NCBI GenBank assembly: GCA_043727675.1
Contig: JAYSYJ010000281.1
Location: 2,665 to 66,664, forward strand
Origin: Fimbriiglobus sp.
Lineage (GTDB): Bacteria > Planctomycetota > Planctomycetia > Gemmatales > Gemmataceae
Length of the DNA: 64,000 nt
Direction of reading: 5' to 3'
The notes below the pieces were generated by a model, which saw nothing but the letters and a program-made list of their open reading frames with translations, was not told the DNA's origin and made no database searches. A program made the position numbers and the translations under genes. Of the stretch, positions 1-64,000 are shown piece after piece. Positions within the stretch are counted from its first letter, which is position 1. Each line of letters begins with the position of its first letter.

Positions 1-645
<645 letters not shown>

Positions 646-666
646 ACATTCTAGTGCTCATTGTCG

Positions 667-1539
667 ATGGTCAAACACGTGGAACTCCAACAACTCCGCT
701 ATTTCCTCGCCTTGGCCCGCCTGGGGAATTTCACGCGTGCCGCCGAGGCGTGCCATGTGGCCCAGCCGACGTTGAGCCAACAGATTGCCAAACTCGAACA
801 AGAGTTCGGCGTGCCACTCTTCGACCGCTTGGCACGGGGTGCTGAACTCACGGCCGCCGGACGGGTCTTGCGGGAACGGGCCGAACAAGCGCTCGGGTTG
901 CTCGACGACGCCAAGGCGAGCGTGAGTGCCGATGCCAGCGCCGGCCGCCTCACCGTTGCGGCGATCCCGACCATCGCCCCGTATTTTCTGCCGAAGGTGC
1001 TGTTGCAGTTCGCCGCCGAGTACCCCGAGGTGAAGCTCGAAGTCCGCGAGGAGACCACCGCCGACTGTTTGGCGAAATTGACGGCGGGCGAAATCGACCT
1101 CGCGGTGTTGGCTCTGCCCGTGCGCGGGGATCACCTGAATTCGCAAACGTTGTTCACCGAGGAATTGTTGTTGGCCGTGTCTGAGGGGCACCGCTTGGCC
1201 ACGAAACCGCAAGTGCGCTTGAAAGACTTGACCGACGAATCGTTCGTGCTGCTCCACGAGGCGCACTGCCTGAGCGGCCAGGCGATGAACTTCTGCACCC
1301 GGCACGCCCTCGCGCCACTCATCACGGCCCGGCTGCATCAACTCGGCACGGTGTTGGAATTGGTACGACTCGGGCAGGGTGTCTCGTTGGTGCCGGCGAT
1401 GGCCGTCGGCGTCCACCCCGGTTTGGTCTACCGTTCGTTGGCCGGCGAGAAGCCGACCCGAATCGTCGGCGCCGTCTGGAGCCGGCTCCGCTTCCACGGG
1501 CCACTGTTGCAAGCGTTCCTGGATCAGTTGGCCGGGTGA
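667..1539 (+). CDS. oxyR: LysR-family peroxide-sensing regulator OxyR
   Basis: The N-terminal HTH LRYFLALARLGNFTRAAEACHVAQPTLSQQIAKLE is LysR-type. HCLSGQAMNFC has two Cys spaced exactly as OxyR C199/C208 (GHCLRDQAMGFC in E. coli). The gene is divergent from katG. The track start at 661 is TTG, so I use ATG 667. Confidence 0.85.
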   Translation: MVKHVELQQLRYFLALARLGNFTRAAEACHVAQPTLSQQIAKLEQEFGVPLFDRLARGAELTAAGRVLRERAEQALGLLDDAKASVSADASAGRLTVAAIPTIAPYFLPKVLLQFAAEYPEVKLEVREETTADCLAKLTAGEIDLAVLALPVRGDHLNSQTLFTEELLLAVSEGHRLATKPQVRLKDLTDESFVLLHEAHCLSGQAMNFCTRHALAPLITARLHQLGTVLELVRLGQGVSLVPAMAVGVHPGLVYRSLAGEKPTRIVGAVWSRLRFHGPLLQAFLDQLAG

Positions 1540-1622
1540 ACTGGCCGCGAATCCGCTTCGCGGTTACTGTACCATTTCATCGACGGGCCGAACAACAGCA
1601 CTCACGACGTTCGAGGCAGTTC

Positions 1623-2588
1623 ATGATTGCGATCACCGGTGCAGCGGGGTTCATTGGCTCAAATCTCGCGCTGCGTCTCGCCCACGAGGGGCACGACCTG
1701 CTGCTCGTCGATCACCCGCTCCGGGCCGCCAAAGTGCCCAATTGGGTCGGGCTGAGCGGCTTCCGATTTCTCGATCACGACCGATTCTTAACGACTCTCG
1801 CATCGGACTCCCCTCCGCTCGACGCCATCTTCCATCTCGGGGCGTGCAGCTCCACCACCGAGACCGACTGGGACTATCTCCAGCGGAATAACATCGATTA
1901 CACACGCACCTTGTGGGACTGGTGCACGGCCCACGAACGGCCGTTGCTGTACGCCTCCAGTGCCGCCACCTACGGCGACGGTGCCCTCGGTTTCGACGAC
2001 CGCACCGCTCCGACCGAACTTCAACCGCTCAACCTCTACGGGAAGAGCAAGAACGATTTCGACGCCTGGGCACTGGCGGAGGTGGCCGCCGGTCAGCCCG
2101 CCCCGCCCCACTGGGCCGGGTTGAAGTTCTTCAACGTCTACGGCCCGCGTGAGATTCACAAAGTCCGCATGGCGAGCGTGGTCTATCAAGCGTGGCGCCA
2201 AGTGAAGGCAAGCGGCACGGTGAAGCTGTTCCGCTCCACCGTGCCCGACGCGCCGGACGGCGGTCAACAGCGCGACTTTGTCTTCGTCGGTGATTGCGTC
2301 GATCACCTGCATTCACTCTGGCAAAACCCGGTTCCGAGCGGGCTTTACAACTCCGGCACCGGCTCGGCCCGGACGTTCCTCGATCTGGCCCGCGCCGTCT
2401 TCGCCGCACTCGACCGCGAACCCGATATCCGGTTCATCGACATGCCGACCGACTTGGCGGGACGGTATCAAAGCTTCACCCAAGCCGAGATGACCAAACT
2501 CCGCGAGACCGGCTACGGAACCGAGTCCACCACTTTGGAAGACGGCGTCCGGGTGACCGTGCAATGGCTCGAGGAGAACGACGGATGA
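1623..2588 (+). CDS. hldD: ADP-L-glycero-D-manno-heptose 6-epimerase
   Basis: MIAITGAAGFIGSN is a Rossmann GxxGxxG motif. YGKSKNDFD carries the YxxxK motif, and KFFNVYGPREIHKVRMASVV is typical of HldD/RfaD. The track ORF (1536) is extended upstream, so I use ATG 1623. Confidence 0.85.
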   Translation: MIAITGAAGFIGSNLALRLAHEGHDLLLVDHPLRAAKVPNWVGLSGFRFLDHDRFLTTLASDSPPLDAIFHLGACSSTTETDWDYLQRNNIDYTRTLWDWCTAHERPLLYASSAATYGDGALGFDDRTAPTELQPLNLYGKSKNDFDAWALAEVAAGQPAPPHWAGLKFFNVYGPREIHKVRMASVVYQAWRQVKASGTVKLFRSTVPDAPDGGQQRDFVFVGDCVDHLHSLWQNPVPSGLYNSGTGSARTFLDLARAVFAALDREPDIRFIDMPTDLAGRYQSFTQAEMTKLRETGYGTESTTLEDGVRVTVQWLEENDG

Positions 2589-3703
2589 TCGTGCCACCGC
2601 TCGACCTCAGCCGGCTCCGCGTCTTCCCGCTCGCCGAGCGCACGAGCTTGACGCGGGCCGACGACATTTTGATCGACCCCGACTCGGCGGCACCGGTCTG
2701 CTCGGAATTGAATGCGCGGTTGATCCGCGATTGTGCGACGAAGATCCTCGATGCCCGACGGCGCGGGGCGAGCATCCTGCTCATCTACGGTGCCCACCTA
2801 CTCCGCAACGGCACGGCGCGCATTCTCGAACGGATGATGGCCCGCGGTTGGCTCAGCCACTTGGCCACCAACGGCGCGGGCACCATCCACGATTGGGAAT
2901 ACGCTTGGTTCGGCGCCAGCACCGAAAGCGTCGAAGCCGGCGTGGCGAGTGGTCAGTTCGGCACTTGGCACGAAACCGCCACGAATATCCACCTGGCGCT
3001 CATGGCCGGCGCCTTGGATCATCTCGGCTACGGCCGGGCACTCGGGCGATTCATCGCCGAGAACGGTGCGACGTTGCCCACGGTCGAGGAGTTGCTGGCC
3101 GCCATCGTGGCCGACCCTGGACATGAGCTTACCTCCGCCCGCGCGGATCTGTTGCGGACAATCCGCTCGCAACAGTGGGCCACGGGGCGCATCACGGTTC
3201 AACACCGCTGGCAGCAAGCATCGATCTTGGGTTCCGCCTTCAAGCACGGTGTTCCCGTCACCGTCCATCCGGGGATTGGCTACGACATCATCTCGAACCA
3301 CCCAGTTTTCAACGGCGCGGTCATCGGCCGGGCCGGCGAGTGGGACTTCAAACTGTTCGGCGGATCAATCGAGCGGTTGGACGGCGGCGTCGTGCTCTCC
3401 GTCGGCTCGGCGATCATGGGGCCCCAAGTGTTCGAGAAGAGCCTGAGCTGTGTCAACAACATCCGACTTCAAGACGGCCGGGAGATTGTCCGGAACCACA
3501 CGATTTACGTGGTCGATCTCCAAGACGGCGGCGGTTGGGATTGGAGCACGGGCGAACCGCCGAAGACCAACCCGGCCTATTATTTGCGCTTCTGCAAAAG
3601 TTATTCGCGGATGGGGGGAGCCATGCACTACCTGCCGTGCGACAATGCCGCGTTCATTCACAACCTGTACCACGAACTGAACCGGCAGGAGTTTCGGGCA
3701 TGA
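2585..3703 (+). CDS. conserved hypothetical protein, possibly deoxyhypusine-synthase-like fold
   Basis: ATG 2585 overlaps the hldD stop (ATGA). The segment LIYGAHLLRNGTARILERMMARGWLSHLATNGAGTIHDWE resembles the DHS-family nucleotide-binding pattern, but the function is not established. The track extension from 2294 overlaps hldD and is rejected. Confidence 0.6.
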   Translation: MIVPPLDLSRLRVFPLAERTSLTRADDILIDPDSAAPVCSELNARLIRDCATKILDARRRGASILLIYGAHLLRNGTARILERMMARGWLSHLATNGAGTIHDWEYAWFGASTESVEAGVASGQFGTWHETATNIHLALMAGALDHLGYGRALGRFIAENGATLPTVEELLAAIVADPGHELTSARADLLRTIRSQQWATGRITVQHRWQQASILGSAFKHGVPVTVHPGIGYDIISNHPVFNGAVIGRAGEWDFKLFGGSIERLDGGVVLSVGSAIMGPQVFEKSLSCVNNIRLQDGREIVRNHTIYVVDLQDGGGWDWSTGEPPKTNPAYYLRFCKSYSRMGGAMHYLPCDNAAFIHNLYHELNRQEFRA

Positions 3704-4689
3704 GCAAAATGCTAGCGGTCGCGCTGTTGGCCGCGCTGAGCTTGGGAAATGCCACCGCCGCGCCGGTGCCGAAACCACCGGAGGGCGTGATCCTGATCAC
3801 GTCGTTTAACAAGACGATGCCGATGGAAATCGTGAAGCCCAATGGCACCTCGGTCAAAGTGATCACATCGACCGAATTGCTCCAGCCTTGGCAGGCGAGT
3901 TTGTCACCCGACGGCAGCCGCGTGGCTTATCTCAATGTTCCCAAGACGATGCCAGGACGGGACAAGCAATCGTCGGAGCAGAGTATCTGTTGGCGCGACC
4001 TGGATGCCAAGGACGGCACCCCGCCGAAGATCATCGTCGATGTGGCGTACTCGCCACAACTATTCTGGGCAGCCAACGGGAAGAGCATTTACTATTCGCT
4101 GGTCGATCCGGACAAACGCGTTTGGGCCCACACCCGTGAAATCGAGTTCGAGAGCTGGATTTACGACTCTGCCACCGAAAAGAGGACACGGTTAAAAATT
4201 CCGAAGGAACACAGCATTCTCGCGGTCTCACCGGACGGGAAGAATTTGATCACGCACAACTTGGATAGCCACAGCTTGACGTTTACCATTTTCATGACAC
4301 CGTTGAAAACGCTGAAGCCCGAGAGCATTGCTGGGCACATGGTGACGGGCATGGTCGATCCGAAGTTTTCTCCGGATAGTAAACGAGTCGTGTTCGGTCG
4401 GATGGAATTCGAAAGACCGCAGATGAATATCACTGTAGCGTTTTTCATCATCGATCTGGAAACGAAGAACGAAACGCGACTGAAACTTCCTAAACGTGGT
4501 ATTGATTACATCTGTTGGAGTCCCGATGGCAAACGGTTCGCGTATCACTGGGTTGCCCGTGTCCCTGGGCTGGATGGTAAGATCGAGCATGCCAGCCGTG
4601 TGACTGTTTGCAACACGGACGGCTCGGATTCCAAAGTGATCGTGAAGCGCGGGCCGGACGAAGATATTACAGGCCTCGATTGGCGCTGA
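3700..4689 (+). CDS. secreted TolB-like beta-propeller repeat protein
   Basis: ATG 3700 overlaps the upstream stop (ATGA). The signal peptide is MSKMLAVALLAALSLGNATA. There are four blade motifs: SPDGSRVAY, SPDGKNLI, SPDSKRVVF and SPDGKRFAY. Confidence 0.65.
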   Translation: MSKMLAVALLAALSLGNATAAPVPKPPEGVILITSFNKTMPMEIVKPNGTSVKVITSTELLQPWQASLSPDGSRVAYLNVPKTMPGRDKQSSEQSICWRDLDAKDGTPPKIIVDVAYSPQLFWAANGKSIYYSLVDPDKRVWAHTREIEFESWIYDSATEKRTRLKIPKEHSILAVSPDGKNLITHNLDSHSLTFTIFMTPLKTLKPESIAGHMVTGMVDPKFSPDSKRVVFGRMEFERPQMNITVAFFIIDLETKNETRLKLPKRGIDYICWSPDGKRFAYHWVARVPGLDGKIEHASRVTVCNTDGSDSKVIVKRGPDEDITGLDWR

Positions 4690-4726
4690 CTCAGCCCGAC
4701 CTCACCCCTGACCAGGCGAACCCCGA

Positions 4727-6139
4727 ATGCGCGTCTTCCTCGCTGTCATCGTGCTCGTCGTCAACGGGGTGGCCATCGCACAAGCTCCGGTTGGGGCCGC
4801 TAGCGTTTGGCCCACCGATGTGGTCACACTGGCCAACGGGGCGAAGTTCCAAGGGCTGATCGTCGACGAGAATATCCTCGGGATGACATTCCAAACCGTG
4901 AAGCGGCCACCGGGTCGACCGACGCTCACGTTCACCACGTTCTTCACGAAAAAGGAACTCGACAAAGTTCAACGGCTGAGCGAAACCGATCGGGCCACCC
5001 TGAAAGCCCGGCTCGCCGAACTCGACAGCAACGGTACCGGCGAGCGCATCCGGATGGACGCGCTCGTCCTCGCATCGGTGGAGTGGCTCGGCCAAAAGAA
5101 CGGAGCCAAGCGTTACGAAGCCGATCAATTCGTGCTCATCAGTGCGGCGCCGGAAGAAGTGACCCGCCGGGCCACCGTGCGACTGGAACAAATCTACACG
5201 GCGTTCGCCCGCTTCCTGCCACCGCGTTTCGAAGCACCGCGACCGACCTCGGTGGAATTGGCCGGCGACCTCGACCAATATCAGCAACTGGTCAAGCCGA
5301 GCGCCGGGCAGATCCTCAACGCCGCGGTCTTCCTGCCATCGGAGAACCGCATCCTCTGTGGCACCGACCTGCGCCGACTCGGCGACGAACTGCACCGCAC
5401 ACGCTTGCACCACCTACAACAAATTGCCGCCACCGACCGGTACGAAAAAGAGATCCGCGAGCTTTACAAAGGGAGCAAACCCGATCTCGACCGGTTTCTG
5501 ACCACGTTGAAGCGTGAGCGTGAGAAAGTCTACGCCGCCGACCGTGAAAACGACCGCACCTTCGACGCCGCAACCCGCCGGCTCTTCGCCATTCTGTATC
5601 ACGAAGCGTTCCATTCCTACGCCATGACATTCGTCTATCCGGTGCGAACCGTCGCGGAGATCGTCGGCGGAAAAGGCACCGGGGAACTGCCACGCTTCTT
5701 GAACGAAGGGCTAGCCCAATTGTTTGAACATCCGCTGATCGAAGCGGGAGAACTCCGAGTCGGTCACGCCGATCCGGAGCGGTTGAGACGCATCCACGAT
5801 TGGCTCAACGGGAAAGCCAAACCGGGCGATGCGGCTGTGTTGGTGCCACTCGCCGACCTGTTGAAAGCCGGCAAAGAGACCTTCCTGGCGGCCCACGCCA
5901 ACCAGCAGGCCAGCGCCGACCGAACGTACCTCACCTGTTGGGGACTGGCGTTTTACTTGATGTTCGAAAAGAACCTGATTGGCTCCAAAGCCTTCGACGA
6001 CTATCTGAAAGCCGTCAACACCGGCACCGAACCGGCGAAGGCGTTTACAGCCTTGGTCGGTCAGGATTTGCCGGCGTTCGAAAACGACTGGCACGACTAT
6101 TTGAAGAAGCTTCAACCCGACGGCACCGTGCGAAAGTGA
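4727..6139 (+). CDS. secreted DUF1570 / MA-clan metallopeptidase-like protein
   Basis: The signal peptide is MRVFLAVIVLVVNGVAIAQA. ILYHEAFHSY carries HExxH, and it is followed by RFLNEGLAQLFE, a gluzincin-type third-ligand Glu context. Confidence 0.7.
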   Translation: MRVFLAVIVLVVNGVAIAQAPVGAASVWPTDVVTLANGAKFQGLIVDENILGMTFQTVKRPPGRPTLTFTTFFTKKELDKVQRLSETDRATLKARLAELDSNGTGERIRMDALVLASVEWLGQKNGAKRYEADQFVLISAAPEEVTRRATVRLEQIYTAFARFLPPRFEAPRPTSVELAGDLDQYQQLVKPSAGQILNAAVFLPSENRILCGTDLRRLGDELHRTRLHHLQQIAATDRYEKEIRELYKGSKPDLDRFLTTLKREREKVYAADRENDRTFDAATRRLFAILYHEAFHSYAMTFVYPVRTVAEIVGGKGTGELPRFLNEGLAQLFEHPLIEAGELRVGHADPERLRRIHDWLNGKAKPGDAAVLVPLADLLKAGKETFLAAHANQQASADRTYLTCWGLAFYLMFEKNLIGSKAFDDYLKAVNTGTEPAKAFTALVGQDLPAFENDWHDYLKKLQPDGTVRK

Positions 6140-7792
6140 TCACCAGCGGTAGTTCGCCTGCAGGAAGAACAAGCTGGTGTCGAAGCCATCCTTCTGACCC
6201 GCCGGGGCCGTCTTCTTGATGAACTCACCGGCGTACAGGTGAGCGTACCCGACCAAGATGTCCGCGTGCTTGCTCACGTGGAAGTTGGCGATCAAATCCA
6301 GTTCCTGGCCGACGTCCCGTCCCGCTCGGCCGGTCGGATCGAACCGGCTGACGTTCCCGGCCTTGTTGTACAACGCGTCCCGTTTGTTCGCCAACTGGAA
6401 GCTGTGGAACTGGGTGTTCAACGTCAGCCACTTCGCCGGGTAGACGTACAAGTGGGCGTTCACGTCTTGGGCGTTCTGCCGACCGACGATGTCGACCCAG
6501 CCCTGGTAGTAGTGACCGAACGGGTACAGCGTGTTGAAGGTGTTCAGGTTGCCGCTGCCGGGGCTGCCGTCGCCCGTGGAGTAGTCGTAGTAGCCCCAGA
6601 TCGTCGGACTCCACGGCAGCTCTTTGAAGTTGTAGCCGAGGCCGGCGGACACCATCCCCGCGACCACATTTTGCGACGCCTGGCGACCGAGTTGCAGCGC
6701 CGACTCGATATCCCAAAGGAAGCCGGAGTCGTCCCCGGCGTAGCGGCCACCGAGCGTGTTGATGGTGAAGTTCCCGCGCTGCAACCCACGCTGGTTGACG
6801 GTGTTGTTATTCGTGAGCACCAAGTCGTACAGATCGACCGTGTGGCCTTTCTTCGGGCGGTACGTCGCGAAGATCCCGGCGAAGTTCTGCTGGTTGTCCG
6901 CCCAGTCGAGCCGGTTCGTATTCGGGATCACCGGCTGCGTCCAGAACGCGTTGACGTCCCATTTCTCGCCGGTGCGAAGAATGCTCACGCCTTGAAACGT
7001 CCGCCGGGTGTTGGCCCAGTCGAGGGTGGACACGAGTCGCTGCGAACCGAAGAGCAGCTCTTGCCGGCCGACCCGGAGGTACGCCGGCTTGCCCATCACG
7101 TCGCCGAGTTTGAAATCGAGGAAGAGGTTCAAAAAATCGAACCCGGTTTGGTCGATCGGCAGCGACGGCAAATCCTGCGAGTTCGAGAACGCCGCGATTC
7201 CTTCGGCGAACAATCGCACCCGGTCTTGGTACCACAGGTCGCCGTAGATCCGCTGCCGGGTCAGGGTGTACGAGTTGTTGCCACGCCCCAAGCGGCTGTT
7301 GTACTCTTCCATCTGCCGCACCCACGACTGCCCGCCGAGGCTGAGCAGGAAGTCGTCGCCGAGTTTCATCCGTTTGAGCGGATCGAAAAAGTCGCGCTCG
7401 GCGTTGTCGGGTTTATCGAGGTATCGGAAGTCGACGTCGAACGACGATTGGCCCATCAGGGCGAAGCGCGGGTACGGGTACGTCGGCGGCGCTTGGCTCG
7501 GCGTTCCCCTCACCGCGTCCAAAATCGAGTAGTACCCCGGCCCGGTCGGCGGCACTTGGAACGCCCCCGCACGTGGCTGGGGTCGCACTGGCGGAACGTT
7601 CTTGAAATCGAAGGCGATCGGGCCGCAAGTGGCACAAGGAAGTGCCGACGGTGGCGCGGGACTCGGAGATTCCGGCAAAACGATGGTCGAGGACTGTTCG
7701 AGTGGGACAACCAGAGCCGGTTCTTGCGCCGAGGCGGTGCCGAGAACGGCGAAGGCGACCGGTAGAATCAACGGGCGAAGGAAACGAGTCAT
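6140..7792 (-). CDS. outer-membrane beta-barrel, alginate-export (AlgE-like) family
   Basis: The start is set at MTRFLRPLILPVAFAVLGTASAQE (signal peptide). LRVGRQELLFGSQRLVSTLDWANTRRTFQGV is the family hallmark. The C-terminus ...FLQANYRW ends in an aromatic residue, as in OM barrels. Confidence 0.75.
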   Translation of the reverse strand: MTRFLRPLILPVAFAVLGTASAQEPALVVPLEQSSTIVLPESPSPAPPSALPCATCGPIAFDFKNVPPVRPQPRAGAFQVPPTGPGYYSILDAVRGTPSQAPPTYPYPRFALMGQSSFDVDFRYLDKPDNAERDFFDPLKRMKLGDDFLLSLGGQSWVRQMEEYNSRLGRGNNSYTLTRQRIYGDLWYQDRVRLFAEGIAAFSNSQDLPSLPIDQTGFDFLNLFLDFKLGDVMGKPAYLRVGRQELLFGSQRLVSTLDWANTRRTFQGVSILRTGEKWDVNAFWTQPVIPNTNRLDWADNQQNFAGIFATYRPKKGHTVDLYDLVLTNNNTVNQRGLQRGNFTINTLGGRYAGDDSGFLWDIESALQLGRQASQNVVAGMVSAGLGYNFKELPWSPTIWGYYDYSTGDGSPGSGNLNTFNTLYPFGHYYQGWVDIVGRQNAQDVNAHLYVYPAKWLTLNTQFHSFQLANKRDALYNKAGNVSRFDPTGRAGRDVGQELDLIANFHVSKHADILVGYAHLYAGEFIKKTAPAGQKDGFDTSLFFLQANYRW

Positions 7793-8053
7793 CGGGCACC
7801 TTGGATCGGTGATCAAAATCAACGGGCCACTGGGGAGGTCTGGCGCTGCTGTGTGGAATGGGACTGATGTAGATTTCGGACGGATTGCACCGACTGATTG
7901 AGCAGACCACTGCCCACGAGTAGCAAGAATACACCCCCACGAGCGGTAACTCCCGCAAAGGTCATACAACCGGAGCGCCTGATGCGATCAGTTGTGTTAA
8001 TATGTATATACTATACAGACGCTGTCGAGTCAAATCAAAATGTGAAAAGAGAT

Positions 8054-8773
8054 TCAAGTTCCCAAGATTCGCTTCAGAAATTCCAAATCGCTCGCGGCGT
8101 CGGCGGAGGATTTCGGGTTCTTCAACAGATACGCCGGGTGGAAGGTGCAGATCACGGGAATGCCCGTATGGTCGAAGGTTTTGCCCCGCAACGTGGCAAT
8201 CGATTCGGTGGTTTGCAGCAGCGTTTGCGCCGTCAAAGTCCCCAAGCAGCAGATCACTTTGGGTCGGGCGAGTTCGAGTTCGTGCACCAGATAGTCGCGG
8301 CAGTTCGCGCATTCTTTCGCCGTCGGGAATCGTTTCCCCGGCGCCCGGCAACGGGTTGCGTTGAGCAGATAGACCTGCTCCCGTTCTAAGCCCAACGCAA
8401 TTAGGGCCGATGTCAACCAAGTTCCGGCATCGCCGCGGAAGGGTTGGCCGGCAAGGTCGTCGACGGAATCGGGGCCATCACCCAGAAAAGCAACCTCGGC
8501 CGAAATTGGGCCGACGCCGGAAATCGTCTGGGTTCGCGTCGAAAATAGTTCCAAACAGCGGGCGCAATTCTGGATTCCATCGGCCAGCAATTTCAAATTC
8601 GTCCGTCGTTCGGCAAGCGGATCGACGGCAGGGATTACCGCAGAAGCCACAACGATCGGCGCCGATTTTCGAGACGGTGCTGGCCCCGCTTTGGCGACGT
8701 ATTCGACCCCGGCGGCGCGCAAGGCGTCGAGGTATTGCTTCAACTGCTGCGGCAAGGTCGGCGCATCGGCCAC
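8054..8773 (-). CDS. uracil-DNA glycosylase, family 4 type (Fe-S)
   Basis: FLGDGPDSVDDLAGQPFRGDAG is a motif A variant of GEGPG, and FHPAYLLKNP is motif B. The Cys cluster is CARC...C...CANC. There is an N-terminal extension of about 65 aa. Confidence 0.8.
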   Translation of the reverse strand: MADAPTLPQQLKQYLDALRAAGVEYVAKAGPAPSRKSAPIVVASAVIPAVDPLAERRTNLKLLADGIQNCARCLELFSTRTQTISGVGPISAEVAFLGDGPDSVDDLAGQPFRGDAGTWLTSALIALGLEREQVYLLNATRCRAPGKRFPTAKECANCRDYLVHELELARPKVICCLGTLTAQTLLQTTESIATLRGKTFDHTGIPVICTFHPAYLLKNPKSSADAASDLEFLKRILGT

Positions 8774-8858
8774 GCTGGTACTCCGGAACTGTTCGGACAG
8801 TTTAGGCCGTCGCTCTGTAAACTGAAGGGGTTAAACCGCACTCGATGGATTCACGCCC

Positions 8859-9644
8859 ATGACCGACGCCGTGACCTGCCCGAATTGTCGAGATGTGCTC
8901 GATGTGCCGACCGAGTTCCGCGGGCGTTCGGTGAAGTGCGGCACCTGCCAAACGGTCTTCCCCGTGCCAGAACCGATGGCGTCGATCTCCAAACTGCCGA
9001 CGGCCCGACGGGATCGGCCGCCGGTTTTGAACGAACCCCGATTTCGAAAACAGTCCAACCGGGTCGTCTGGTTCCTGCTACTCGCCACGGCCTTGTTGCT
9101 CGGCGGTCTCTGTGTGGCCTGCGGCGGATTTATCGTCTGGATGAACAACCCGACGATGACGGTTCACAAGTCGGAAGAGGGAAAATTCCAAGTGGAATTT
9201 CCCAGTGAGCCGCAACCCTTCGCGCAAGCGGGGGAACAAGGTGCGGTCGTCAAAGGGCTGGAAGCGAAGCGGAAATTGGCGGACGGACGCTACTTCGTGA
9301 AGTACTACGATCTCACCAAGAATCAATTGGCCGGAGATCCGGAGGCAATTCTCACCGACGCACTGAGAGTCGAGATCGCCGGCCTTGCTGCCGGCAATGA
9401 AGTTCAACGGCAGACCACCACGCACGCCGGTTTCCCGGCCATTGATGTGGAGCTGCACCAGGGCAGCCAACTCATGCAACGCATCACCGTGCTACGGATT
9501 ATCTTAGCGGGATCACGCGTCTACATTCTCGGAACCCAAGGGCAGAATCAACTGCCGCAATTCGCCTATGTGCAGCAGTTTTTCATCTCGTTCCGCACAA
9601 GCTTGAAATTCGTTCCGGCACCGAAGCCAGCACCGGACGAGTGA
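8859..9644 (+). CDS. zinc-ribbon membrane protein (hypothetical)
   Basis: The N-terminus has CPNC...x17...CGTC, an MJ0042-like zinc ribbon. One TM segment follows (VVWFLLLATALLLGGLCVACGGFIVW), then a C-terminal domain of about 170 aa. Confidence 0.6.
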   Translation: MTDAVTCPNCRDVLDVPTEFRGRSVKCGTCQTVFPVPEPMASISKLPTARRDRPPVLNEPRFRKQSNRVVWFLLLATALLLGGLCVACGGFIVWMNNPTMTVHKSEEGKFQVEFPSEPQPFAQAGEQGAVVKGLEAKRKLADGRYFVKYYDLTKNQLAGDPEAILTDALRVEIAGLAAGNEVQRQTTTHAGFPAIDVELHQGSQLMQRITVLRIILAGSRVYILGTQGQNQLPQFAYVQQFFISFRTSLKFVPAPKPAPDE

Positions 9645-9648
9645 CGCC

Positions 9649-10536
9649 TTACTTCTTGGTGGCGCGCTTCTGATCCACACCCTTGGATTCTCCGTCGATG
9701 GTGATGGAACCACCGTTGGGTAGCTCGGCCGTCATGGCGATGGTCACGACTTTCTTAGCCTCTTCTTGGTTGACCGTGCCGTCAATGCATGTGTCGATCA
9801 TCCCCGTGATGACGATCTTGGAACCGGCTTTGGTCGGGGCGAATTGACCGCCCAAATCGATCTCCAAAATCAAGACGCTGATGGTGAGTTCGAGGACGCC
9901 GAATTGGGCACCGTCTTTCTTGTACACCTTCAAAAGCTTCCCTTCGATCGACGATTTCTTCACGTCGATTTTCATTTCATCTTTGCCGAGAGTTTTGAAC
10001 ATCTTCTCGGATTTCTCGTTGGGCACTTTCCAAGTTCCGCCGACTTTCACGGCTTCCGTGGGCAGCATGTCCTGGTCGGTCGGTTCGTCGTCCGATTTGT
10101 TGAACTTTTTGAATAGGTCGGGGGCTTCGTCTTTCGTGAGCATTTTGCCATCGATGCTGAACTCGAACTCTTTACCCTTCTTTTCGATCAGAACCGTTTC
10201 GCCGGAGTAGATGGCTTTGACGGTTTTGCCTTTTTCGGTCTTCTCGGCAATCGTGTATTTCCGAGTCAGTTTCGTCGCGCGCTTATCGCCTTCCTTCTTC
10301 TCCAGAATTTCCTCGGTGTAGATCTCTTTATCCCCGGTCAGCGCTTCTTGGTTGTTGTTGGTACCGTTGACATTGACGATGATCTTGTTGGTGCCTTTGT
10401 CGTTCTTTTCCACGTCGAACTTGTCGCCCTTTTTCTCTTGGTACACCTTGAGCATGTACGTGTCCTCTGCGGCGAACACGGAGCCGCCGGCCAGCAGGCC
10501 GATGGCGAACAACGATACCAATAACGCACGGAACAT
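9649..10536 (-). CDS. secreted Lys/Glu-rich hypothetical protein
   Basis: The start is set at MFRALLVSLFAIGLLAGGSVFA (signal peptide). The protein is very K/E/T-rich and has no recognisable motif. Confidence 0.55.
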   Translation of the reverse strand: MFRALLVSLFAIGLLAGGSVFAAEDTYMLKVYQEKKGDKFDVEKNDKGTNKIIVNVNGTNNNQEALTGDKEIYTEEILEKKEGDKRATKLTRKYTIAEKTEKGKTVKAIYSGETVLIEKKGKEFEFSIDGKMLTKDEAPDLFKKFNKSDDEPTDQDMLPTEAVKVGGTWKVPNEKSEKMFKTLGKDEMKIDVKKSSIEGKLLKVYKKDGAQFGVLELTISVLILEIDLGGQFAPTKAGSKIVITGMIDTCIDGTVNQEEAKKVVTIAMTAELPNGGSITIDGESKGVDQKRATKK

Positions 10537-10680
10537 GGTGGCGATCCTACAGGGTGACTCGACGAAAAGCGGGCCTGACGCCGGCACGCACAGGGATATG
10601 ATACACCGCACGGAATCGACAGTCGCCGAGACGGTTGGTTCGACGATTGTCGTCAGTCGTGGAACCCGGAGTGATCGACC

Positions 10681-11427
10681 ATGCCCGACATTCGCACGTT
10701 GCCGTTCACCAGCTCGTCGGGTGCTGGGAATATGGCCGCCGACGAGGCGATGCTGGCCAGCGCGGCCGAGTATGCCATCGCCAGTTTGCGGGTCTATTCG
10801 TGGGACACCCCGACTCTGTCATTGGGATACTTCCAAAAAGCGTCCATCCGAAAATCGGACGGACGATTGGCCCGCCTCGCTTGGGTGCGCCGCTCCACCG
10901 GCGGAGCGGCCATCGTTCACGATCCCGCCACAGAACTGACCTATTCACTGGCGTTGCCGGCCGGCGAACTCTGGCAACCATCAGGCGAATCGTGGATTTG
11001 CCGGATGCACCATGGATTGCAAGATACTTTGCGCAGTGTCTGGGGGATCGAATCGAAGTTGGTCGTTTGCGGCGAGGAACAGAAACTCGGCCCGGTACTC
11101 TGTTTCCTCCATCAAACCGCCGGAGACTTGCTCGTGGGTGGCCACAAAGTCGCGGGGAGCGCCCAGCGGAAGCACAAGGGTGCCCTGTTGCAACACGGGA
11201 GTATCCTGCTCCGCCAATCGGAGTTGACACCTCTGTTGCCGGGCATTCGCGAGCTGACTACTCACGACATCTCATTCGACGATTTGGCCATCGCACTCAC
11301 CCGTCGTCTGGCAGTGGAAACCGGCTGGCACTTCGCCCCCGGTGCTTGGACGCCCGATGAATTGGCCACCAGCCAGCGCATCGAGTCGGAGAAGTTCGGG
11401 GCCGCGGCGTGGAATGAAAAACGCTGA
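10681..11427 (+). CDS. lipoate-protein ligase / octanoyltransferase family (BPL_LplA_LipB) protein
   Basis: ADEAMLASAAEYAIASLRVYSWDTPTLSLGYFQ and KVAGSAQRKHKGALLQHGSILL match the LplA-type catalytic-domain pattern (conserved Lys in KVAGSAQR). Confidence 0.75.
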   Translation: MPDIRTLPFTSSSGAGNMAADEAMLASAAEYAIASLRVYSWDTPTLSLGYFQKASIRKSDGRLARLAWVRRSTGGAAIVHDPATELTYSLALPAGELWQPSGESWICRMHHGLQDTLRSVWGIESKLVVCGEEQKLGPVLCFLHQTAGDLLVGGHKVAGSAQRKHKGALLQHGSILLRQSELTPLLPGIRELTTHDISFDDLAIALTRRLAVETGWHFAPGAWTPDELATSQRIESEKFGAAAWNEKR

Positions 11428-11512
11428 AGTTGGAAGAAAGCTCCTTGCAGTTCGTTCCCCCTCCGCTTACCCTCAGCCCACACGCCACCACTCCATTCGT
11501 TTGGGTCGATCC

Positions 11513-13663
11513 ATGCTCACCCGCCGTCAAATGCTGCTGGCTTCCGGGGCCTCCGTCTTGCCAGTCTGCACTCGAATCTTCGCAGCAGATGAACCGAACA
11601 TCACCAATTTTTTGAATACCGGCGAACTATCGAAGGATTCTCGACTCGGCAAACCGAAAACGCTCAACGACTATTTCCCGTTCGTGGTGCCGAAGACGAA
11701 AGAGGAGTGGAGTGCACGCCGGCAAGTCGTCCGCGAGCAAGTGCTGGTCTCGCACGGGTTGTGGCCGATGCCGGAGAAGACCGAACTCGAATCGACGATC
11801 CACGGCAAGATCGAACGCGACGGTTACACCGTGGAAAAGGTCTTCTTCACCAGCACGCCGGGGCATATCGTCAGTGGCAACCTGTACCGGCCGCGTCGGA
11901 AAGAAAAGGAGTCGCAGAAGTACCCCGCCGTCCTCTGCCCGCATGGCCACTGGAATAACGGCCGGCTTTACGAGAACCCTGAAGCGGCGGCGAAGACCGA
12001 GATCAAAAGCGGTGCCGAAAAGACCCTCGAGGGAGCGATGTACCCGCTGCAAGCACGCTGTGCGATGCTCGCCCGGATGGGATTCGTCGTCTTTTTCTAC
12101 GACATGATTGGCTACGCCGATAGCACCGCGATCCCGCACATTTTGAAGTCGGGCGTACCCAATCCGGACGGGTTCGCCGACGCCGAAGGGGAACTTCGAC
12201 TGCAAACGCTGATGGGGTTGCAGACGTGGAACAGCATTCGGGCGCTCGACTTCGTGACTGGCCTGCCGGACGTCGACGCGAAGCGCATTGGTATCACCGG
12301 GGCCAGCGGCGGCGGCACGCAGACGTTCGTTCTCGCCGCCATCGACGACCGCGTGCAGGCGGCCTTCCCCGCAGTCATGGTCAGTACTGCGATGCAGGGC
12401 GGTTGCATCTGCGAGAATTGCAGCTTGTTCCGCGTCGGCACCGGCAACATCGAACTCGCGGCCGTCTTCGCGCCCAAGCCGATGGCCATGAGCGGAGCCG
12501 ACGACTGGACGAAAGAAATCGAAACCAAGGGCTACCCCGAACTGAAGCGACTTTGGAAGCTGCTCGGCCAGGAGGAGAACGTGCTGGCCAAGGCGTATCC
12601 GCAGTTCCCGCACAACTACAACCAAGTGGCCCGCGAGCTGATGTACGGCTGGTTCAACAAGCACCTCTTCGGCGTCGATAAACTGGTGGCGGAACTGCCG
12701 TTCAAGCCGGTGCCACCGGCGGAACTGCGCGTCTTCGACGACAAGCACCCACGACCGGCCGACGAACTGAAAGCCAAGGAATTGCGGGCAAAACTGACGG
12801 CGGCCAGCGATGGGCAAATGGCGAAGCTGCTCCCGACGGATAAAGCCTCTGCAGAGAAATACCAAAGCGTGTTGAAGGTGGCACTGCGAGCCATGATCGC
12901 CGATGAACTGCCGAAAGAGGTCTCGGTTCGACAGAAAGCCATCGAGACGAAACACGACGGTTACTCACTGTACCGCGGCGTCATCGGCCGCTTGGGAGAA
13001 ACGGACGCGCTACCGTTCGCCAGTGTGTTCGGCGATCAACCCGACGGCCGCACCGTCATCTGGCTTCATCCGAATGGGAAAGCGTCCTTACTCGATGGCA
13101 AACAGTTGAAACCGGCGGCGAAGATGCTCGTGGATGCCGGCTGGACGGTCGTTGCGCCAGATCTGCTGGGCACCGGGGAACTGACGCCGGCCAAACCGTT
13201 CACAGTCTCCGAGATCTACGCCGGCTTCACCTATGGCTACAACCGCCCACTCTTCGCGGAACGCGTCCACGACGCGCTGACGGCCATCGGCTACGCCAAG
13301 TCGCTGGGTCGGAAGATCGTGAACCTGGTCGGCTGGGGCGAATTCGGCCCCATCGCCATTGTCGCTCGCGCCGCCGCGGGAGCGGCCGTGGACAAGCTGA
13401 TTGCCGACGGCAACCATTTCCAGTTTGCCAGTTTGAAGAAGCCGAGCGATCCGATGATGATGCCGGGAGCGCTGAAATACGGTGATCTCCCGGCGTTCTT
13501 GGCCCTCGGAGCACCGGGAAAGTCGCACGTATTCCATTTCGACTTCCCTGTGAAGAATCCGGCAACCACCACTTATGCGGCTCTTGATCAGTCCAAAGAT
13601 TTGGAGCTGAAACGCGGGGTTTCGACGGCGAAGCAGATCGCCGCATGGCTGATCGCGAAGTGA
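11513..13663 (+). CDS. Tat-exported alpha/beta hydrolase (acetyl-xylan-esterase / dienelactone-hydrolase-like)
   Basis: The start is set at MLTRRQMLLASGASVLPVC, where TRRQMLL fits the twin-arginine motif. The nucleophile elbow is ITGASGGGTQT (GxSxG). Confidence 0.7.
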   Translation: MLTRRQMLLASGASVLPVCTRIFAADEPNITNFLNTGELSKDSRLGKPKTLNDYFPFVVPKTKEEWSARRQVVREQVLVSHGLWPMPEKTELESTIHGKIERDGYTVEKVFFTSTPGHIVSGNLYRPRRKEKESQKYPAVLCPHGHWNNGRLYENPEAAAKTEIKSGAEKTLEGAMYPLQARCAMLARMGFVVFFYDMIGYADSTAIPHILKSGVPNPDGFADAEGELRLQTLMGLQTWNSIRALDFVTGLPDVDAKRIGITGASGGGTQTFVLAAIDDRVQAAFPAVMVSTAMQGGCICENCSLFRVGTGNIELAAVFAPKPMAMSGADDWTKEIETKGYPELKRLWKLLGQEENVLAKAYPQFPHNYNQVARELMYGWFNKHLFGVDKLVAELPFKPVPPAELRVFDDKHPRPADELKAKELRAKLTAASDGQMAKLLPTDKASAEKYQSVLKVALRAMIADELPKEVSVRQKAIETKHDGYSLYRGVIGRLGETDALPFASVFGDQPDGRTVIWLHPNGKASLLDGKQLKPAAKMLVDAGWTVVAPDLLGTGELTPAKPFTVSEIYAGFTYGYNRPLFAERVHDALTAIGYAKSLGRKIVNLVGWGEFGPIAIVARAAAGAAVDKLIADGNHFQFASLKKPSDPMMMPGALKYGDLPAFLALGAPGKSHVFHFDFPVKNPATTTYAALDQSKDLELKRGVSTAKQIAAWLIAK

Positions 13664-15780
13664 CCATGCCAACCACGCTCCGATCCTTGATCCGATTCCG
13701 ACTGATGCGCTTCCCGCGTTGGATGCGCTGGAGCACCGTTGTACTCTTGTTCGCAGGGCTGGCGGCGGGAAGCTATTACCAGCTAGCGTTGCAGCCACAG
13801 TCGCGAAAGTTGCAACGAATCGCCGAGTTATGGAGTGACTTCGACCGAGTTGCGAAATCTGGGAGCGATGCCGAACTGGCGACGATTTTGGATGAACTCA
13901 TCGGGCTGAACCCGGACGATGCGCTGGCCGTACGACGGCGAATCGCTCTCGACACCGGTTCGGCCGACGAATCCGATGCCATGATGCCGTTGCTGACACT
14001 CCCGAGACAATTACGCGCAGGCCGGTGGCCCGAAGCGGAACGCGAAGCCGGCAAACGGCTGGCGCACGAGCCGAACGATTGGCTGGCCCGCTGCACGATG
14101 GCCAAAGCCGCGCTGTTGCGCAGTGATCGTCCGAAGACCCTACGAGAAGTCGAACAACTCCCCCATCCGAACAACGCCGCGAGTCGCATCACACCGGCTT
14201 CGCTCTTATTCGCCTTCGAACTCTTCCGGGAATTGGATCGCGAACCGGTGGCCCTGCGGGAATTTGTCCGCGATGCCATCGTCGACTCGGTGCGGTCATC
14301 TGCGGCGGCATCGTTTCCCATCGCGGTCAAAGTGCAACTGGTGGAATGCTATCTCGAAGGATTCGAGATCCAAGCTGACCGCGTGCAGCCGAACGGCCTG
14401 AACCGAGGAGTCATCGCGGTGGGAAAGCTCATCGATTTGTCGCTCGACGATCCCACCTGCGACGTCGCTTCGATTCACAAACTGGGGCTTTGTTGCAATC
14501 GCTTGGTACCGGGATTTGCAATACTCCGGCGTGAAGGGCAGATCACCGCCGAGCAATATCCGACCATCGCCAGCGAACAGGAACGCCGAACCAAGCGAGC
14601 TTGGGAAACGCTGATCACCCGCGATCCGAAAACTGCGCCGGCGTATCACGGATTGGCCCTGGGGGCGCTGCGAACCCACGACGCATCGGCCACGTGGCAA
14701 CACCTCACCCAGGGTCTGGAACGGTGCGGCGACAATCCTCAGTTGCTGGCACTCTACTCACTGGTTCTGCGGGCCGACGATCAAGCCGCCGCCGCATTGG
14801 ATCGACTCCTTCGAGCGGTCGAGAACGACCCGAAGACGATCGCACTCTGGATGCTGATTGCCGAGACGGCCGAAGCGGCAGGCCGACGCGATGTGGCCTT
14901 GGAAGCTTGCGGAAAAGCCCGTCTCCTCGACCCGAAGAATCCGTGGATCATTCGTACCGAAGCCAAGATTCACATCGACGCCGGCGGTGGCTACACCCAC
15001 ACGGGAATCCAGTTGTTGAATTTGTTGGGCGATGCCTTGGTGAGCGATTCCCAAGCCGCACGGCTTTACGTCCGTGGTCTGAGCGAAGCGGGACTCGATT
15101 CGCTGATCGAGGGATTTCTGAACAGAGTGGAAACGGTCAGTCGAAAACAACACTCTCCGCATCTGATTGCTGAAGCACTCCGTGGGATGAGCGACAGCCG
15201 CTTTCAACCGACGTTGACCGATTTGGCCAGCCAGATGGCGAAACGATTGCTCGATCAATATCCCAGCGATCTGGAACTCCAAATGGTGCGAGCACTCAGC
15301 TTGTACCGCAGTGCCGAACAAGGTGATCCACGGTGGAACGAAACCAAGACCAGCGAGGCACTCCGGGCATTTGAACAACTGCAAAGTCACGCTCCGGACA
15401 ATCTGGAAATCGCGGCCACGCTGGCGTGGATGCGTCTCAAAGGCAAAAACGAACCGGGGCAGGCTCGGCGCGATGCCGCCAAACTGATCGACGCCTCCGA
15501 GCAAGACTACCCGCTGACGGCTTGGCAGTGGTACGTGCTCGGGGCCACCCATTTGGCGAACAATCAGCTCGATGCCGCCATCCGCGCTTTGGAAAAGGCT
15601 CGCCGGCACTCGGGAACGACGGCCGGTGTCGCCATCCACCTGGCACTGGCGTATCACCGCCAAGGTAAAAACGAGTTGGCCCGGACGAACCTCGAACGGG
15701 CGCAGGCACTGCCGCGCACGACCCAAGACCAAGCCGACTACCTCGACGCTTGCGCCATCCTGCAACGGGAGAAATTGTGA
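13645..15780 (+). CDS. membrane-anchored TPR-repeat protein
   Basis: There is an N-terminal TM segment (WSTVVLLFAGLAAGSYY) and then repeated Ala/Leu-rich TPR-like helices throughout. The start at 13645 overlaps the hydrolase gene by 19 nt. An alternative ATG at 13666 lies 2 nt after its stop. Confidence 0.7.
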   Translation: MADREVTMPTTLRSLIRFRLMRFPRWMRWSTVVLLFAGLAAGSYYQLALQPQSRKLQRIAELWSDFDRVAKSGSDAELATILDELIGLNPDDALAVRRRIALDTGSADESDAMMPLLTLPRQLRAGRWPEAEREAGKRLAHEPNDWLARCTMAKAALLRSDRPKTLREVEQLPHPNNAASRITPASLLFAFELFRELDREPVALREFVRDAIVDSVRSSAAASFPIAVKVQLVECYLEGFEIQADRVQPNGLNRGVIAVGKLIDLSLDDPTCDVASIHKLGLCCNRLVPGFAILRREGQITAEQYPTIASEQERRTKRAWETLITRDPKTAPAYHGLALGALRTHDASATWQHLTQGLERCGDNPQLLALYSLVLRADDQAAAALDRLLRAVENDPKTIALWMLIAETAEAAGRRDVALEACGKARLLDPKNPWIIRTEAKIHIDAGGGYTHTGIQLLNLLGDALVSDSQAARLYVRGLSEAGLDSLIEGFLNRVETVSRKQHSPHLIAEALRGMSDSRFQPTLTDLASQMAKRLLDQYPSDLELQMVRALSLYRSAEQGDPRWNETKTSEALRAFEQLQSHAPDNLEIAATLAWMRLKGKNEPGQARRDAAKLIDASEQDYPLTAWQWYVLGATHLANNQLDAAIRALEKARRHSGTTAGVAIHLALAYHRQGKNELARTNLERAQALPRTTQDQADYLDACAILQREKL

Positions 15781-17087
15781 CGCGTTCGATTTTGGTTTCG
15801 CTTTGTCTTCTCGGATTCACCATCGCCGTGCAGGCCCAAGTCCCGACGAAACCGCCGCCGGTCCCGGATGTTGATCGGGCGCGCGAAACATTCAAAACCG
15901 GCAAGATCGACGAGGCCTTCGAGCACCTCAAAAAAGCCTGTGCGGCCGATTCGCAACTGCGACCGCCGCGCGTGATCTTAGCCGAATGGCTGGTCGCAGC
16001 GGAACGTGGGAAAGAGGCGCGGCTTACGCTCGAACGGTTCACCTTCGAAGAACCGAAGCACCCGGACGGATATTTACTGAATGCCAGTTTCGCGTTCGGC
16101 GAAGGGCGCTTCACCGATGCGATTCTGAATTGCCAAGCCGCGTTGCAGTTCGCCGCTGACCCACGATGGGACGCCGCCGTCCGCAAGCGATTCCTCCGCG
16201 AAGCGCGCTTGGGCATGGTGGCCTCGTTCGAGCGCCGCAGCGATTGGGCCTCGGTGAAAGAGCAGCTGGCGGGACTCCTGAACGACGACCCGAAGAACGG
16301 CCCGTTCCGTCAGCGGCTCGCCGAGGCGACCTTCCACATGGGCCAGCCCGAAGCGGCCTTCGCCGATTTTCAAAAGGCCTTCCAAGACGACCCCGCCACC
16401 GAACCCGCCGAGTTGCGGATCGCCAAATTGTGGCTGACCCAAGGCAACCGCGACCAGGCCGAAACCTGGTTGAAGAAAGCCGTCTCGGCACACGGGTCGA
16501 ACCCCAAGACCCACCGAGCCTACACCGGCTTCCTCCTCGATGAAGGCAACCTGGACGCCGCTCCACTCTACCTCGCAGCGGCCGTCAAACTCGATGCCAA
16601 GGCCCGCGAAACGGTGACGCTGCAAGCCCTGTTGCTCCGGTACAAAAAAGAGTACCCGGCGGCGGAAGTGGCCTTCGAACAGCTCCACAAAGATACGCCC
16701 GGCGATCCCTTCGCCCTCGGCAACCTCGCGCTCGTCCTCGCGGAATCGACCGACGAGAAAAAGCGGAAACGGGCTGTCGAATTGGCGGAAACCAACGTCA
16801 AACAAAACAGCCGGTCGCCCGACGCTTACGCCGTGCTCGGCTACTGCTATTTCAAAGTGAATCGCATCGACGATGCCGATCAAGCTCTGGGAACGGCCGC
16901 CAGCGGTGGGCAGGTCGGCCTCGACACGGCCTACTTTTTAACGCTCGTGCTCAATGAGAAAAAGAAATTCGTCGAGGCCCACAAGATTCTGTTCGAGGCC
17001 GTGAACGCACGCGGGCCATTCGTCTATCGCGCCGAAGCCCGAGTGTTCCTGGCCGACATGGTGAAGCACTTGCCAGAAAAGAAGTAA
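15777..17087 (+). CDS. secreted TPR-repeat protein
   Basis: GTG 15777 overlaps the upstream stop (GTGA) and gives VTRSILVSLCLLGFTIAVQAQ, a signal peptide. TPR-like repeats include NLALVLAES and AYAVLGYCYFKVNRIDDADQAL. Confidence 0.7.
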   Translation: MTRSILVSLCLLGFTIAVQAQVPTKPPPVPDVDRARETFKTGKIDEAFEHLKKACAADSQLRPPRVILAEWLVAAERGKEARLTLERFTFEEPKHPDGYLLNASFAFGEGRFTDAILNCQAALQFAADPRWDAAVRKRFLREARLGMVASFERRSDWASVKEQLAGLLNDDPKNGPFRQRLAEATFHMGQPEAAFADFQKAFQDDPATEPAELRIAKLWLTQGNRDQAETWLKKAVSAHGSNPKTHRAYTGFLLDEGNLDAAPLYLAAAVKLDAKARETVTLQALLLRYKKEYPAAEVAFEQLHKDTPGDPFALGNLALVLAESTDEKKRKRAVELAETNVKQNSRSPDAYAVLGYCYFKVNRIDDADQALGTAASGGQVGLDTAYFLTLVLNEKKKFVEAHKILFEAVNARGPFVYRAEARVFLADMVKHLPEKK

Positions 17088-17089
17088 CC

Positions 17090-18649
17090 ATGCCACGCTC
17101 ACTGATCGCCGCCTGGGCCGGCTTGGGTCTCGCGGCGGCGGGCCTGCTGTTTCTGTTGGTGCAATTTTGGGGCACGCGACCGGAATACGCCGACCGCTTT
17201 TTGATCCTTCTCGCAGCGATTTTCGTGGCTTGGAACAGCCGGCGAACAGTACCCCCGGCACGTCCGTCCATTTGGTTGGCCCTCGCATTGGCACTGGTGG
17301 CATGCGGGCTGTTCCCGATCGCGGGTTACATGCAGACGCAAGCGACCGGCGGTCGTTCGGCACTGCTCTGGCTCGATGCGGTCACGTTGGTCATCGGCGC
17401 CGCCAGTCTGATGCTCGCCAGCGGTGGCTGGCCCCGTTTGCGGCACTTCGCATTCCCGCTGATCGCCCCGTTCTTCGCACTCCCGCTGCCATCACGGATC
17501 CTCGACCCGTTGCAAACCCAACTCCAAGAAATCACCACCACTGTCGCGGCCTTCATCCTTCCGATGCTCCGTATCCCCGTCGAACGTGCCGGCTTCGTGC
17601 TGAAATTGGCGGCCGGCGATCTCGGTGTTGCCGAAGCATGCAGCGGCGTGCAATCGTTGACGGCGCTCACGGCATTGGCGGCGTTCGTGTCGTACTGGAA
17701 AGGCTTCGGCCCTGGTCGCGGGTGCACACTGACTCTGATTGCCGTGCCGATCGTGGTTGCGGTGAATGCGATCCGGGTGATCCTCAGTGGCTTGATCCAA
17801 GAACACGCAGGTCGGGAGTACATCCGAGACGACTGGCACGATGCCCTCGGTTTCGCCCTAATCTTCGTTGGGCTGGGTTGCATCGTGGGTGTCGCAACGG
17901 TACTGCACCGCTTCGTTTCGATCCCGCTGACCGTTCCAAAAGTCGAAGAGGAGACGCCACCGGTTCGTGGGGCGTCAACTACTGTCGCTCGACTCGTGCT
18001 TATAGGAATTGCCCTCGGCGGCGTGGCTTACTACCACGGTTCCGCCCGCGACGACGCCATTGCCGAGTTGGCACCGTTAGAACAGATTCCTTTGCAATTC
18101 GACGGTTGGCACGGCGACGATCAACCGGTTCCCGACTCGATCTCCGCGACGCTGGGACAGGATCGGATTCTGCACCGCCTCTACGAAAACAATCTCGGCC
18201 AGACCGTCTCCGTCTGGGTAATCTATTGGTCGTCGGCCAAGCTCGTGAAAGGGTACCATCACCCCGATGTCTGCTTGGGCAATCTTGGATTCCACGTGAC
18301 GGCGAAGCGGGTGGACATTCTCCGACTCAATAATTCAGGAACGATTGCCGCCACGGCCCGCGAGTTCCACCGGGGCGTGCACGACCGGCAATTCGTGCTT
18401 TACTGGACACAAGAAGGGAATCGCATCTGGGACGATGCCGACGAACTCGCCGCCCAAAACGAAAGCGGAGTCGAGTGGTTCGCCGGTGCGTTGTCTGGTA
18501 GTCGGAAAAACCCAACTGGCCGACTGGTTGTTCTCGTGGGCACCGATGGGACTTCCCCATTGGCCCAGTCCGAAACCGCCCGATTCTGCCGCGAACTGGC
18601 CGGCCAACTGTACACCCTCTGCCCGTGGGCTATGCCACCCGACCATTGA
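17090..18649 (+). CDS. exosortase family transpeptidase fused to a C-terminal EpsI-family domain
   Basis: The N-terminal half is polytopic. It carries the exosortase triad contexts GVAEACSGVQSL (Cys), VNAIRVILSG (Arg) and WHDALGFALIF (His). The C-terminal ~200 aa (WHGDDQPVPDSISATLGQDRILHRLY...KGYHHPDVCL) is EpsI-like. The ATG lies 2 nt after the upstream stop. Confidence 0.8.
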   Translation: MPRSLIAAWAGLGLAAAGLLFLLVQFWGTRPEYADRFLILLAAIFVAWNSRRTVPPARPSIWLALALALVACGLFPIAGYMQTQATGGRSALLWLDAVTLVIGAASLMLASGGWPRLRHFAFPLIAPFFALPLPSRILDPLQTQLQEITTTVAAFILPMLRIPVERAGFVLKLAAGDLGVAEACSGVQSLTALTALAAFVSYWKGFGPGRGCTLTLIAVPIVVAVNAIRVILSGLIQEHAGREYIRDDWHDALGFALIFVGLGCIVGVATVLHRFVSIPLTVPKVEEETPPVRGASTTVARLVLIGIALGGVAYYHGSARDDAIAELAPLEQIPLQFDGWHGDDQPVPDSISATLGQDRILHRLYENNLGQTVSVWVIYWSSAKLVKGYHHPDVCLGNLGFHVTAKRVDILRLNNSGTIAATAREFHRGVHDRQFVLYWTQEGNRIWDDADELAAQNESGVEWFAGALSGSRKNPTGRLVVLVGTDGTSPLAQSETARFCRELAGQLYTLCPWAMPPDH

Positions 18650-18722
18650 CAACCCCTGCAGACGTGGAGTAGATTGATTTCACCTGCCAGGATGCGTTCC
18701 GCACCATTTTGAGTTCTTGCCC

Positions 18723-20930
18723 ATGACCCGCCTACTGATCGCTCTGGTAATTTACGGCATCATCGCCGCGCCGATCTGGGCTGCCGATGCACCGTCCTAT
18801 TTGAACGAAGTGGTGCCGGTGCTGACGAAAGCGGGTTGCAATTCGGGTGGATGCCATGGGAAAGGCCTTGGGCAGAACGGTTTCAAACTGTCGCTGCGTG
18901 GGTACGATCCGGACACCGACTACCGTGCTCTCACTCGGGAATACGATGGTCGACGAATTGACCCGTCCGATCCGGAGCGGAGCATTTTGATCGCGAAACC
19001 GGCTGGTCTTTCTTCGCACGAAGGGGGCAAACTCTTCGGCACATCGAGCCGGGAATACACCACGTTGCTGGCTTGGTTGAAAGCCGGGGCACCGGGGCCG
19101 AACGCCAAAGACGCAAAGATTGTTAAGCTGGTCGTCACCCCGGCCGACCGGGTGTTGAAGGTCGGCGAGGAAGTCCAATTGACCGCAACCGCGACGTTCC
19201 ACGACGGGAAGTCGCTCGATGTCACCTGGCTCACGAAGTTCGAAACCAACGATGCCAACGTGGCCACTGTCGATGCCAAAGGGTTGGTGAAAGCCAAGCG
19301 GAATGGGGCCACCTCGATTCGGGCCGCGATGTTAACGGAAGTGAGTGTCGCAGTACTCGCCGTGCCGTTCGAGAGACCGGTCGACGACGCCAAGTTTACC
19401 GCGAAGAACAACTTCATCGACGAGGCGACATTCGCCAAATTGAAAGCACTGCGGATCGAACCCTCCGGTTTATCGGACGACGCCGAGTTTCTGCGCCGTG
19501 TCTATTTGGATGCCACGGCCACCCTGCCGAATCCGGGAGTCGTCCGCGCCTTCCTGTTAGACGGCGCCGCCGACAAACGGGCCAAGGTCATTGACCGCCT
19601 TTTGGAGTCGTCCGAATTCATCGACTATTGGACACTGTTCCTTTCGGACTTATTGCAGAACCGCAAAGAACGCGACCACGACGTGCGCGGAGTCAAGGGT
19701 GTGCGCCAGTTCCACGCCTGGCTGCGTGACCAAGTGGCCGCCAACCGCCACTGGGACGACCTCTCCCGGGACGTGCTGACCGCCAAAGGGAATACCACGA
19801 CCTCGCCGCAGATTGGTTACTACATCGTGACGCTCGGGGAGCACCGCGAGAGCGAGAAATCCGAACTCGCGGAGAGCGTCGCCCAAGCCTTCTTGGGAAC
19901 CCGCATCGGTTGTGCCCGCTGCCACAACCACCCGTTGGAACGCTACACTCAAGACGACTTCTACCACTTCTCGGCGTTCTTCACACGGGTGAAATTGGAT
20001 CGCAAGGACTCGAAACAAGGGCCGACGCAGTTGCTGATCGGCCACCACGATGCGAACCAGAACAAGAACCCCGTCGCCGTCCGGCAGCCGCGCACGAACC
20101 AGATGCTCAAGCCGCAGACACTCGACCGTGCCGGGGCCGAAATTGCCCCGACCGACGATCCGCGCACCAAACTCGCGGCGTGGATCACCGACCCGAAGAA
20201 TGAGTCGTTCAGCGGCGCGATGGTCAACCGCATCTGGCGACACTTTCTCGGGGTCGGGCTGGTCGAACCCGTCGACGATCTCCGGGCGACGAATCCACCC
20301 TCGAACCCCGCACTTTGGGCCGCGCTGAACCAAGATTTCGTGGCCAATAAATACGACTTGAAACAACTGATTCGGGCGGTGCTGAACTCGCGGACGTATC
20401 AACTGGCCAGCGCGACCACACCGAATAACGAAACCGATGCCCGCTTTTATTCGCATTACTACGCCCGCCGATTACCGGCCGAGGTGCTGCTCGATTCACT
20501 CAGCTCCGCGACTGGTACGAACGAGAAATTCGATGGCTATCCGGAAGGAGTTCGGGCCATCCAGATCCCCGATCCGCAAGCGCTGTCGCCGTTCCTCAAA
20601 ATGTTCGGCAGTTCCGAACGGACCACCGCCTGCGCCTGCGAGCGCACCGGCGACGTGACCTTGCCCCAATTGCTGAACTTGCAAAATGGCGAGCGATTGC
20701 TGGCGAAGATCAAAGATGCCAACGGTGCGTTGGCGAGCCTGTTGAAGTCCGAAAAGGACGACGCCAAACTCACCGAAGAATTGTTCCTGCGGACGTTGAG
20801 CCGACCGCCCACGACCGATGAGAAAGCTGTGTTCGGCGCCGCGCTGAAAACCGGTGACCCGCGGGACGACGTGTTCCGGGATCTACTCTGGGCGTTGCTC
20901 AACGCCAAGGATTTCGCCTTCAACCATTGA
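18723..20930 (+). CDS. DUF1549/DUF1553 (PSD1-type) protein with an internal Ig-like domain
   Basis: The signal peptide is MTRLLIALVIYGIIAAPIWA. Motifs are GCNSGGCHG and CARCHNHPLERYTQDDFYHFSAFF (DUF1549), and the C-terminus ...LWALLNAKDFAFNH is DUF1553-type. The track start at 18717 is TTG, so I use ATG 18723. Confidence 0.85.
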   Translation: MTRLLIALVIYGIIAAPIWAADAPSYLNEVVPVLTKAGCNSGGCHGKGLGQNGFKLSLRGYDPDTDYRALTREYDGRRIDPSDPERSILIAKPAGLSSHEGGKLFGTSSREYTTLLAWLKAGAPGPNAKDAKIVKLVVTPADRVLKVGEEVQLTATATFHDGKSLDVTWLTKFETNDANVATVDAKGLVKAKRNGATSIRAAMLTEVSVAVLAVPFERPVDDAKFTAKNNFIDEATFAKLKALRIEPSGLSDDAEFLRRVYLDATATLPNPGVVRAFLLDGAADKRAKVIDRLLESSEFIDYWTLFLSDLLQNRKERDHDVRGVKGVRQFHAWLRDQVAANRHWDDLSRDVLTAKGNTTTSPQIGYYIVTLGEHRESEKSELAESVAQAFLGTRIGCARCHNHPLERYTQDDFYHFSAFFTRVKLDRKDSKQGPTQLLIGHHDANQNKNPVAVRQPRTNQMLKPQTLDRAGAEIAPTDDPRTKLAAWITDPKNESFSGAMVNRIWRHFLGVGLVEPVDDLRATNPPSNPALWAALNQDFVANKYDLKQLIRAVLNSRTYQLASATTPNNETDARFYSHYYARRLPAEVLLDSLSSATGTNEKFDGYPEGVRAIQIPDPQALSPFLKMFGSSERTTACACERTGDVTLPQLLNLQNGERLLAKIKDANGALASLLKSEKDDAKLTEELFLRTLSRPPTTDEKAVFGAALKTGDPRDDVFRDLLWALLNAKDFAFNH

Positions 20931-20937
20931 TGGTGTT

Positions 20938-22038
20938 GTGTTGTTGCACCGTCTCCCCTTGTGGGTATGGTTCGTATTCGGCGCACTGAGTGTGGCCGCA
21001 GTGCTGACAATCCATCTTGGCTGGCACCACTGGAACCCCACTGCCTATTTGCAAGTCGGTGCCACCACTCCGGCTCGGATCCCCATCGAACGGGACTTCC
21101 CAGAACTCGCGTTGGAGTCGTCGCTCGGGCACGATGGCAAATACAGCTACTTGTTGGCGCGCCAGCCGGCATTCTGGCGTGCCGACGACCTCACGTTGAC
21201 GGGCCTCCAAGATCCTGGCTACCGCTACGCCCGACCGCTCTATCCTCTGCTGGGCGGGTTGGGTGGCCAGTTATCGCCGTGGGGCACATTGGTGGGGCTC
21301 TTGGTGGTGCAACTATTTGCCGGCGGCCTGTACAGTGTCGCACTGGCCCGCTTCGCCCGTTGGCACCGCCTCCCGAGTGCATTCGTGTTGCTGAACTTGG
21401 CGAATCCGGGCATCTCCAGTTCGGCCTGTTTGCTCACCAGCGACCTGTTGGCGATCGCACTCGCGTTGACGGCCTGGCAGCTGGTGGAACGCGGCCGACT
21501 CCGGTACGGCATCGCACTCTTCGCGCTGGCGTTGCTGGCGAAGGAATACTACGTTCTCCTGCCGTTGGCTCTGGCGGCGGCGTTTGCCGGTCAACGGCGC
21601 TGGCGTGACGCTTTGGCCATCGCCGGACTGCCGCTAGTGCCGATTCTCGCGTGGAAGCTCGCACTCACCGCTGCGGTGGGTCTCGGCCAGGGGCAGAGCA
21701 ACTTCGACCGGCCCTTCGCGGGCATCCTCCAGACCTACTCAGAGTGGCCGGTGGAAAACATCCCGTTCGGCCTCTTCGGATTGGTGATTGTGCTCGGTAC
21801 GCTCGACGCGGTGATGCTACGCCGGTTACGCGCCCGACTGCGCTGGGCCTGCTTGGTTTGGGGCCTCCTCGGCGCCTGCACCTCGCGGTTGGTCTGGGCG
21901 GATCCGCACGATCTCCTCCGGGCCATCGCCCCCGCCTGGTGGTTGACCAGTTGGGCCGGTTTTGCCGCTTCCAGAAGCCGTTGGCAGCCCGCCGAACCGG
22001 TTGCGCGCGCACTCGGTTCCACCGGGGACCGCCTCTGA
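20938..22038 (+). CDS. polytopic integral membrane protein (function unknown)
   Basis: The track ORF 20854..22038 overlaps the preceding gene up to 20930. The likely start is GTG 20938 or TTG 20941. There are at least 8 hydrophobic helices and no catalytic motif I can name. Confidence 0.55.
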   Translation: MLLHRLPLWVWFVFGALSVAAVLTIHLGWHHWNPTAYLQVGATTPARIPIERDFPELALESSLGHDGKYSYLLARQPAFWRADDLTLTGLQDPGYRYARPLYPLLGGLGGQLSPWGTLVGLLVVQLFAGGLYSVALARFARWHRLPSAFVLLNLANPGISSSACLLTSDLLAIALALTAWQLVERGRLRYGIALFALALLAKEYYVLLPLALAAAFAGQRRWRDALAIAGLPLVPILAWKLALTAAVGLGQGQSNFDRPFAGILQTYSEWPVENIPFGLFGLVIVLGTLDAVMLRRLRARLRWACLVWGLLGACTSRLVWADPHDLLRAIAPAWWLTSWAGFAASRSRWQPAEPVARALGSTGDRL

Positions 22039-22065
22039 CAGCTCAGGCCGGCAGCCCTTCTCCGG

Positions 22066-24162
22066 TCATCGGCCTGGCTCTTTTAACAATTCCAACTGGT
22101 GGACCATCGCGTCGCCCAGATCGGCTGTCGCGCCGGACTTGACGATCACCGCGACCCCGCTCGGCAGGCCGGCGCCCACCCCTTTCGGGTGGGCCGTCAC
22201 CCACTTGTAGGGTGCACCGGGAATCAGTGAGGGAAACACCACCGTGCCCTCTTTGTTCTGCGCGAGTTTCTCGTAACGCTTGGGATCGAGCGTGCCCGCC
22301 GGACGGCCGAAATACCAGTTTTGTGGGAAAGCCATTGCCAATGTCTTCGGATCGGACGCGCGAAAACCGAGCACCAAGGCCGTCGAGAACTGGATGGCCG
22401 CGGCGCTATCCGGACCCGTGATCGGACGACTCTTCGGGTCGAGAAAACGCACGCGGGCCGAGCCGCACGGTTCAAGCGTGACCTTCAGCGGCTCGCCGGC
22501 CTGTACCTTCGGGTCGAACCGCACCGTCGTCCCCCACTGATGCACGGGGTCGAAGATGTATAGTTCGGTCGGTGCCGACGGGTCGCACCCCTCGACCGCG
22601 AACCGTCCGTCTTTGATCGGCCGATCCCACTCCTCTTCGCCGTAGTATTGTTGGGAATGGGTCTGCAAGGGCGTGCCGGTGAAGACCACCCCCCGACGTA
22701 CCGCTTCCCCCTTCGGACCGACGACTGTGCCTTGGGCCGTTGCACCTCGGGTCAGCGAAATGTCCAGCGTCAATCCTTTCGCATCGGATTTCGTCTCGAC
22801 CTCCGCGACGCCCTCGACTACGGACCACCACGGCCCGTGTTTGCCGAACAGGATTTCGCCGCACGATGTGATCTGGGATACGTAGGACGTATCCGGCGCT
22901 TTCACCAGGATCACGCCCGATTCACCGGCCGGTACGGGTTGTTCAAAGGTGCCGTCGGCGGCCGAGTACCGGTAGTGGTACTCGTTCGACCAGTACATGC
23001 GGGACGCATCGTCACGGTTCATCGTCTTGGGTTTTTCGCGTCGAAGGATGTGGACGTATCCCGCGCTGGCGACCGGCTTGCCGGTGCCCTTTTCGATGAT
23101 CTTGCCCCGCACAAGGATGCCGACGGGCATGGCCACCGGCAGATCGACCTCCGCTTTGCCCTTCGGTACCTCGACCGGGCCAGCCGACCAATCGGGGCAC
23201 GGCGTGCCCGGCGGTGCGAACGCGTACACGTGGACGCGGGACGCCCACGGACCGCATCGGACGCGGTAGCGGCCCTTTTCGTCTGTCTGCGCCCAGATTG
23301 CGGCGGCGTGTGAATCGGCCGCCACCTCGATGTCCGAAAACGTGACGCCGACCCACGCCTTCGATAGCGCGGCCCCGGTATCCTTTCGACTGACGACACC
23401 GGTGACGTAGATCGGTTCGGAGAGTCGAATCTCGACCGGCTTTTCATCTCCACCGCTCAGCGCGATGATGCCCTCTTGCTGGCGAAGTCCCATCTGTTTG
23501 CCGCGTTCGTACAACGCGAAACGTTCGTCATCGATCCGGATCCAAATCTCGATCGCGTCGGTCGGAATCCCGCGTAACTCGAACGTCCCGTCATTCTCCG
23601 TCCTCGCCGTCAGCGGCCGGAGCTTTTCGCCGGGACGAGGGGAACCGAACCAGTTTATCGTGTACCCGTCCGAGATGAGGCACCGTACCTCGATCGTGAC
23701 TTGGCCGGCAGCTTTTCCGTCGGGGCCGACAACCTTGCCGCTTACCCGCCGCTCGGCGGGCAGCGCAATCTTACCGACATCCAAAACCTTTCCTTCGGGG
23801 TCGATGTCCATGAATTTCGTCCCGTGCCCGGGTGCGATCACGCAAAGCTGGTGTCGGGTGTCGGCCATGGTGCCGGACTTAAAAGAGAACTCACCCTTGC
23901 GATCCGTGATGCCCCGCCCCAGTTCCAGGCTGGGCACTTGGGGGGAGGGACAGGCCTGCCTCTGGAAGCCGAAGGCGAATACGTCTACGCCGGCGAGGAC
24001 TTGCCCGCGAGCGTCCGTGGCTATACCGTTCACCGTTGCCCTCTCCGCGCGATGTCGGTAGTGAGCGACGGCCGGGTGGTCCCCTCCTGCGGGAGGGGAC
24101 TCGTCGGCGAAGGCCGGGGCGCAAACCGCGAAACTCAGAACAAGAACCAACGAAGCACGCAT
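22066..24162 (-). CDS. secreted protein with carboxypeptidase-regulatory-like (CarboxypepD_reg) beta-sandwich repeats
   Basis: The signal peptide is MRASLVLVLSFAVCAPAFA. Repeated G(x)V(x)D..G.P..GV-type segments include GIATDARGQVLAGVDVFAF, SGKVVGPDGKAAGQVTIEV and QGTVVGPKGEAVRRGVVF. Confidence 0.6.
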   Translation of the reverse strand: MRASLVLVLSFAVCAPAFADESPPAGGDHPAVAHYRHRAERATVNGIATDARGQVLAGVDVFAFGFQRQACPSPQVPSLELGRGITDRKGEFSFKSGTMADTRHQLCVIAPGHGTKFMDIDPEGKVLDVGKIALPAERRVSGKVVGPDGKAAGQVTIEVRCLISDGYTINWFGSPRPGEKLRPLTARTENDGTFELRGIPTDAIEIWIRIDDERFALYERGKQMGLRQQEGIIALSGGDEKPVEIRLSEPIYVTGVVSRKDTGAALSKAWVGVTFSDIEVAADSHAAAIWAQTDEKGRYRVRCGPWASRVHVYAFAPPGTPCPDWSAGPVEVPKGKAEVDLPVAMPVGILVRGKIIEKGTGKPVASAGYVHILRREKPKTMNRDDASRMYWSNEYHYRYSAADGTFEQPVPAGESGVILVKAPDTSYVSQITSCGEILFGKHGPWWSVVEGVAEVETKSDAKGLTLDISLTRGATAQGTVVGPKGEAVRRGVVFTGTPLQTHSQQYYGEEEWDRPIKDGRFAVEGCDPSAPTELYIFDPVHQWGTTVRFDPKVQAGEPLKVTLEPCGSARVRFLDPKSRPITGPDSAAAIQFSTALVLGFRASDPKTLAMAFPQNWYFGRPAGTLDPKRYEKLAQNKEGTVVFPSLIPGAPYKWVTAHPKGVGAGLPSGVAVIVKSGATADLGDAMVHQLELLKEPGR

Positions 24163-24542
24163 AGCGACTCCCCAATGAGAATCTGGTTTGGGAACGGCGG
24201 ACCACCGCCAGTCATATGACGTTTGCCGTGATCCTGCATTTCAGTTCAACGGTGATGGAATGGAGATTGGTAACGGAGCCACCTCCGCCGCCGACTGAAC
24301 AAGCTCGAAGGCGTTAAATTGAATGAGGGAGCAGCACTACTCCGATCACCGTCCGATTGATAATCGGTAAATCGTGCTCACTTTTTCGTAGATCGGTCAA
24401 ACCGGATCGGGAATCTGCTTTCTTTCTGCCGGCAAATCATTACGTTATCAAACAAGCTTCTTGATATCGGGTTCACACGCGGCTTGTGGCTGCTCCCTCC
24501 TGCCGAAGCTTTCTGACATTCTGCACCTATGAGACTTTGTCC

Positions 24543-26567
24543 ATGAAATTGAATCGCTCGAAATTGCGCGTCGAAGAGCTGGAACGCCGCGAGAATCCCA
24601 CGGCGACCAACATCGGCACTGGGCTGGGAATCGTCGAGTTCGATGTCGCTGGTTACAAGCTGTTCCAGAACAATGCGAACATTGCGACCACTTCGTCGGC
24701 GTTCGGGTTTCGAGAAGCCAGCATGGCGGCAGCCCAAGCGGTGACCACGGCTTTGGGTGGATCGGTCAACACGACGTTGTTCGACACATTCGACGGGGCT
24801 TTGAGCTGGGGTATCGCCCAATCCAACGGTTCGGTGGCCCCCAGCACCGTCGTGGGCCATGGGCCACTGACGTATGTGGATCGCGATGGCATCGTCGATA
24901 TCGTCGGAACGCCGACCGGGCCGAACCAATACGGGTCTGGAACGATCCTCACCGGAAGTCCGGAAACGACCAGTTTCGAAGGCGATTCGTTCGGTGGACT
25001 GCAACTCTGGCAACAGAATGCGGTCTTCGCGGTCAACAGCGCACCGGTCATCCGCAGTATCTATTATGTCAGCAACCCGACCGGCGCTGCGATCACGTCA
25101 AATCTGGGAGTCTTCAGCAACCTCGGCTCGGATAGTAACACGCGTATTTTCGATACCAGCAGCGGCGATTTCATCTTCACGCCGGGCACCGACACCTATG
25201 TCGGCTCGTTCCAAAATGACTTCGCCAACTCGGATCCCCGGTTGTTGTTCCAATTGCAAGGCCGCTTCGGCACCATCCACCAAGGTCTGGACTCGTCCAG
25301 CTCGTTTGTGGATGGCGACGATCAGCCGCACTTCAACTTCAACACAACGTTGGCCGCTGGCGAAACGAAGGCCTTCATGGTCTTCACGAGTCTGTACGGC
25401 TCCAAACAGATCGCCCTGAACAACAACAACGTCACATTCTCGAACATCGTTCAGTTGCAAGCGAGTGGTCTGCTCGCCGGCCTCGATACCGCAGCCAAAA
25501 CGCAGATTCAAAACTGGGATCTCACCGCACCCGTTGTCGTAGTACCTCCAGTGCCGCCAGTGCCTCCGGTTCCGCCAGTGCCGCCCGTGCCACCGGTACC
25601 TCCTGTGCCGCCAGTCGTACCACCGAATCCCGACATCGTGGTGGGGGCCAGTGGGATTGGCTCGTCGCGTGTGCGTTCGTTCGCCCCGAATGGTGGCGAA
25701 CGGCTCAGCTTCAACGCGTTTGAATCAACCTTCACCGGCGGCATCACCGTCGCCACCGGAGATTTCAACGGCGATGGCTTCCAAGATATCATCGTCGGCG
25801 CCGGCGCCGGTGGCGGCCCACGCGTGAGCGTTTTCGATGGCCTCAGCGGCCGCGAACTGTATAGCTTCTTCGCATTCGAAGCCGGCTTTGTCGGCGGTAT
25901 CTCGGTCGCCACCGGGGACGTTAACGGTGACGGGCAAGCTGACATTGTCGTCGGGACGCTCAATGGTTCGTCGCACGTGAAAGTGTTCGACGGGAAAACT
26001 CGTTCCGAGTTCTCCAGCTTCTTCGCATTCGACGGCTTCAAGGGGGGCGTGAATGTCGCGTCCACCGGGACTTTCGCCGCCGATGTGAACAGTGATGGCT
26101 TTGCGGACATCGTCATCGGAACCCAGTCGGGAAGTTCACATGTCAAGGTGTTCAGCGGACGAGACGGCTCCGTACTGTCGAGCTTCATGGCGTTCGACGC
26201 TGGTTACAAGGGCGGTGTCTCCGTCGCCGCCGGCGACTTGAATGCCGATGGGTACGCCGACATCGTGGTCGGTTCGCTCCGGAACGGCAACCATGTCAGA
26301 GCCTACAGTGGTCGGGATCAATCCGAACTCGCCAGCTTCTTCGCATACGATTCGGAGTTTGCCGGCGGGGGCATTAGCGTGGCTGCATTCAATGCCGATA
26401 GCGACGGTGTCATAGATATTGGTGTCGGTTCGCGTGTCGGTTCGCGCCTCAAGGCATTCCGATTGGCCGGCTTGGTCGAAGTTCAATCATTCTTTGCGTT
26501 CGAAACCGAATACCCAGGTGGTATTTCAGTCGCATCGTCGGTGCGACGCCCTGTTTTCATCCTGTGA
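24543..26567 (+). CDS. FG-GAP/VCBS-repeat secreted protein
   Basis: The start is set at MKLNRSKLRVEELERRENPT, an N-terminus typical of planctomycetal FG-GAP proteins. There are five FG-GAP blades, including GDFNGDGFQDIIVGAG, GDVNGDGQADIVVGT, DVNSDGFADIVIGT and GDLNADGYADIVVGS. Confidence 0.8.
   Translation: MKLNRSKLRVEELERRENPTATNIGTGLGIVEFDVAGYKLFQNNANIATTSSAFGFREASMAAAQAVTTALGGSVNTTLFDTFDGALSWGIAQSNGSVAPSTVVGHGPLTYVDRDGIVDIVGTPTGPNQYGSGTILTGSPETTSFEGDSFGGLQLWQQNAVFAVNSAPVIRSIYYVSNPTGAAITSNLGVFSNLGSDSNTRIFDTSSGDFIFTPGTDTYVGSFQNDFANSDPRLLFQLQGRFGTIHQGLDSSSSFVDGDDQPHFNFNTTLAAGETKAFMVFTSLYGSKQIALNNNNVTFSNIVQLQASGLLAGLDTAAKTQIQNWDLTAPVVVVPPVPPVPPVPPVPPVPPVPPVPPVVPPNPDIVVGASGIGSSRVRSFAPNGGERLSFNAFESTFTGGITVATGDFNGDGFQDIIVGAGAGGGPRVSVFDGLSGRELYSFFAFEAGFVGGISVATGDVNGDGQADIVVGTLNGSSHVKVFDGKTRSEFSSFFAFDGFKGGVNVASTGTFAADVNSDGFADIVIGTQSGSSHVKVFSGRDGSVLSSFMAFDAGYKGGVSVAAGDLNADGYADIVVGSLRNGNHVRAYSGRDQSELASFFAYDSEFAGGGISVAAFNADSDGVIDIGVGSRVGSRLKAFRLAGLVEVQSFFAFETEYPGGISVASSVRRPVFIL
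25545..25616 (+). repeat. in-frame 9-bp tandem repeat x8 encoding (Pro-Pro-Val)8
   Basis: The sequence is cctccagtg ccgccagtg cctccggtt ccgccagtg ccgcccgtg ccaccggta cctcctgtg ccgccagtc. It lies inside the FG-GAP gene and links the N-terminal domain to the FG-GAP propeller. Confidence 0.9.
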
Positions 26568-26689
26568 TTCATCGGAAAATGGACACATCCCCCAGAGGCC
26601 GCACGATTACGTGCGGCCTTTCTTTTTCTTCCGTCGAACTCCTGCGCGTGTCCTAAAGTTGTGGGCGCATCACAAATGGAGTCTGCGGT

Positions 26690-29600
26690 ATGCCTGTTCT
26701 TTCGAATTCCGTGGATGACGAAACTCCACCCACTGGAGCCATGTCAGATACTGGGGGGTTTGCGCAGCAATTGGGGCCGTTGGAAGTGACGCGGGCGTCC
26801 CCGGTGCGACTGCACAGCACCCCGCTCGATTCGTCGGTGCAGGCCCCGACCCCGCCACCACGGGATTTGACCACCACACCCGTTCCCGGATCAGTGCGGG
26901 CCGTCAAACTCCCCCAAGTCCCCGGTTTCGTCCTCTCCGGCGAACTCGGACGCGGCGGCATGGGCGTCGTCTACCGAGCCAAGCAAATCCGACTCAATCG
27001 AGTCGTCGCCCTCAAAATGCTCCTCCACGCCGATACCGCCGACCTCGTCGACATCATCCGCTTCCGCTCCGAAGCCGAAGCCGTCGCCGCCGTCAAACAT
27101 CCCCACGTCGTTCAAGTTCACGAATTCGGCCACGTCGACGGCAAGCCGTACTTCGCCATGGAGTTCCTCGCCGGCGGCACCCTCCACAACCGCATCCGGA
27201 CACTCGGCAAATCCGACCCGCTCCCCGCGGCCCAACTCGTCGAGAAGTTGGCCCGCGCCGTCCAAGCCGCCCACTCCGAAGGGATCGTCCACCGCGACCT
27301 CAAACCCGGCAACATCCTCTTCGACGAACTCGGCGAACCGCGCGTCACCGACTTCGGACTCGCCAAGCGTTTTTCGATGCAACTCACCAACACTCAAGCC
27401 GTCATGGGCACCCCCGCTTACATGTCGCCCGAACAAGCGAGTGGCCGCACCAAATTCGTCGGCCCGCCATCGGATATCTACTCGTTGGGTGTGATCTTAT
27501 ACGAGTGCCTCACCGGCAAACCCCCCTTTGACGGCGCCGATTCCATCACCGTCATTCAGCAAGTGTTGAACGACACGCCCAGTTCGATCCGCTCTCAAGT
27601 TCGCACCGTACCACGCGATCTCGAATTGATCTGCTTGAAGTGTTTGGAAAAAGAACCCGCCGACCGGTATCCCACCGCCGCGGCCCTCGCAGAAGATCTC
27701 AGCTGCTTCCTCGCTGGCCAACCGGTGCAGGTACGACCGGCCGGCCCACTCGAACGAAGCATCAAGTGGGCGCGGCGGCACCCGACGATCGCTTCGGTCT
27801 ATGCCCTGTCCGCCCTCGTGCTCGTCATCACGACGCTCGGGCTCGGGATCATCGGACTCTGGTGGGAGGCAGTCGGCGCCCGCGACGAAGCGGACCGCAA
27901 CTCTCACGTGGCCGAACTGGCGAAAGCCGACGCCGAGGCCCAGCGCGGCGAAGCCGAGGAATCCCGCGATCGACTGACGGGGCAAAATCGGGAAATCTCC
28001 AACGCGCGCAAGAGCGTCGAGGATTCCCTTGTCAGCGAGAAAGTCGCGAATGCCGCAGCACAGACATCGGCCCAAGTGGCCCGCGAAGCGACCGGGAAAG
28101 CCGAGGCCGCCAAACAATCGTTGGAGACGATCTCGTACCTGCGGGACGTCGGGTTCGCCAACCTCGAGTCGCAGCGCGGGAATGTGCTGCGGGCCAGGCA
28201 GCTCCTCGACAACTGCCCCGAAAATCGCCGCGATTGGGAATGGTGGCACGCTTACCGCGTGGCCCACAAGGAGGCGGCGTCCGGCTCGACAAATGCCGTC
28301 GCGACGGATATCGCGTTCTCCGGGAAAAGTGTCGATGTGACCACGGTCGACGAAGGCGGCGTCATCACCCCTTTCGACATGGACGTCGGCCGAGGATTGC
28401 CGAAGTCGATGATTCCAGGCAACGAGGAGCACTTACTCAGCCGGCTTTCCGAGAACGCGAGCCGGTTGCTGACCGTGCGATCCCGGTTTCAGAAAGCTCC
28501 GGACATCGCGACGGTCTGGAATACGAAAACGGGCAAGCCCGTCGGGGTTTTTCCGGCCACGGGACAACTGGCCCGCTCGGCCGCGATCTCGGGCAATGGC
28601 GAGAAGATCCTCATCGGCTACGCCCAGCCCCACCATCTGACGGCTTACGATGTCGCGACGGGAAAGGAACTCGGCACGCTAGAGGGGTTTTGCCCGGCCG
28701 AGCGGACGGGGCTGAATCGTGACGGTACTCGGGCAATCTCGGCGATTGCGCACAAGCGGGATCAGGACTCGGCGTACGACATCGTTGTCTGGGATACCGC
28801 CACCGGCAAAATACTGGCGAAACACACTTCCAAATTAGGCTTCCCGATCGCGATGGCGCTCGATGCGGACGGCACGACCGCAGTCATCGGCTACGACACT
28901 GGCGCGCTCCTGCTGTATGACGTCCGCACGCAAAAGGCTATCGAATCGGAAAAGGCCCACACCGGATCAGTGCTGGCGGTGGCGATCACCCGCGATGGAC
29001 AGCGGGTCGCGAGTTCGGGGGATGACGGCATCGTGCGCATCTGCGAAGCCCAGACGGGAGTACTCGAACAGAACTTCCGCGGTCACACGAGGCGGGTGCT
29101 GAGCGTGAAGTTCGATTCGACCGGTGAGCTCGTCGCGTCGACGGATGTGGCCCAACGTTTCTTCGTCTGGATCATGAAGGGGACCAAGCAGGCCATCGCG
29201 AAGCTCGATCCCCCCGCTGAGATGAAGGGGCAATTCGTCATGGATCAGGCCGGCAAACGGTGTATTTCCTACTCGGAGAGCGGCCACATCCACATCTGGG
29301 AATTGCGGGCGGACAAACACGACCCGATCACTCCGCCGACCGATGCCAAGTTCGCAACTTTCGCCATCGATCCCAAGGGGACGCGGTTCGCCGGGGCCGA
29401 CGACCGCGGCACGATCTACCTTTGGGATCAGATCGCCACGGTAGCCCACGAATTGCCCAAGCTAGAGTCGACGAAACTCGACCGGGAAATCGGGGGGAGC
29501 AGGACGCTCGCCGTCGAAACGCTGGCCTTCAGCGCCGACGGTACACGCTTGCTCGCCACCGACGGCTGGCGGATTTCAGTCTTCGACACTACCACACGGA

Positions 29601-30139
29601 AGCAGATTTTCACACGCGAAGTGCGCCACACGGTCGCTTGCATCAGCGATGACGGCCAATCCGCGGCGGCTGGTTCTCTCGGCCAGGCCTTCGCCTGGAG
29701 ACTCGACTCGGACTCCTCGGAATCGAGCTTCACCTTCGGAAGCGGTTGGCTGTCGGCGATCGCGCTGAGCCGAGACGGAACCGTTCTGGCTTTGGGAACG
29801 CGGGATTGGGACATCTTCCTCTTCGATGTGCGAAACCCCGATACCAAAGAAGAAACGGCGCCGAAAACCAAGCTCGAAGGGCATATCACTGCGGTGCGGA
29901 GTCTCGCATTCCATTCCAAAGGACACCGGCTGGTCTCTGGCGCTGATGATGGGTCGATCAAAGTCTGGGACACCGAGAGCGGCCAAGAAGCGATCAGCAT
30001 CAACATCTTTGTCCGCGTACCAATTCGTCGCATTTTTTTCAGCAACGGCAGCAGTGATATCATCGTGATGCCGGATAAGTGCCCGCCATTCAACCTGCAC
30101 GGCGGAACCCGTCGGCTCGTGGTTCCGCCGCGGCACTAG
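26690..30139 (+). CDS. Ser/Thr protein kinase with TM segment, coiled coil and C-terminal WD40 repeats
   Basis: Kinase motifs are GRGGMGVVYRAKQ (P-loop), VALK, HRDLKPGNIL, DFGLAK and GTPAYMSPEQ. A TM segment follows (IASVYALSALVLVITTLGLGIIGLW). WD40-like blades include GHTRRVLSVKFDS and GHITAVRSLAFHSKGHRLVSGADDGSIKVWD. Confidence 0.9.
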   Translation: MPVLSNSVDDETPPTGAMSDTGGFAQQLGPLEVTRASPVRLHSTPLDSSVQAPTPPPRDLTTTPVPGSVRAVKLPQVPGFVLSGELGRGGMGVVYRAKQIRLNRVVALKMLLHADTADLVDIIRFRSEAEAVAAVKHPHVVQVHEFGHVDGKPYFAMEFLAGGTLHNRIRTLGKSDPLPAAQLVEKLARAVQAAHSEGIVHRDLKPGNILFDELGEPRVTDFGLAKRFSMQLTNTQAVMGTPAYMSPEQASGRTKFVGPPSDIYSLGVILYECLTGKPPFDGADSITVIQQVLNDTPSSIRSQVRTVPRDLELICLKCLEKEPADRYPTAAALAEDLSCFLAGQPVQVRPAGPLERSIKWARRHPTIASVYALSALVLVITTLGLGIIGLWWEAVGARDEADRNSHVAELAKADAEAQRGEAEESRDRLTGQNREISNARKSVEDSLVSEKVANAAAQTSAQVAREATGKAEAAKQSLETISYLRDVGFANLESQRGNVLRARQLLDNCPENRRDWEWWHAYRVAHKEAASGSTNAVATDIAFSGKSVDVTTVDEGGVITPFDMDVGRGLPKSMIPGNEEHLLSRLSENASRLLTVRSRFQKAPDIATVWNTKTGKPVGVFPATGQLARSAAISGNGEKILIGYAQPHHLTAYDVATGKELGTLEGFCPAERTGLNRDGTRAISAIAHKRDQDSAYDIVVWDTATGKILAKHTSKLGFPIAMALDADGTTAVIGYDTGALLLYDVRTQKAIESEKAHTGSVLAVAITRDGQRVASSGDDGIVRICEAQTGVLEQNFRGHTRRVLSVKFDSTGELVASTDVAQRFFVWIMKGTKQAIAKLDPPAEMKGQFVMDQAGKRCISYSESGHIHIWELRADKHDPITPPTDAKFATFAIDPKGTRFAGADDRGTIYLWDQIATVAHELPKLESTKLDREIGGSRTLAVETLAFSADGTRLLATDGWRISVFDTTTRKQIFTREVRHTVACISDDGQSAAAGSLGQAFAWRLDSDSSESSFTFGSGWLSAIALSRDGTVLALGTRDWDIFLFDVRNPDTKEETAPKTKLEGHITAVRSLAFHSKGHRLVSGADDGSIKVWDTESGQEAISINIFVRVPIRRIFFSNGSSDIIVMPDKCPPFNLHGGTRRLVVPPRH

Positions 30140-30140
30140 A

Positions 30141-30620
30141 TTAGCAACAGCCTGACGTTCCACAACTCCCCTTCGGCTGGGCCGTCGGTGCCGCACTCGC
30201 CAACACGGGGATGCCGCAACGATCCGGGGCCAAGCAATCGGTGTGTTTGCTCCCCAACATCAGCAGTAACCCGTTCGGCGTGACTTCCATCCCGCCCAGT
30301 GGGTACTGCGAGATCGTGCCGGCTTCGTATTCGATTTCCACCGCTAGATCGTCGTCCTTCAAGATCGGCGCGGCCAGCTCCACGATCTTCGACAATTTAC
30401 CCGCCGTGAGGCGGTGGTCGATATCCGCCGCGACCCACACTTGCACCACGCACGCGGTGCTTTCCCGACGGGTGCCCCCGCAATCGACGAACTCTTTATG
30501 AACGCGACCGATCTCGGTGACGTGAAAATGGGCCGGCACGAAGTCGCCATCCGGCAGCATCACATGCAGCGGGGCATTCGTGTCTTTCGCCAACGCTCTG
30601 CGGAAGGTGGACAGGTTCAT
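30141..30620 (-). CDS. DUF6428 family protein
   Basis: LPDGDFVPAHFHVTEIGRVHKEFVDCGGT...HRL...KL and the C-terminal CLAPDRCGIP match my recollection of the DUF6428 pattern (FHVTEVG, DCGG, C..D.CG). Confidence 0.7.
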   Translation of the reverse strand: MNLSTFRRALAKDTNAPLHVMLPDGDFVPAHFHVTEIGRVHKEFVDCGGTRRESTACVVQVWVAADIDHRLTAGKLSKIVELAAPILKDDDLAVEIEYEAGTISQYPLGGMEVTPNGLLLMLGSKHTDCLAPDRCGIPVLASAAPTAQPKGSCGTSGCC

Positions 30621-30708
30621 CGGTGGAACTCTAGAAAGGTAACTGCGCGCCCGTCGAGCGCGGTCGGTGAATACACTTCTATCTTACCGTTCGACAGACG
30701 TCGCGCGG

Positions 30709-34023
<3,315 letters not shown>

Positions 34024-34166
34024 GGTTCTCGGAACGGGCTAAAGGTCGGTTCGGGCCAAACTCGTACTAGCTTACGGAGTGCGTGTGCCGCACCAAGTGG
34101 GGAACGCGGGAATTGAACTCGCTGCTCCGAATTGACCACCGTTACTGGACCCTGTAAACCAAATCG

Positions 34167-35381
34167 ATGAAACACCTCATCATCATCCCCGATGGTTGTG
34201 CCGACGAACCGGTTGCCGAACTGGGCCACCGCACCCCTTTGCAAGCGGCGAACCTACCGAACATGGATCGCGTGGTGCAACTCGGCACCACCGGCCTGAC
34301 CAACAACGTCCCGGCGACTCTCACGCCGGCTTCCGACGTCGCCACGTTGTCGCTATTCGGTTACGACCCTTTGAAGGTTTATACCGGGAGGGCGCCGCTC
34401 GAAACGGCCGCGATGGGAATCCCCTTGGGGCCGAATGATTGGGCCATCCGCTGCAACTGGATCCACGCCCCGGAGGGAACGATGGACGACTTCACCGCCG
34501 GGCACATCACGAGTGACGACGGTGGCGAATTGATGGCCGCGATCCAAGCTGAGTTGGGCGGACGCGAACTCGCCGGTGGCGTGCTGGAGTTCCACGCGGG
34601 CGTGAGTTACCGCAATATTTTGGTCTGGCGTGGGCGAACCGCCGAGTCGCCGTTCGCCGACTTGAAGACGCAACCGCCGCACGATGTGCCGAACCGTCCG
34701 TTGGCCGATCACCTGCCCGTCGGCACCGCTCGCAAACTTCTCGTCGAGTTGATGGAGGCGAGCAAAACGGTGCTGAAGAATCACCCGGCGAACCTCCGTC
34801 GGATTGCGGCCGGGAAGAAACCGGCGACCCAAATTTGGCTCTGGGGCCAAGGGAAAGCCCCGACCGTGATTCCGTTTCAACAGGTGTACGGGCCACGCGG
34901 GGCCATCATCTCGGCGGTCGATCTCGTCCGAGGTGTCGGGGTTCTGTTGGGCTGGCACCGCATCGACGTGCCCGGTGCCACAGGGTACCTCGACACCGAT
35001 TATGCCGCCAAAGGGCGCTACGCCATCGAAGCTCTGAAGCAGTTCGACTTAGTGTGCGTCCACGTCGAAGCACCGGACGAAGCGTCGCACGAAGGGCTAC
35101 CGCACGAGAAGGTGACCGCGCTCGAACGGATCGATACCCACATTGTCGGGCCGTTGCTGGAGGCACTGCCGCAGTACGAGTCGTGGCGAATCTTGGTGGA
35201 ACCCGATCACCGCACCACGCTGGCCACGCGGGCGCACGCCTACGGAGCCGTCCCGTTCGCCATCGCCGGAACGGGCATTGCGCCCAGCGGAGCCAAGCAG
35301 TACGACGAAGCTACCGCCGCCGCCAGCCCGCTCGCCTTCGACCCCGGCTGGAAGCTGATGGAGTGGTTCTTGGGGAGGTGA
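34167..35381 (+). CDS. apgM: cofactor-independent phosphoglycerate mutase, archaeal ApgM type
   Basis: MKHLIIIPDGCADEPVAELGHRTPLQAANLPNMD, HVEAPDEASHEG and EPDHRT are metalloenzyme-superfamily motifs typical of ApgM. Confidence 0.8.
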   Translation: MKHLIIIPDGCADEPVAELGHRTPLQAANLPNMDRVVQLGTTGLTNNVPATLTPASDVATLSLFGYDPLKVYTGRAPLETAAMGIPLGPNDWAIRCNWIHAPEGTMDDFTAGHITSDDGGELMAAIQAELGGRELAGGVLEFHAGVSYRNILVWRGRTAESPFADLKTQPPHDVPNRPLADHLPVGTARKLLVELMEASKTVLKNHPANLRRIAAGKKPATQIWLWGQGKAPTVIPFQQVYGPRGAIISAVDLVRGVGVLLGWHRIDVPGATGYLDTDYAAKGRYAIEALKQFDLVCVHVEAPDEASHEGLPHEKVTALERIDTHIVGPLLEALPQYESWRILVEPDHRTTLATRAHAYGAVPFAIAGTGIAPSGAKQYDEATAAASPLAFDPGWKLMEWFLGR

Positions 35382-35524
35382 GATCGACTGAATCTTTCAC
35401 AGCCGACCCGACTAAGCAATCGAGAAGTTCCTCACGAAATGAGAGGGTCGCCCAAACCTTTCCTGGCACCCTTTCCCTAAGATAACGGTTACCGTTCGTT
35501 TCCTAGTTGCCTTTCGAGTCGCGC

Positions 35525-37327
35525 ATGAGTTTGTTGTTGTCGGCCCGGTCGATTGCCAAGAGTTTCAGCCACCGGCCCTTGTTCGCCGATCTCTCGCTGG
35601 ACTTGCGTGCCGGCGAGAAGATCGGGTTGATCGGCCCGAACGGCGCGGGCAAGTCGACGCTGCTCAAAATATTGGCGGCGGTGGAAGTACCCGATTCCGG
35701 GGAACGCTCGGTGGCCCGATCCGCCCGCGTGGGCTATCTCCCGCAAGAGGACACGTTCCCACCGGATCGCACTTCGCGGGAAGTGATCCTCGACGCTTTG
35801 GCCGACGACGACCTCGAAGACCACGAACGCGAGATGCACGCCGCCATCGCCCTGACCAAAGTCGGCTTGGACGACGGCGACCAGATGCCCGACACCCTGT
35901 CCGGCGGGTGGCGCAAACGCCTCGCCGTGGCCCGTGCGCTCGCACTGCGGCCCGACTTCTTGCTGATGGACGAACCGACCAACCACCTCGATCTGCCCGG
36001 CGTCGTCTGGCTCGAAAAGTTGTTGCGGGCCTCACCGTTCGGGTATCTGGCCGCCACGCACGACCGGGCGTTCCTGCGGGCCATCGCCCCGGAGATCATC
36101 GAGATCAGCCGGGTCTATCCCACGGGCAGTTTCCGCGCCGACGGTGGTTACGACAGCTTCGACGAGAAGCGCGAACTGTTCCTCGAAGCCCAGGGCCGCC
36201 AACGCGAAGCGGTGGCCAACCAAGTGCGGCGCGAATCGGAATGGCTCGGCCGCAAGGAGTCGGCCCAGCGGAAGAAATCGAAGTCGCGCATCGGCGAAGC
36301 GGCCGACCGTCGCGCGGTTCTCGCCGAGTTGAACTACCGCACTGCCGCCGCCGGTGCGGCTGGAATCGACTTCGACGGTACCGGTCGGCAGACGAAGAAA
36401 CTGCTCACGGCGCAGGGCATCGGCAAGTCGCTCGGCGGCAAGCCACTGTTCCACGACATCGATTTAATTTTGTCGCCGGGGATGCGGCTCGGACTGCTCG
36501 GGGCTAACGGCAGTGGCAAGAGCACGCTACTGAAAGTACTCGGTGGCGAACTCGACCCCGACACCGGCGTCGTCACCCGGGCGGACGGACTGCGAGCCGT
36601 GACCTTCGAACAGGGGCGCTCCTCGCTCGACCAAAACATGCGGTTGCGTACAGCGTTGTCTCCGAACGCCGATTCGGTGATCTACCGCGGTCAACCGCTG
36701 CACGTGGCTGCGTGGGCGCAGCGCTTCTTGTTCAGCCCGCTGCAACTCGATTTGGAACTCGGCGCCCTCTCCGGCGGGGAACAAGCCCGGGTTCGCATCG
36801 CCCAACTGATGCTCAAGCCGGCCGATTTACTCCTGTTGGATGAACCGACGAACGACCTCGACATCCCCGCGCTCGAGGTGCTGGAAGAGAGCTTGTCCGA
36901 GTTTCCCGGCGCGATCATCCTCGTCAGCCACGATCGCGATTTGATGGATCGCCTCTGCACCGAAGTGATCGGTTTGGACGGCCGGGGCGGATCGAATTCG
37001 TACGGCAGCGTCGGCCAATGGTTGACGTCGTACGAGAAAGCCAATGCCGCGCTCAAGGGTGACGATAAAGCCAAGATCAAGGGGGAATCGAAACCCAAAG
37101 CGAAGAAAATGAGCTACAAGGAGCAACAAGAATGGGATGGCATGGAAGCGGCCCTGGAAGCGGCCGAGGGTTCGGTGGCAGAGGCGCAGGCCCTGGTTGA
37201 AGCGGCCGCAAACTCTCCTCGCCCCATTCTAACGGCGGCGTGCGGCCAACTGGACGCGGCCCAAGCGAAAGTGGAGAAACTGTACGCCCGCTGGCAGGTG
37301 CTCGAAGCCAAGCGGAGTGGATCGTGA
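35525..37327 (+). CDS. ABC-F family ATPase (Uup-like), two ABC domains and a C-terminal coiled coil
   Basis: Walker A appears twice (GPNGAGKST and GANGSGKST). The signatures are LSGGWRKRL and LSGGEQARV. Walker B is LLMDEPTNHLD and LLLDEPTNDLD. The track start at 35507 is TTG, so I use ATG 35525. Confidence 0.9.
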   Translation: MSLLLSARSIAKSFSHRPLFADLSLDLRAGEKIGLIGPNGAGKSTLLKILAAVEVPDSGERSVARSARVGYLPQEDTFPPDRTSREVILDALADDDLEDHEREMHAAIALTKVGLDDGDQMPDTLSGGWRKRLAVARALALRPDFLLMDEPTNHLDLPGVVWLEKLLRASPFGYLAATHDRAFLRAIAPEIIEISRVYPTGSFRADGGYDSFDEKRELFLEAQGRQREAVANQVRRESEWLGRKESAQRKKSKSRIGEAADRRAVLAELNYRTAAAGAAGIDFDGTGRQTKKLLTAQGIGKSLGGKPLFHDIDLILSPGMRLGLLGANGSGKSTLLKVLGGELDPDTGVVTRADGLRAVTFEQGRSSLDQNMRLRTALSPNADSVIYRGQPLHVAAWAQRFLFSPLQLDLELGALSGGEQARVRIAQLMLKPADLLLLDEPTNDLDIPALEVLEESLSEFPGAIILVSHDRDLMDRLCTEVIGLDGRGGSNSYGSVGQWLTSYEKANAALKGDDKAKIKGESKPKAKKMSYKEQQEWDGMEAALEAAEGSVAEAQALVEAAANSPRPILTAACGQLDAAQAKVEKLYARWQVLEAKRSGS

Positions 37328-37354
37328 CTTAGGACTACTGACGGAGGATTACCG

Positions 37355-37573
37355 ATGGCGCTGAACTGGACCGACTTCCGTGAGATTGGCGAACTGCTGT
37401 TCGAGCGGTACGACACACTGAACCCGCTGACTGTGCGCTTCACCGATTTGCACAAATGGGTGATGGATCTAGAAGGATTCGAAGGCGTGCCGACGGGTTC
37501 ATCCGAAAAGATCCTCGAAGCCATCCAGATGGCGTGGTTCGAGGAATGGAACGATGAATATGGTACTGCGTAA
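37355..37573 (+). CDS. iscX: Fe-S cluster assembly accessory protein IscX
   Basis: MALNWTDFREIGELLFERYDTLNPLTVRFTDLHKWVMDLEGFEG... is collinear with E. coli IscX ([44 protein letters not shown], quoted from memory). Confidence 0.8.
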   Translation: MALNWTDFREIGELLFERYDTLNPLTVRFTDLHKWVMDLEGFEGVPTGSSEKILEAIQMAWFEEWNDEYGTA

Positions 37574-37575
37574 GC

Positions 37576-38526
37576 TCAACTCTTCGCAGGCTCGTCCGGA
37601 GTTATCTCTTTGCGGGTGGCGCGTGCCATGAGCCGAATCGGCCGCTCCTTGTTGCCCGAATATTCACCGACTCGACGCAGGGCGAATCGCGCCGCAAACA
37701 ATCCGACCGCGATCAGCGGGAGCCACGGGGCCAATCCGACGACCAAGAGCACCGCATTTTTGCCGAGCCGCAATAACGACTTCCACGATTGGGTAAACGT
37801 GCCATCCACATCGTCGCCGAATGTGGGTGCAGCAGCCGGCCGGATGGGGTCATAGGTCTGCTCTTCGCGAGCGGTGAAGGTGATCGACGACAAACTCGAC
37901 ATTGTCGATAAGTACTTCAGCCGGCCCTCGGCTCGTTCAATTTCACCGCGGACGTTTTTGATCTGATCGCGAGTTTTCAAGTAGCCATCCACGTTGGTAA
38001 TCGCGTCCTTGAGAAACTTGTTCAACGTCTCTTCTTCAACTTTCAAATTCTTAATGCGGCTCTGCAAGTCGACGTATTCTTCGGTCACATCTTGCGAGTC
38101 CGACGAATTCTTCACGACTTGCCCGAGTGCGGAGAGCGCCTTCAACACTTCGGGAAATTTTTCGACCGGTATCTTCAACGTCCAAATGGCCGTGCGCCGG
38201 GAACCGACCTGCCCGGTGATGTCCGACTTGGCAATATACCCTTTGATTTCGTCAACGATTCGTGTGACTTCGGCCGCCGCCTGCTCGACATCTTTGACCA
38301 CGACTTCGACCACGGCCGTGTAAATGATTTTCCGGCTGATCGCCTCATTTTTTTGACCGTCGGCGCCGGGCTTCCCGTCGCCTTTCTCACCCGCTTGCGG
38401 GGGCTTCGGCAGTTTCGGTGGGCCTTCTTGACTGACTTCGCCGGTTGATCCTCCGCCGCAGCCTTCCGCTCCGAGAAGGGGCACACACAGCAACGCGACG
38501 AAGACAGGCCAAATGCGGCGACGCAT
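37576..38526 (-). CDS. DUF4349-like lipoprotein
   Basis: The N-terminus MRRRIWPVFVALLCVPLLGAEGCGG is lipoprotein-like. A coiled-coil middle region is followed by two C-terminal TM helices (AVLLVVGLAPWLPLIAVGLFAA), which is the DUF4349 architecture. Confidence 0.6.
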   Translation of the reverse strand: MRRRIWPVFVALLCVPLLGAEGCGGGSTGEVSQEGPPKLPKPPQAGEKGDGKPGADGQKNEAISRKIIYTAVVEVVVKDVEQAAAEVTRIVDEIKGYIAKSDITGQVGSRRTAIWTLKIPVEKFPEVLKALSALGQVVKNSSDSQDVTEEYVDLQSRIKNLKVEEETLNKFLKDAITNVDGYLKTRDQIKNVRGEIERAEGRLKYLSTMSSLSSITFTAREEQTYDPIRPAAAPTFGDDVDGTFTQSWKSLLRLGKNAVLLVVGLAPWLPLIAVGLFAARFALRRVGEYSGNKERPIRLMARATRKEITPDEPAKS

Positions 38527-38681
38527 GGGAAACCCCCGGTGAAGTGAGTTCCAATACGATACCTGAAACCGGACGTTTATTCCCGCGAGCGGTGGCGAAT
38601 TGACATACTCTTTCTCTTACTTCATGAGTTCGCGGTGGTTATAGTAACAGCACTCGTTCCACTCGGAAGACTGTACGCACC

Positions 38682-39953
38682 ATGAATCTCTGGACACGCC
38701 GCCGACTGCGATCCCGTTGGACTTGGATCGGCCTTGTGGTCGCGGCGGTGGCGTCTGTGCAGCTTTATGCGTGGTACCAGTTTCGGAGTGGGCGCACGGC
38801 GCTCGCCGCCGATCGGCCGGATGTCGCCCATCGGCACTTCGAACGGTCGCGGGCCATTTGGCCCTGGGGAAACCGAGTCGATGTGCAGTTGTTGAGCAGT
38901 CGGGCGGCGTGGCAATCGGGTGATCGAACCTTGGCCATGGGCGAACTTCGAGAAGCTCGTCGGGCATCGGGGAGCACCACCCCGGAATTGGCTTTCGAGT
39001 GGGCGTTGCTCCAAGCGGTCGATGGGAACGTCTCGGATGTCGCCGAGTATTTGCAGCAGAAGGCGGATGCCGACCCCAGCGTGCAACGCATCGTCTGGGA
39101 GGCACTGACCGAGGGATACTTAGCGGTCTATCGCGCCAACGACGCCTTCACCATCGCCCAGCAGTGGGTCAGCCGTGACCCGGACGATCTGCGGGCCTTG
39201 GAGCTACGCGGTCAAGCTGCGATCCAAGGCCGTGGTCGTGGTTTGGCAATCGGTGCGGACGACTTGCGCGAAGTTCTCAAACGCGAACCGACCCGCATCA
39301 GAGCACGGGCGATGCTTTCCATTACTTTGCTCGATCTCGGACTCTTCGATGAGGCGATTCCCGAACTCGAACGACTCACTCGGGATCAGCCTGATCAACC
39401 CGACCACCGGGTTCGCTTGGCCCGCTGTCTGAAAATGACCAACCATCCGGACGAGGCCGTGAAACTGCTCGATGCGGTATTGCAATCGAACCCGGATCAC
39501 GGTTTGGCCCTTCGGGCACGGGGACAATTCGCGCTGAGCGATCTCCGCCTGGCCGAAGCGGAAACGTGGCTCCGGCGTGCCGCCGAGGTTCTGCCGAACG
39601 ACTACCAGACCCAGTACCTCTTGTATCAAGCTCTCCAGCAAGCGGGGTATGCGACGGAGGCGACCGAGCAGTTGAAGCGTTCCGAAACGGTGAAGCAACA
39701 GTCGACCCAATTGGCGGACTTGCGCACTCGCCGGCTGGCCGAACGACCGCTCGACCCGGCTTTGTACACCGAAATGGGGAGCTTGTTGGTGAAGACGGGC
39801 AACACCGAGCAAGGGCTGCGCTGGCTCGATGTGGCACTGTCGCTCGATCCCGGATTTCGACCGGCTCACGAGGCGCTCGCATTGCATTTCGAAAAAGTGG
39901 GCAACACCGAACGAGCCGCATTTCATCGGCAGCAGTTGTCGAGACTGCGATAG
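38682..39953 (+). CDS. membrane-anchored TPR-repeat protein
   Basis: There is an N-terminal TM segment (WTWIGLVVAAVASVQLYAWY) and multiple TPR-like repeats (ARCLKMTNHPDEAVKLLDAVLQSNPDH, LYQALQQAGYATEATEQL). Confidence 0.7.
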   Translation: MNLWTRRRLRSRWTWIGLVVAAVASVQLYAWYQFRSGRTALAADRPDVAHRHFERSRAIWPWGNRVDVQLLSSRAAWQSGDRTLAMGELREARRASGSTTPELAFEWALLQAVDGNVSDVAEYLQQKADADPSVQRIVWEALTEGYLAVYRANDAFTIAQQWVSRDPDDLRALELRGQAAIQGRGRGLAIGADDLREVLKREPTRIRARAMLSITLLDLGLFDEAIPELERLTRDQPDQPDHRVRLARCLKMTNHPDEAVKLLDAVLQSNPDHGLALRARGQFALSDLRLAEAETWLRRAAEVLPNDYQTQYLLYQALQQAGYATEATEQLKRSETVKQQSTQLADLRTRRLAERPLDPALYTEMGSLLVKTGNTEQGLRWLDVALSLDPGFRPAHEALALHFEKVGNTERAAFHRQQLSRLR

Positions 39954-40025
39954 TCCGATTTGAACAGCGCTGCGGTGCCCGGCGTATCTCTGGTAGAAGA
40001 TACCTCTCTCCGGTTGGATCCCATC

Positions 40026-41828
40026 ATGTCGTTGTCATCCGGTCGTTGGGCAGTCTGCGGTACCATTTTCGCGTTGTTGATTGTCGTGGCCAGTTGCGGC
40101 AAGCCGACCGCCGCTCCGGCCCCGGCCAGTGTCGAAGAACCGGTCGGAGCGATGTTATTCGAGGACGTGACCAAGAGAAGCGGCGTCGAAGCCACGTACC
40201 GCAACGGCGAGGAAACCAACAACTATTCCATCATCGAATCGCTGGGCGGAGGAGTCGCTTTGTTCGATTTCGACCACGACGGGTTACTCGACATCTTCGT
40301 GGTCGGCGGCGGATACTTCGACGGCAAGACCGTCTTGGGTCACCCGTGCAAGCTGTACCGCAACTTGGGGAACTTCAAGTTCGAGGACGTGACCAAAGCC
40401 GTCGGATTGGAGGGGCCGTTGCAATATTCGCACGGTGCCTCGGCCTTCGATTACGACAACGACGGCTGGAAAGATCTGCTCGTCAGCGGGTACAACCGGT
40501 TGGTGCTGCTGCACAACGAACCGGACGGAAAGGGCGGACGCAAGTTCGTCGATGTGACCGCCAAAGCGGGCCTGACCACTGATACGCTCTGGTCCACTTC
40601 CACGGCGTGGGGCGATCTCAACGGCGATGGCTTCGCGGACATTTACGTTTGCCACTACGGCAATTGGGGGTTCAGTGGCACAGGTCCGGATGGCAAACCG
40701 TACCGCCATCCCACCGATTGCAACTACGACGGCAAAACACGGGACGTCTGCCAGCCCGCCAAGTTCACCCAATTGCCCCACATGCTGTTCCAGAACAACG
40801 GCAACGGCACATTCACCGACATCAGCGCGACGGTGAACTTGAATGCGGAGAAGAAACGTGGGCCCCTGCGGAACGATGGCCGCGGCATCGGGGCTGTGAT
40901 GGTCGATATCAACGGTGATGGCCGGCCAGACATTTACGCGGCGAACGATACCGACGACAACTTCCTTTACCTCAATCGGGGGGCGAAGTTCGGGCCGGGG
41001 ACAGAAATTCTGATCGAGGAGATCGGTTTGATCGCCGGGGTGGCCCGCGACGATCGGGGCACGGCCAACGGCAGCATGGGGTTGGGCGTCTCGGACTTCG
41101 ACCACTCGGGCCTGGCGTCGATCATCGTCACCAATTATGAATCCGAACTTCCGGCGTTGTATCAAAACCGCACCACCGACCCCAACCGCGTCCGCTTTTC
41201 GTACTCCACGCAATCGTCGGGGTTGGGCACCCTCAACGGTGTGTTTGTTTCCTGGGGCACCGGCTTCGCCGATTTCGACCTCAACGGCTGGGACGACTTG
41301 TACATCATGAACGGGCACGCCGTCCGGCATCCGATCAAAGGAGAACGGCGGCAGAAGCCCGCCCTGCTTCTCAACAACGGCGGGAAGTTGAAAATTCAGT
41401 CGGCTCGCGGCGGGAGTTACTTCGGTGCGGCCCACAACGCCCGTGGCAGTGCGGTGGGCGATTTCGACAACGACGGCCGCCCCGATCTCGTCGTCGTCCG
41501 GCACAACGAACCGCTGGTGATTCTGAAGAATATCGCCCCGCTGACCGGGAAGCATTGGCTGGGATTGTCATTGGCGGGGAAGGCCAATCGAGACTTGGTC
41601 GGTACCCGCGTCGTGATTGAAACCGCACTCGGACAGCAGACGAAGTTCGTCAAAGGTGGCTCGAGTTACGCCTCCACCGACGACGCGCGGCTGCTGTTCG
41701 GCCTGGGTGCCGACGAGACGATTCTCAAGGCCACCGTCCATTGGTCGCATGGGGAACGCCAAGAGATTTCGGGCTTGACGGTCGACAAGTACCACGAGTG
41801 TATCGAAGGTTCGGAAGTGAAAAAATGA
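40026..41828 (+). CDS. CRTAC1-family FG-GAP (VCBS) lipoprotein with C-terminal ASPIC/UnbV domain
   Basis: The start is set at MSLSSGRWAVCGTIFALLIVVASCG (lipobox). FG-GAP motifs are FDFDHDGLLDIFVVGGG, FDYDNDGWKDLLVSG, GDLNGDGFADIYVC, VDINGDGRPDIYAAN and GDFDNDGRPDLVVV. The UnbV-type tail is GTRVVIETALGQQTKFVKGGSSYASTDDARLLFGLG. Confidence 0.85.
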   Translation: MSLSSGRWAVCGTIFALLIVVASCGKPTAAPAPASVEEPVGAMLFEDVTKRSGVEATYRNGEETNNYSIIESLGGGVALFDFDHDGLLDIFVVGGGYFDGKTVLGHPCKLYRNLGNFKFEDVTKAVGLEGPLQYSHGASAFDYDNDGWKDLLVSGYNRLVLLHNEPDGKGGRKFVDVTAKAGLTTDTLWSTSTAWGDLNGDGFADIYVCHYGNWGFSGTGPDGKPYRHPTDCNYDGKTRDVCQPAKFTQLPHMLFQNNGNGTFTDISATVNLNAEKKRGPLRNDGRGIGAVMVDINGDGRPDIYAANDTDDNFLYLNRGAKFGPGTEILIEEIGLIAGVARDDRGTANGSMGLGVSDFDHSGLASIIVTNYESELPALYQNRTTDPNRVRFSYSTQSSGLGTLNGVFVSWGTGFADFDLNGWDDLYIMNGHAVRHPIKGERRQKPALLLNNGGKLKIQSARGGSYFGAAHNARGSAVGDFDNDGRPDLVVVRHNEPLVILKNIAPLTGKHWLGLSLAGKANRDLVGTRVVIETALGQQTKFVKGGSSYASTDDARLLFGLGADETILKATVHWSHGERQEISGLTVDKYHECIEGSEVKK

Positions 41829-41878
41829 AGCGAGCGGCGAGCCGGTTGGCTCGCCGCTCTTTTTGGGTCACTGGAAAA

Positions 41879-42886
41879 TTAGTTCCGCGGGATGACGATG
41901 GTTTGCAAAGCACCGTCTGTCGGCAGAGTCACGATGGGGGCCGCATCAGTTGGCTGCAACGGTACCGCCGGGTTGAAATTCGAGAGTGGAATCGGCAACG
42001 GTGGCGGCGTCACCATCGGGGTGAAGTGGGTCGGCACCGGCAACACCCATGTCTTCGTTTCGATCATCGAACCATCTCGCCCCGGCTTCGAATACTGCGT
42101 CGGCTCACCGATTCGACTTTGCGGAACCGAGAAACTGGCCGGTTGGGTCGCGTTCCCTTTCGGGATCGCCAAATTGGGCGGGGGAGATCCATTGGCCAAA
42201 CCCGTCGGTTGATTCTGGAACGCTTTGTTCAAGTCGGGGATACCGCGTAGCTCGGTAGGCCCCGTCGGCTGAATCGACACACTCGTCTCGCCAATTTTGT
42301 TCCAGACCTTGGCGTTGGCATCACTGAAATCGAGCGTCATCGAGACATCTTTGGCGAACAGATCCGGGTTCGGCTTGGAGATATATTTCGCCTGCATCCG
42401 CACATTGGTCACGTCTTTCCAACCTGTGGGCCAGGGTAAAAAGATCGCGTAGCAAGTGCCGAAGCGGTCGTCGTTGGTGGCGAGTTTCCGCAGCGCGACT
42501 TTGTCGAAACTCCAGATCTCCGTCATCGCCGACGGCTGACCCGGTGGGCGTTTCGTTTCGTCGAGAGCTTGTACCACCAGATCGCCCGTCACCTCGACGG
42601 ACTCTTTATCCGAACCGATCAAGAAGAGCTGTCCGACGATGCCGGGTGCCAAGACGCCATCCCGGCTCGGATCGGGCAAATGCTGAGGCCGCCGCTGCCA
42701 GAAGCAAATCACTTGGGACGCCGGTTTAGGCGCCTCCAAGTGGAGGACTTGGGCGAATTCCGATTTGGTTTTCTTCAAGCTGGCACAACCGAAACCAGCC
42801 GGGAGGAGCAGTGCAGCCACGAGGGCCAGACCGCTCCCAATCCGTACGGTTCCGAACCGGGCGATCAGCGACCGTAAACGCGCCAT
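41879..42886 (-). CDS. lipoprotein encoded immediately downstream of the secretin (function unknown, Pro-rich C-terminus)
   Basis: The start is set at MARLRSLIARFGTVRIGSGLALVAALLLPAGFGCASL, a lipoprotein signal with Cys. The ATG at 42886 overlaps the secretin 3' end by 22 nt. Confidence 0.6.
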   Translation of the reverse strand: MARLRSLIARFGTVRIGSGLALVAALLLPAGFGCASLKKTKSEFAQVLHLEAPKPASQVICFWQRRPQHLPDPSRDGVLAPGIVGQLFLIGSDKESVEVTGDLVVQALDETKRPPGQPSAMTEIWSFDKVALRKLATNDDRFGTCYAIFLPWPTGWKDVTNVRMQAKYISKPNPDLFAKDVSMTLDFSDANAKVWNKIGETSVSIQPTGPTELRGIPDLNKAFQNQPTGLANGSPPPNLAIPKGNATQPASFSVPQSRIGEPTQYSKPGRDGSMIETKTWVLPVPTHFTPMVTPPPLPIPLSNFNPAVPLQPTDAAPIVTLPTDGALQTIVIPRN

Positions 42887-45800
42887 TCTTTCCCCTCCTT
42901 GGGTTTGCCAAGAGTCGGCCCTGTGGTCGAAGGCGTCATGCCCCCGGCCGGTGTTTTGCCAAACGACCACCCGTTACCCGCTTGGGCCGGACTGTTCCAC
43001 GATTGCGGCTGCACACCCGAATTCGGGTCGGTGCCGATCTGCGGAACAGTTGGCACGTCGGTCTGATTCGGCCCGGCAAACCCAGGTCGAGGCGTCGGCA
43101 GATTGTTGCTGACCGGCGGTGGCCCCTGAATCGGGAACTGGGCCGGTGGCGGGCCGGCCATCGGCTGACCCGGTTGCGGGTTATAAACCGACGGCGTTCC
43201 GCTGAGGCCCGTCGTCACTTGCCCCGTGGGCGAGAACGGCAGGTTCATCAAGCTCGGGGGTACTTCGCCCGGTTGCCCTTCCGGAGGGCAGTACGGCGTC
43301 TGCGGTAAGAGAGCATTGTGATAGCGACCACTGAGCACATCGCTGCCGTGGCCGTGAATTTTGTCGACCTGTTTCAGATCCCAACTCATGTTCTTCGCCG
43401 CTTCCGACACGACGCGGGCCATGTCGGCTTCGCTACGAATGATGTGCGGCGTCATGATGAAAATCAATTCGCGCCGTTCGCTCTGCTGGGTGCGGTAGCG
43501 GAAGGCCGCCCCGACCCACGGGAGGTCGCCGAACCACGGGATCTTATTCTCGAGTTTGACGTCCGACTTGCGGATCAGTCCACCGAGTACCACGGTTTCC
43601 CCGCTGCTGGCCTGCACTGTCGTTTCCACCGTTTGCGTGTCGATCGGAGTCGCCGTCACACCGTTGCCGAGCGAAATGTTCGACGCGGATGGCGACGAGA
43701 TCTGCGGCTCCACCCGCATCAGAACCCGACCTTCTGGGCTGATGCGCGGTGTGATTCGCAGCACGACCCCCGTGCTGATGTACTCGACGTTCTGCGTCAC
43801 CAACCCGGTACCTGTGACGGTACTCCCCGTGATCCGCGGGAACTGCTGACCCACTTGGAAGAAACCGGTCTGATTGTCGGTCAGGGTCAGTTGCGGCTCG
43901 CTGAGCACGTCAACGCGGCCCTGGGCCTTGAGCGCCCGGATCAGCAAGCTGAACGTGTCGCTGGCGGCCGATAACACGAAGCCACCCGCCCCGACGCCTG
44001 TGGTACTAATGCGGCCGACGCCCAAGTTGCCCAGCCCTTGGAACGCCACGGCGCCTTGGTTCGTCAAGTTGGCATTCGGCAGCGGAGCCGTCGAATTGAA
44101 GTTGAACCCCGGTGTCCCCGGTGCCGTAGCCACCGAACCACGGGCGAACAAGATCGGGCTTTGCAGACCGACTTCGATGCCCATTTCCTCGGTGTTGTTC
44201 AGCCTCACTTCGGCGATCATGATCTGCACAAACACCTGCGGTGGTGCGGCGTCGATCTTGCGGATCAATTCCACAATTTGTGCGAAGAACTGCGGCGACG
44301 CGCTCACGAGGATCGTGTTTGTGACCGGTTCTGCCGTCACCACGAATTGCCGTTGCAACGTTTGGAACGTCGCCGCCGTGGTGTTGAACTGGGCCGTGTT
44401 GAGCTGCTGCGTCGTCGTGGTGAGGAACGTGTTGATCACCGCCGCCACATCCGCCGACGCGGCGTTGCTGAGCTTGTAGACTTCGGTGCGCTGCTGCGGA
44501 ATTTCGGCATCCTCGAGCCGCGTGACCACGGCGCGGATCGTATCGAGGTCGTTTTGGCTACCCGACACGATGAGCGTGTTGGTTCGGGGATCGGCGACCA
44601 ACCGCAGGTTGATCAGCGTCGCCCCGTCCGACGGATTCCCGGTGAGGGTGAGCAATGGCCGGGTCGTCCCTTGCGTTTGCGTCACGCCCCCTTGGTTCAA
44701 GCCGCCGCCCCCGGTCTGCTGCGAGCTGAACAGATTCGTCAACAGGGTTTGCGTCAACGTCGCGTCGGCGCGCTTCAACTGGAAAACGTTGATGAACGAT
44801 TTTGCCGCCGAGGTGCTGTCCAGTTCGGTGATGAGCGTTTCCAGAAGCCGCATCGTCGTGGCCGGAGCTGTGACGAGGATGGCGTTGAGACGCGTATCGG
44901 GGAACAAATGGACGTCTTCGAGTTGCCCTGTTTCGAGGTTGTTGAACCGCAGGGATACCGTCTTCGAGCTCAAGCCGGTCGAATTGTTGCCGGTGCCCGT
45001 CAACGTGTTGAGGGCCGCGGGGCGATTCTGCTGTTGTGCCAACCCGCCTTGGGCACCGGTGCCTTGGCCGAGGTTCTGCTGTTGGCCCCCGGCTCCGCCC
45101 GCACCGGTCCCGGTCGGTGCGAGACCGGCACTGGCTGAGAGTTGCGGATTCAGGGCGTTCGATGTCAGCACTTGAACGAGGAGCTGGGACACTTCTTCCG
45201 GTAAGGCATTCCTCAACTTGATGAGTTTGACTTCGGAAATCGCTTTAGACGTGTTGGTGTCGAATTTGCCGATGAGGTCGGCGATGTCGTTTTGATCCGC
45301 CGGGCTGGCCTGGACGAACACCGTGTTGGTGGCGACGTCGTAGGTCACGCGGATTTGGTTCTGGGCCAGCGCTTCGCCGGGGTAGCGCTGGTTGAAGAAG
45401 TTCGTGATCTGGGTGGCCACCGTGCTCGCGGTCGCCCGTTTCAACTGGTACGGCACCGGCTTCATCTGCGGGCTGTTGGGCACATCGAGCCGTTTGATCT
45501 CCTTCTTTACGTCGTCCAAACGGGATTCGGGTACGCCGACCAAAATCGCGTTGGAGCGTGGCAGCGGGAAGAGCAAGATCGACCCGATCGTCTGGCGGTT
45601 CGCTTGGTTTTGCTGGCCACCACCTTGGAAGCCGACCCCGCCGAAACCGAGGTTGGTCGCGGCTTGGGGGAACGACGTCCCCGACGTACCGAGTTGCAAC
45701 TTCGAGTAAATCTGCGTCAGTTCAAAGACGATCTGGGTCGCGTCACCGTATTCCAGTGGCACCACCGTCAAATTGATGGCGGCCGATTTCTTGGTGATCT

Positions 45801-48800
45801 CTTCGATGGATGCGATCAGCGCTTTGATGGCGTCCACTTCCGCCCGGTTCTTACCGCGAACGATCACGATGCCGAGTTCTGGCAGCGGGATGATTTGGAC
45901 ATCCGAACTCGGCGAGAGGAATGGCACGCCGGGCGCAGGCAACGCGGCTGGCTTCGTGGTGCCACCGGGCTGCGGAACGCCGGGTTGAGGCAACGGCGTC
46001 TGCCGTTGCATCGCGTTGGTGTAAGCCTGATAAAGAGCCGGACTTTCGTTGGCACTGGTGTGGCTCGATTGTTCAAGCTCGGGGTCGAAGAAGATGCTGG
46101 GGGCCGAAGGGACATCCATGTCCCCGTAGCTAAAAGAATCGCGGCCCCCCTGGGAACTCACTTGATTCCCCCCTCCGCCACCGAATCGACCGCCGCCGCC
46201 TCCCCCTCCGCCACCACCTCCCGGGCGACCACCGAAGTTTCCACCGCCGAAGCCACCTTGGCCGCCGCCGAAGTTTCCAAATCCACCCTGGCCACCGTTG
46301 AAGCCACCTCGATTTTGCTGATTCGGTTGAACGGGAGGGCGACCGGCGAGTGCATTGATCGTCTGCTCGATTTGCGTCGGGGTGACACCGCCTTTGAGTT
46401 GCACGACATCGACCACAATCCCGCTATCTTTCGCAGCCAAGTCGAGTTCTTCGACGAGCTTCTTGATTTCGAGGTAGTCAGTTTCGACGCAGTTCAGCAC
46501 CACCTTGTTCGTGGCGTCGTCGTAATCGATGGCCAAGGCAACGTTGGTGGGTGCCGGGGCCGCTTGCGGGGCGAACGGGTTGAACGGGTTGCCACCTTGT
46601 TGCCGGACGGCATTGCGACCCGTCTTGTTGGCGTAGACGTTGCGAATCGTCGGCACCAAACTCGACGCCTTCGTGTTGATCACCGGGATCGTCCAAGCTT
46701 TGGCGACTCCCCCCTCCGGCGGGGTGTTATCGTCGATGGCGTTCTTCAGCAGGTACTTGATCATCAGCATGTCGAGTTGCGACGCTTTGATGACCACCAG
46801 TGAGTTGCTGTTCTTTTCGCCGAGTACGCGAACACGGCCCGCTTTCGGATCGGTCGGCGTCCCGGCGCCCGATCCACCGAGTCCTAACAAAGCCAGCGGG
46901 TTTAAGGCGGCCAGTCCACCTCCCCGGCCCCCTTGCGGGGCTGCACCGGCAGCGGCCGGGCCGTTGAATGCTTCGTTGATGAACTTCGCCGCCTCTTCCG
47001 CCGCGACGTACTTCAACCGCAGAATCGTGAATTGCTCTTCGCCGACCGCGCTCGGATTCAAATAGAGCCGGAGCAGTTCGTAGGCGATGGCGACCGCTTT
47101 TTCGTCTTTGCCACTGATGAAGATTTTGTTCCCGACCACCGTGAGGATGACCGGATCTTCCGCAGGCTTTTGCGGATCGACAAGCTGTGAGGAAATCAGT
47201 TGCGTCCGGCCGACCGGGTCGGCGTTCAACTGGCTGCTTCCGGGCACCCCCACTTTGGGCGCCGGTGCCGGCGGCTTCGGATCGGGCTTCTTCTCTTGAC
47301 CGGGGATTATCAACTGGGCCGGCCGGCCCATTTGGTTCATCATTCGGACGATTTCTTCGGCGAGGGCACCCGCGTTAGCTTTATCGATGGTCAACGAGCG
47401 GAAGTTGCCGGTCTGACCCGCAGCCCCTTTGGCACCGGCGTTGATGAATTCCTTCGCGTTGGCAATCGCTTCGGGGGAACCCCGCACGAGTACCGACGGT
47501 TCGCCGTCCGTTTTGGCTTCGACATACAACCCCGTGCTGCCGAAGACGGTCTTCAAACTCTCGGCCATCTTGACCGGATCGGACGTGCCGACCGGGATGA
47601 TCTCCACCGCGACCGGAGGCGCTTTGGGAACCTTCAAGAACGGCTGAATGTCGATGTGGTCGGCCGGGTAGCCGTAGATGGTGACTTTGTCGTTGCCGAC
47701 GGCGAACGCTTGGACGTTGCTCCCTTTGAAGTCGGTCGATGCCATGAGTTGCTTGGCGAGCGGCTCGGCCATCCCGGCGGGCACTTCGTAGGTCTTTTGA
47801 ACTGCCTCGCCGCCCACGAGGCGGGTGATTTCGCCTTTGTCGATGTCCTTCACCAAATTGTTGGCGACGGTCACTTTGTTGGCCGGGCCGGTGAGGATGA
47901 TCGTGTTGTTTTGGTAATCGACGGTGATTTGCACCGTAGCGAAGCGCTTTTCTTGAACCGGCTGCCGGTTGGCACGCGGGTCTTGCATCTGCGGTTGACC
48001 GAACCCGGCTCCACCGAAGCCGCCGCCACCCCCGCCGAAGCCACCGCCTCCGTTGAAGCCGCCAAACGGGTTACCGGGGATGTTCGATTCGATCTTGGTT
48101 TTTTCGTCGGCCAACAGCGTGCGCAACCGGTCGGCGACCGTGGTGGCACGCACGTGCTTGCACTGGTAAGTCATCTGATCGGACTTATCGCCCTCCAACT
48201 CCAAGACGTGCTTGTAGATGGTTTTGATGTTCTTGGCTTTGTCACGGATGATGAGCTGGTTCGTGCCGAAGGCGCTCACGGCTCCGAAAGCGCTCAACTG
48301 TTGCTTGGCCTGCGGGACGACATCTTCGGCGACCACGGTTTTGAGGGGGATCACCACTTGCACGACTTCCGTGTTCCCGCGCGTCGCGAGTTCTTCGAGC
48401 GTGACCTGCTGGAGCAAGTTCGGATCGATCTTTTCGGAAGCGGGGTGAATCAGGAACGATTGTTCCCGGCGGATGATCACCCAGTTTTTTTGAGCCAACG
48501 CTTCGTTGATAAGATCCAGAACTTCGGCGAGCGTGTATTTCTTGTCCGACTTCAGGGTCAACGTACCCGTGACCTTCTCGGTGCTGATGAAAATCAGCCC
48601 GCTTTCTTTCGAGAACCAATCGAGTACCGAGCTCCACGGCGTCTGGTCGAACGCAACGGTGTACGTCTTCTCGACTTTCGCCGGAGTCGCGGTGCCGGTC
48701 ATCGGCGGCTTGGGTGGATCCATCGGAGCCGGTTTGACTTGGCCGACGGCCGGGCCGGTAATGCCCACCGCGAGTACGGCGGGCAGCCAACGACGAAGCG

Positions 48801-48849
48801 TCCGCCAGGATGGTACCGTTTGACGGGACTCTGTCCGTTGCGAATTCAT
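42865..48849 (-). CDS. giant secretin (type II/III secretion system secretin family), about 1994 aa
   Basis: The C-terminal secretin domain reads VVLGGLIRKSDVKLENKIPWFGDLPWVGAAFRYRTQQSERRELIFIMTPHIIRS. At least 12 secretin-N (NolW-like) repeats are recognisable by paired motifs such as FQLKRADATLTQTLLTNLF...NAILVTAPATTMRLLETLITELD. The protein also has Gly/Phe-rich tracts and a Pro-rich tail. The start is set at MNSQRTESRQ (ATG 48849). Confidence 0.9.
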   Translation of the reverse strand: MNSQRTESRQTVPSWRTLRRWLPAVLAVGITGPAVGQVKPAPMDPPKPPMTGTATPAKVEKTYTVAFDQTPWSSVLDWFSKESGLIFISTEKVTGTLTLKSDKKYTLAEVLDLINEALAQKNWVIIRREQSFLIHPASEKIDPNLLQQVTLEELATRGNTEVVQVVIPLKTVVAEDVVPQAKQQLSAFGAVSAFGTNQLIIRDKAKNIKTIYKHVLELEGDKSDQMTYQCKHVRATTVADRLRTLLADEKTKIESNIPGNPFGGFNGGGGFGGGGGGFGGAGFGQPQMQDPRANRQPVQEKRFATVQITVDYQNNTIILTGPANKVTVANNLVKDIDKGEITRLVGGEAVQKTYEVPAGMAEPLAKQLMASTDFKGSNVQAFAVGNDKVTIYGYPADHIDIQPFLKVPKAPPVAVEIIPVGTSDPVKMAESLKTVFGSTGLYVEAKTDGEPSVLVRGSPEAIANAKEFINAGAKGAAGQTGNFRSLTIDKANAGALAEEIVRMMNQMGRPAQLIIPGQEKKPDPKPPAPAPKVGVPGSSQLNADPVGRTQLISSQLVDPQKPAEDPVILTVVGNKIFISGKDEKAVAIAYELLRLYLNPSAVGEEQFTILRLKYVAAEEAAKFINEAFNGPAAAGAAPQGGRGGGLAALNPLALLGLGGSGAGTPTDPKAGRVRVLGEKNSNSLVVIKASQLDMLMIKYLLKNAIDDNTPPEGGVAKAWTIPVINTKASSLVPTIRNVYANKTGRNAVRQQGGNPFNPFAPQAAPAPTNVALAIDYDDATNKVVLNCVETDYLEIKKLVEELDLAAKDSGIVVDVVQLKGGVTPTQIEQTINALAGRPPVQPNQQNRGGFNGGQGGFGNFGGGQGGFGGGNFGGRPGGGGGGGGGGGRFGGGGGNQVSSQGGRDSFSYGDMDVPSAPSIFFDPELEQSSHTSANESPALYQAYTNAMQRQTPLPQPGVPQPGGTTKPAALPAPGVPFLSPSSDVQIIPLPELGIVIVRGKNRAEVDAIKALIASIEEITKKSAAINLTVVPLEYGDATQIVFELTQIYSKLQLGTSGTSFPQAATNLGFGGVGFQGGGQQNQANRQTIGSILLFPLPRSNAILVGVPESRLDDVKKEIKRLDVPNSPQMKPVPYQLKRATASTVATQITNFFNQRYPGEALAQNQIRVTYDVATNTVFVQASPADQNDIADLIGKFDTNTSKAISEVKLIKLRNALPEEVSQLLVQVLTSNALNPQLSASAGLAPTGTGAGGAGGQQQNLGQGTGAQGGLAQQQNRPAALNTLTGTGNNSTGLSSKTVSLRFNNLETGQLEDVHLFPDTRLNAILVTAPATTMRLLETLITELDSTSAAKSFINVFQLKRADATLTQTLLTNLFSSQQTGGGGLNQGGVTQTQGTTRPLLTLTGNPSDGATLINLRLVADPRTNTLIVSGSQNDLDTIRAVVTRLEDAEIPQQRTEVYKLSNAASADVAAVINTFLTTTTQQLNTAQFNTTAATFQTLQRQFVVTAEPVTNTILVSASPQFFAQIVELIRKIDAAPPQVFVQIMIAEVRLNNTEEMGIEVGLQSPILFARGSVATAPGTPGFNFNSTAPLPNANLTNQGAVAFQGLGNLGVGRISTTGVGAGGFVLSAASDTFSLLIRALKAQGRVDVLSEPQLTLTDNQTGFFQVGQQFPRITGSTVTGTGLVTQNVEYISTGVVLRITPRISPEGRVLMRVEPQISSPSASNISLGNGVTATPIDTQTVETTVQASSGETVVLGGLIRKSDVKLENKIPWFGDLPWVGAAFRYRTQQSERRELIFIMTPHIIRSEADMARVVSEAAKNMSWDLKQVDKIHGHGSDVLSGRYHNALLPQTPYCPPEGQPGEVPPSLMNLPFSPTGQVTTGLSGTPSVYNPQPGQPMAGPPPAQFPIQGPPPVSNNLPTPRPGFAGPNQTDVPTVPQIGTDPNSGVQPQSWNSPAQAGNGWSFGKTPAGGMTPSTTGPTLGKPKEGKEWRVYGR

Positions 48850-48973
48850 ACTGACCCCCCATGTACAGTGCGACGCAAGCTTGTTGGAACGCCCCCGGGC
48901 CAGAATCAACTGGCCCACGTCCCGCTTGTGCCGACCTATTTACGCGCGATTCGACCGGCGAGATACCCATACC

Positions 48974-49858
48974 CTACGCCCGACGCAACTTGGATTGCGG
49001 CTTTACGGAAATTTTTAATCTTTGTTGAAACTGCCCCACTTCGCTGAAATGGTCTTTTTGATTCGGTACGAGGGGCGGAATTATCGGTGGATTGATCATG
49101 GGTGGTAAGTTGGGGAAGTTTCCCCCACCGCCAGCAGCACCACCATCTTGGGGGAACACCGCGTTGCCTGGAGTTGGACCGAGCGGGCGGTCGGCATCGG
49201 GGCGGAGCTTGTCGGCGCGAGCTTCGGTGGTCACGAACAGCACATTGCTCATGCGGATCACCGCCAACCCCGCAACGTCTGAGGTCAAGCGCACCGCGGA
49301 TTCGAGTGGGGCGTCTTCGATTTTTAAAGTGATTTTTTCGTCGGCCCACTTCTTGGCACGCGGGTCGATCACAACATTGGCTCCGGTTTCCTCGGCCAAG
49401 CTTTTCAAGGTTTCGGCAAGCGTTTTTCCGTCCGCGTCGACGTTCACGCGATGTCGCAATTGGCGAATCGTCAGGCCTTCGTCGGTGGAGACGACAATCC
49501 CCGTGGCGGTGATGCCGCAGCGCAAATTCATCGAGGCGAACGCGGTACGCAAGCCGTCTTTCAACTTCACATTTTTAAAGTCGAACGAGATGATCGTTTG
49601 ATTGGGATCGATCCCGAGCATTTGTATGGTGCTCGTATCGAGGACGATGTCGACCTTGGCGACCTCTTTCAACAAGTCGATGGCGTCGTGCAGCGATTTG
49701 GCCTCGGATTTGGCCGTGATGGTTTGTTCGAGTGCCTTGCGAGCTTTCTGCACCGGGGTTTCGGCCGGTTTTGAATCTGAAGGCACCGGCGCGGCCGCGG
49801 CGTGAGAAATGGTCAGACTCAAGATCACGAAGGCCGTTTTCCACAAAAGCTGCAACAT
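48974..49858 (-). CDS. secreted protein upstream of the secretin, two STN/N0-like modules and a Gly/Pro-rich tail
   Basis: The signal peptide is MLQLLWKTAFVILSLTISHAAA. Two similar modules are present (SLHDAIDLLKEVAKVDIVLD...GIVVST and TLAETLKSLAEETGANVVID...VLFVTT), resembling secretin/TonB N-terminal short domains. This is assigned by eye only. Confidence 0.55.
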   Translation of the reverse strand: MLQLLWKTAFVILSLTISHAAAAPVPSDSKPAETPVQKARKALEQTITAKSEAKSLHDAIDLLKEVAKVDIVLDTSTIQMLGIDPNQTIISFDFKNVKLKDGLRTAFASMNLRCGITATGIVVSTDEGLTIRQLRHRVNVDADGKTLAETLKSLAEETGANVVIDPRAKKWADEKITLKIEDAPLESAVRLTSDVAGLAVIRMSNVLFVTTEARADKLRPDADRPLGPTPGNAVFPQDGGAAGGGGNFPNLPPMINPPIIPPLVPNQKDHFSEVGQFQQRLKISVKPQSKLRRA

Positions 49859-50040
49859 GGTATCTCCGAAACAGGTCGAATCTTACAGGATCATTTAACC
49901 GACACGATAACGTGAGTCAATTTTTTTAACCAATCCAAATTACCTCCACAAAAGGTGGGCCTACCCGCGGTTGCCCCTCGCACAAGTGGCCGGCTCTCGG
50001 CATAATATTCCCATCGACCCGCCTTCAGACCGGATTGCCG

Positions 50041-52302
50041 ATGAGTACCGACCCCGCCGAAGCCTACCTCGTCTCGCTTGGGCAAGCGCAACTGCTCGAT
50101 GCGTCGCAAGTGCAAGAGATGCGTTCGTGGATTGCCGAGTTTCAACCCGATCCGACGGCCCTCGCCAAAGAGCTGATCCGCCGTGGCTGGCTCACGACGT
50201 TCCAAGCGAAGGAGACTTCCAAAGGGCGGGCGCGGGAACTCACCATCGGCTCGTACCGGCTCCTCGAGTTGCTCGGCGAAGGAGGCATGGGGCGGGTTTT
50301 CAAAGCGAAACATCTGCGGCTCGGCCGCGATGTCGCGCTCAAGGTGATCCGCAAAGAAAAATTGTCGAACCCGGCCGTGGTCGGTCGTTTCCGCCAAGAA
50401 ATTCACGCCGCCGCGCAGTTGTCGCACCCCAACGTGGTGCTGGCTTTCGATGCGGAAGAAGCCGGCGATGGCGGGCTCTGTTTGTCGATGGAGTACGTCG
50501 AAGGAATCGACCTGACCAAGCACGTGCGAACGAAGGGGCCGATGGCGATCCCCGCCGCGTGCGATGCGATCCGTCAAGCGGCAGTCGGCTTACAACACGC
50601 CTTCGAGCGCGGCCTCGTCCACCGCGATGTCAAGCCGAGCAACCTCTTGTTGACCCCGCGCGGCCAAGTGAAACTGCTCGACCTCGGATTGGCCCTGTTG
50701 CACGATCGCACCTTCGCCGGCGGCGAGAACGCCACCCGGGTGACGCAAGATGGTTTCGTCCTCGGTACCCCGGATTTCTTGGCACCGGAACAAGCGCAGA
50801 ATTCCACGGCCGTGGATATCCGCGCCGATATTTATGCACTGGGCGCCACCCTCTTTTACTTGGTGACCGGGCGTGTGCCCTACGAGGGGAAGACCGCAAC
50901 CGAAAAATTATTGAAGCACGTCACCGAGCCACCACCGAGCGTGCGGAACTATTTGCCGGATGCTCCGCCTCAGCTCGATCAGCTCATTGCCTGGCTCATG
51001 GCGAAGCGCCCCGAAGATCGCCCGCAGGTGCCATCGGTCGTGGCCCAAGCACTCGTGCCGTTTTGCCCCCCGCATCCTAGCAGCTTTCCGACGCCGGCGT
51101 TGCCGACGCCCGCCCCATTTCCGCAGCCATTTACTCGAGCCACCCTCACCGCTCAACCCGTGGCCATCAACGGGATCCCGGGTCAGCCCCCAGCGTATCG
51201 AGCGGCCATGCAGGTACCGGCACAGTATCCGGCGGCCACGCCGAGTCCCTTTTTGGATATGAGTGTTCTGGACACCGCCGATGAGGAACAGCACGAACCG
51301 ATCCGGCGTGGGCAGGTTGACAATATCCAAGTGCGCCGGCCGAAGAAACGCTCGAATCTGCCCCTGGTGATATTCGCCGGGATCGCCGTCGTGGTGATGG
51401 TCGTCAGCTTGGGGAGTATTGCGATTTGGTATTTCGGCGGGAAGCAAGATCAGTCGGCCGGGCCTCTGGAAGCGAAATTCGACAACACCTTCGGGATGAC
51501 GATGGTGAAGATTGAACCGGGCCAATTCGACATGGGTTCCCCGAGTACCGAAAAACGCCGGGAAGAGAACGAAGGGCCGATTGGAACGGTCAAACTGACG
51601 CGGGCGTTCTACATGTCGGCGACCGAAATCACCCAGGGGCAGTACCTGAATCTCATGGGCGATTCGCCGTCGCGCAATTCCAAGAACTTCAACGCGAAAC
51701 TGACCAACCGGATTCCTGTGGATAACGTCAGTTACGATAAAGCGATGGAGTTCTGCGACAAATTGACCAAGAAAGAGAAAGAGCGGCGGCCCGGTTGGGG
51801 CTACCGGTTGCCCACCGAAGCGGAATGGGAGTATTGCGCCCGTGCTGGCACGAGCACACCGTTCGCGTTCGGCACTAAGATCATGTTTCAGAAACAGGGA
51901 ATCTTCTTGGAAGAAGCCGACGATCTCTACTGGGAATCGAACCCGGAACTCCAGGGCAAGAAGCGTGACGCGAAGCCCTACCCGGTGGCTGCGAAAGACG
52001 GCGATCCAACCGAAAAGGGGTACGAAGATTTGCGGCGCAGCCCGAACGCATTCGGGCTGTTCGACATGCACGGCAACCTCTGGGAATGGTGCAGCGACTT
52101 CTACTCAGAGTCGTACCCGAACGGGGAACGGATCGATCCGACTGGCCCGGGCGACTCCACGGGCGGTGTTCGCGTCATCCGGGGCGGTGCCTGGAACGAG
52201 AATGCGATCAAGGCCCGTTCGGCATCGCGGGCGTACCACGATCCGCGTAGCAGCAACAACGCTATCGGCTTCCGGGTGGTGTTTGCCGAACTGAAGAAGT
52301 GA
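50041..52302 (+). CDS. Ser/Thr protein kinase fused to a C-terminal FGE/SUMF1-like domain
   Basis: Kinase motifs are GEGGMGRVFKAKH, VALKVI, HRDVKPSNLL, DLGLA and GTPDFLAPEQ. A TM segment follows (LPLVIFAGIAVVVMVVSLGSIAIWYF). The FGE-like domain carries YRLPTEAEWEYCARAG, GNLWEWCSDFY and RVIRGGAWN...NAIGFRVV. The track start at 50035 is TTG, so I use ATG 50041. Confidence 0.9.
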   Translation: MSTDPAEAYLVSLGQAQLLDASQVQEMRSWIAEFQPDPTALAKELIRRGWLTTFQAKETSKGRARELTIGSYRLLELLGEGGMGRVFKAKHLRLGRDVALKVIRKEKLSNPAVVGRFRQEIHAAAQLSHPNVVLAFDAEEAGDGGLCLSMEYVEGIDLTKHVRTKGPMAIPAACDAIRQAAVGLQHAFERGLVHRDVKPSNLLLTPRGQVKLLDLGLALLHDRTFAGGENATRVTQDGFVLGTPDFLAPEQAQNSTAVDIRADIYALGATLFYLVTGRVPYEGKTATEKLLKHVTEPPPSVRNYLPDAPPQLDQLIAWLMAKRPEDRPQVPSVVAQALVPFCPPHPSSFPTPALPTPAPFPQPFTRATLTAQPVAINGIPGQPPAYRAAMQVPAQYPAATPSPFLDMSVLDTADEEQHEPIRRGQVDNIQVRRPKKRSNLPLVIFAGIAVVVMVVSLGSIAIWYFGGKQDQSAGPLEAKFDNTFGMTMVKIEPGQFDMGSPSTEKRREENEGPIGTVKLTRAFYMSATEITQGQYLNLMGDSPSRNSKNFNAKLTNRIPVDNVSYDKAMEFCDKLTKKEKERRPGWGYRLPTEAEWEYCARAGTSTPFAFGTKIMFQKQGIFLEEADDLYWESNPELQGKKRDAKPYPVAAKDGDPTEKGYEDLRRSPNAFGLFDMHGNLWEWCSDFYSESYPNGERIDPTGPGDSTGGVRVIRGGAWNENAIKARSASRAYHDPRSSNNAIGFRVVFAELKK

Positions 52303-52360
52303 GGGTAGACTGGAACTGAGAGGAAGTGTCCGCCTAGTAATTGAACATTCCAAACCAATT

Positions 52361-52600
52361 GTGACCCGTTTCGATCCGGAGATTGCTATGTCGCCGAGCA
52401 TACTGCGAGTTCTGAGCACCATCTGCTTTGTGATGGGCTTCGTTTCGATCCTCGCCTCGATTGCCATCTGGGCCATGTCCAAAGATCCGGATCTCGCCCA
52501 CGGCGAACGGTTCGGCATCTTCGTCGGCCTCTGGGCACCGACCTTCTTCATCCTGTCGGATCGGTTCGACCGCTACGCCGCGAGACCCGCTTTGAGCTGA
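52361..52600 (+). CDS. small two-TM membrane protein (hypothetical)
   Basis: The ORF has a GTG start (alternative ATG 52388) and two hydrophobic helices (ILRVLSTICFVMGFVSILASIAIWA and FGIFVGLWAPTFFIL). It sits in an otherwise empty spacer. Confidence 0.4.
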   Translation: MTRFDPEIAMSPSILRVLSTICFVMGFVSILASIAIWAMSKDPDLAHGERFGIFVGLWAPTFFILSDRFDRYAARPALS

Positions 52601-52706
52601 GTGGTCATCGAAAGAAACAAAGCGACGCGGCCAGGGGTGATCCCCGGTCGCGTTTTTGTTTGTCGTATCATGGAGTCACCCTCAAGAATCACCCCGAGAT
52701 GCTCGC

Positions 52707-53111
52707 ATGTCCGAACCGTACACCGCCATCCAAGTTGTGATGATGCCACGCGATACCAACCCGTACGGTACCATTTTCGGGGGTGTCATCCTCAGCCACA
52801 TCGATACGGCCGGCTCGATCGGAGCTCGCCGCGAACTGTTGTTGCGCGGGGGGAATCCCCGCGCCTCGTTCGTGACCGTGGCCATCAATCGCGTCGAATT
52901 CAAACAGCCCGTTCTTGTCGGCGATGTGGTGAAGTTTCAGACTCGCTTGATCAAGATCGGCCGCACGTCCGCGACCATGCATATCGATGTGATCGCCGAA
53001 CGGGGCGCTCAAGAAATCCCCGTCACCGATGCCGAGATTGTCTATGTGGGAGTCGACGCCAGCCTCCCCGTCACCGAGCGCCGGCCGATTGTGTTGATGG
53101 GCGAGGCATGA
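52707..53111 (+). CDS. acyl-CoA thioesterase (hotdog fold, YciA-like)
   Basis: [36 protein letters not shown] is the classical YciA/Acot N-terminal motif. The protein is about 134 aa. The track ORF is extended upstream, so I use ATG 52707. Confidence 0.85.
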
Positions 53112-53225
53112 GTCGAGAAAAACAACTTGAGGCGACAGTCCGGATTGGTTTCGCCCGTTGCACTTCACGTTGTTCGACGGTAGCGTGGAAAGTGCATTTA
53201 TTCTCCCGACCCGAGATTCTCCGCC

Positions 53226-55946
53226 ATGCGTGCTTCCGCCCTCTGGACTCTCCTCGCCGTCGCTTGCTTAGTGGTGGCCCCGTCGGCGCCGGTGGCCGCC
53301 GATAAACCCGCAGCGAAAAAATCCGCTATTCCGCCGTACAAAGCGGCGCTCGCCGAGCCACGCAAACGATTGCTCGCTGGCAACTACGACGAAGCCCGCA
53401 CGGCATACACAACAGCGGTCGCGAAGGATCAAACGCTGGCACCGTTCGCGGCGGTCGGCATCGCGGAATCGCACCGGCTCGTCGGTGATACCGAATTGTC
53501 ACTCAAAGTGCTCGACACCGCGATAAAAGAAACCCCCGAGAACATCGAACTGCTGGCGGCACGGGCCGATCTGCTTTACGAAGTCGGGAATTGGGACGGG
53601 GCCGAGAAGGATGCCGATGCCGCGTTGAAACTCGACAAAAACCAATTGCGCGCGATCTGGACGAAGGCTCGGATTCTCCGGGATCGCGGCTCAGTGGACG
53701 ACGCCGACAAAATGTTCCGCAGCGCGGTGAAATATTACACGCAGCGCAGCAACGCGGACGTCGACATCACCGATCCCGAAGAATTGCTTCACGTGGCGTT
53801 GTGCGGGTCCGAAAACGCCCGCTGGCACAATCTCAAGGAGCAGTTCAAATTCATCTTGAACGACGTGCTCAAAGACGCCCTCGCGGCCGACAAGACTTAC
53901 TGGCCGGCCGAGCAACTCGCGGGAGAGTTGCTGCTCGAAAAGTACAACCGCCCCGACGCGATCGATGCCTTCGACAAAGCCTTGCAACTGAATCCGAAGG
54001 CGGCCGATCCGCTGGTGGGCAAAGCCCAAGCGGCGCTCGTCAAATTCGACCTGAAGGATGCCGACAAATTCGCAGGCGATGCCCTAAAACAGAACCCCAA
54101 GCACGCCGGGGCGCTACGCATCCAAGCGGAAATCCAAATCATCGCGGGCGACTTCCCCGCCGCCGAAAAGCTGTTGCGGTTGGCCAAAACAGCACGGCCA
54201 CGCGACAGCCAAACGCTCGGTCGATTGGCCGGGGTGCTCCTGTTGCAGAATAAGAAAGCCGAATTCGACACCGCCCTGAAAGAGGTGCTCGTCTTTGATT
54301 CCAAGCCCGGACTCTTTTACCACGAATTGGCCGGATGCCTCGACGAGCGCAAACGGTACCCGCAAGCGGAAGAATATTACAAGAAGGCGGGGGAACTGCG
54401 GCCGTTCTTGTCGGGGCCGCGCACGAGCTTGGGGATGCTCTATTTGCGGCTCGGGAACGAAGCCGAGGCGAAGCTGTTGCTCGATGCCGCGTTCAAGGCC
54501 GACCCCTTCAATGTCCGCGTGGCCAATTCGCGGAAAGTGCTCGAACACTTGTCAAAGTACCGGACGCTGCAAACCGCGCATTACGAGCTGCGCTACGATC
54601 CGGCCACCGATCAAGTTCTCGCGGAGTTCCTAGCAGAATTTCTCGAAGAGACGCATGCCGAATTGAAGAAGCAATTCGCCTACGAACCGGAAGGTAAAAT
54701 CCTCATTGAGGTCTTCAACAATCACGAGATGTTCAGCGGACGGACGGTCGGCCTCCCCGACTTGCACACCATCGGGGCCTGCACCGGTCGCGTGGTCACC
54801 ATGGCGTCGCCGCAGGCCAAGGGGTTGAACAAGCCGTTCAATTGGGGCCGGGTGATGCGCCACGAACTCACGCATGTGTTCAACTTGGCCCAGACCGATA
54901 ACCAGTGCCCGCACTGGGTGACCGAAGGCCTGGCGGTGCGGAACGAGAACATGGGTCGACCACCGACGTGGACGGCGATCCTGCGCGAACGATTCACCTC
55001 GAACACGCTGCTGAACCTCGACACGATCTTGCTCGGCTTCGTGCGGCCCAAGAGCCAAGACGAATGGGCACTCGCCTATTGCCAGAGTCAGATTTACATG
55101 GACTACCTCACGAAGACCCACGGTGAAGAGACCGTTGCCAAAGTCCTCAACGAGTACAAAGCCGGGAAAGAGACCGGCGCGGTGATCCAGGCCGCGTGCG
55201 GGGTGAGCAAAGCCGACTTCGAGAAAGGGTACCGGGAATTCGTGGCGGGGATCGTTAAAGGAAGTTCGCCGGTGGCACGTGGGCCGGTCGAAAAACTGCT
55301 CACCTTCGAAGAGCTGGAAACAGCGGTGAAGGAGAGTCCCAAGGACAACGATTTGAAGGCCCGCCTCGCGGAGCAGTTGTTGCGACGGAACAAGACGACC
55401 GATGCCAAGAAACTGGCCGACGATGTGTTGCAATCGAAGCCGGGACACGGGCTGGCCAGCATCGTGCGTTCCAAACTGCTCGACCGTGCCGGCGATGCCG
55501 ATGCGGCCCAGGATGCACTCGACAACGCGTTGAAAGCCAACCCGGACGAGACGAAGCTGCTCGCCGCAATCGGTCGACTGCATTTGGGCAAGAAGGAGTT
55601 GGCCGAGGCGGCGGCGATGTTCGAGAAAGCCAAGAAGTTGGCTCCGCTCGAAGCGGATTGGAACGAGCAACTCGTGCGGATTTACAAGATGACCAACGAC
55701 ACCGAAAAACTCTTGCCGCTGCTGGCGGAGGTGGTGGCCCACGATCCGGACGATTTAGAGGCCCGCTTGAAGTTGGCGAAGGCGAGCTTAGAGGCCGGCC
55801 GGTTTGCCGAAGCCGAGGTCTACGCCCGCGATGCACTCTGCATCGACGTCACCAACGCCGAAGCCCGAACGAGTTTACTCGAGGCGTTGAAGGGCCAGAA
55901 CAAGACCGCCGAGAGCGAGAAAATCCGCAAACGTTTCGAGAAGTGA
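53226..55946 (+). CDS. secreted TPR-repeat protein with an embedded MA-clan metallopeptidase-like domain
   Basis: The signal peptide is MRASALWTLLAVACLVVAPSAPVAA. TPR repeats flank both sides. VMRHELTHVF carries HExxH, and HWVTEGLAV follows 17 residues later. Confidence 0.75.
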   Translation: MRASALWTLLAVACLVVAPSAPVAADKPAAKKSAIPPYKAALAEPRKRLLAGNYDEARTAYTTAVAKDQTLAPFAAVGIAESHRLVGDTELSLKVLDTAIKETPENIELLAARADLLYEVGNWDGAEKDADAALKLDKNQLRAIWTKARILRDRGSVDDADKMFRSAVKYYTQRSNADVDITDPEELLHVALCGSENARWHNLKEQFKFILNDVLKDALAADKTYWPAEQLAGELLLEKYNRPDAIDAFDKALQLNPKAADPLVGKAQAALVKFDLKDADKFAGDALKQNPKHAGALRIQAEIQIIAGDFPAAEKLLRLAKTARPRDSQTLGRLAGVLLLQNKKAEFDTALKEVLVFDSKPGLFYHELAGCLDERKRYPQAEEYYKKAGELRPFLSGPRTSLGMLYLRLGNEAEAKLLLDAAFKADPFNVRVANSRKVLEHLSKYRTLQTAHYELRYDPATDQVLAEFLAEFLEETHAELKKQFAYEPEGKILIEVFNNHEMFSGRTVGLPDLHTIGACTGRVVTMASPQAKGLNKPFNWGRVMRHELTHVFNLAQTDNQCPHWVTEGLAVRNENMGRPPTWTAILRERFTSNTLLNLDTILLGFVRPKSQDEWALAYCQSQIYMDYLTKTHGEETVAKVLNEYKAGKETGAVIQAACGVSKADFEKGYREFVAGIVKGSSPVARGPVEKLLTFEELETAVKESPKDNDLKARLAEQLLRRNKTTDAKKLADDVLQSKPGHGLASIVRSKLLDRAGDADAAQDALDNALKANPDETKLLAAIGRLHLGKKELAEAAAMFEKAKKLAPLEADWNEQLVRIYKMTNDTEKLLPLLAEVVAHDPDDLEARLKLAKASLEAGRFAEAEVYARDALCIDVTNAEARTSLLEALKGQNKTAESEKIRKRFEK

Positions 55947-56133
55947 TCTTCACTTCAGTTCGATTCCCAACCGTTCCGGTGGGGGGACGATGGCCTGCTC
56001 GGGCAAGCGGATACCGAGTTCATCCGGGCCGGGGATCATCACTCTTTGTGTCGTCAGTTGCGGTGCGGGGCGCGGCGCCGACCGCTGAGGTTGGCTCGGC
56101 GGTGGAAGTTCGAAGATCGACGGGAAGTTCGGA

Positions 56134-56169
56134 TTCGGCGAACCGCCGAATAGGGGCGGGCAACCCGCC
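56134..56169. terminator. two adjacent GC-rich hairpins in the convergent spacer (possible terminator of the minus-strand operon)
   Basis: The hairpins are TTCGGCG-aac-CGCCGAA (56134..56150) and GGCGGG-caa-CCCGCC (56155..56169), starting 5 nt downstream of the mini-ORF stop at 56175. There is no clear U-tract. Confidence 0.3.
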
Positions 56170-56174
56170 GGCGT

Positions 56175-56276
56175 TCACCCCGCGTCTGATCGCCCGGGAA
56201 CGAACGTCAACCAAGCGGAAAGCCCCAGCCCGAAACTGAAGAGCACTCCGACCACCGCTTGTTGCTTCTGAATCAT
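56175..56276 (-). CDS. 33-aa single-TM mini-protein (predicted; below the ORF-track size cutoff)
   Basis: The translation is MIQKQQAVVGVLFSFGLGLSAWLTFVPGRSDAG. AGGAG lies 6 nt upstream of the ATG and overlaps the TAG of the preceding ORF. Two hairpins follow the stop. Confidence 0.35.
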   Translation of the reverse strand: MIQKQQAVVGVLFSFGLGLSAWLTFVPGRSDAG

Positions 56277-56285
56277 GTTCGGCTC

Positions 56286-56468
56286 CTATTCCGAGAGTGT
56301 GTCGTTGTAACTCAGTTCGAACTCTCGCAACAGGCCAATTTCGCCGAGGGGCAGCACGTTAGCCGCGAGACGAAAGTCGAGCGCGGGCAGGAAGAAACCA
56401 TCCGGGATTCGATTGGGGGACACCGCGCCCGCGCTCGACTCCGTCTCGCCACTAACAGCGCCCGACAT
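56286..56468 (-). CDS. 60-aa hypothetical protein translationally coupled to the helicase
   Basis: ATG (56468..56466) overlaps the helicase stop TGA (56470..56468), an ATGA overlap. By eye about 75 percent of third codon positions are G/C, as in neighbouring genes. The translation is MSGAVSGETESSAGAVSPNRIPDGFFLPALDFRLAANVLPLGEIGLLREFELSYNDTLSE. Confidence 0.4.
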   Translation of the reverse strand: MSGAVSGETESSAGAVSPNRIPDGFFLPALDFRLAANVLPLGEIGLLREFELSYNDTLSE

Positions 56469-58420
56469 CACCCCTCCTCCCAAACACTGCTGTAGGCGTT
56501 GATCCCTTCAAAGTGGGCAATCATGCGTTGGTAGAACGGGTGGTTCGATAGCGTGGCGCTGTCGCCGATGACCAGGAGTGAACGCCGCGCTCGGGTGAAG
56601 GCGACGTTGGTGCGGCGGGTGTCGGCGAGAAAGCCGATCTCGCCTTCGGGGTTGGAGCGCACGAACGTGACGAGAATCGCTTCCTTCTCTTGGCCCTGGA
56701 ACCCGTCCACGCTGTCGATTTCGAGATCGGGCACGTCGATCAGCATCTCTTGCAGCAGCCGCACTTGCGCCCGGTACGGCGAAATAATGCCGATGCTCGA
56801 CGCGGGGACGCCGGCGGCGAGCCAACGGCGGGCGTACGTTTCGGCGAGTTCTGCCTCCTTCAAATTCCGCCGGCTGCCGCTTTCGGGTTCGCGCTCTTCG
56901 TCGTAACTGGCCCCGGCCGTGTCGATGAACCGCACCGGTTGCTCGGTGAGCGGACTGGCCGTCACGCCCTCCAGATCGCAGAGCCGATGACTCGCCACCG
57001 ACTCGTGGGCGATCAAGGCGCCGCCGTAGAACTCGCCGTTCGAGAAACCCATGATCGCCTCGTGCATCCGATGCTGCACCGTCAACAACCGGGCGACCTT
57101 CGGCCCCATATGATCGGTGAGGCGCTCCATCAAACTGATCGACAGGCCCTTTGAAGCGGCCTCGGGGGAAAGTACCGTCGCGGGCAGTTGCCGGTGGTCG
57201 CCGGCGAGGACGAGCTTGTCGACGCGCATGAGTGGTAGCCAAGTCGCCGGCTCGGTGCTCTGACCCGCTTCGTCGACCATCGCCCAGTCGAAACGCCGGC
57301 CGATGAGCCGGTCGCTGGTCAGCCCGGTGAGGGTGCCACAGACGATTCGCGCCTCGTTCAAAATGCGTTCGGCGGCGATCGCTTCGAACTTGCGCGCTTC
57401 GCCGAGCAAGATGCGGGCCTCTCGGCGCTGGGCCGCTTTCTCGCCGGGTTGGGGCCGCTCTTTCGTCCATTTGTCGGCTTGCTGGAACAACGAGTAAGCC
57501 TCCTTGGCGAACTTGCGAGCTTGTCGACCATCCACGTGTTTCTGCACGAGCATGTCGAGGGCGCGATCACGGAGCGCGGGGTCGACGCGGGCCGGGTGGC
57601 CCACACGCACGGGCTTCTCGCCGATGGCGAGCAACTTTTCGAGCAGGTTATCGACAGCGTGATTGCTCGGAGCGCAGGCCAGTACGCGTTCGCCGCGCAG
57701 CACCGCTTGGCGGATCACTTCGACGAGCGTGGTGGTCTTGCCGGTGCCCGGCGGGCCGTGGATGATCGCCACATCTTTCGCGCTGAGTGCGAACAGGACC
57801 GCTTCGCGTTGCGGTTCGTTCAAGTGCGGTGCGAGATCTAAATTGCGTTCCTTGTCGAACAGCGGCGGGCGTTCGCCAAGCAGCACCGTGCGCATTTCCG
57901 CCAAGCGATCCCCGGCCGAGTTGGCGGCCCGGCGCAGCGCTTCTTGCTGACGTTGCCGGGAGATTTCATCCGATGACAGGTCGAGCCGCCAAGTGGCGTC
58001 GTCCGACAGATCGTCGTCGGGCGGCTCGATGGCCACACCGATGCTGGTGGCATCGCGGTCGAAGACGACGCCGCGGTACGATGGGTGACGTCGGTTCACG
58101 CCGGTCTGGTTCAGCACCACCGGCGAGCCGGATTGCAGGCGATTCGATTGCAGACGGTCGGAACGCAGCGCCCGGGTGAACGTGAGCATCAGCCGGCCAC
58201 CGAGGCCGAACTCGGCTTCGCGCAGCACCAACTTGGTGAGGGTGATGCCGTCGCGCAGGCCGGTGTCGGACAGCGCCGCTTTGCGCAGCGCCTCTTGCTC
58301 GGCGGCCGCTTCGAGGTCGAGCAGGGCCACAAGTTGGGCGAAGTGTTGCACGGGGATCGGGGGTCGCGGCATTGGAACCTCGGAGGCATTGCGAATCTTC
58401 AGCCCGAAAAAGAACCTCAT
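56468..58420 (-). CDS. superfamily-1 helicase, IGHMBP2/Upf1/DNA2-like (AAA_11/AAA_12 type)
   Basis: Motifs are IHGPPGTGKTTTLVE (motif I), VLACAPSNHAVDNL, MVDEAGQ (II), LVLAGDHRQLPATV (III), TVQHRMH, SVDGFQGQEKEAILV and NVAFTRARRSLLVIGD (VI). ATG 58420 overlaps the upstream stop (ATGA). An alternative ATG lies at 58372. Confidence 0.9.
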   Translation of the reverse strand: MRFFFGLKIRNASEVPMPRPPIPVQHFAQLVALLDLEAAAEQEALRKAALSDTGLRDGITLTKLVLREAEFGLGGRLMLTFTRALRSDRLQSNRLQSGSPVVLNQTGVNRRHPSYRGVVFDRDATSIGVAIEPPDDDLSDDATWRLDLSSDEISRQRQQEALRRAANSAGDRLAEMRTVLLGERPPLFDKERNLDLAPHLNEPQREAVLFALSAKDVAIIHGPPGTGKTTTLVEVIRQAVLRGERVLACAPSNHAVDNLLEKLLAIGEKPVRVGHPARVDPALRDRALDMLVQKHVDGRQARKFAKEAYSLFQQADKWTKERPQPGEKAAQRREARILLGEARKFEAIAAERILNEARIVCGTLTGLTSDRLIGRRFDWAMVDEAGQSTEPATWLPLMRVDKLVLAGDHRQLPATVLSPEAASKGLSISLMERLTDHMGPKVARLLTVQHRMHEAIMGFSNGEFYGGALIAHESVASHRLCDLEGVTASPLTEQPVRFIDTAGASYDEEREPESGSRRNLKEAELAETYARRWLAAGVPASSIGIISPYRAQVRLLQEMLIDVPDLEIDSVDGFQGQEKEAILVTFVRSNPEGEIGFLADTRRTNVAFTRARRSLLVIGDSATLSNHPFYQRMIAHFEGINAYSSVWEEG

Positions 58421-60462
58421 ACCAGCGCGAGTGCGATGGCCTCCTTCGCCGTGGCGACCAATTTCACGTCGATGATCGCTTTCAACTCGTCGGTCAGTTC
58501 GTTCAGTACGTCGGCGTTGGCCGCGGGGATCAGCACCGTCTTACGGCCGGCCTTGGCGGCCGCGGCGATCTTGAGTGGCAACCCGCCAACGGCGCCGACT
58601 TCACCGTGCAGGGCCACCTCGCCGGTGAAGGCGAAGCCCGGCTTGATCGGCCGGTTGGTGAGGGCCGAGACCATGCCGACCAAGAACGCGAGGCCGGCCG
58701 AGGGGCCATCCTTCGCTTCGGAAATCTTGACCAAGTGCACGGCGACCGATTGCGACTTCAACCGCTGCTCGGGGATGTTGAAATCGCGGAAGTTGGCACG
58801 GATCAGATTGTACACCGCGCGCACGGAGTCCTTGAGTGTTGCACCGTGGAGACCCGTCACCTCGACCCCGCTCGACCCGTTGAGCGCCGACACTTGAATC
58901 AAGATCGTGTCGCCGCCGTACTCGCGCTCGCCCTTGGTCAGTACAGCCAAGCCGGTCACCGCGCCGACGACGGCTTCGGTATTCAAGCGATCCGCGGTCG
59001 GTGCCACGACGCGGGCTTGCAAATCGCGTGCGGTGTGAACCATCACCGACGCCGGGGCGATAAGACGCGGCTTGAATTCGCCGGGTGCTAACACGCACAG
59101 TTGCTGGTGGACGCGCTGCCGGAGTTCGCTGGCGAAGGTCACAATCTCCAAGAGTTCCGGCTCCGTCCAGAGGCCGTTCGGGTGGAGAATTTTCAACAGC
59201 CCGGACGACAACCGCTCCACGGCGGATTGATCGCGGCGGGTCAACCCGGCGTGCATCGGTACGGCGCGCACGGCATCGACGAACGTGTCTTCCCGCAACT
59301 TCACCAGTACTTCGCCGAAGTAGTCGATCACGAAGCCGACACCCGTGGCCAGCGACGCCGGGGTGATTTTGGGCACCTCCCAACCGGGGATGTACCCGTG
59401 CATGCGGTCGTGGAACGCGCTGTCGATGATCTCGTCCGGCAGCGGCTCGAAGAGGTGGTTGTATTTCGGGTGGGGCTGGTTCCCTTCCACGTCGATATTG
59501 CCCGCGAAAGCCAAACTCGCGTCGGCGGCAAAGCCGATGGAACCGCGGCTGAACTGGCCGCTTTCCATGTAGTCCTTCAGTGTCGATATGGTCTCTTCGC
59601 CGTCCCCAAAGGTGGTGTGCGCGATCTCGTCGAAGACGACCACTTTCCGGGTGCCGAGGATGCCGACTTGCTTGGTGGACAAGTTCACGAACAGGTTCGC
59701 CGGCGTCGTTTTACCACCGGAAATGGTGAAAACACGCGGCGACAAGTTCCGCAGGAGAAACGTCTTCCCGGTCTGGCGTGGCCCGAGTTCGATGATGTTC
59801 ACGTTCCGTTCGACCAGTGGCACCATCCGTGCGAACAGCAACATTTTGGTGCGGAACTCGGGGAAAGCACTCGCGGCGTACCCCGCCGATTGCAGCATCA
59901 GCCCGGCCCATTCTTCGGTGCTGAATTGGGCCCGCATCGTTCGGTACGCCGCCAAGTCGGGCGGCCCGACTTGGAACGGCGTGAAAGCGATCAACTCGTT
60001 CGGGGTGTCGGCGTCCATCTCCGGCGAGTACTTCACTTTGGCGGTACCCCACAACCCGCCGAGGAGCAGGCCGGGGTTCTCTTCGGTCAGCTTCCCACCG
60101 ACGCGAACCTTGATGTCACCGAGCGCCGGTACCCGTGCCAACCGCTGCCCGCCGCGCAGATCGATCTTCACTTCCACGGCGTCGATCAACGTCACCTCGC
60201 CGCGCGACAGGAGCTTGTCCTTCAGCAGTTCCCGGCGATCCATGTCCGGCAGGAGGTCGGCGATCTTCGCTTGGATGTTGGCGATATCGGTCTTCCACGT
60301 CTCCGGTTTGACGTACTTCGCAATCAGGTACTCCGACACATAGCGTGGCAGTCGGTTGAAGGCGGCCGACGACGCCAGCGACTTCACGACGACTTTTTCG
60401 CCGAGTAATTCGTGGGCTTTTTTGTCCAACTCGGCGAGAGGGTGCTCATCGAACAGGGCCAT
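58417..60462 (-). CDS. BrxL-family AAA+ ATPase / Lon-like protease (BREX-type BrxL homologue, orphan)
   Basis: The N-terminus LPRYVSEYLIAKYV...GEVTLIDAVEVKID...GGLWGTAKVKY is BrxL-N-like. Walker A is ELGPRQTGKT, Walker B is VVVFDEI, and KDYMESGQFSRG is present. The C-terminal Lon domain has KDGPSAGLAF (Ser) and GGLPLK (Lys) 43 residues apart. Confidence 0.85.
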   Translation of the reverse strand: MALFDEHPLAELDKKAHELLGEKVVVKSLASSAAFNRLPRYVSEYLIAKYVKPETWKTDIANIQAKIADLLPDMDRRELLKDKLLSRGEVTLIDAVEVKIDLRGGQRLARVPALGDIKVRVGGKLTEENPGLLLGGLWGTAKVKYSPEMDADTPNELIAFTPFQVGPPDLAAYRTMRAQFSTEEWAGLMLQSAGYAASAFPEFRTKMLLFARMVPLVERNVNIIELGPRQTGKTFLLRNLSPRVFTISGGKTTPANLFVNLSTKQVGILGTRKVVVFDEIAHTTFGDGEETISTLKDYMESGQFSRGSIGFAADASLAFAGNIDVEGNQPHPKYNHLFEPLPDEIIDSAFHDRMHGYIPGWEVPKITPASLATGVGFVIDYFGEVLVKLREDTFVDAVRAVPMHAGLTRRDQSAVERLSSGLLKILHPNGLWTEPELLEIVTFASELRQRVHQQLCVLAPGEFKPRLIAPASVMVHTARDLQARVVAPTADRLNTEAVVGAVTGLAVLTKGEREYGGDTILIQVSALNGSSGVEVTGLHGATLKDSVRAVYNLIRANFRDFNIPEQRLKSQSVAVHLVKISEAKDGPSAGLAFLVGMVSALTNRPIKPGFAFTGEVALHGEVGAVGGLPLKIAAAAKAGRKTVLIPAANADVLNELTDELKAIIDVKLVATAKEAIALALV

Positions 60463-60465
60463 GGT

Positions 60466-61965
60466 TCAGGCTCCAAAAACGTCGTCGAGGTCGGGGTTGT
60501 GTCGAATGTCGCTCGGCTTCGGCGGCGCGGCTGGGGGTATCAATGATTCGCCGAACGGTAGTATTAATTCTTGCGCGGCCCGGAGAATATCGGCCCGTTT
60601 CGTTTCCGCCATCCGCATGAATTCGACACCCAGCGTTGCCGCTTTCGCGGGGTCGGCCTTCTCGGTGAGCAGGGTGAACCGCCGGCGGATCAGTTCGACC
60701 GACAGCACCGCTACAGGGTCGATCTCGAGAATCTGACGCGGTGACCAGTGTTCGACGGGCTTGGTCGGTTCGGCAGGTGGGACACTCGTCGCCATGCCCA
60801 ATGCCAACGCGATTCGTTTGAGCGCATCAACTTCACGCGAGTTGCGATCCCCAGAGGCATCGGCAATGGACTCGGCGACTTTGCACAGCATCCGCCGTTC
60901 ATCGGTCGTTGTCAGCTTCATCACGGCGGCTACGGCATCGTCTTCGTCCGGGATTGCTTTTTCGATCTGTTCCATCACCGGGTCGATGAACCGCAGTAGC
61001 GTGGAATCGTGGCCGAAGCTGGAAGCGAGCAACTCGCGGACTTGGGCACGCTCCGCTTTGGCAATCTTGCCATCCACTTTGGCGACCATCCACGCGAACG
61101 CGCAGTAAGCCCGCAACTTCGGCAACTGCGGGTGCTCGGCACTCGGAGTCGCTGTCTGCGGTGGCGGTGCCGGCCGGAACAGATCGACGGCGACGGGCAC
61201 CGACGCGGGCTTCGCCGCGAGCACGGGCTCCGCCACGCGAACTTCCGGAGCCACCGGCTTCGACACGGGTACCGGGATGATCACCGGAGTTTCGATGACC
61301 AGTTCCGGAAGCGGGCGATCCATCATCTCGTTGGTCGGGCCGGGGACGTGCCCCTTGTGCAGCAGATGGTTCCAGAAGGTCACATCGCGGGCCAATTGAA
61401 GCTGCGGTTGCAGGGCCGCTATGGTGCGTTCGCAGGCGGTATTCGTTCGCGTGCGGGTTTCGCGTTCGGTTTGGTCGGCGGCGGTCATTTCGGCCCATCG
61501 TCGACGGTATTCTTGCCCTTCCGGGCTGGCTCCGGCTTCGAACTTCGCCTTGGCGTCTTTAAGAGCTTTTTCGACCGCCACGCGGACTTCCGAGGCCTTG
61601 GCCGGGCCGAAACCGGGGATTTGCATGAAATCGTAATTCATCAAGCTCGTCAGCGTCAACAAACCCGCCGACTGGAGCCGATCCGCTGTGCCGGGGCCGA
61701 TGCCCGCAAAGCCCATAATTGCCGACGAAGGCATCGCTTTCAACTGCTGATCGAGCAGGGTTTCGCCGAGCTTCAGTCCTTGGGCTTGTGTTTCCGTCGG
61801 AAAATCGGTCGGTCGAATTCGGGCCTGCAATTCCGCCAAGTGCCGCCGAACGCGGTTACGCCACAAGCCGGTCTGGGAATGGCGAAACTGCCAATAGAAG
61901 AATCCGAGTGTCACGGCGGCCGTGAGAAGGAGCAATAACAAGAATCCGACCAAAAAATTGTGCAT
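60466..61965 (-). CDS. membrane-anchored (HhH)2 + TerB-like + DjlA-type J-like domain protein
   Basis: ATG 61965 gives MHNFLVGFLLLLLLTAAVTLGFFYW, an N-terminal TM segment (alternative GTG at 62001). The HhH motifs are GIGPGTADRLQSAGL and IPGFGPAKASEV. A Pro/Val linker follows. The TerB-like region is AWMVAKVDGKIAKAERAQVRELL...LCKVAESIADASGDRNSREVDALKRIALALG. The C-terminal segment LLTEKADPAKAATLGVEFMRMAETKRADILRAAQELI aligns with the E. coli DjlA J domain. The stop lies 3 nt before the BrxL-like ATG. Confidence 0.75.
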   Translation of the reverse strand: MHNFLVGFLLLLLLTAAVTLGFFYWQFRHSQTGLWRNRVRRHLAELQARIRPTDFPTETQAQGLKLGETLLDQQLKAMPSSAIMGFAGIGPGTADRLQSAGLLTLTSLMNYDFMQIPGFGPAKASEVRVAVEKALKDAKAKFEAGASPEGQEYRRRWAEMTAADQTERETRTRTNTACERTIAALQPQLQLARDVTFWNHLLHKGHVPGPTNEMMDRPLPELVIETPVIIPVPVSKPVAPEVRVAEPVLAAKPASVPVAVDLFRPAPPPQTATPSAEHPQLPKLRAYCAFAWMVAKVDGKIAKAERAQVRELLASSFGHDSTLLRFIDPVMEQIEKAIPDEDDAVAAVMKLTTTDERRMLCKVAESIADASGDRNSREVDALKRIALALGMATSVPPAEPTKPVEHWSPRQILEIDPVAVLSVELIRRRFTLLTEKADPAKAATLGVEFMRMAETKRADILRAAQELILPFGESLIPPAAPPKPSDIRHNPDLDDVFGA

Positions 61966-62156
61966 AGAGCATCGGGCACGGAAGAATAGCGGAATCGGCA
62001 CGGTTGATTTAGGGTTCTGCCGAATTCCGGCGACGGAACTCTGCGAGGTCAGACCGCCTTTTTGAAAGCGCCACCCCTTGCGGGCATATGATGGTTAAGC
62101 GATAATGACACTGTTGACCGTCTGGTTCAGGATGAACTCCGGAGACGCCCACCACT

Positions 62157-62774
62157 ATGCGACGAATCATTCCCTCGGCCAGTAGCCGCTCGATGGCCGG
62201 TGTCATGGCCGCCGTGATGCTCGGAACTGCACTCGGCGGACAAGAAGCCTGCGCCGGTTCCAACGCACCGGCCTCGACCTTCCAAGTTGACGACCATGCT
62301 GTCCGCGATATCACCCGCTATTGCCACGTCTGTTGGCGCAATGCCCGGCTGCCGGAAGACTTGTGGGCCGACTGCACCCAACTGGTATTCACCCGATTGC
62401 TCGAAACGGTCAGCCGCGACCGCTGGACGGGGTTGCTCAAAACCGAAGACGGCGACAAACGCGAATTCCTACGGGCCATCGACGCGGTGAAAAAGCGAAC
62501 CCAGCGCGCCCGCCGATTCGTCGATCTGTCGAGCGAAGTCGCCGACAACGGCACAAGTGCTAACGGCGTTCTCGATCAGCGTGAGGAGGTCAATAAGGCG
62601 GCCGGGGAAGTGCTCAGCGAGCGCCAGCAGAAGATCATCCACCTTTCGGCCGATGGATGGGCTGTTCCGGAAATCGCAGTCGAACTGGGCACCACCACCC
62701 AACGCATCAGCGACGAGAAGTACAAGGCGATCCGCAAACTCCGCGAAAAATTGGGCGTGGATGCGGGGGCGTAA
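62157..62774 (+). CDS. sigma-70 family (ECF-like) RNA polymerase sigma factor
   Basis: The region-2-like segment is LWADCTQLVFTRLLETVSRDRW. The region-4 HTH is LSERQQKIIHLSADGWAVPEIAVELGTTTQRISDEKYKAIRKLREKL. The N-terminal ~45 aa are atypical, so the start is uncertain. Confidence 0.65.
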   Translation: MRRIIPSASSRSMAGVMAAVMLGTALGGQEACAGSNAPASTFQVDDHAVRDITRYCHVCWRNARLPEDLWADCTQLVFTRLLETVSRDRWTGLLKTEDGDKREFLRAIDAVKKRTQRARRFVDLSSEVADNGTSANGVLDQREEVNKAAGEVLSERQQKIIHLSADGWAVPEIAVELGTTTQRISDEKYKAIRKLREKLGVDAGA

Positions 62775-62778
62775 AACA

Positions 62779-62988
62779 ATGACCATTTCACCCGGTCGGT
62801 ATCGACACTACAAAGGCAACGAGTACGAGGTAATCGGCACGGCCCATCACAGTGAAACTCAAGAGCTTTTCGTCGTCTACCGCGCCCTTTACGGCGACTC
62901 GGGATTGTGGATCCGCCCGGCGGCCATGTTCGCCGAAACCGTGGAACACAACGGGGTGACGGTGCCACGCTTTGGGTTACTTTCGTAA
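62779..62988 (+). CDS. DUF1653 domain protein
   Basis: MTISPGRYRHYKGNEYEVIGTAHHSETQELFVVYRALYGDSGLWIRP carries the DUF1653 hallmark YRHYKG..Y.V...A.HSET.E..VVY. The track ORF (62557) overlaps the sigma gene, so I use ATG 62779. Confidence 0.75.
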   Translation: MTISPGRYRHYKGNEYEVIGTAHHSETQELFVVYRALYGDSGLWIRPAAMFAETVEHNGVTVPRFGLLS

Positions 62989-63080
62989 GTTAATCAGTTG
63001 GAAACTTGTTGCCCCATCCAACGATGGAATGGGCGAAGTTCCCGCCCTGATTCCCCTTGACCCCGTTCTCGGTCGACCGT

Positions 63081-63962
63081 ATGCCTGTGCCGCTGGTCGT
63101 TGGCCACGTCCCCGTTTTACCCGCGGAGACGCTGCGCCTGCTGAACCCACTCCCGGGTGAAACTTGGGTCGATTGCACCACCGGCGGCGGTGGACACGCC
63201 CGGATGATCGCCGAGAAACTCGGCCCCAGCGGTCGATTGTTCGCCCTCGATCAAGACCGCACAATGCTGGCCCTCGCGGCACCGAAATTGGCCGATTTGC
63301 CGGTGACGCTGATCCCGGCGAACTTCGACCAACTGGCCGACGTGCTGCAAAATTTGGGTGTGGCGAAGGTCGATGGGGTCTTCGCCGACCTCGGCTTCAG
63401 TTCGGATCAACTGAACGACGCCGATCGTGGCTTGAGCTTTAAGAACAATGGCCCGCTCGACATGCGGCTCGACGGACAAACCGGAGCCACGGCGGCCGAC
63501 CTCGTGAATACCCTGAGCGAAGGTGGCTTGGCCGACATCATTTACGAGTTCGGCGAAGACCGGTTAAGCCGGCGAATCGCGAGACGGATTGTCGAACGGC
63601 GCGAAGCCAAACCGTTCGAAACTACCGAAGAATTGGCGAACGCGGTGCGCAGTTGCGTGCCCCGCAGTGGTGGCATCGACCCGGCAACGCGGACGTTCCA
63701 AGCCCTGCGGATTGCGGTGAACGACGAACTCGGAGCACTCGACCGCTTGCTGGCCCTCTTGCCGAAAGTCGTACGGGCGGGTGGTCGGATCGGAATCATC
63801 AGCTTCCATTCGCTGGAAGATCGGCGGGTGAAACAGGCTCTCCGGGGGTCGCCGCACTGGGAGAGCTTGACGAAGAAGCCCGTCGAAGCGGGCGACGACG
63901 AACAGGCCCGGAACTCGCGTGCTCGGAGCGCGAAGTTGCGGGTGGCGAAACGGTTGGGTTAA
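63081..63962 (+). CDS. rsmH: 16S rRNA (cytosine1402-N4)-methyltransferase RsmH (MraW)
   Basis: Motifs are HVPVLPAETL, DCTTGGGGHA, DLGFSSDQL, LDMRLD, TFQALRIAVNDEL, ISFHSLEDRRVK and NSRARSAKLRVA. The track start at 63057 is TTG, so I use ATG 63081. Confidence 0.92.
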   Translation: MPVPLVVGHVPVLPAETLRLLNPLPGETWVDCTTGGGGHARMIAEKLGPSGRLFALDQDRTMLALAAPKLADLPVTLIPANFDQLADVLQNLGVAKVDGVFADLGFSSDQLNDADRGLSFKNNGPLDMRLDGQTGATAADLVNTLSEGGLADIIYEFGEDRLSRRIARRIVERREAKPFETTEELANAVRSCVPRSGGIDPATRTFQALRIAVNDELGALDRLLALLPKVVRAGGRIGIISFHSLEDRRVKQALRGSPHWESLTKKPVEAGDDEQARNSRARSAKLRVAKRLG

Positions 63963-64000
63963 CGCAACGCAGGAGTTCAAGGATGACCGAAACCAGCAAG

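Follow-up and report, generated by a model that had tools for sequence, protein, structure and literature searches.

What does a BrxL-family AAA+/Lon protein do where the rest of BREX is not found, and which of the genes packed around it belong with it? The locus that raises this question lies in a 64-kb stretch of Fimbriiglobus sp. DNA (64,000 nucleotides, here called the window), in which five minus-strand ORFs, A to E, run head to tail. A preliminary description took all five to form one new system. Although the five ORFs are indeed present (5/5 in the ORF listing; Table 1), what holds together as a unit is the two-gene module A-B. These two genes are translationally coupled, inherited together and co-diverging, and they probably serve defence or DNA surveillance.

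Table 1. Features of the locus (positions in the window; residue numbers of A follow its 511-aa frame)
Feature	Position	Strand	Remarks
Divergent intergenic region	61966..62156		between gene A and a plus-strand 205-aa gene
Gene A, TerB partner protein	60466..61965	-	upstream member of the conserved pair, 499 aa from ATG 61965
N-terminal transmembrane helix of A	61882..61971	-	about residues 11-40; helix 11-40 in the model
Tandem helix-hairpin-helix region of A	61534..61728	-	about residues 92-156, two G-I/F-G-P hairpins
Pro-rich low-confidence linker of A	61126..61314	-	about residues 230-292
TerB domain of A	60790..61125	-	about residues 293-404, PF05099
Small helical domain of A	60553..60741	-	about residues 421-483; called J-like in the preliminary description
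Extreme C-terminal tail of A	60469..60504	-	RHNPDLDDVFGA, preceded by a Pro-rich spacer
Gene B, BrxL-family protein	58417..60462	-	681 aa; BrxL N-domain, MCM-like AAA+ ATPase, Lon protease domain
Lon dyad of B	58570..58701	-	Ser588 58699-58701, Lys631 58570-58572
Gene C, IGHMBP2/Upf1-type SF1 helicase	56468..58420	-	probable start M17 at 58372, 634 aa
Mini-ORF D	56286..56483	-	60-65 aa, no family match
Mini-ORF E	56175..56276	-	33 aa, one hydrophobic helix, GGAG 9 nt upstream

The locus and its flanks

Gene A stops at TGA 60466-60468 and gene B starts, after the 3-nt gap originally described, at ATG 60462, with GGAG 10 nt upstream. The ORF of gene A is open from GTG 62001 (511 aa), and its 55 homologues, all from Gemmataceae where a source is named, begin at the equivalent of M13, which bears out the start first proposed (ATG 61965). 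From the gene layout, the divergent intergenic region is presumed to be the promoter region of an A-B(-C) transcript; it holds no sigma-70-like match, both of the matches found falling inside gene A.

The flanks had been called ordinary, and the TPR/Peptidase_MA protein, DUF1653 and rsmH are as described, whereas the reported 'sigma factor', the plus-strand 205-aa gene beyond the intergenic region, has no Pfam match at E <= 1e-5. The operon adjoins rsmH, at the head of a division/cell-wall cluster. Domain annotation ORF by ORF covered ORFs of at least about 400 aa; as already claimed, PglX, PglZ and BrxC domains are absent from the 20 largest other ORFs of the window (0/20), and the PADLOC families listed for the window (25 of 39) are generic kinase and helicase models only.

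Gene B is an orphan BrxL with an intact Lon dyad

The evidence supports gene B as a true, orphan member of the BrxL family whose BREX partners were not found. In agreement with its first assignment as a BrxL-type AAA+/Lon protein, it matches BrxL_N, BrxL_ATPase and Lon_C in Pfam, BrxL in PADLOC (1.9e-137), TIGR02688, the NCBIfam BrxL model (416 bits; cutoff 329), and the Acinetobacter BrxL structure 8EMC (E = 5.6e-87, residues 11-655). The N-domain is the DNA-binding part. Identity of B is 66-98% across Gemmataceae (mean 68% over the core; Limnoglobus 80%, Fimbriiglobus ruber 76%), and the Walker A (K233/T234) and Walker B (D278/E279) motifs are kept in all relatives.

The two dyad residues are 43 positions apart, the same spacing as S679/K722 of E. 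coli Lon (alignment to 1rr9), and the dyad is invariant in A1. Among long-form relatives the Ser is kept in 71 and the Lys in 72, one carrying Asn at the Ser position; the dyad persists in the nearest 50%-identity clusters, about 13 of them, and is lost in more distant BrxL representatives. BrxL of BREX lacks the Lon Ser-Lys dyad according to the literature, and 8EMC has Leu and Cys at the aligned positions, whereas the dyad of the gene B clade is intact. Protease activity of B is predicted from these two residues, and the proteolytic output suggested in the preliminary description is more plausible than was then known because the dyad is intact.

Could B be the leftover of a decayed type 1 or type 4 BREX locus, with its upstream neighbour there by chance? 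B does pass the TIGR02688 and PADLOC BrxL models, and Lon-less short forms among its relatives resemble type 4 BREX BrxL. However, B reaches only 397 bits against TIGR02653, the model of full-length BREX BrxL (cutoff 628), and purifying selection on it is strong, its Walker motifs and Lon dyad both being intact. BREX domains are missing not only from the large window ORFs but also from the annotated Gemmatales flanking genes, and the upstream partner with its tail motif recurs across two phyla and co-diverges with B, as set out below. Decay of a BREX locus is thus extremely unlikely.

Gene A and its C-terminal tail

The composition first read from gene A, a transmembrane helix, HhH motifs and a TerB domain, holds up. 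Its TerB domain matches PF05099 (3.6e-10, residues 298-404), and in an AlphaFold model of the product (mean pLDDT 87.6) the domain finds the TerB-fold proteins 2h5n and 2ou3 by Foldseek (probability 0.9-1.0). An Arg/His-rich stretch, RHSQTGLWRNRVRRH, comes after the hydrophobic run LVGFLLLLLLTAAVTLGFFYW, so that by the positive-inside rule the bulk of this single-pass protein would face the cytoplasm. In the HhH region G100, I101, G102, P103, T105 and G132 are invariant or near-invariant among homologues; the Pfam match to HHH_5 is weak (0.0048, below cutoff), and Foldseek aligns the region locally, and weakly (probability 0.7-0.93), with the C-terminal domain of NusA, the N-terminal domain of RAD51 and Y-family polymerases. 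These motifs and weak matches suggest a putative DNA-binding module without sequence specificity. The linker that precedes the TerB domain consists of gap-rich, length-variable alignment columns, with pLDDT below 60 over residues 250-290.

The small helical domain (helices 435-448, 451-455 and 459-483 in the model) is missing from the Myxococcota partner proteins described below. It had been called J-like, and it does carry DP-x-K at the position of the J-domain HPD and draws weak Foldseek matches to the J domains of DnaJ and HscB (probability 0.57-0.75, E > 2). Set against the J domain of E. coli DnaJ by hhalign, it scores a probability of 1.4%, and profile comparison thus lends the J-like reading no support.

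A evolves fast (mean 34% identity in its best-conserved part). R500-D506 of its C-terminal peptide, RHNPDLDDVFG, are invariant in 34 homologues. The motif, R-x-N-x-x-L-D-x-x-F-G after a proline-rich linker, is invariant in Gemmatales; in other Planctomycetota it appears as RRDNPDLDAIFG at the end of 1100-1300-aa TerB proteins, and in Myxococcota partner proteins as VRDNPALDDLFG, VRANPLLDSLF and VRQNEGLDSVFG, the tail-bearing partners of these two phyla being otherwise barely alignable. It is carried by 104 of 3751 ORF segments, 84 of them directly upstream of BrxL-like genes and the remaining 20 belonging to other TerB-family genes, with no background match in the other approximately 3650 segments (at least 150 aa, from the same loci). 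In sequence terms, then, the tail motif is a hallmark of the partner proteins of BrxL-like genes. From its conservation and position I propose that it may be a docking peptide for the product of gene B. Since the Lon-less relatives keep a tail-bearing partner, the part of B that the tail would bind is probably not the protease but the N-domain or the ATPase.

A and B form the conserved unit

BrxL-like genes have a TerB-family gene as their immediate 5' neighbour, in the same orientation and usually 2-7 nt away. Of 69 genome loci anchored on BrxL (Gemmatales, other Planctomycetota and Myxococcota; 600 nt or more of sequence on the upstream side), 54 have a tail-motif ORF immediately 5' of the BrxL-like gene; conversely, a BrxL-like gene is immediately 3' in 27 of 42 TerB-anchored metagenome loci. 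The pair is unlinked in the other 15 of the 69 BrxL-like loci and 15 of the 42 TerB loci, so adjacency is not obligatory. Divergence of A and B is correlated over 51 loci (r = 0.85), a value reached by 0 of 999 Mantel permutations. In two phyla the tail motif follows B in its occurrence, and the functional coupling of B to an upstream TerB protein, first proposed for this one operon, is borne out.

The composition had been thought unnamed, and so it proved: PADLOC v2 holds no named system of A-B composition, none of the literature searched has BrxL and TerB in one paper, and the pair is undescribed in those papers.

The helicase and the mini-ORFs lie outside the unit

Gene C is the IGHMBP2/Upf1-type helicase that it had been taken for (TIGR00376, 494 bits, cutoff 349; AAA_11, AAA_12 and the SMUBP-2 1B domain in Pfam). 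The sequence does contain the reported ATGA overlap of B and C, but gene callers on near-identical contigs start C at M17, with GAGG 7 nt upstream, which leaves a gap of 44 nt. C is probably co-transcribed with A-B here.

A single Shango-like system of all five genes with a small membrane-peptide output, as first envisaged, would draw on the tight same-strand packing in the window and in near-identical contigs, on the MkoA model of Mokosh, whose helicase core C matches (8.5e-87), and on E, which is identical in contig L137 (0 differences in 102 nt) while neighbouring intergenic DNA differs by about 5%. However, orthologues of C occur across Planctomycetota at 57-79% identity (69-79% in Zavarzinella, Limnoglobus, Blastopirellula and Isosphaera); away from this locus their contexts are housekeeping ones, with hemC or a gene for a pseudouridine synthase as neighbour, and in Limnoglobus the helicase is 2.4 Mb from the pair. 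It adjoins BrxL only in the window, in the near-identical metagenome contigs L137 and L138 and in the near relatives L007, L035 and L036; it is absent downstream in L005, L006 and L088, whose BrxL is 89-90% identical, and in all 42 TerB-anchored metagenome loci, each with 400 nt or more on the downstream side. C is therefore a housekeeping gene and a lineage-specific neighbour, which a local rearrangement may have set downstream of A-B.

D has no match among family profiles (Pfam, PADLOC, NCBIfam) and differs at 21 positions from L137, a contig 98.4% identical overall, where indels of 2 nt and 1 nt shift the frame and alter the C-terminal half. Both D and E are gone from L035 (88% identical), in which homology ends exactly at the helicase stop codon. 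D is most likely fast-evolving intergenic sequence and not a conserved gene; E, identical in L137 but lost in the next relative, is a candidate small gene. The two hairpins reported after E are present; they lack a T-run and fold just as stably as shuffled sequence (z = -0.05). Finally, the Shango models of PADLOC match none of A, B and C (0/3). Non-synteny outside close relatives, named beforehand as what would speak against the proposal, is what was found for three of the five genes. A five-gene system is very unlikely, and of the neighbours to be tested for recurrence beside orphan BrxL the tail-bearing partner recurs in two phyla, the helicase only in near relatives.

Defence or housekeeping?

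On balance, the reading I favour, and to which I give about an even chance, is that A-B is a membrane-tethered BrxL-like ring/protease module most likely serving surveillance of, or defence against, incoming DNA. The flexible spacer and C-terminal peptide of A would tether B to the membrane anchor and so bring a ring powered by ATP to the membrane's inner face. BrxL behaves as a DNA ring (PMC10164562), and by analogy B may encircle DNA, which the HhH region of A would hold at the membrane while the TerB domain might serve as the sensing or regulatory part. The output would be ATP-dependent action of B on DNA, to which the long form may add proteolysis by its Lon domain, and the pair would act independently of the BREX methylation machinery.

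A less probable alternative, though one to be taken seriously, is that a TerB/HhH anchor and a BrxL-like ring serve the routine cell biology of Gemmatales. These are budding bacteria without FtsZ, in which the pair could handle or segregate chromosomes close to the membrane or act, through a Lon-type protease, in DNA-linked protein quality control. B has a single match in each of four large genome records (Limnoglobus, L043, L077 and a Zavarzinella formosa scaffold), three of them complete or megabase-scale, and its identity drops roughly in step with taxonomy; together with a conservation unusual for a defence gene, this fits vertical inheritance and a housekeeping role. The co-divergence of A and B, a Lon dyad intact as in housekeeping Lon, and the ordinary neighbours in the window (rsmH beside the operon) and in most sampled Gemmatales loci point the same way.

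Against this, partner A is fast-evolving, and some pairs, those of Myxococcota, L140 and L008, have methylases, McrBC, nucleases and a recombinase around them. Defence-type contexts occur in some lineages: the neighbourhood of L071 has an SNF2 helicase, an Eco57I-type methylase, DUF2130 and McrBC, that of L070 a NERD-kinase, that of L140/L141 SNF2, AAA_16 and PDDEXK, and that of L008, a member of Gemmataceae, a type III-like methylase, a UvrD-like helicase and a serine recombinase. Dyad-keeping relatives of B also occur with other upstream partners, BrxD-like ATPases and a dynamin-like GTPase, and such swapping is typical of conflict systems. As a weaker point, no Gemmata species is among the matches listed, which hints that some members of the family may lack the pair.

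Comparison with known systems

TerB proteins belong to the validated defence systems Shango, Bunzi and Dionysus (literature). What is left of the parallel to Shango drawn in the preliminary description is 'TerB protein plus ATPase' only, and nothing supports the small membrane-peptide output once proposed. The C-terminal peptide of SspB tethers SspB to ClpX, and the tail of A would hold B in a comparable way.

A conserved two-gene unit

Five minus-strand ORFs are present as the preliminary description had it, encoding a TerB membrane protein (A), a BrxL-like AAA+/Lon protein (B), an SF1 helicase (C) and two mini-ORF products (D and E), and its domain calls for A (TerB), B (BrxL_N, BrxL_ATPase, Lon_C) and C (IGHMBP2 type) hold as well. 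Its proposal that the five genes form one system fares differently, as the synteny data speak against it and place the helicase, D and E outside the conserved unit. What is conserved is the A-B pair. Translational coupling of A and B is tight, the stop codon of A lying 3 nt before the ATG of B with a GGAG 10 nt upstream.

Coordinates of the features discussed, in the window unless another contig is named
Feature	Location	Strand	Remarks
Gene A, TerB membrane protein	60466-61965	-	499 aa; residues below numbered in the 511-aa frame from GTG 62001
A, transmembrane helix, then basic stretch	residues 11-40		AlphaFold model
A, helices with two G-I/F-G-P hairpins	about residues 92-156		AlphaFold model
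A, long helix	between hairpin region and Pro-rich linker		AlphaFold model
A, disordered proline-rich linker	about residues 230-292		AlphaFold model
A, TerB bundle	residues 293-404		AlphaFold model
A, three-helix domain	residues 421-483		AlphaFold model
A, second spacer and short terminal helix on the tail motif	C-terminal end		AlphaFold model
Gene B, BrxL-like AAA+/Lon protein	58417-60462	-	681 aa
Gene C, SF1 helicase	56468-58420	-	includes the ATGA overlap with B
Mini-ORF D		-	
Mini-ORF E	56175-56276	-	33 aa, hydrophobic
205-aa gene, DUF1653 gene and rsmH	62157-63962	+	divergent from A-B
Secretin-family protein	42865-48918	-	2017 aa, four Secretin_N repeats
Pair with its surroundings, Gemmataceae contig L008	832-14689		double-TerB partner
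Dyad-keeping relative of B with another partner, L139	5548-10094		
Dyad-keeping relative of B with another partner, L143	351-4918		
Dyad-keeping relative of B with another partner, L140	3127-14148		
Lon-less BrxL form, Zavarzinella formosa (L060)	9920-11443		
Helicase compared for the DbpA domain, L085	6001-8121		

The B-anchored sample comprised 80 loci on contigs taken at one genome per species, mostly from Gemmataceae or Gemmatales, with a few from other Planctomycetota (54% identity) or Myxococcota (47-50%). When an A-family profile was run against six-frame translations, most of these loci had an A-family gene directly upstream on the same strand, usually with a gap of a few nucleotides. 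The A family ends, behind a proline-rich spacer, in the invariant peptide RHNPDLDDVFG, hereafter the tail; in the window, A is the same-strand upstream gene and ends, past its Pro-rich spacer, in RHNPDLDDVFGA, which follows the pattern R-x-N-x-x-L-D-x-x-F/L-G. Tails of this kind also close the genes upstream of other BrxL-like genes, including those whose products can otherwise barely be aligned or not at all: in other Planctomycetota, TerB proteins of 1100-1300 aa end in RRDNPDLDAIFG; in Myxococcota, proteins of 220-600 aa end in VRDNPALDDLFG, VRANPLLDSLF or VRQNEGLDSVFG; and the partners of short BrxL forms that lack the Lon domain end in LRDNSLLDDVFG or DRHNPDLDAVFG.

All fetched loci together contain 3751 ORF segments of 150 aa or more that end at a stop codon, and the final 18 residues of each were searched for the pattern R.N..[LIM][DE]..[FLG]. 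It matched 104 times, 84 of them directly upstream of a BrxL-like gene and the other 20 all in A-family genes that had been fetched through A, a count in which the metagenome loci are not independent because they were fetched with the same motif; background matches among the 3751 segments numbered 0. Of the 69 BrxL-anchored genome loci whose upstream sequence extends for 600 nt or more, 54 have a tail-bearing gene there, and a BrxL-like gene immediately follows A in 27 of the 42 A-anchored metagenome loci with room downstream; adjacency is therefore not constant, 15/69 BrxL-like and 15/42 A-family loci being unlinked. Across 51 loci, pairwise identity in the BrxL core correlates with that in the last 230 residues of the partner (r = 0.85, a value reached in 0 of 999 Mantel permutations), with the partner evolving twice as fast (mean identity 34% vs 68% for the BrxL core). 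Tail recurrence, reciprocal adjacency and co-divergence together establish that the A-B pair is inherited and diverges as a unit.

Clustering of the ORFs downstream of B gave no third conserved gene: no family occurs in more than 6 of roughly 80 loci, and the family that reaches this number is a generic Ser/Thr kinase. Another dedicated partner was considered for those TerB-tail genes that have no BrxL-like gene beside them and was rejected, as the downstream genes they share encode generic planctomycete PSCyt/PSD1 proteins.

Two side observations concern the metagenome material. The pattern RHNPDLD[DA] matched 170 stretches in the metagenome collection, of which 49 are confirmed relatives of A, and some of the remaining 121 could be unrelated proteins with the same tail. 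Five bins (L010, L020, L029, L031 and L034) are titled 'uncultured Alcaligenaceae bacterium' or 'Bacteroidales' despite carrying clearly Gemmataceae-type TerB/BrxL pairs, and these labels are probably wrong.

The BrxL-like protein

Judged from curated models, which recognise both its N-domain and its BrxL-type AAA+ ATPase, B is a member of the BrxL family. Pfam finds BrxL_N (PF20442, 2.7e-22), BrxL_ATPase (PF13337, 4.7e-103) and Lon_C (PF05362, 1.2e-39), the NCBIfam model TIGR02688 is passed at 416 bits (cutoff 329), and the PADLOC BrxL model matches at 1.9e-137. Residues 11-655 align with Acinetobacter BrxL (8EMC; E = 5.6e-87) with conserved Walker motifs. TIGR02653, the equivalog for full-length BREX BrxL with a Lon-related C-domain, gives 397 bits, below its cutoff of 628, and there are weaker NCBIfam matches to RadA and YifB models.

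The C-domain of B matches the E. coli Lon protease domain (1rr9) at 2e-28. Ser588 and Lys631 align with S679 and K722 of E. coli Lon, spaced 43 residues apart in both, whereas 8EMC has Leu and Cys at these positions. B thus combines, on sequence, the Lon_C fold with the Ser-Lys dyad of Lon (S16) proteases. It has neither the AAA+ module of LonA or LonB type nor their equivalog scores, as TIGR00763 reaches 123 bits against a cutoff of 608 and the match covers the protease domain only. BREX BrxL has been described as lacking the Lon catalytic residues (PMC10164562; also the BrxL passages of a 2026 BREX survey, PMC12839542), and the C-domain of B does not fit this catalytically dead type.

The Walker motifs are kept in all fetched relatives of B. 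Of those that have a Lon domain, 71 keep the Ser and 72 the Lys, and in one the Ser is replaced by Asn. The survey was extended beyond the fetched loci by an exhaustive search of 1.84 billion representative proteins, in which the 13 or so nearest 50%-identity clusters (38-53% identical) keep the dyad with the exception of one Lys-to-Met change, and more distant BrxL representatives have lost the dyad or carry other C-terminal domains. Because the dyad is kept in the relatives and nearest clusters and lost in more distant BrxL, the clade of B is best described, from these alignments, as a distinct BrxL subfamily that retains it. The protease of B is predicted to be active.

Gemmataceae commonly carry a BrxL form of about 480 aa that has no Lon domain (L049-L063, L069, L072-L079 and L082-L084, including Z. 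formosa). Some of these copies have a tail-bearing TerB partner; in nine, many of which come from metagenome-assembled genomes of lakes or other waters, the upstream gene is unrelated and encodes, for example, an FHA-GAF-HD or a thioredoxin-like protein. A further relative, P0076 (78% identity), is recorded as 967 aa with precomputed protein-kinase Pfam matches before the BrxL domains. It could be a gene-calling artefact or a real fusion; Ser/Thr kinase genes are the most frequent downstream neighbours (6 loci).

The partner protein

The frame of A is open from the GTG at 62001, and its homologues begin at the ATG at 61965. TerB membership is clear (PF05099, 3.6e-10, 40.6 bits against a cutoff of 24.4), and an HHH_5 match falls below the Pfam threshold. 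The domain is found as well in partners from other Planctomycetota (29 bits), and one Myxococcota partner gives a weak match (22.3 bits, below the cutoff). PADLOC v2 has no model matching A at E <= 0.01, and a sequence search of A against solved structures returned low-complexity Pro-rich matches and nothing else.

The AlphaFold model of A has a mean pLDDT of 87.6. With the whole model, Foldseek matches are local and weak: probabilities are 0.9-1.0 against TerB-fold proteins (2h5n, 2ou3), 0.7-0.93 against (HhH)2 modules and 0.57-0.75 against J domains, the last being a weak, fold-level resemblance. The preliminary description had called the C-terminal three-helix domain J-like. This is doubtful on closer comparison: a profile search of the PDB with the domain found nothing relevant, hhalign against the J domain of DnaJ gives a probability of 1.4%, there is no DnaJ Pfam match in A, and the HPD tripeptide is absent from A, the aligned loop reading K-A-D-P-A-K (family consensus L-D-P-A-K). 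The Myxococcota partner proteins do without the three-helix domain.

The helicase and the two mini-ORFs

C passes the IGHMBP2 family model TIGR00376 (494 bits against a cutoff of 349) and matches PF13086, PF13087 and PF21138, having the SF1B core and 1B domain of that family. It was thought to be coupled to B through an ATGA overlap. The overlap of the B stop codon with an ATG does exist at 58417-58420, but the helicase more likely starts elsewhere: because gene callers place the start in near-identical contigs 16 codons later, at 58372 behind a GAGG, a 44-nt gap between B and C is more likely than coupling.

Among the B-anchored loci, the helicase follows B only in L007, L035 and L036; it also does so in the near-identical contigs L137 and L138. 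Three loci whose BrxL is 89-90% identical (L005, L006 and L088) have no helicase after B. Identity of C to its orthologues is 79% for Zavarzinella, 74% for Limnoglobus and 69% for both Blastopirellula and Isosphaera, and with 5955 matches at E <= 1e-20 C is among the best-conserved proteins of the phylum. In the complete Limnoglobus genome the helicase lies 2.4 Mb from the A-B pair, and on two other contigs its neighbour is hemC or a pseudouridine synthase gene that it overlaps. C is a housekeeping gene placed behind B by local rearrangement.

The clade of C (634 aa) lacks the N-terminal DbpA RNA-binding domain PF03880 that most planctomycete orthologues (about 705 aa) have. Loss of DbpA coincides in some genomes with relocation of the helicase behind the BrxL-like gene, and short forms also occur in housekeeping contexts (L086, L087). 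That D and E might be a frameshifted remnant of a longer helicase C-terminus was considered and rejected, as all orthologues end at ...SVWEE and the extra 70 or so residues of the 705-aa forms are the N-terminal DbpA.

Neither D nor E matches any Pfam, PADLOC or NCBIfam model. Homology between the window and L035 (88% identical) ends exactly at the helicase stop codon, so both are missing there. Aligned with L137 (98.4% identical overall), the D region shows 21 differences, and D differs at about 10%. Among the differences are indels of 2 nt and 1 nt that give D another C-terminal half, and first, second and third codon positions are all hit by substitutions, a pattern of change indicating that D is no gene. 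One TAG codon separates D from E, which shares its frame. E is 100% identical in L137, while intergenic DNA next to it differs at about 5%; it could encode a genuine small membrane peptide or be some other conserved element, and is specific to this species-level lineage. Shuffled sequence folds as well as the hairpins after E do, and terminator and promoter scans gave counts at or below shuffle expectation.

Genomic surroundings and possible function

Among the matches listed, the public sequences nearest to the window are two metagenome contigs (98.4%) and metagenome-assembled genomes of Fimbriiglobus-like Gemmataceae (88% nucleotide identity). The rest of the window consists of ordinary planctomycete genes, among them carB, a giant secretin, Ser/Thr kinases, PSCyt/PSD1, TPR proteins, DUF1653 and rsmH. 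The secretin-family protein is unusually large. On the other side of A-B, rsmH is the usual first enzyme gene of the division/cell-wall cluster; the 205-aa gene, formerly labelled a sigma factor, has no Pfam match at E <= 1e-5, and it is shared with L035 (97% identity), a contig that ends before DUF1653 and rsmH.

What role could the pair have? In the mechanism I propose, the spacer and tail of A would tether the ring of B to the membrane anchor, much as adaptor peptides do for AAA+ machines; I infer such a tail-ring interaction from co-occurrence and co-divergence. The tail would bind the N-domain or ATPase part of B, because tail-bearing partners persist where the Lon domain is missing. By analogy with BrxL, the ring would act on DNA, which the HhH region of A may hold at the membrane. 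Tentatively, then, and as something possible rather than probable, the pair is an unnamed, BREX-independent two-component system of Planctomycetota and Myxococcota, in which a docking peptide at the C-terminus of a membrane anchor brings in a DNA-encircling ring for ATP-driven action on DNA and proteolysis. If this is true, the pair would act at the membrane on incoming DNA of phages or plasmids as a DNA-guided protease, and would hint at the state of BrxL before its recruitment to BREX and the inactivation of its protease.

The genomic context is mixed. For the pair I favour surveillance of, or defence against, incoming DNA over housekeeping, though not by much. Housekeeping would account for most Gemmatales loci, the window included, which sit among ordinary genes, and for B itself, which is very conserved, falls in identity with taxonomic distance and has one copy in each large genome record examined. 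It sits less well with the defence-like or mobile surroundings met elsewhere. The Myxococcota pairs lie near an SNF2 helicase, an Eco57I-type methylase, DUF2130, McrBC and a NERD-kinase, and the L140/141 loci near SNF2, AAA_16 and PDDEXK. In L008, the pair lies between a type III-like methyltransferase and UvrD-like helicase upstream and a large serine recombinase downstream, in what looks like a mobile or defence island. (The L008 partner is a 1081-aa open frame with two TerB stretches.) The more distant dyad-keeping BrxL-like proteins (37-44% identity) also argue against housekeeping, as they have different upstream partners: two BrxC_BrxD-domain genes encoding BrxD-like ATPases, a dynamin-like GTPase whose stop codon overlaps the BrxL start, and an unknown protein that ends in RVSIDDLFR within an SNF2/AAA_16/PDDEXK cluster. 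This variety looks like the partner swapping of conflict systems. Whichever role applies, defence being slightly preferred, it is the two-gene core that is worth following, and the five-gene arrangement that first drew interest to the locus is unsupported by synteny.

Comparison with known systems

B shares with the BrxL of type 1 BREX (Acinetobacter, 8EMC/8EMH) a BrxL N-domain, an MCM-like AAA+ ATPase and a Lon-fold C-domain, and BrxL forms ATP-dependent rings around dsDNA (PMC10164562). Type 1 BREX, however, brings further components, and the absence of BREX partners noted from the start is borne out: the 20 largest other ORFs of the window contain no methyltransferase, PglZ or BrxC by Pfam, none of BrxA, BrxB, BrxC, PglX and PglZ occurs among these ORFs or in the annotated Gemmatales flanks, and the best 25 of 39 PADLOC families in the window include no BREX families and are dominated by kinase models. 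Gemmataceae genes annotated 'BREX system Lon protease-like protein BrxL' should not, then, be taken as evidence of BREX. No BREX component is less well understood than BrxL, whose Lon-fold domain is considered catalytically dead, whereas B keeps the dyad and has a TerB membrane protein as its partner. The clade of B, outside BREX, with the dyad kept and a partner bearing a recognisable tail motif, offers a two-protein setting for asking how the BrxL ring acts on DNA and whether proteolysis is ancestral. In the BrxL passages of the 2026 survey (PMC12839542), the BrxL of type 4 (phosphorothioation-based) BREX is short, with N-domain and AAA+ ATPase only. The Gemmataceae Lon-less forms resemble it but occur with a tail-bearing TerB protein or alone, and not with PglZ, PAPS reductase or DUF4007.

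Shango (SngA TerB, SngB ATPase, SngC helicase) likewise has a TerB protein gene adjoining an ATPase gene, its TerB protein being the presumed sensing or membrane-associated part. The likeness to Shango suggested earlier goes no further: the pair has a BrxL-family ATPase that carries a Lon domain, the helicase does not belong to the conserved unit, and no Sng model of PADLOC is matched by A, B or C. The expectation that PADLOC would call a lone BrxL and no Shango was right for B, but C also matches MkoA and others. The MkoA match covers the helicase core (profile positions 517-1082 of 1112); C lacks the N-terminal half of MkoA (about 500 aa), there is no PLD nuclease nearby as in Mokosh, and C is the orthologue of a core planctomycete gene. 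With a TerB domain coupled to a defined ATPase, the pair bears on TerB sensing in Shango, Bunzi and Dionysus.

A resembles DjlA in having an N-terminal transmembrane helix, a TerB-fold domain and a C-terminal helical domain, and the UniRef name of its Limnoglobus homologue is 'Co-chaperone DjlA N-terminal domain-containing protein'. It differs from DjlA in reading A/L-D-P where a J domain has HPD, and in having an HhH region, long linkers and the tail motif, none of which is known from DjlA. With LonA, B shares the protease domain and its dyad, joined in B to a BrxL/MCM-type ATPase with no Lon N-domain, and B falls far short of the cutoff of every Lon equivalog. RadA/Sms and ComM-type helicases also have a Lon-fold domain, and RadA illustrates that Lon-fold rings can sit on DNA motor proteins. 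The C-terminal peptide of SspB binds the N-domain of ClpX and so tethers an adaptor to an AAA+ machine. The tail of A is similar in being a short, conserved, extreme C-terminal peptide behind a flexible spacer, encoded beside an AAA+ enzyme, but it has no sequence similarity to SspB-type peptides, and any resemblance would be functional only. The tail motif also gives a search handle for partners that sequence profiles miss.

In the library searched, no paper mentions both BrxL and TerB, and the passages on BrxL in the 2026 BREX survey describe no BrxL-TerB module. The locus is not BREX, Shango, Mokosh or DjlA; it brings known domain families together in a recurrent pairing that is undescribed in the searched literature, and the motif of its partner protein is new.
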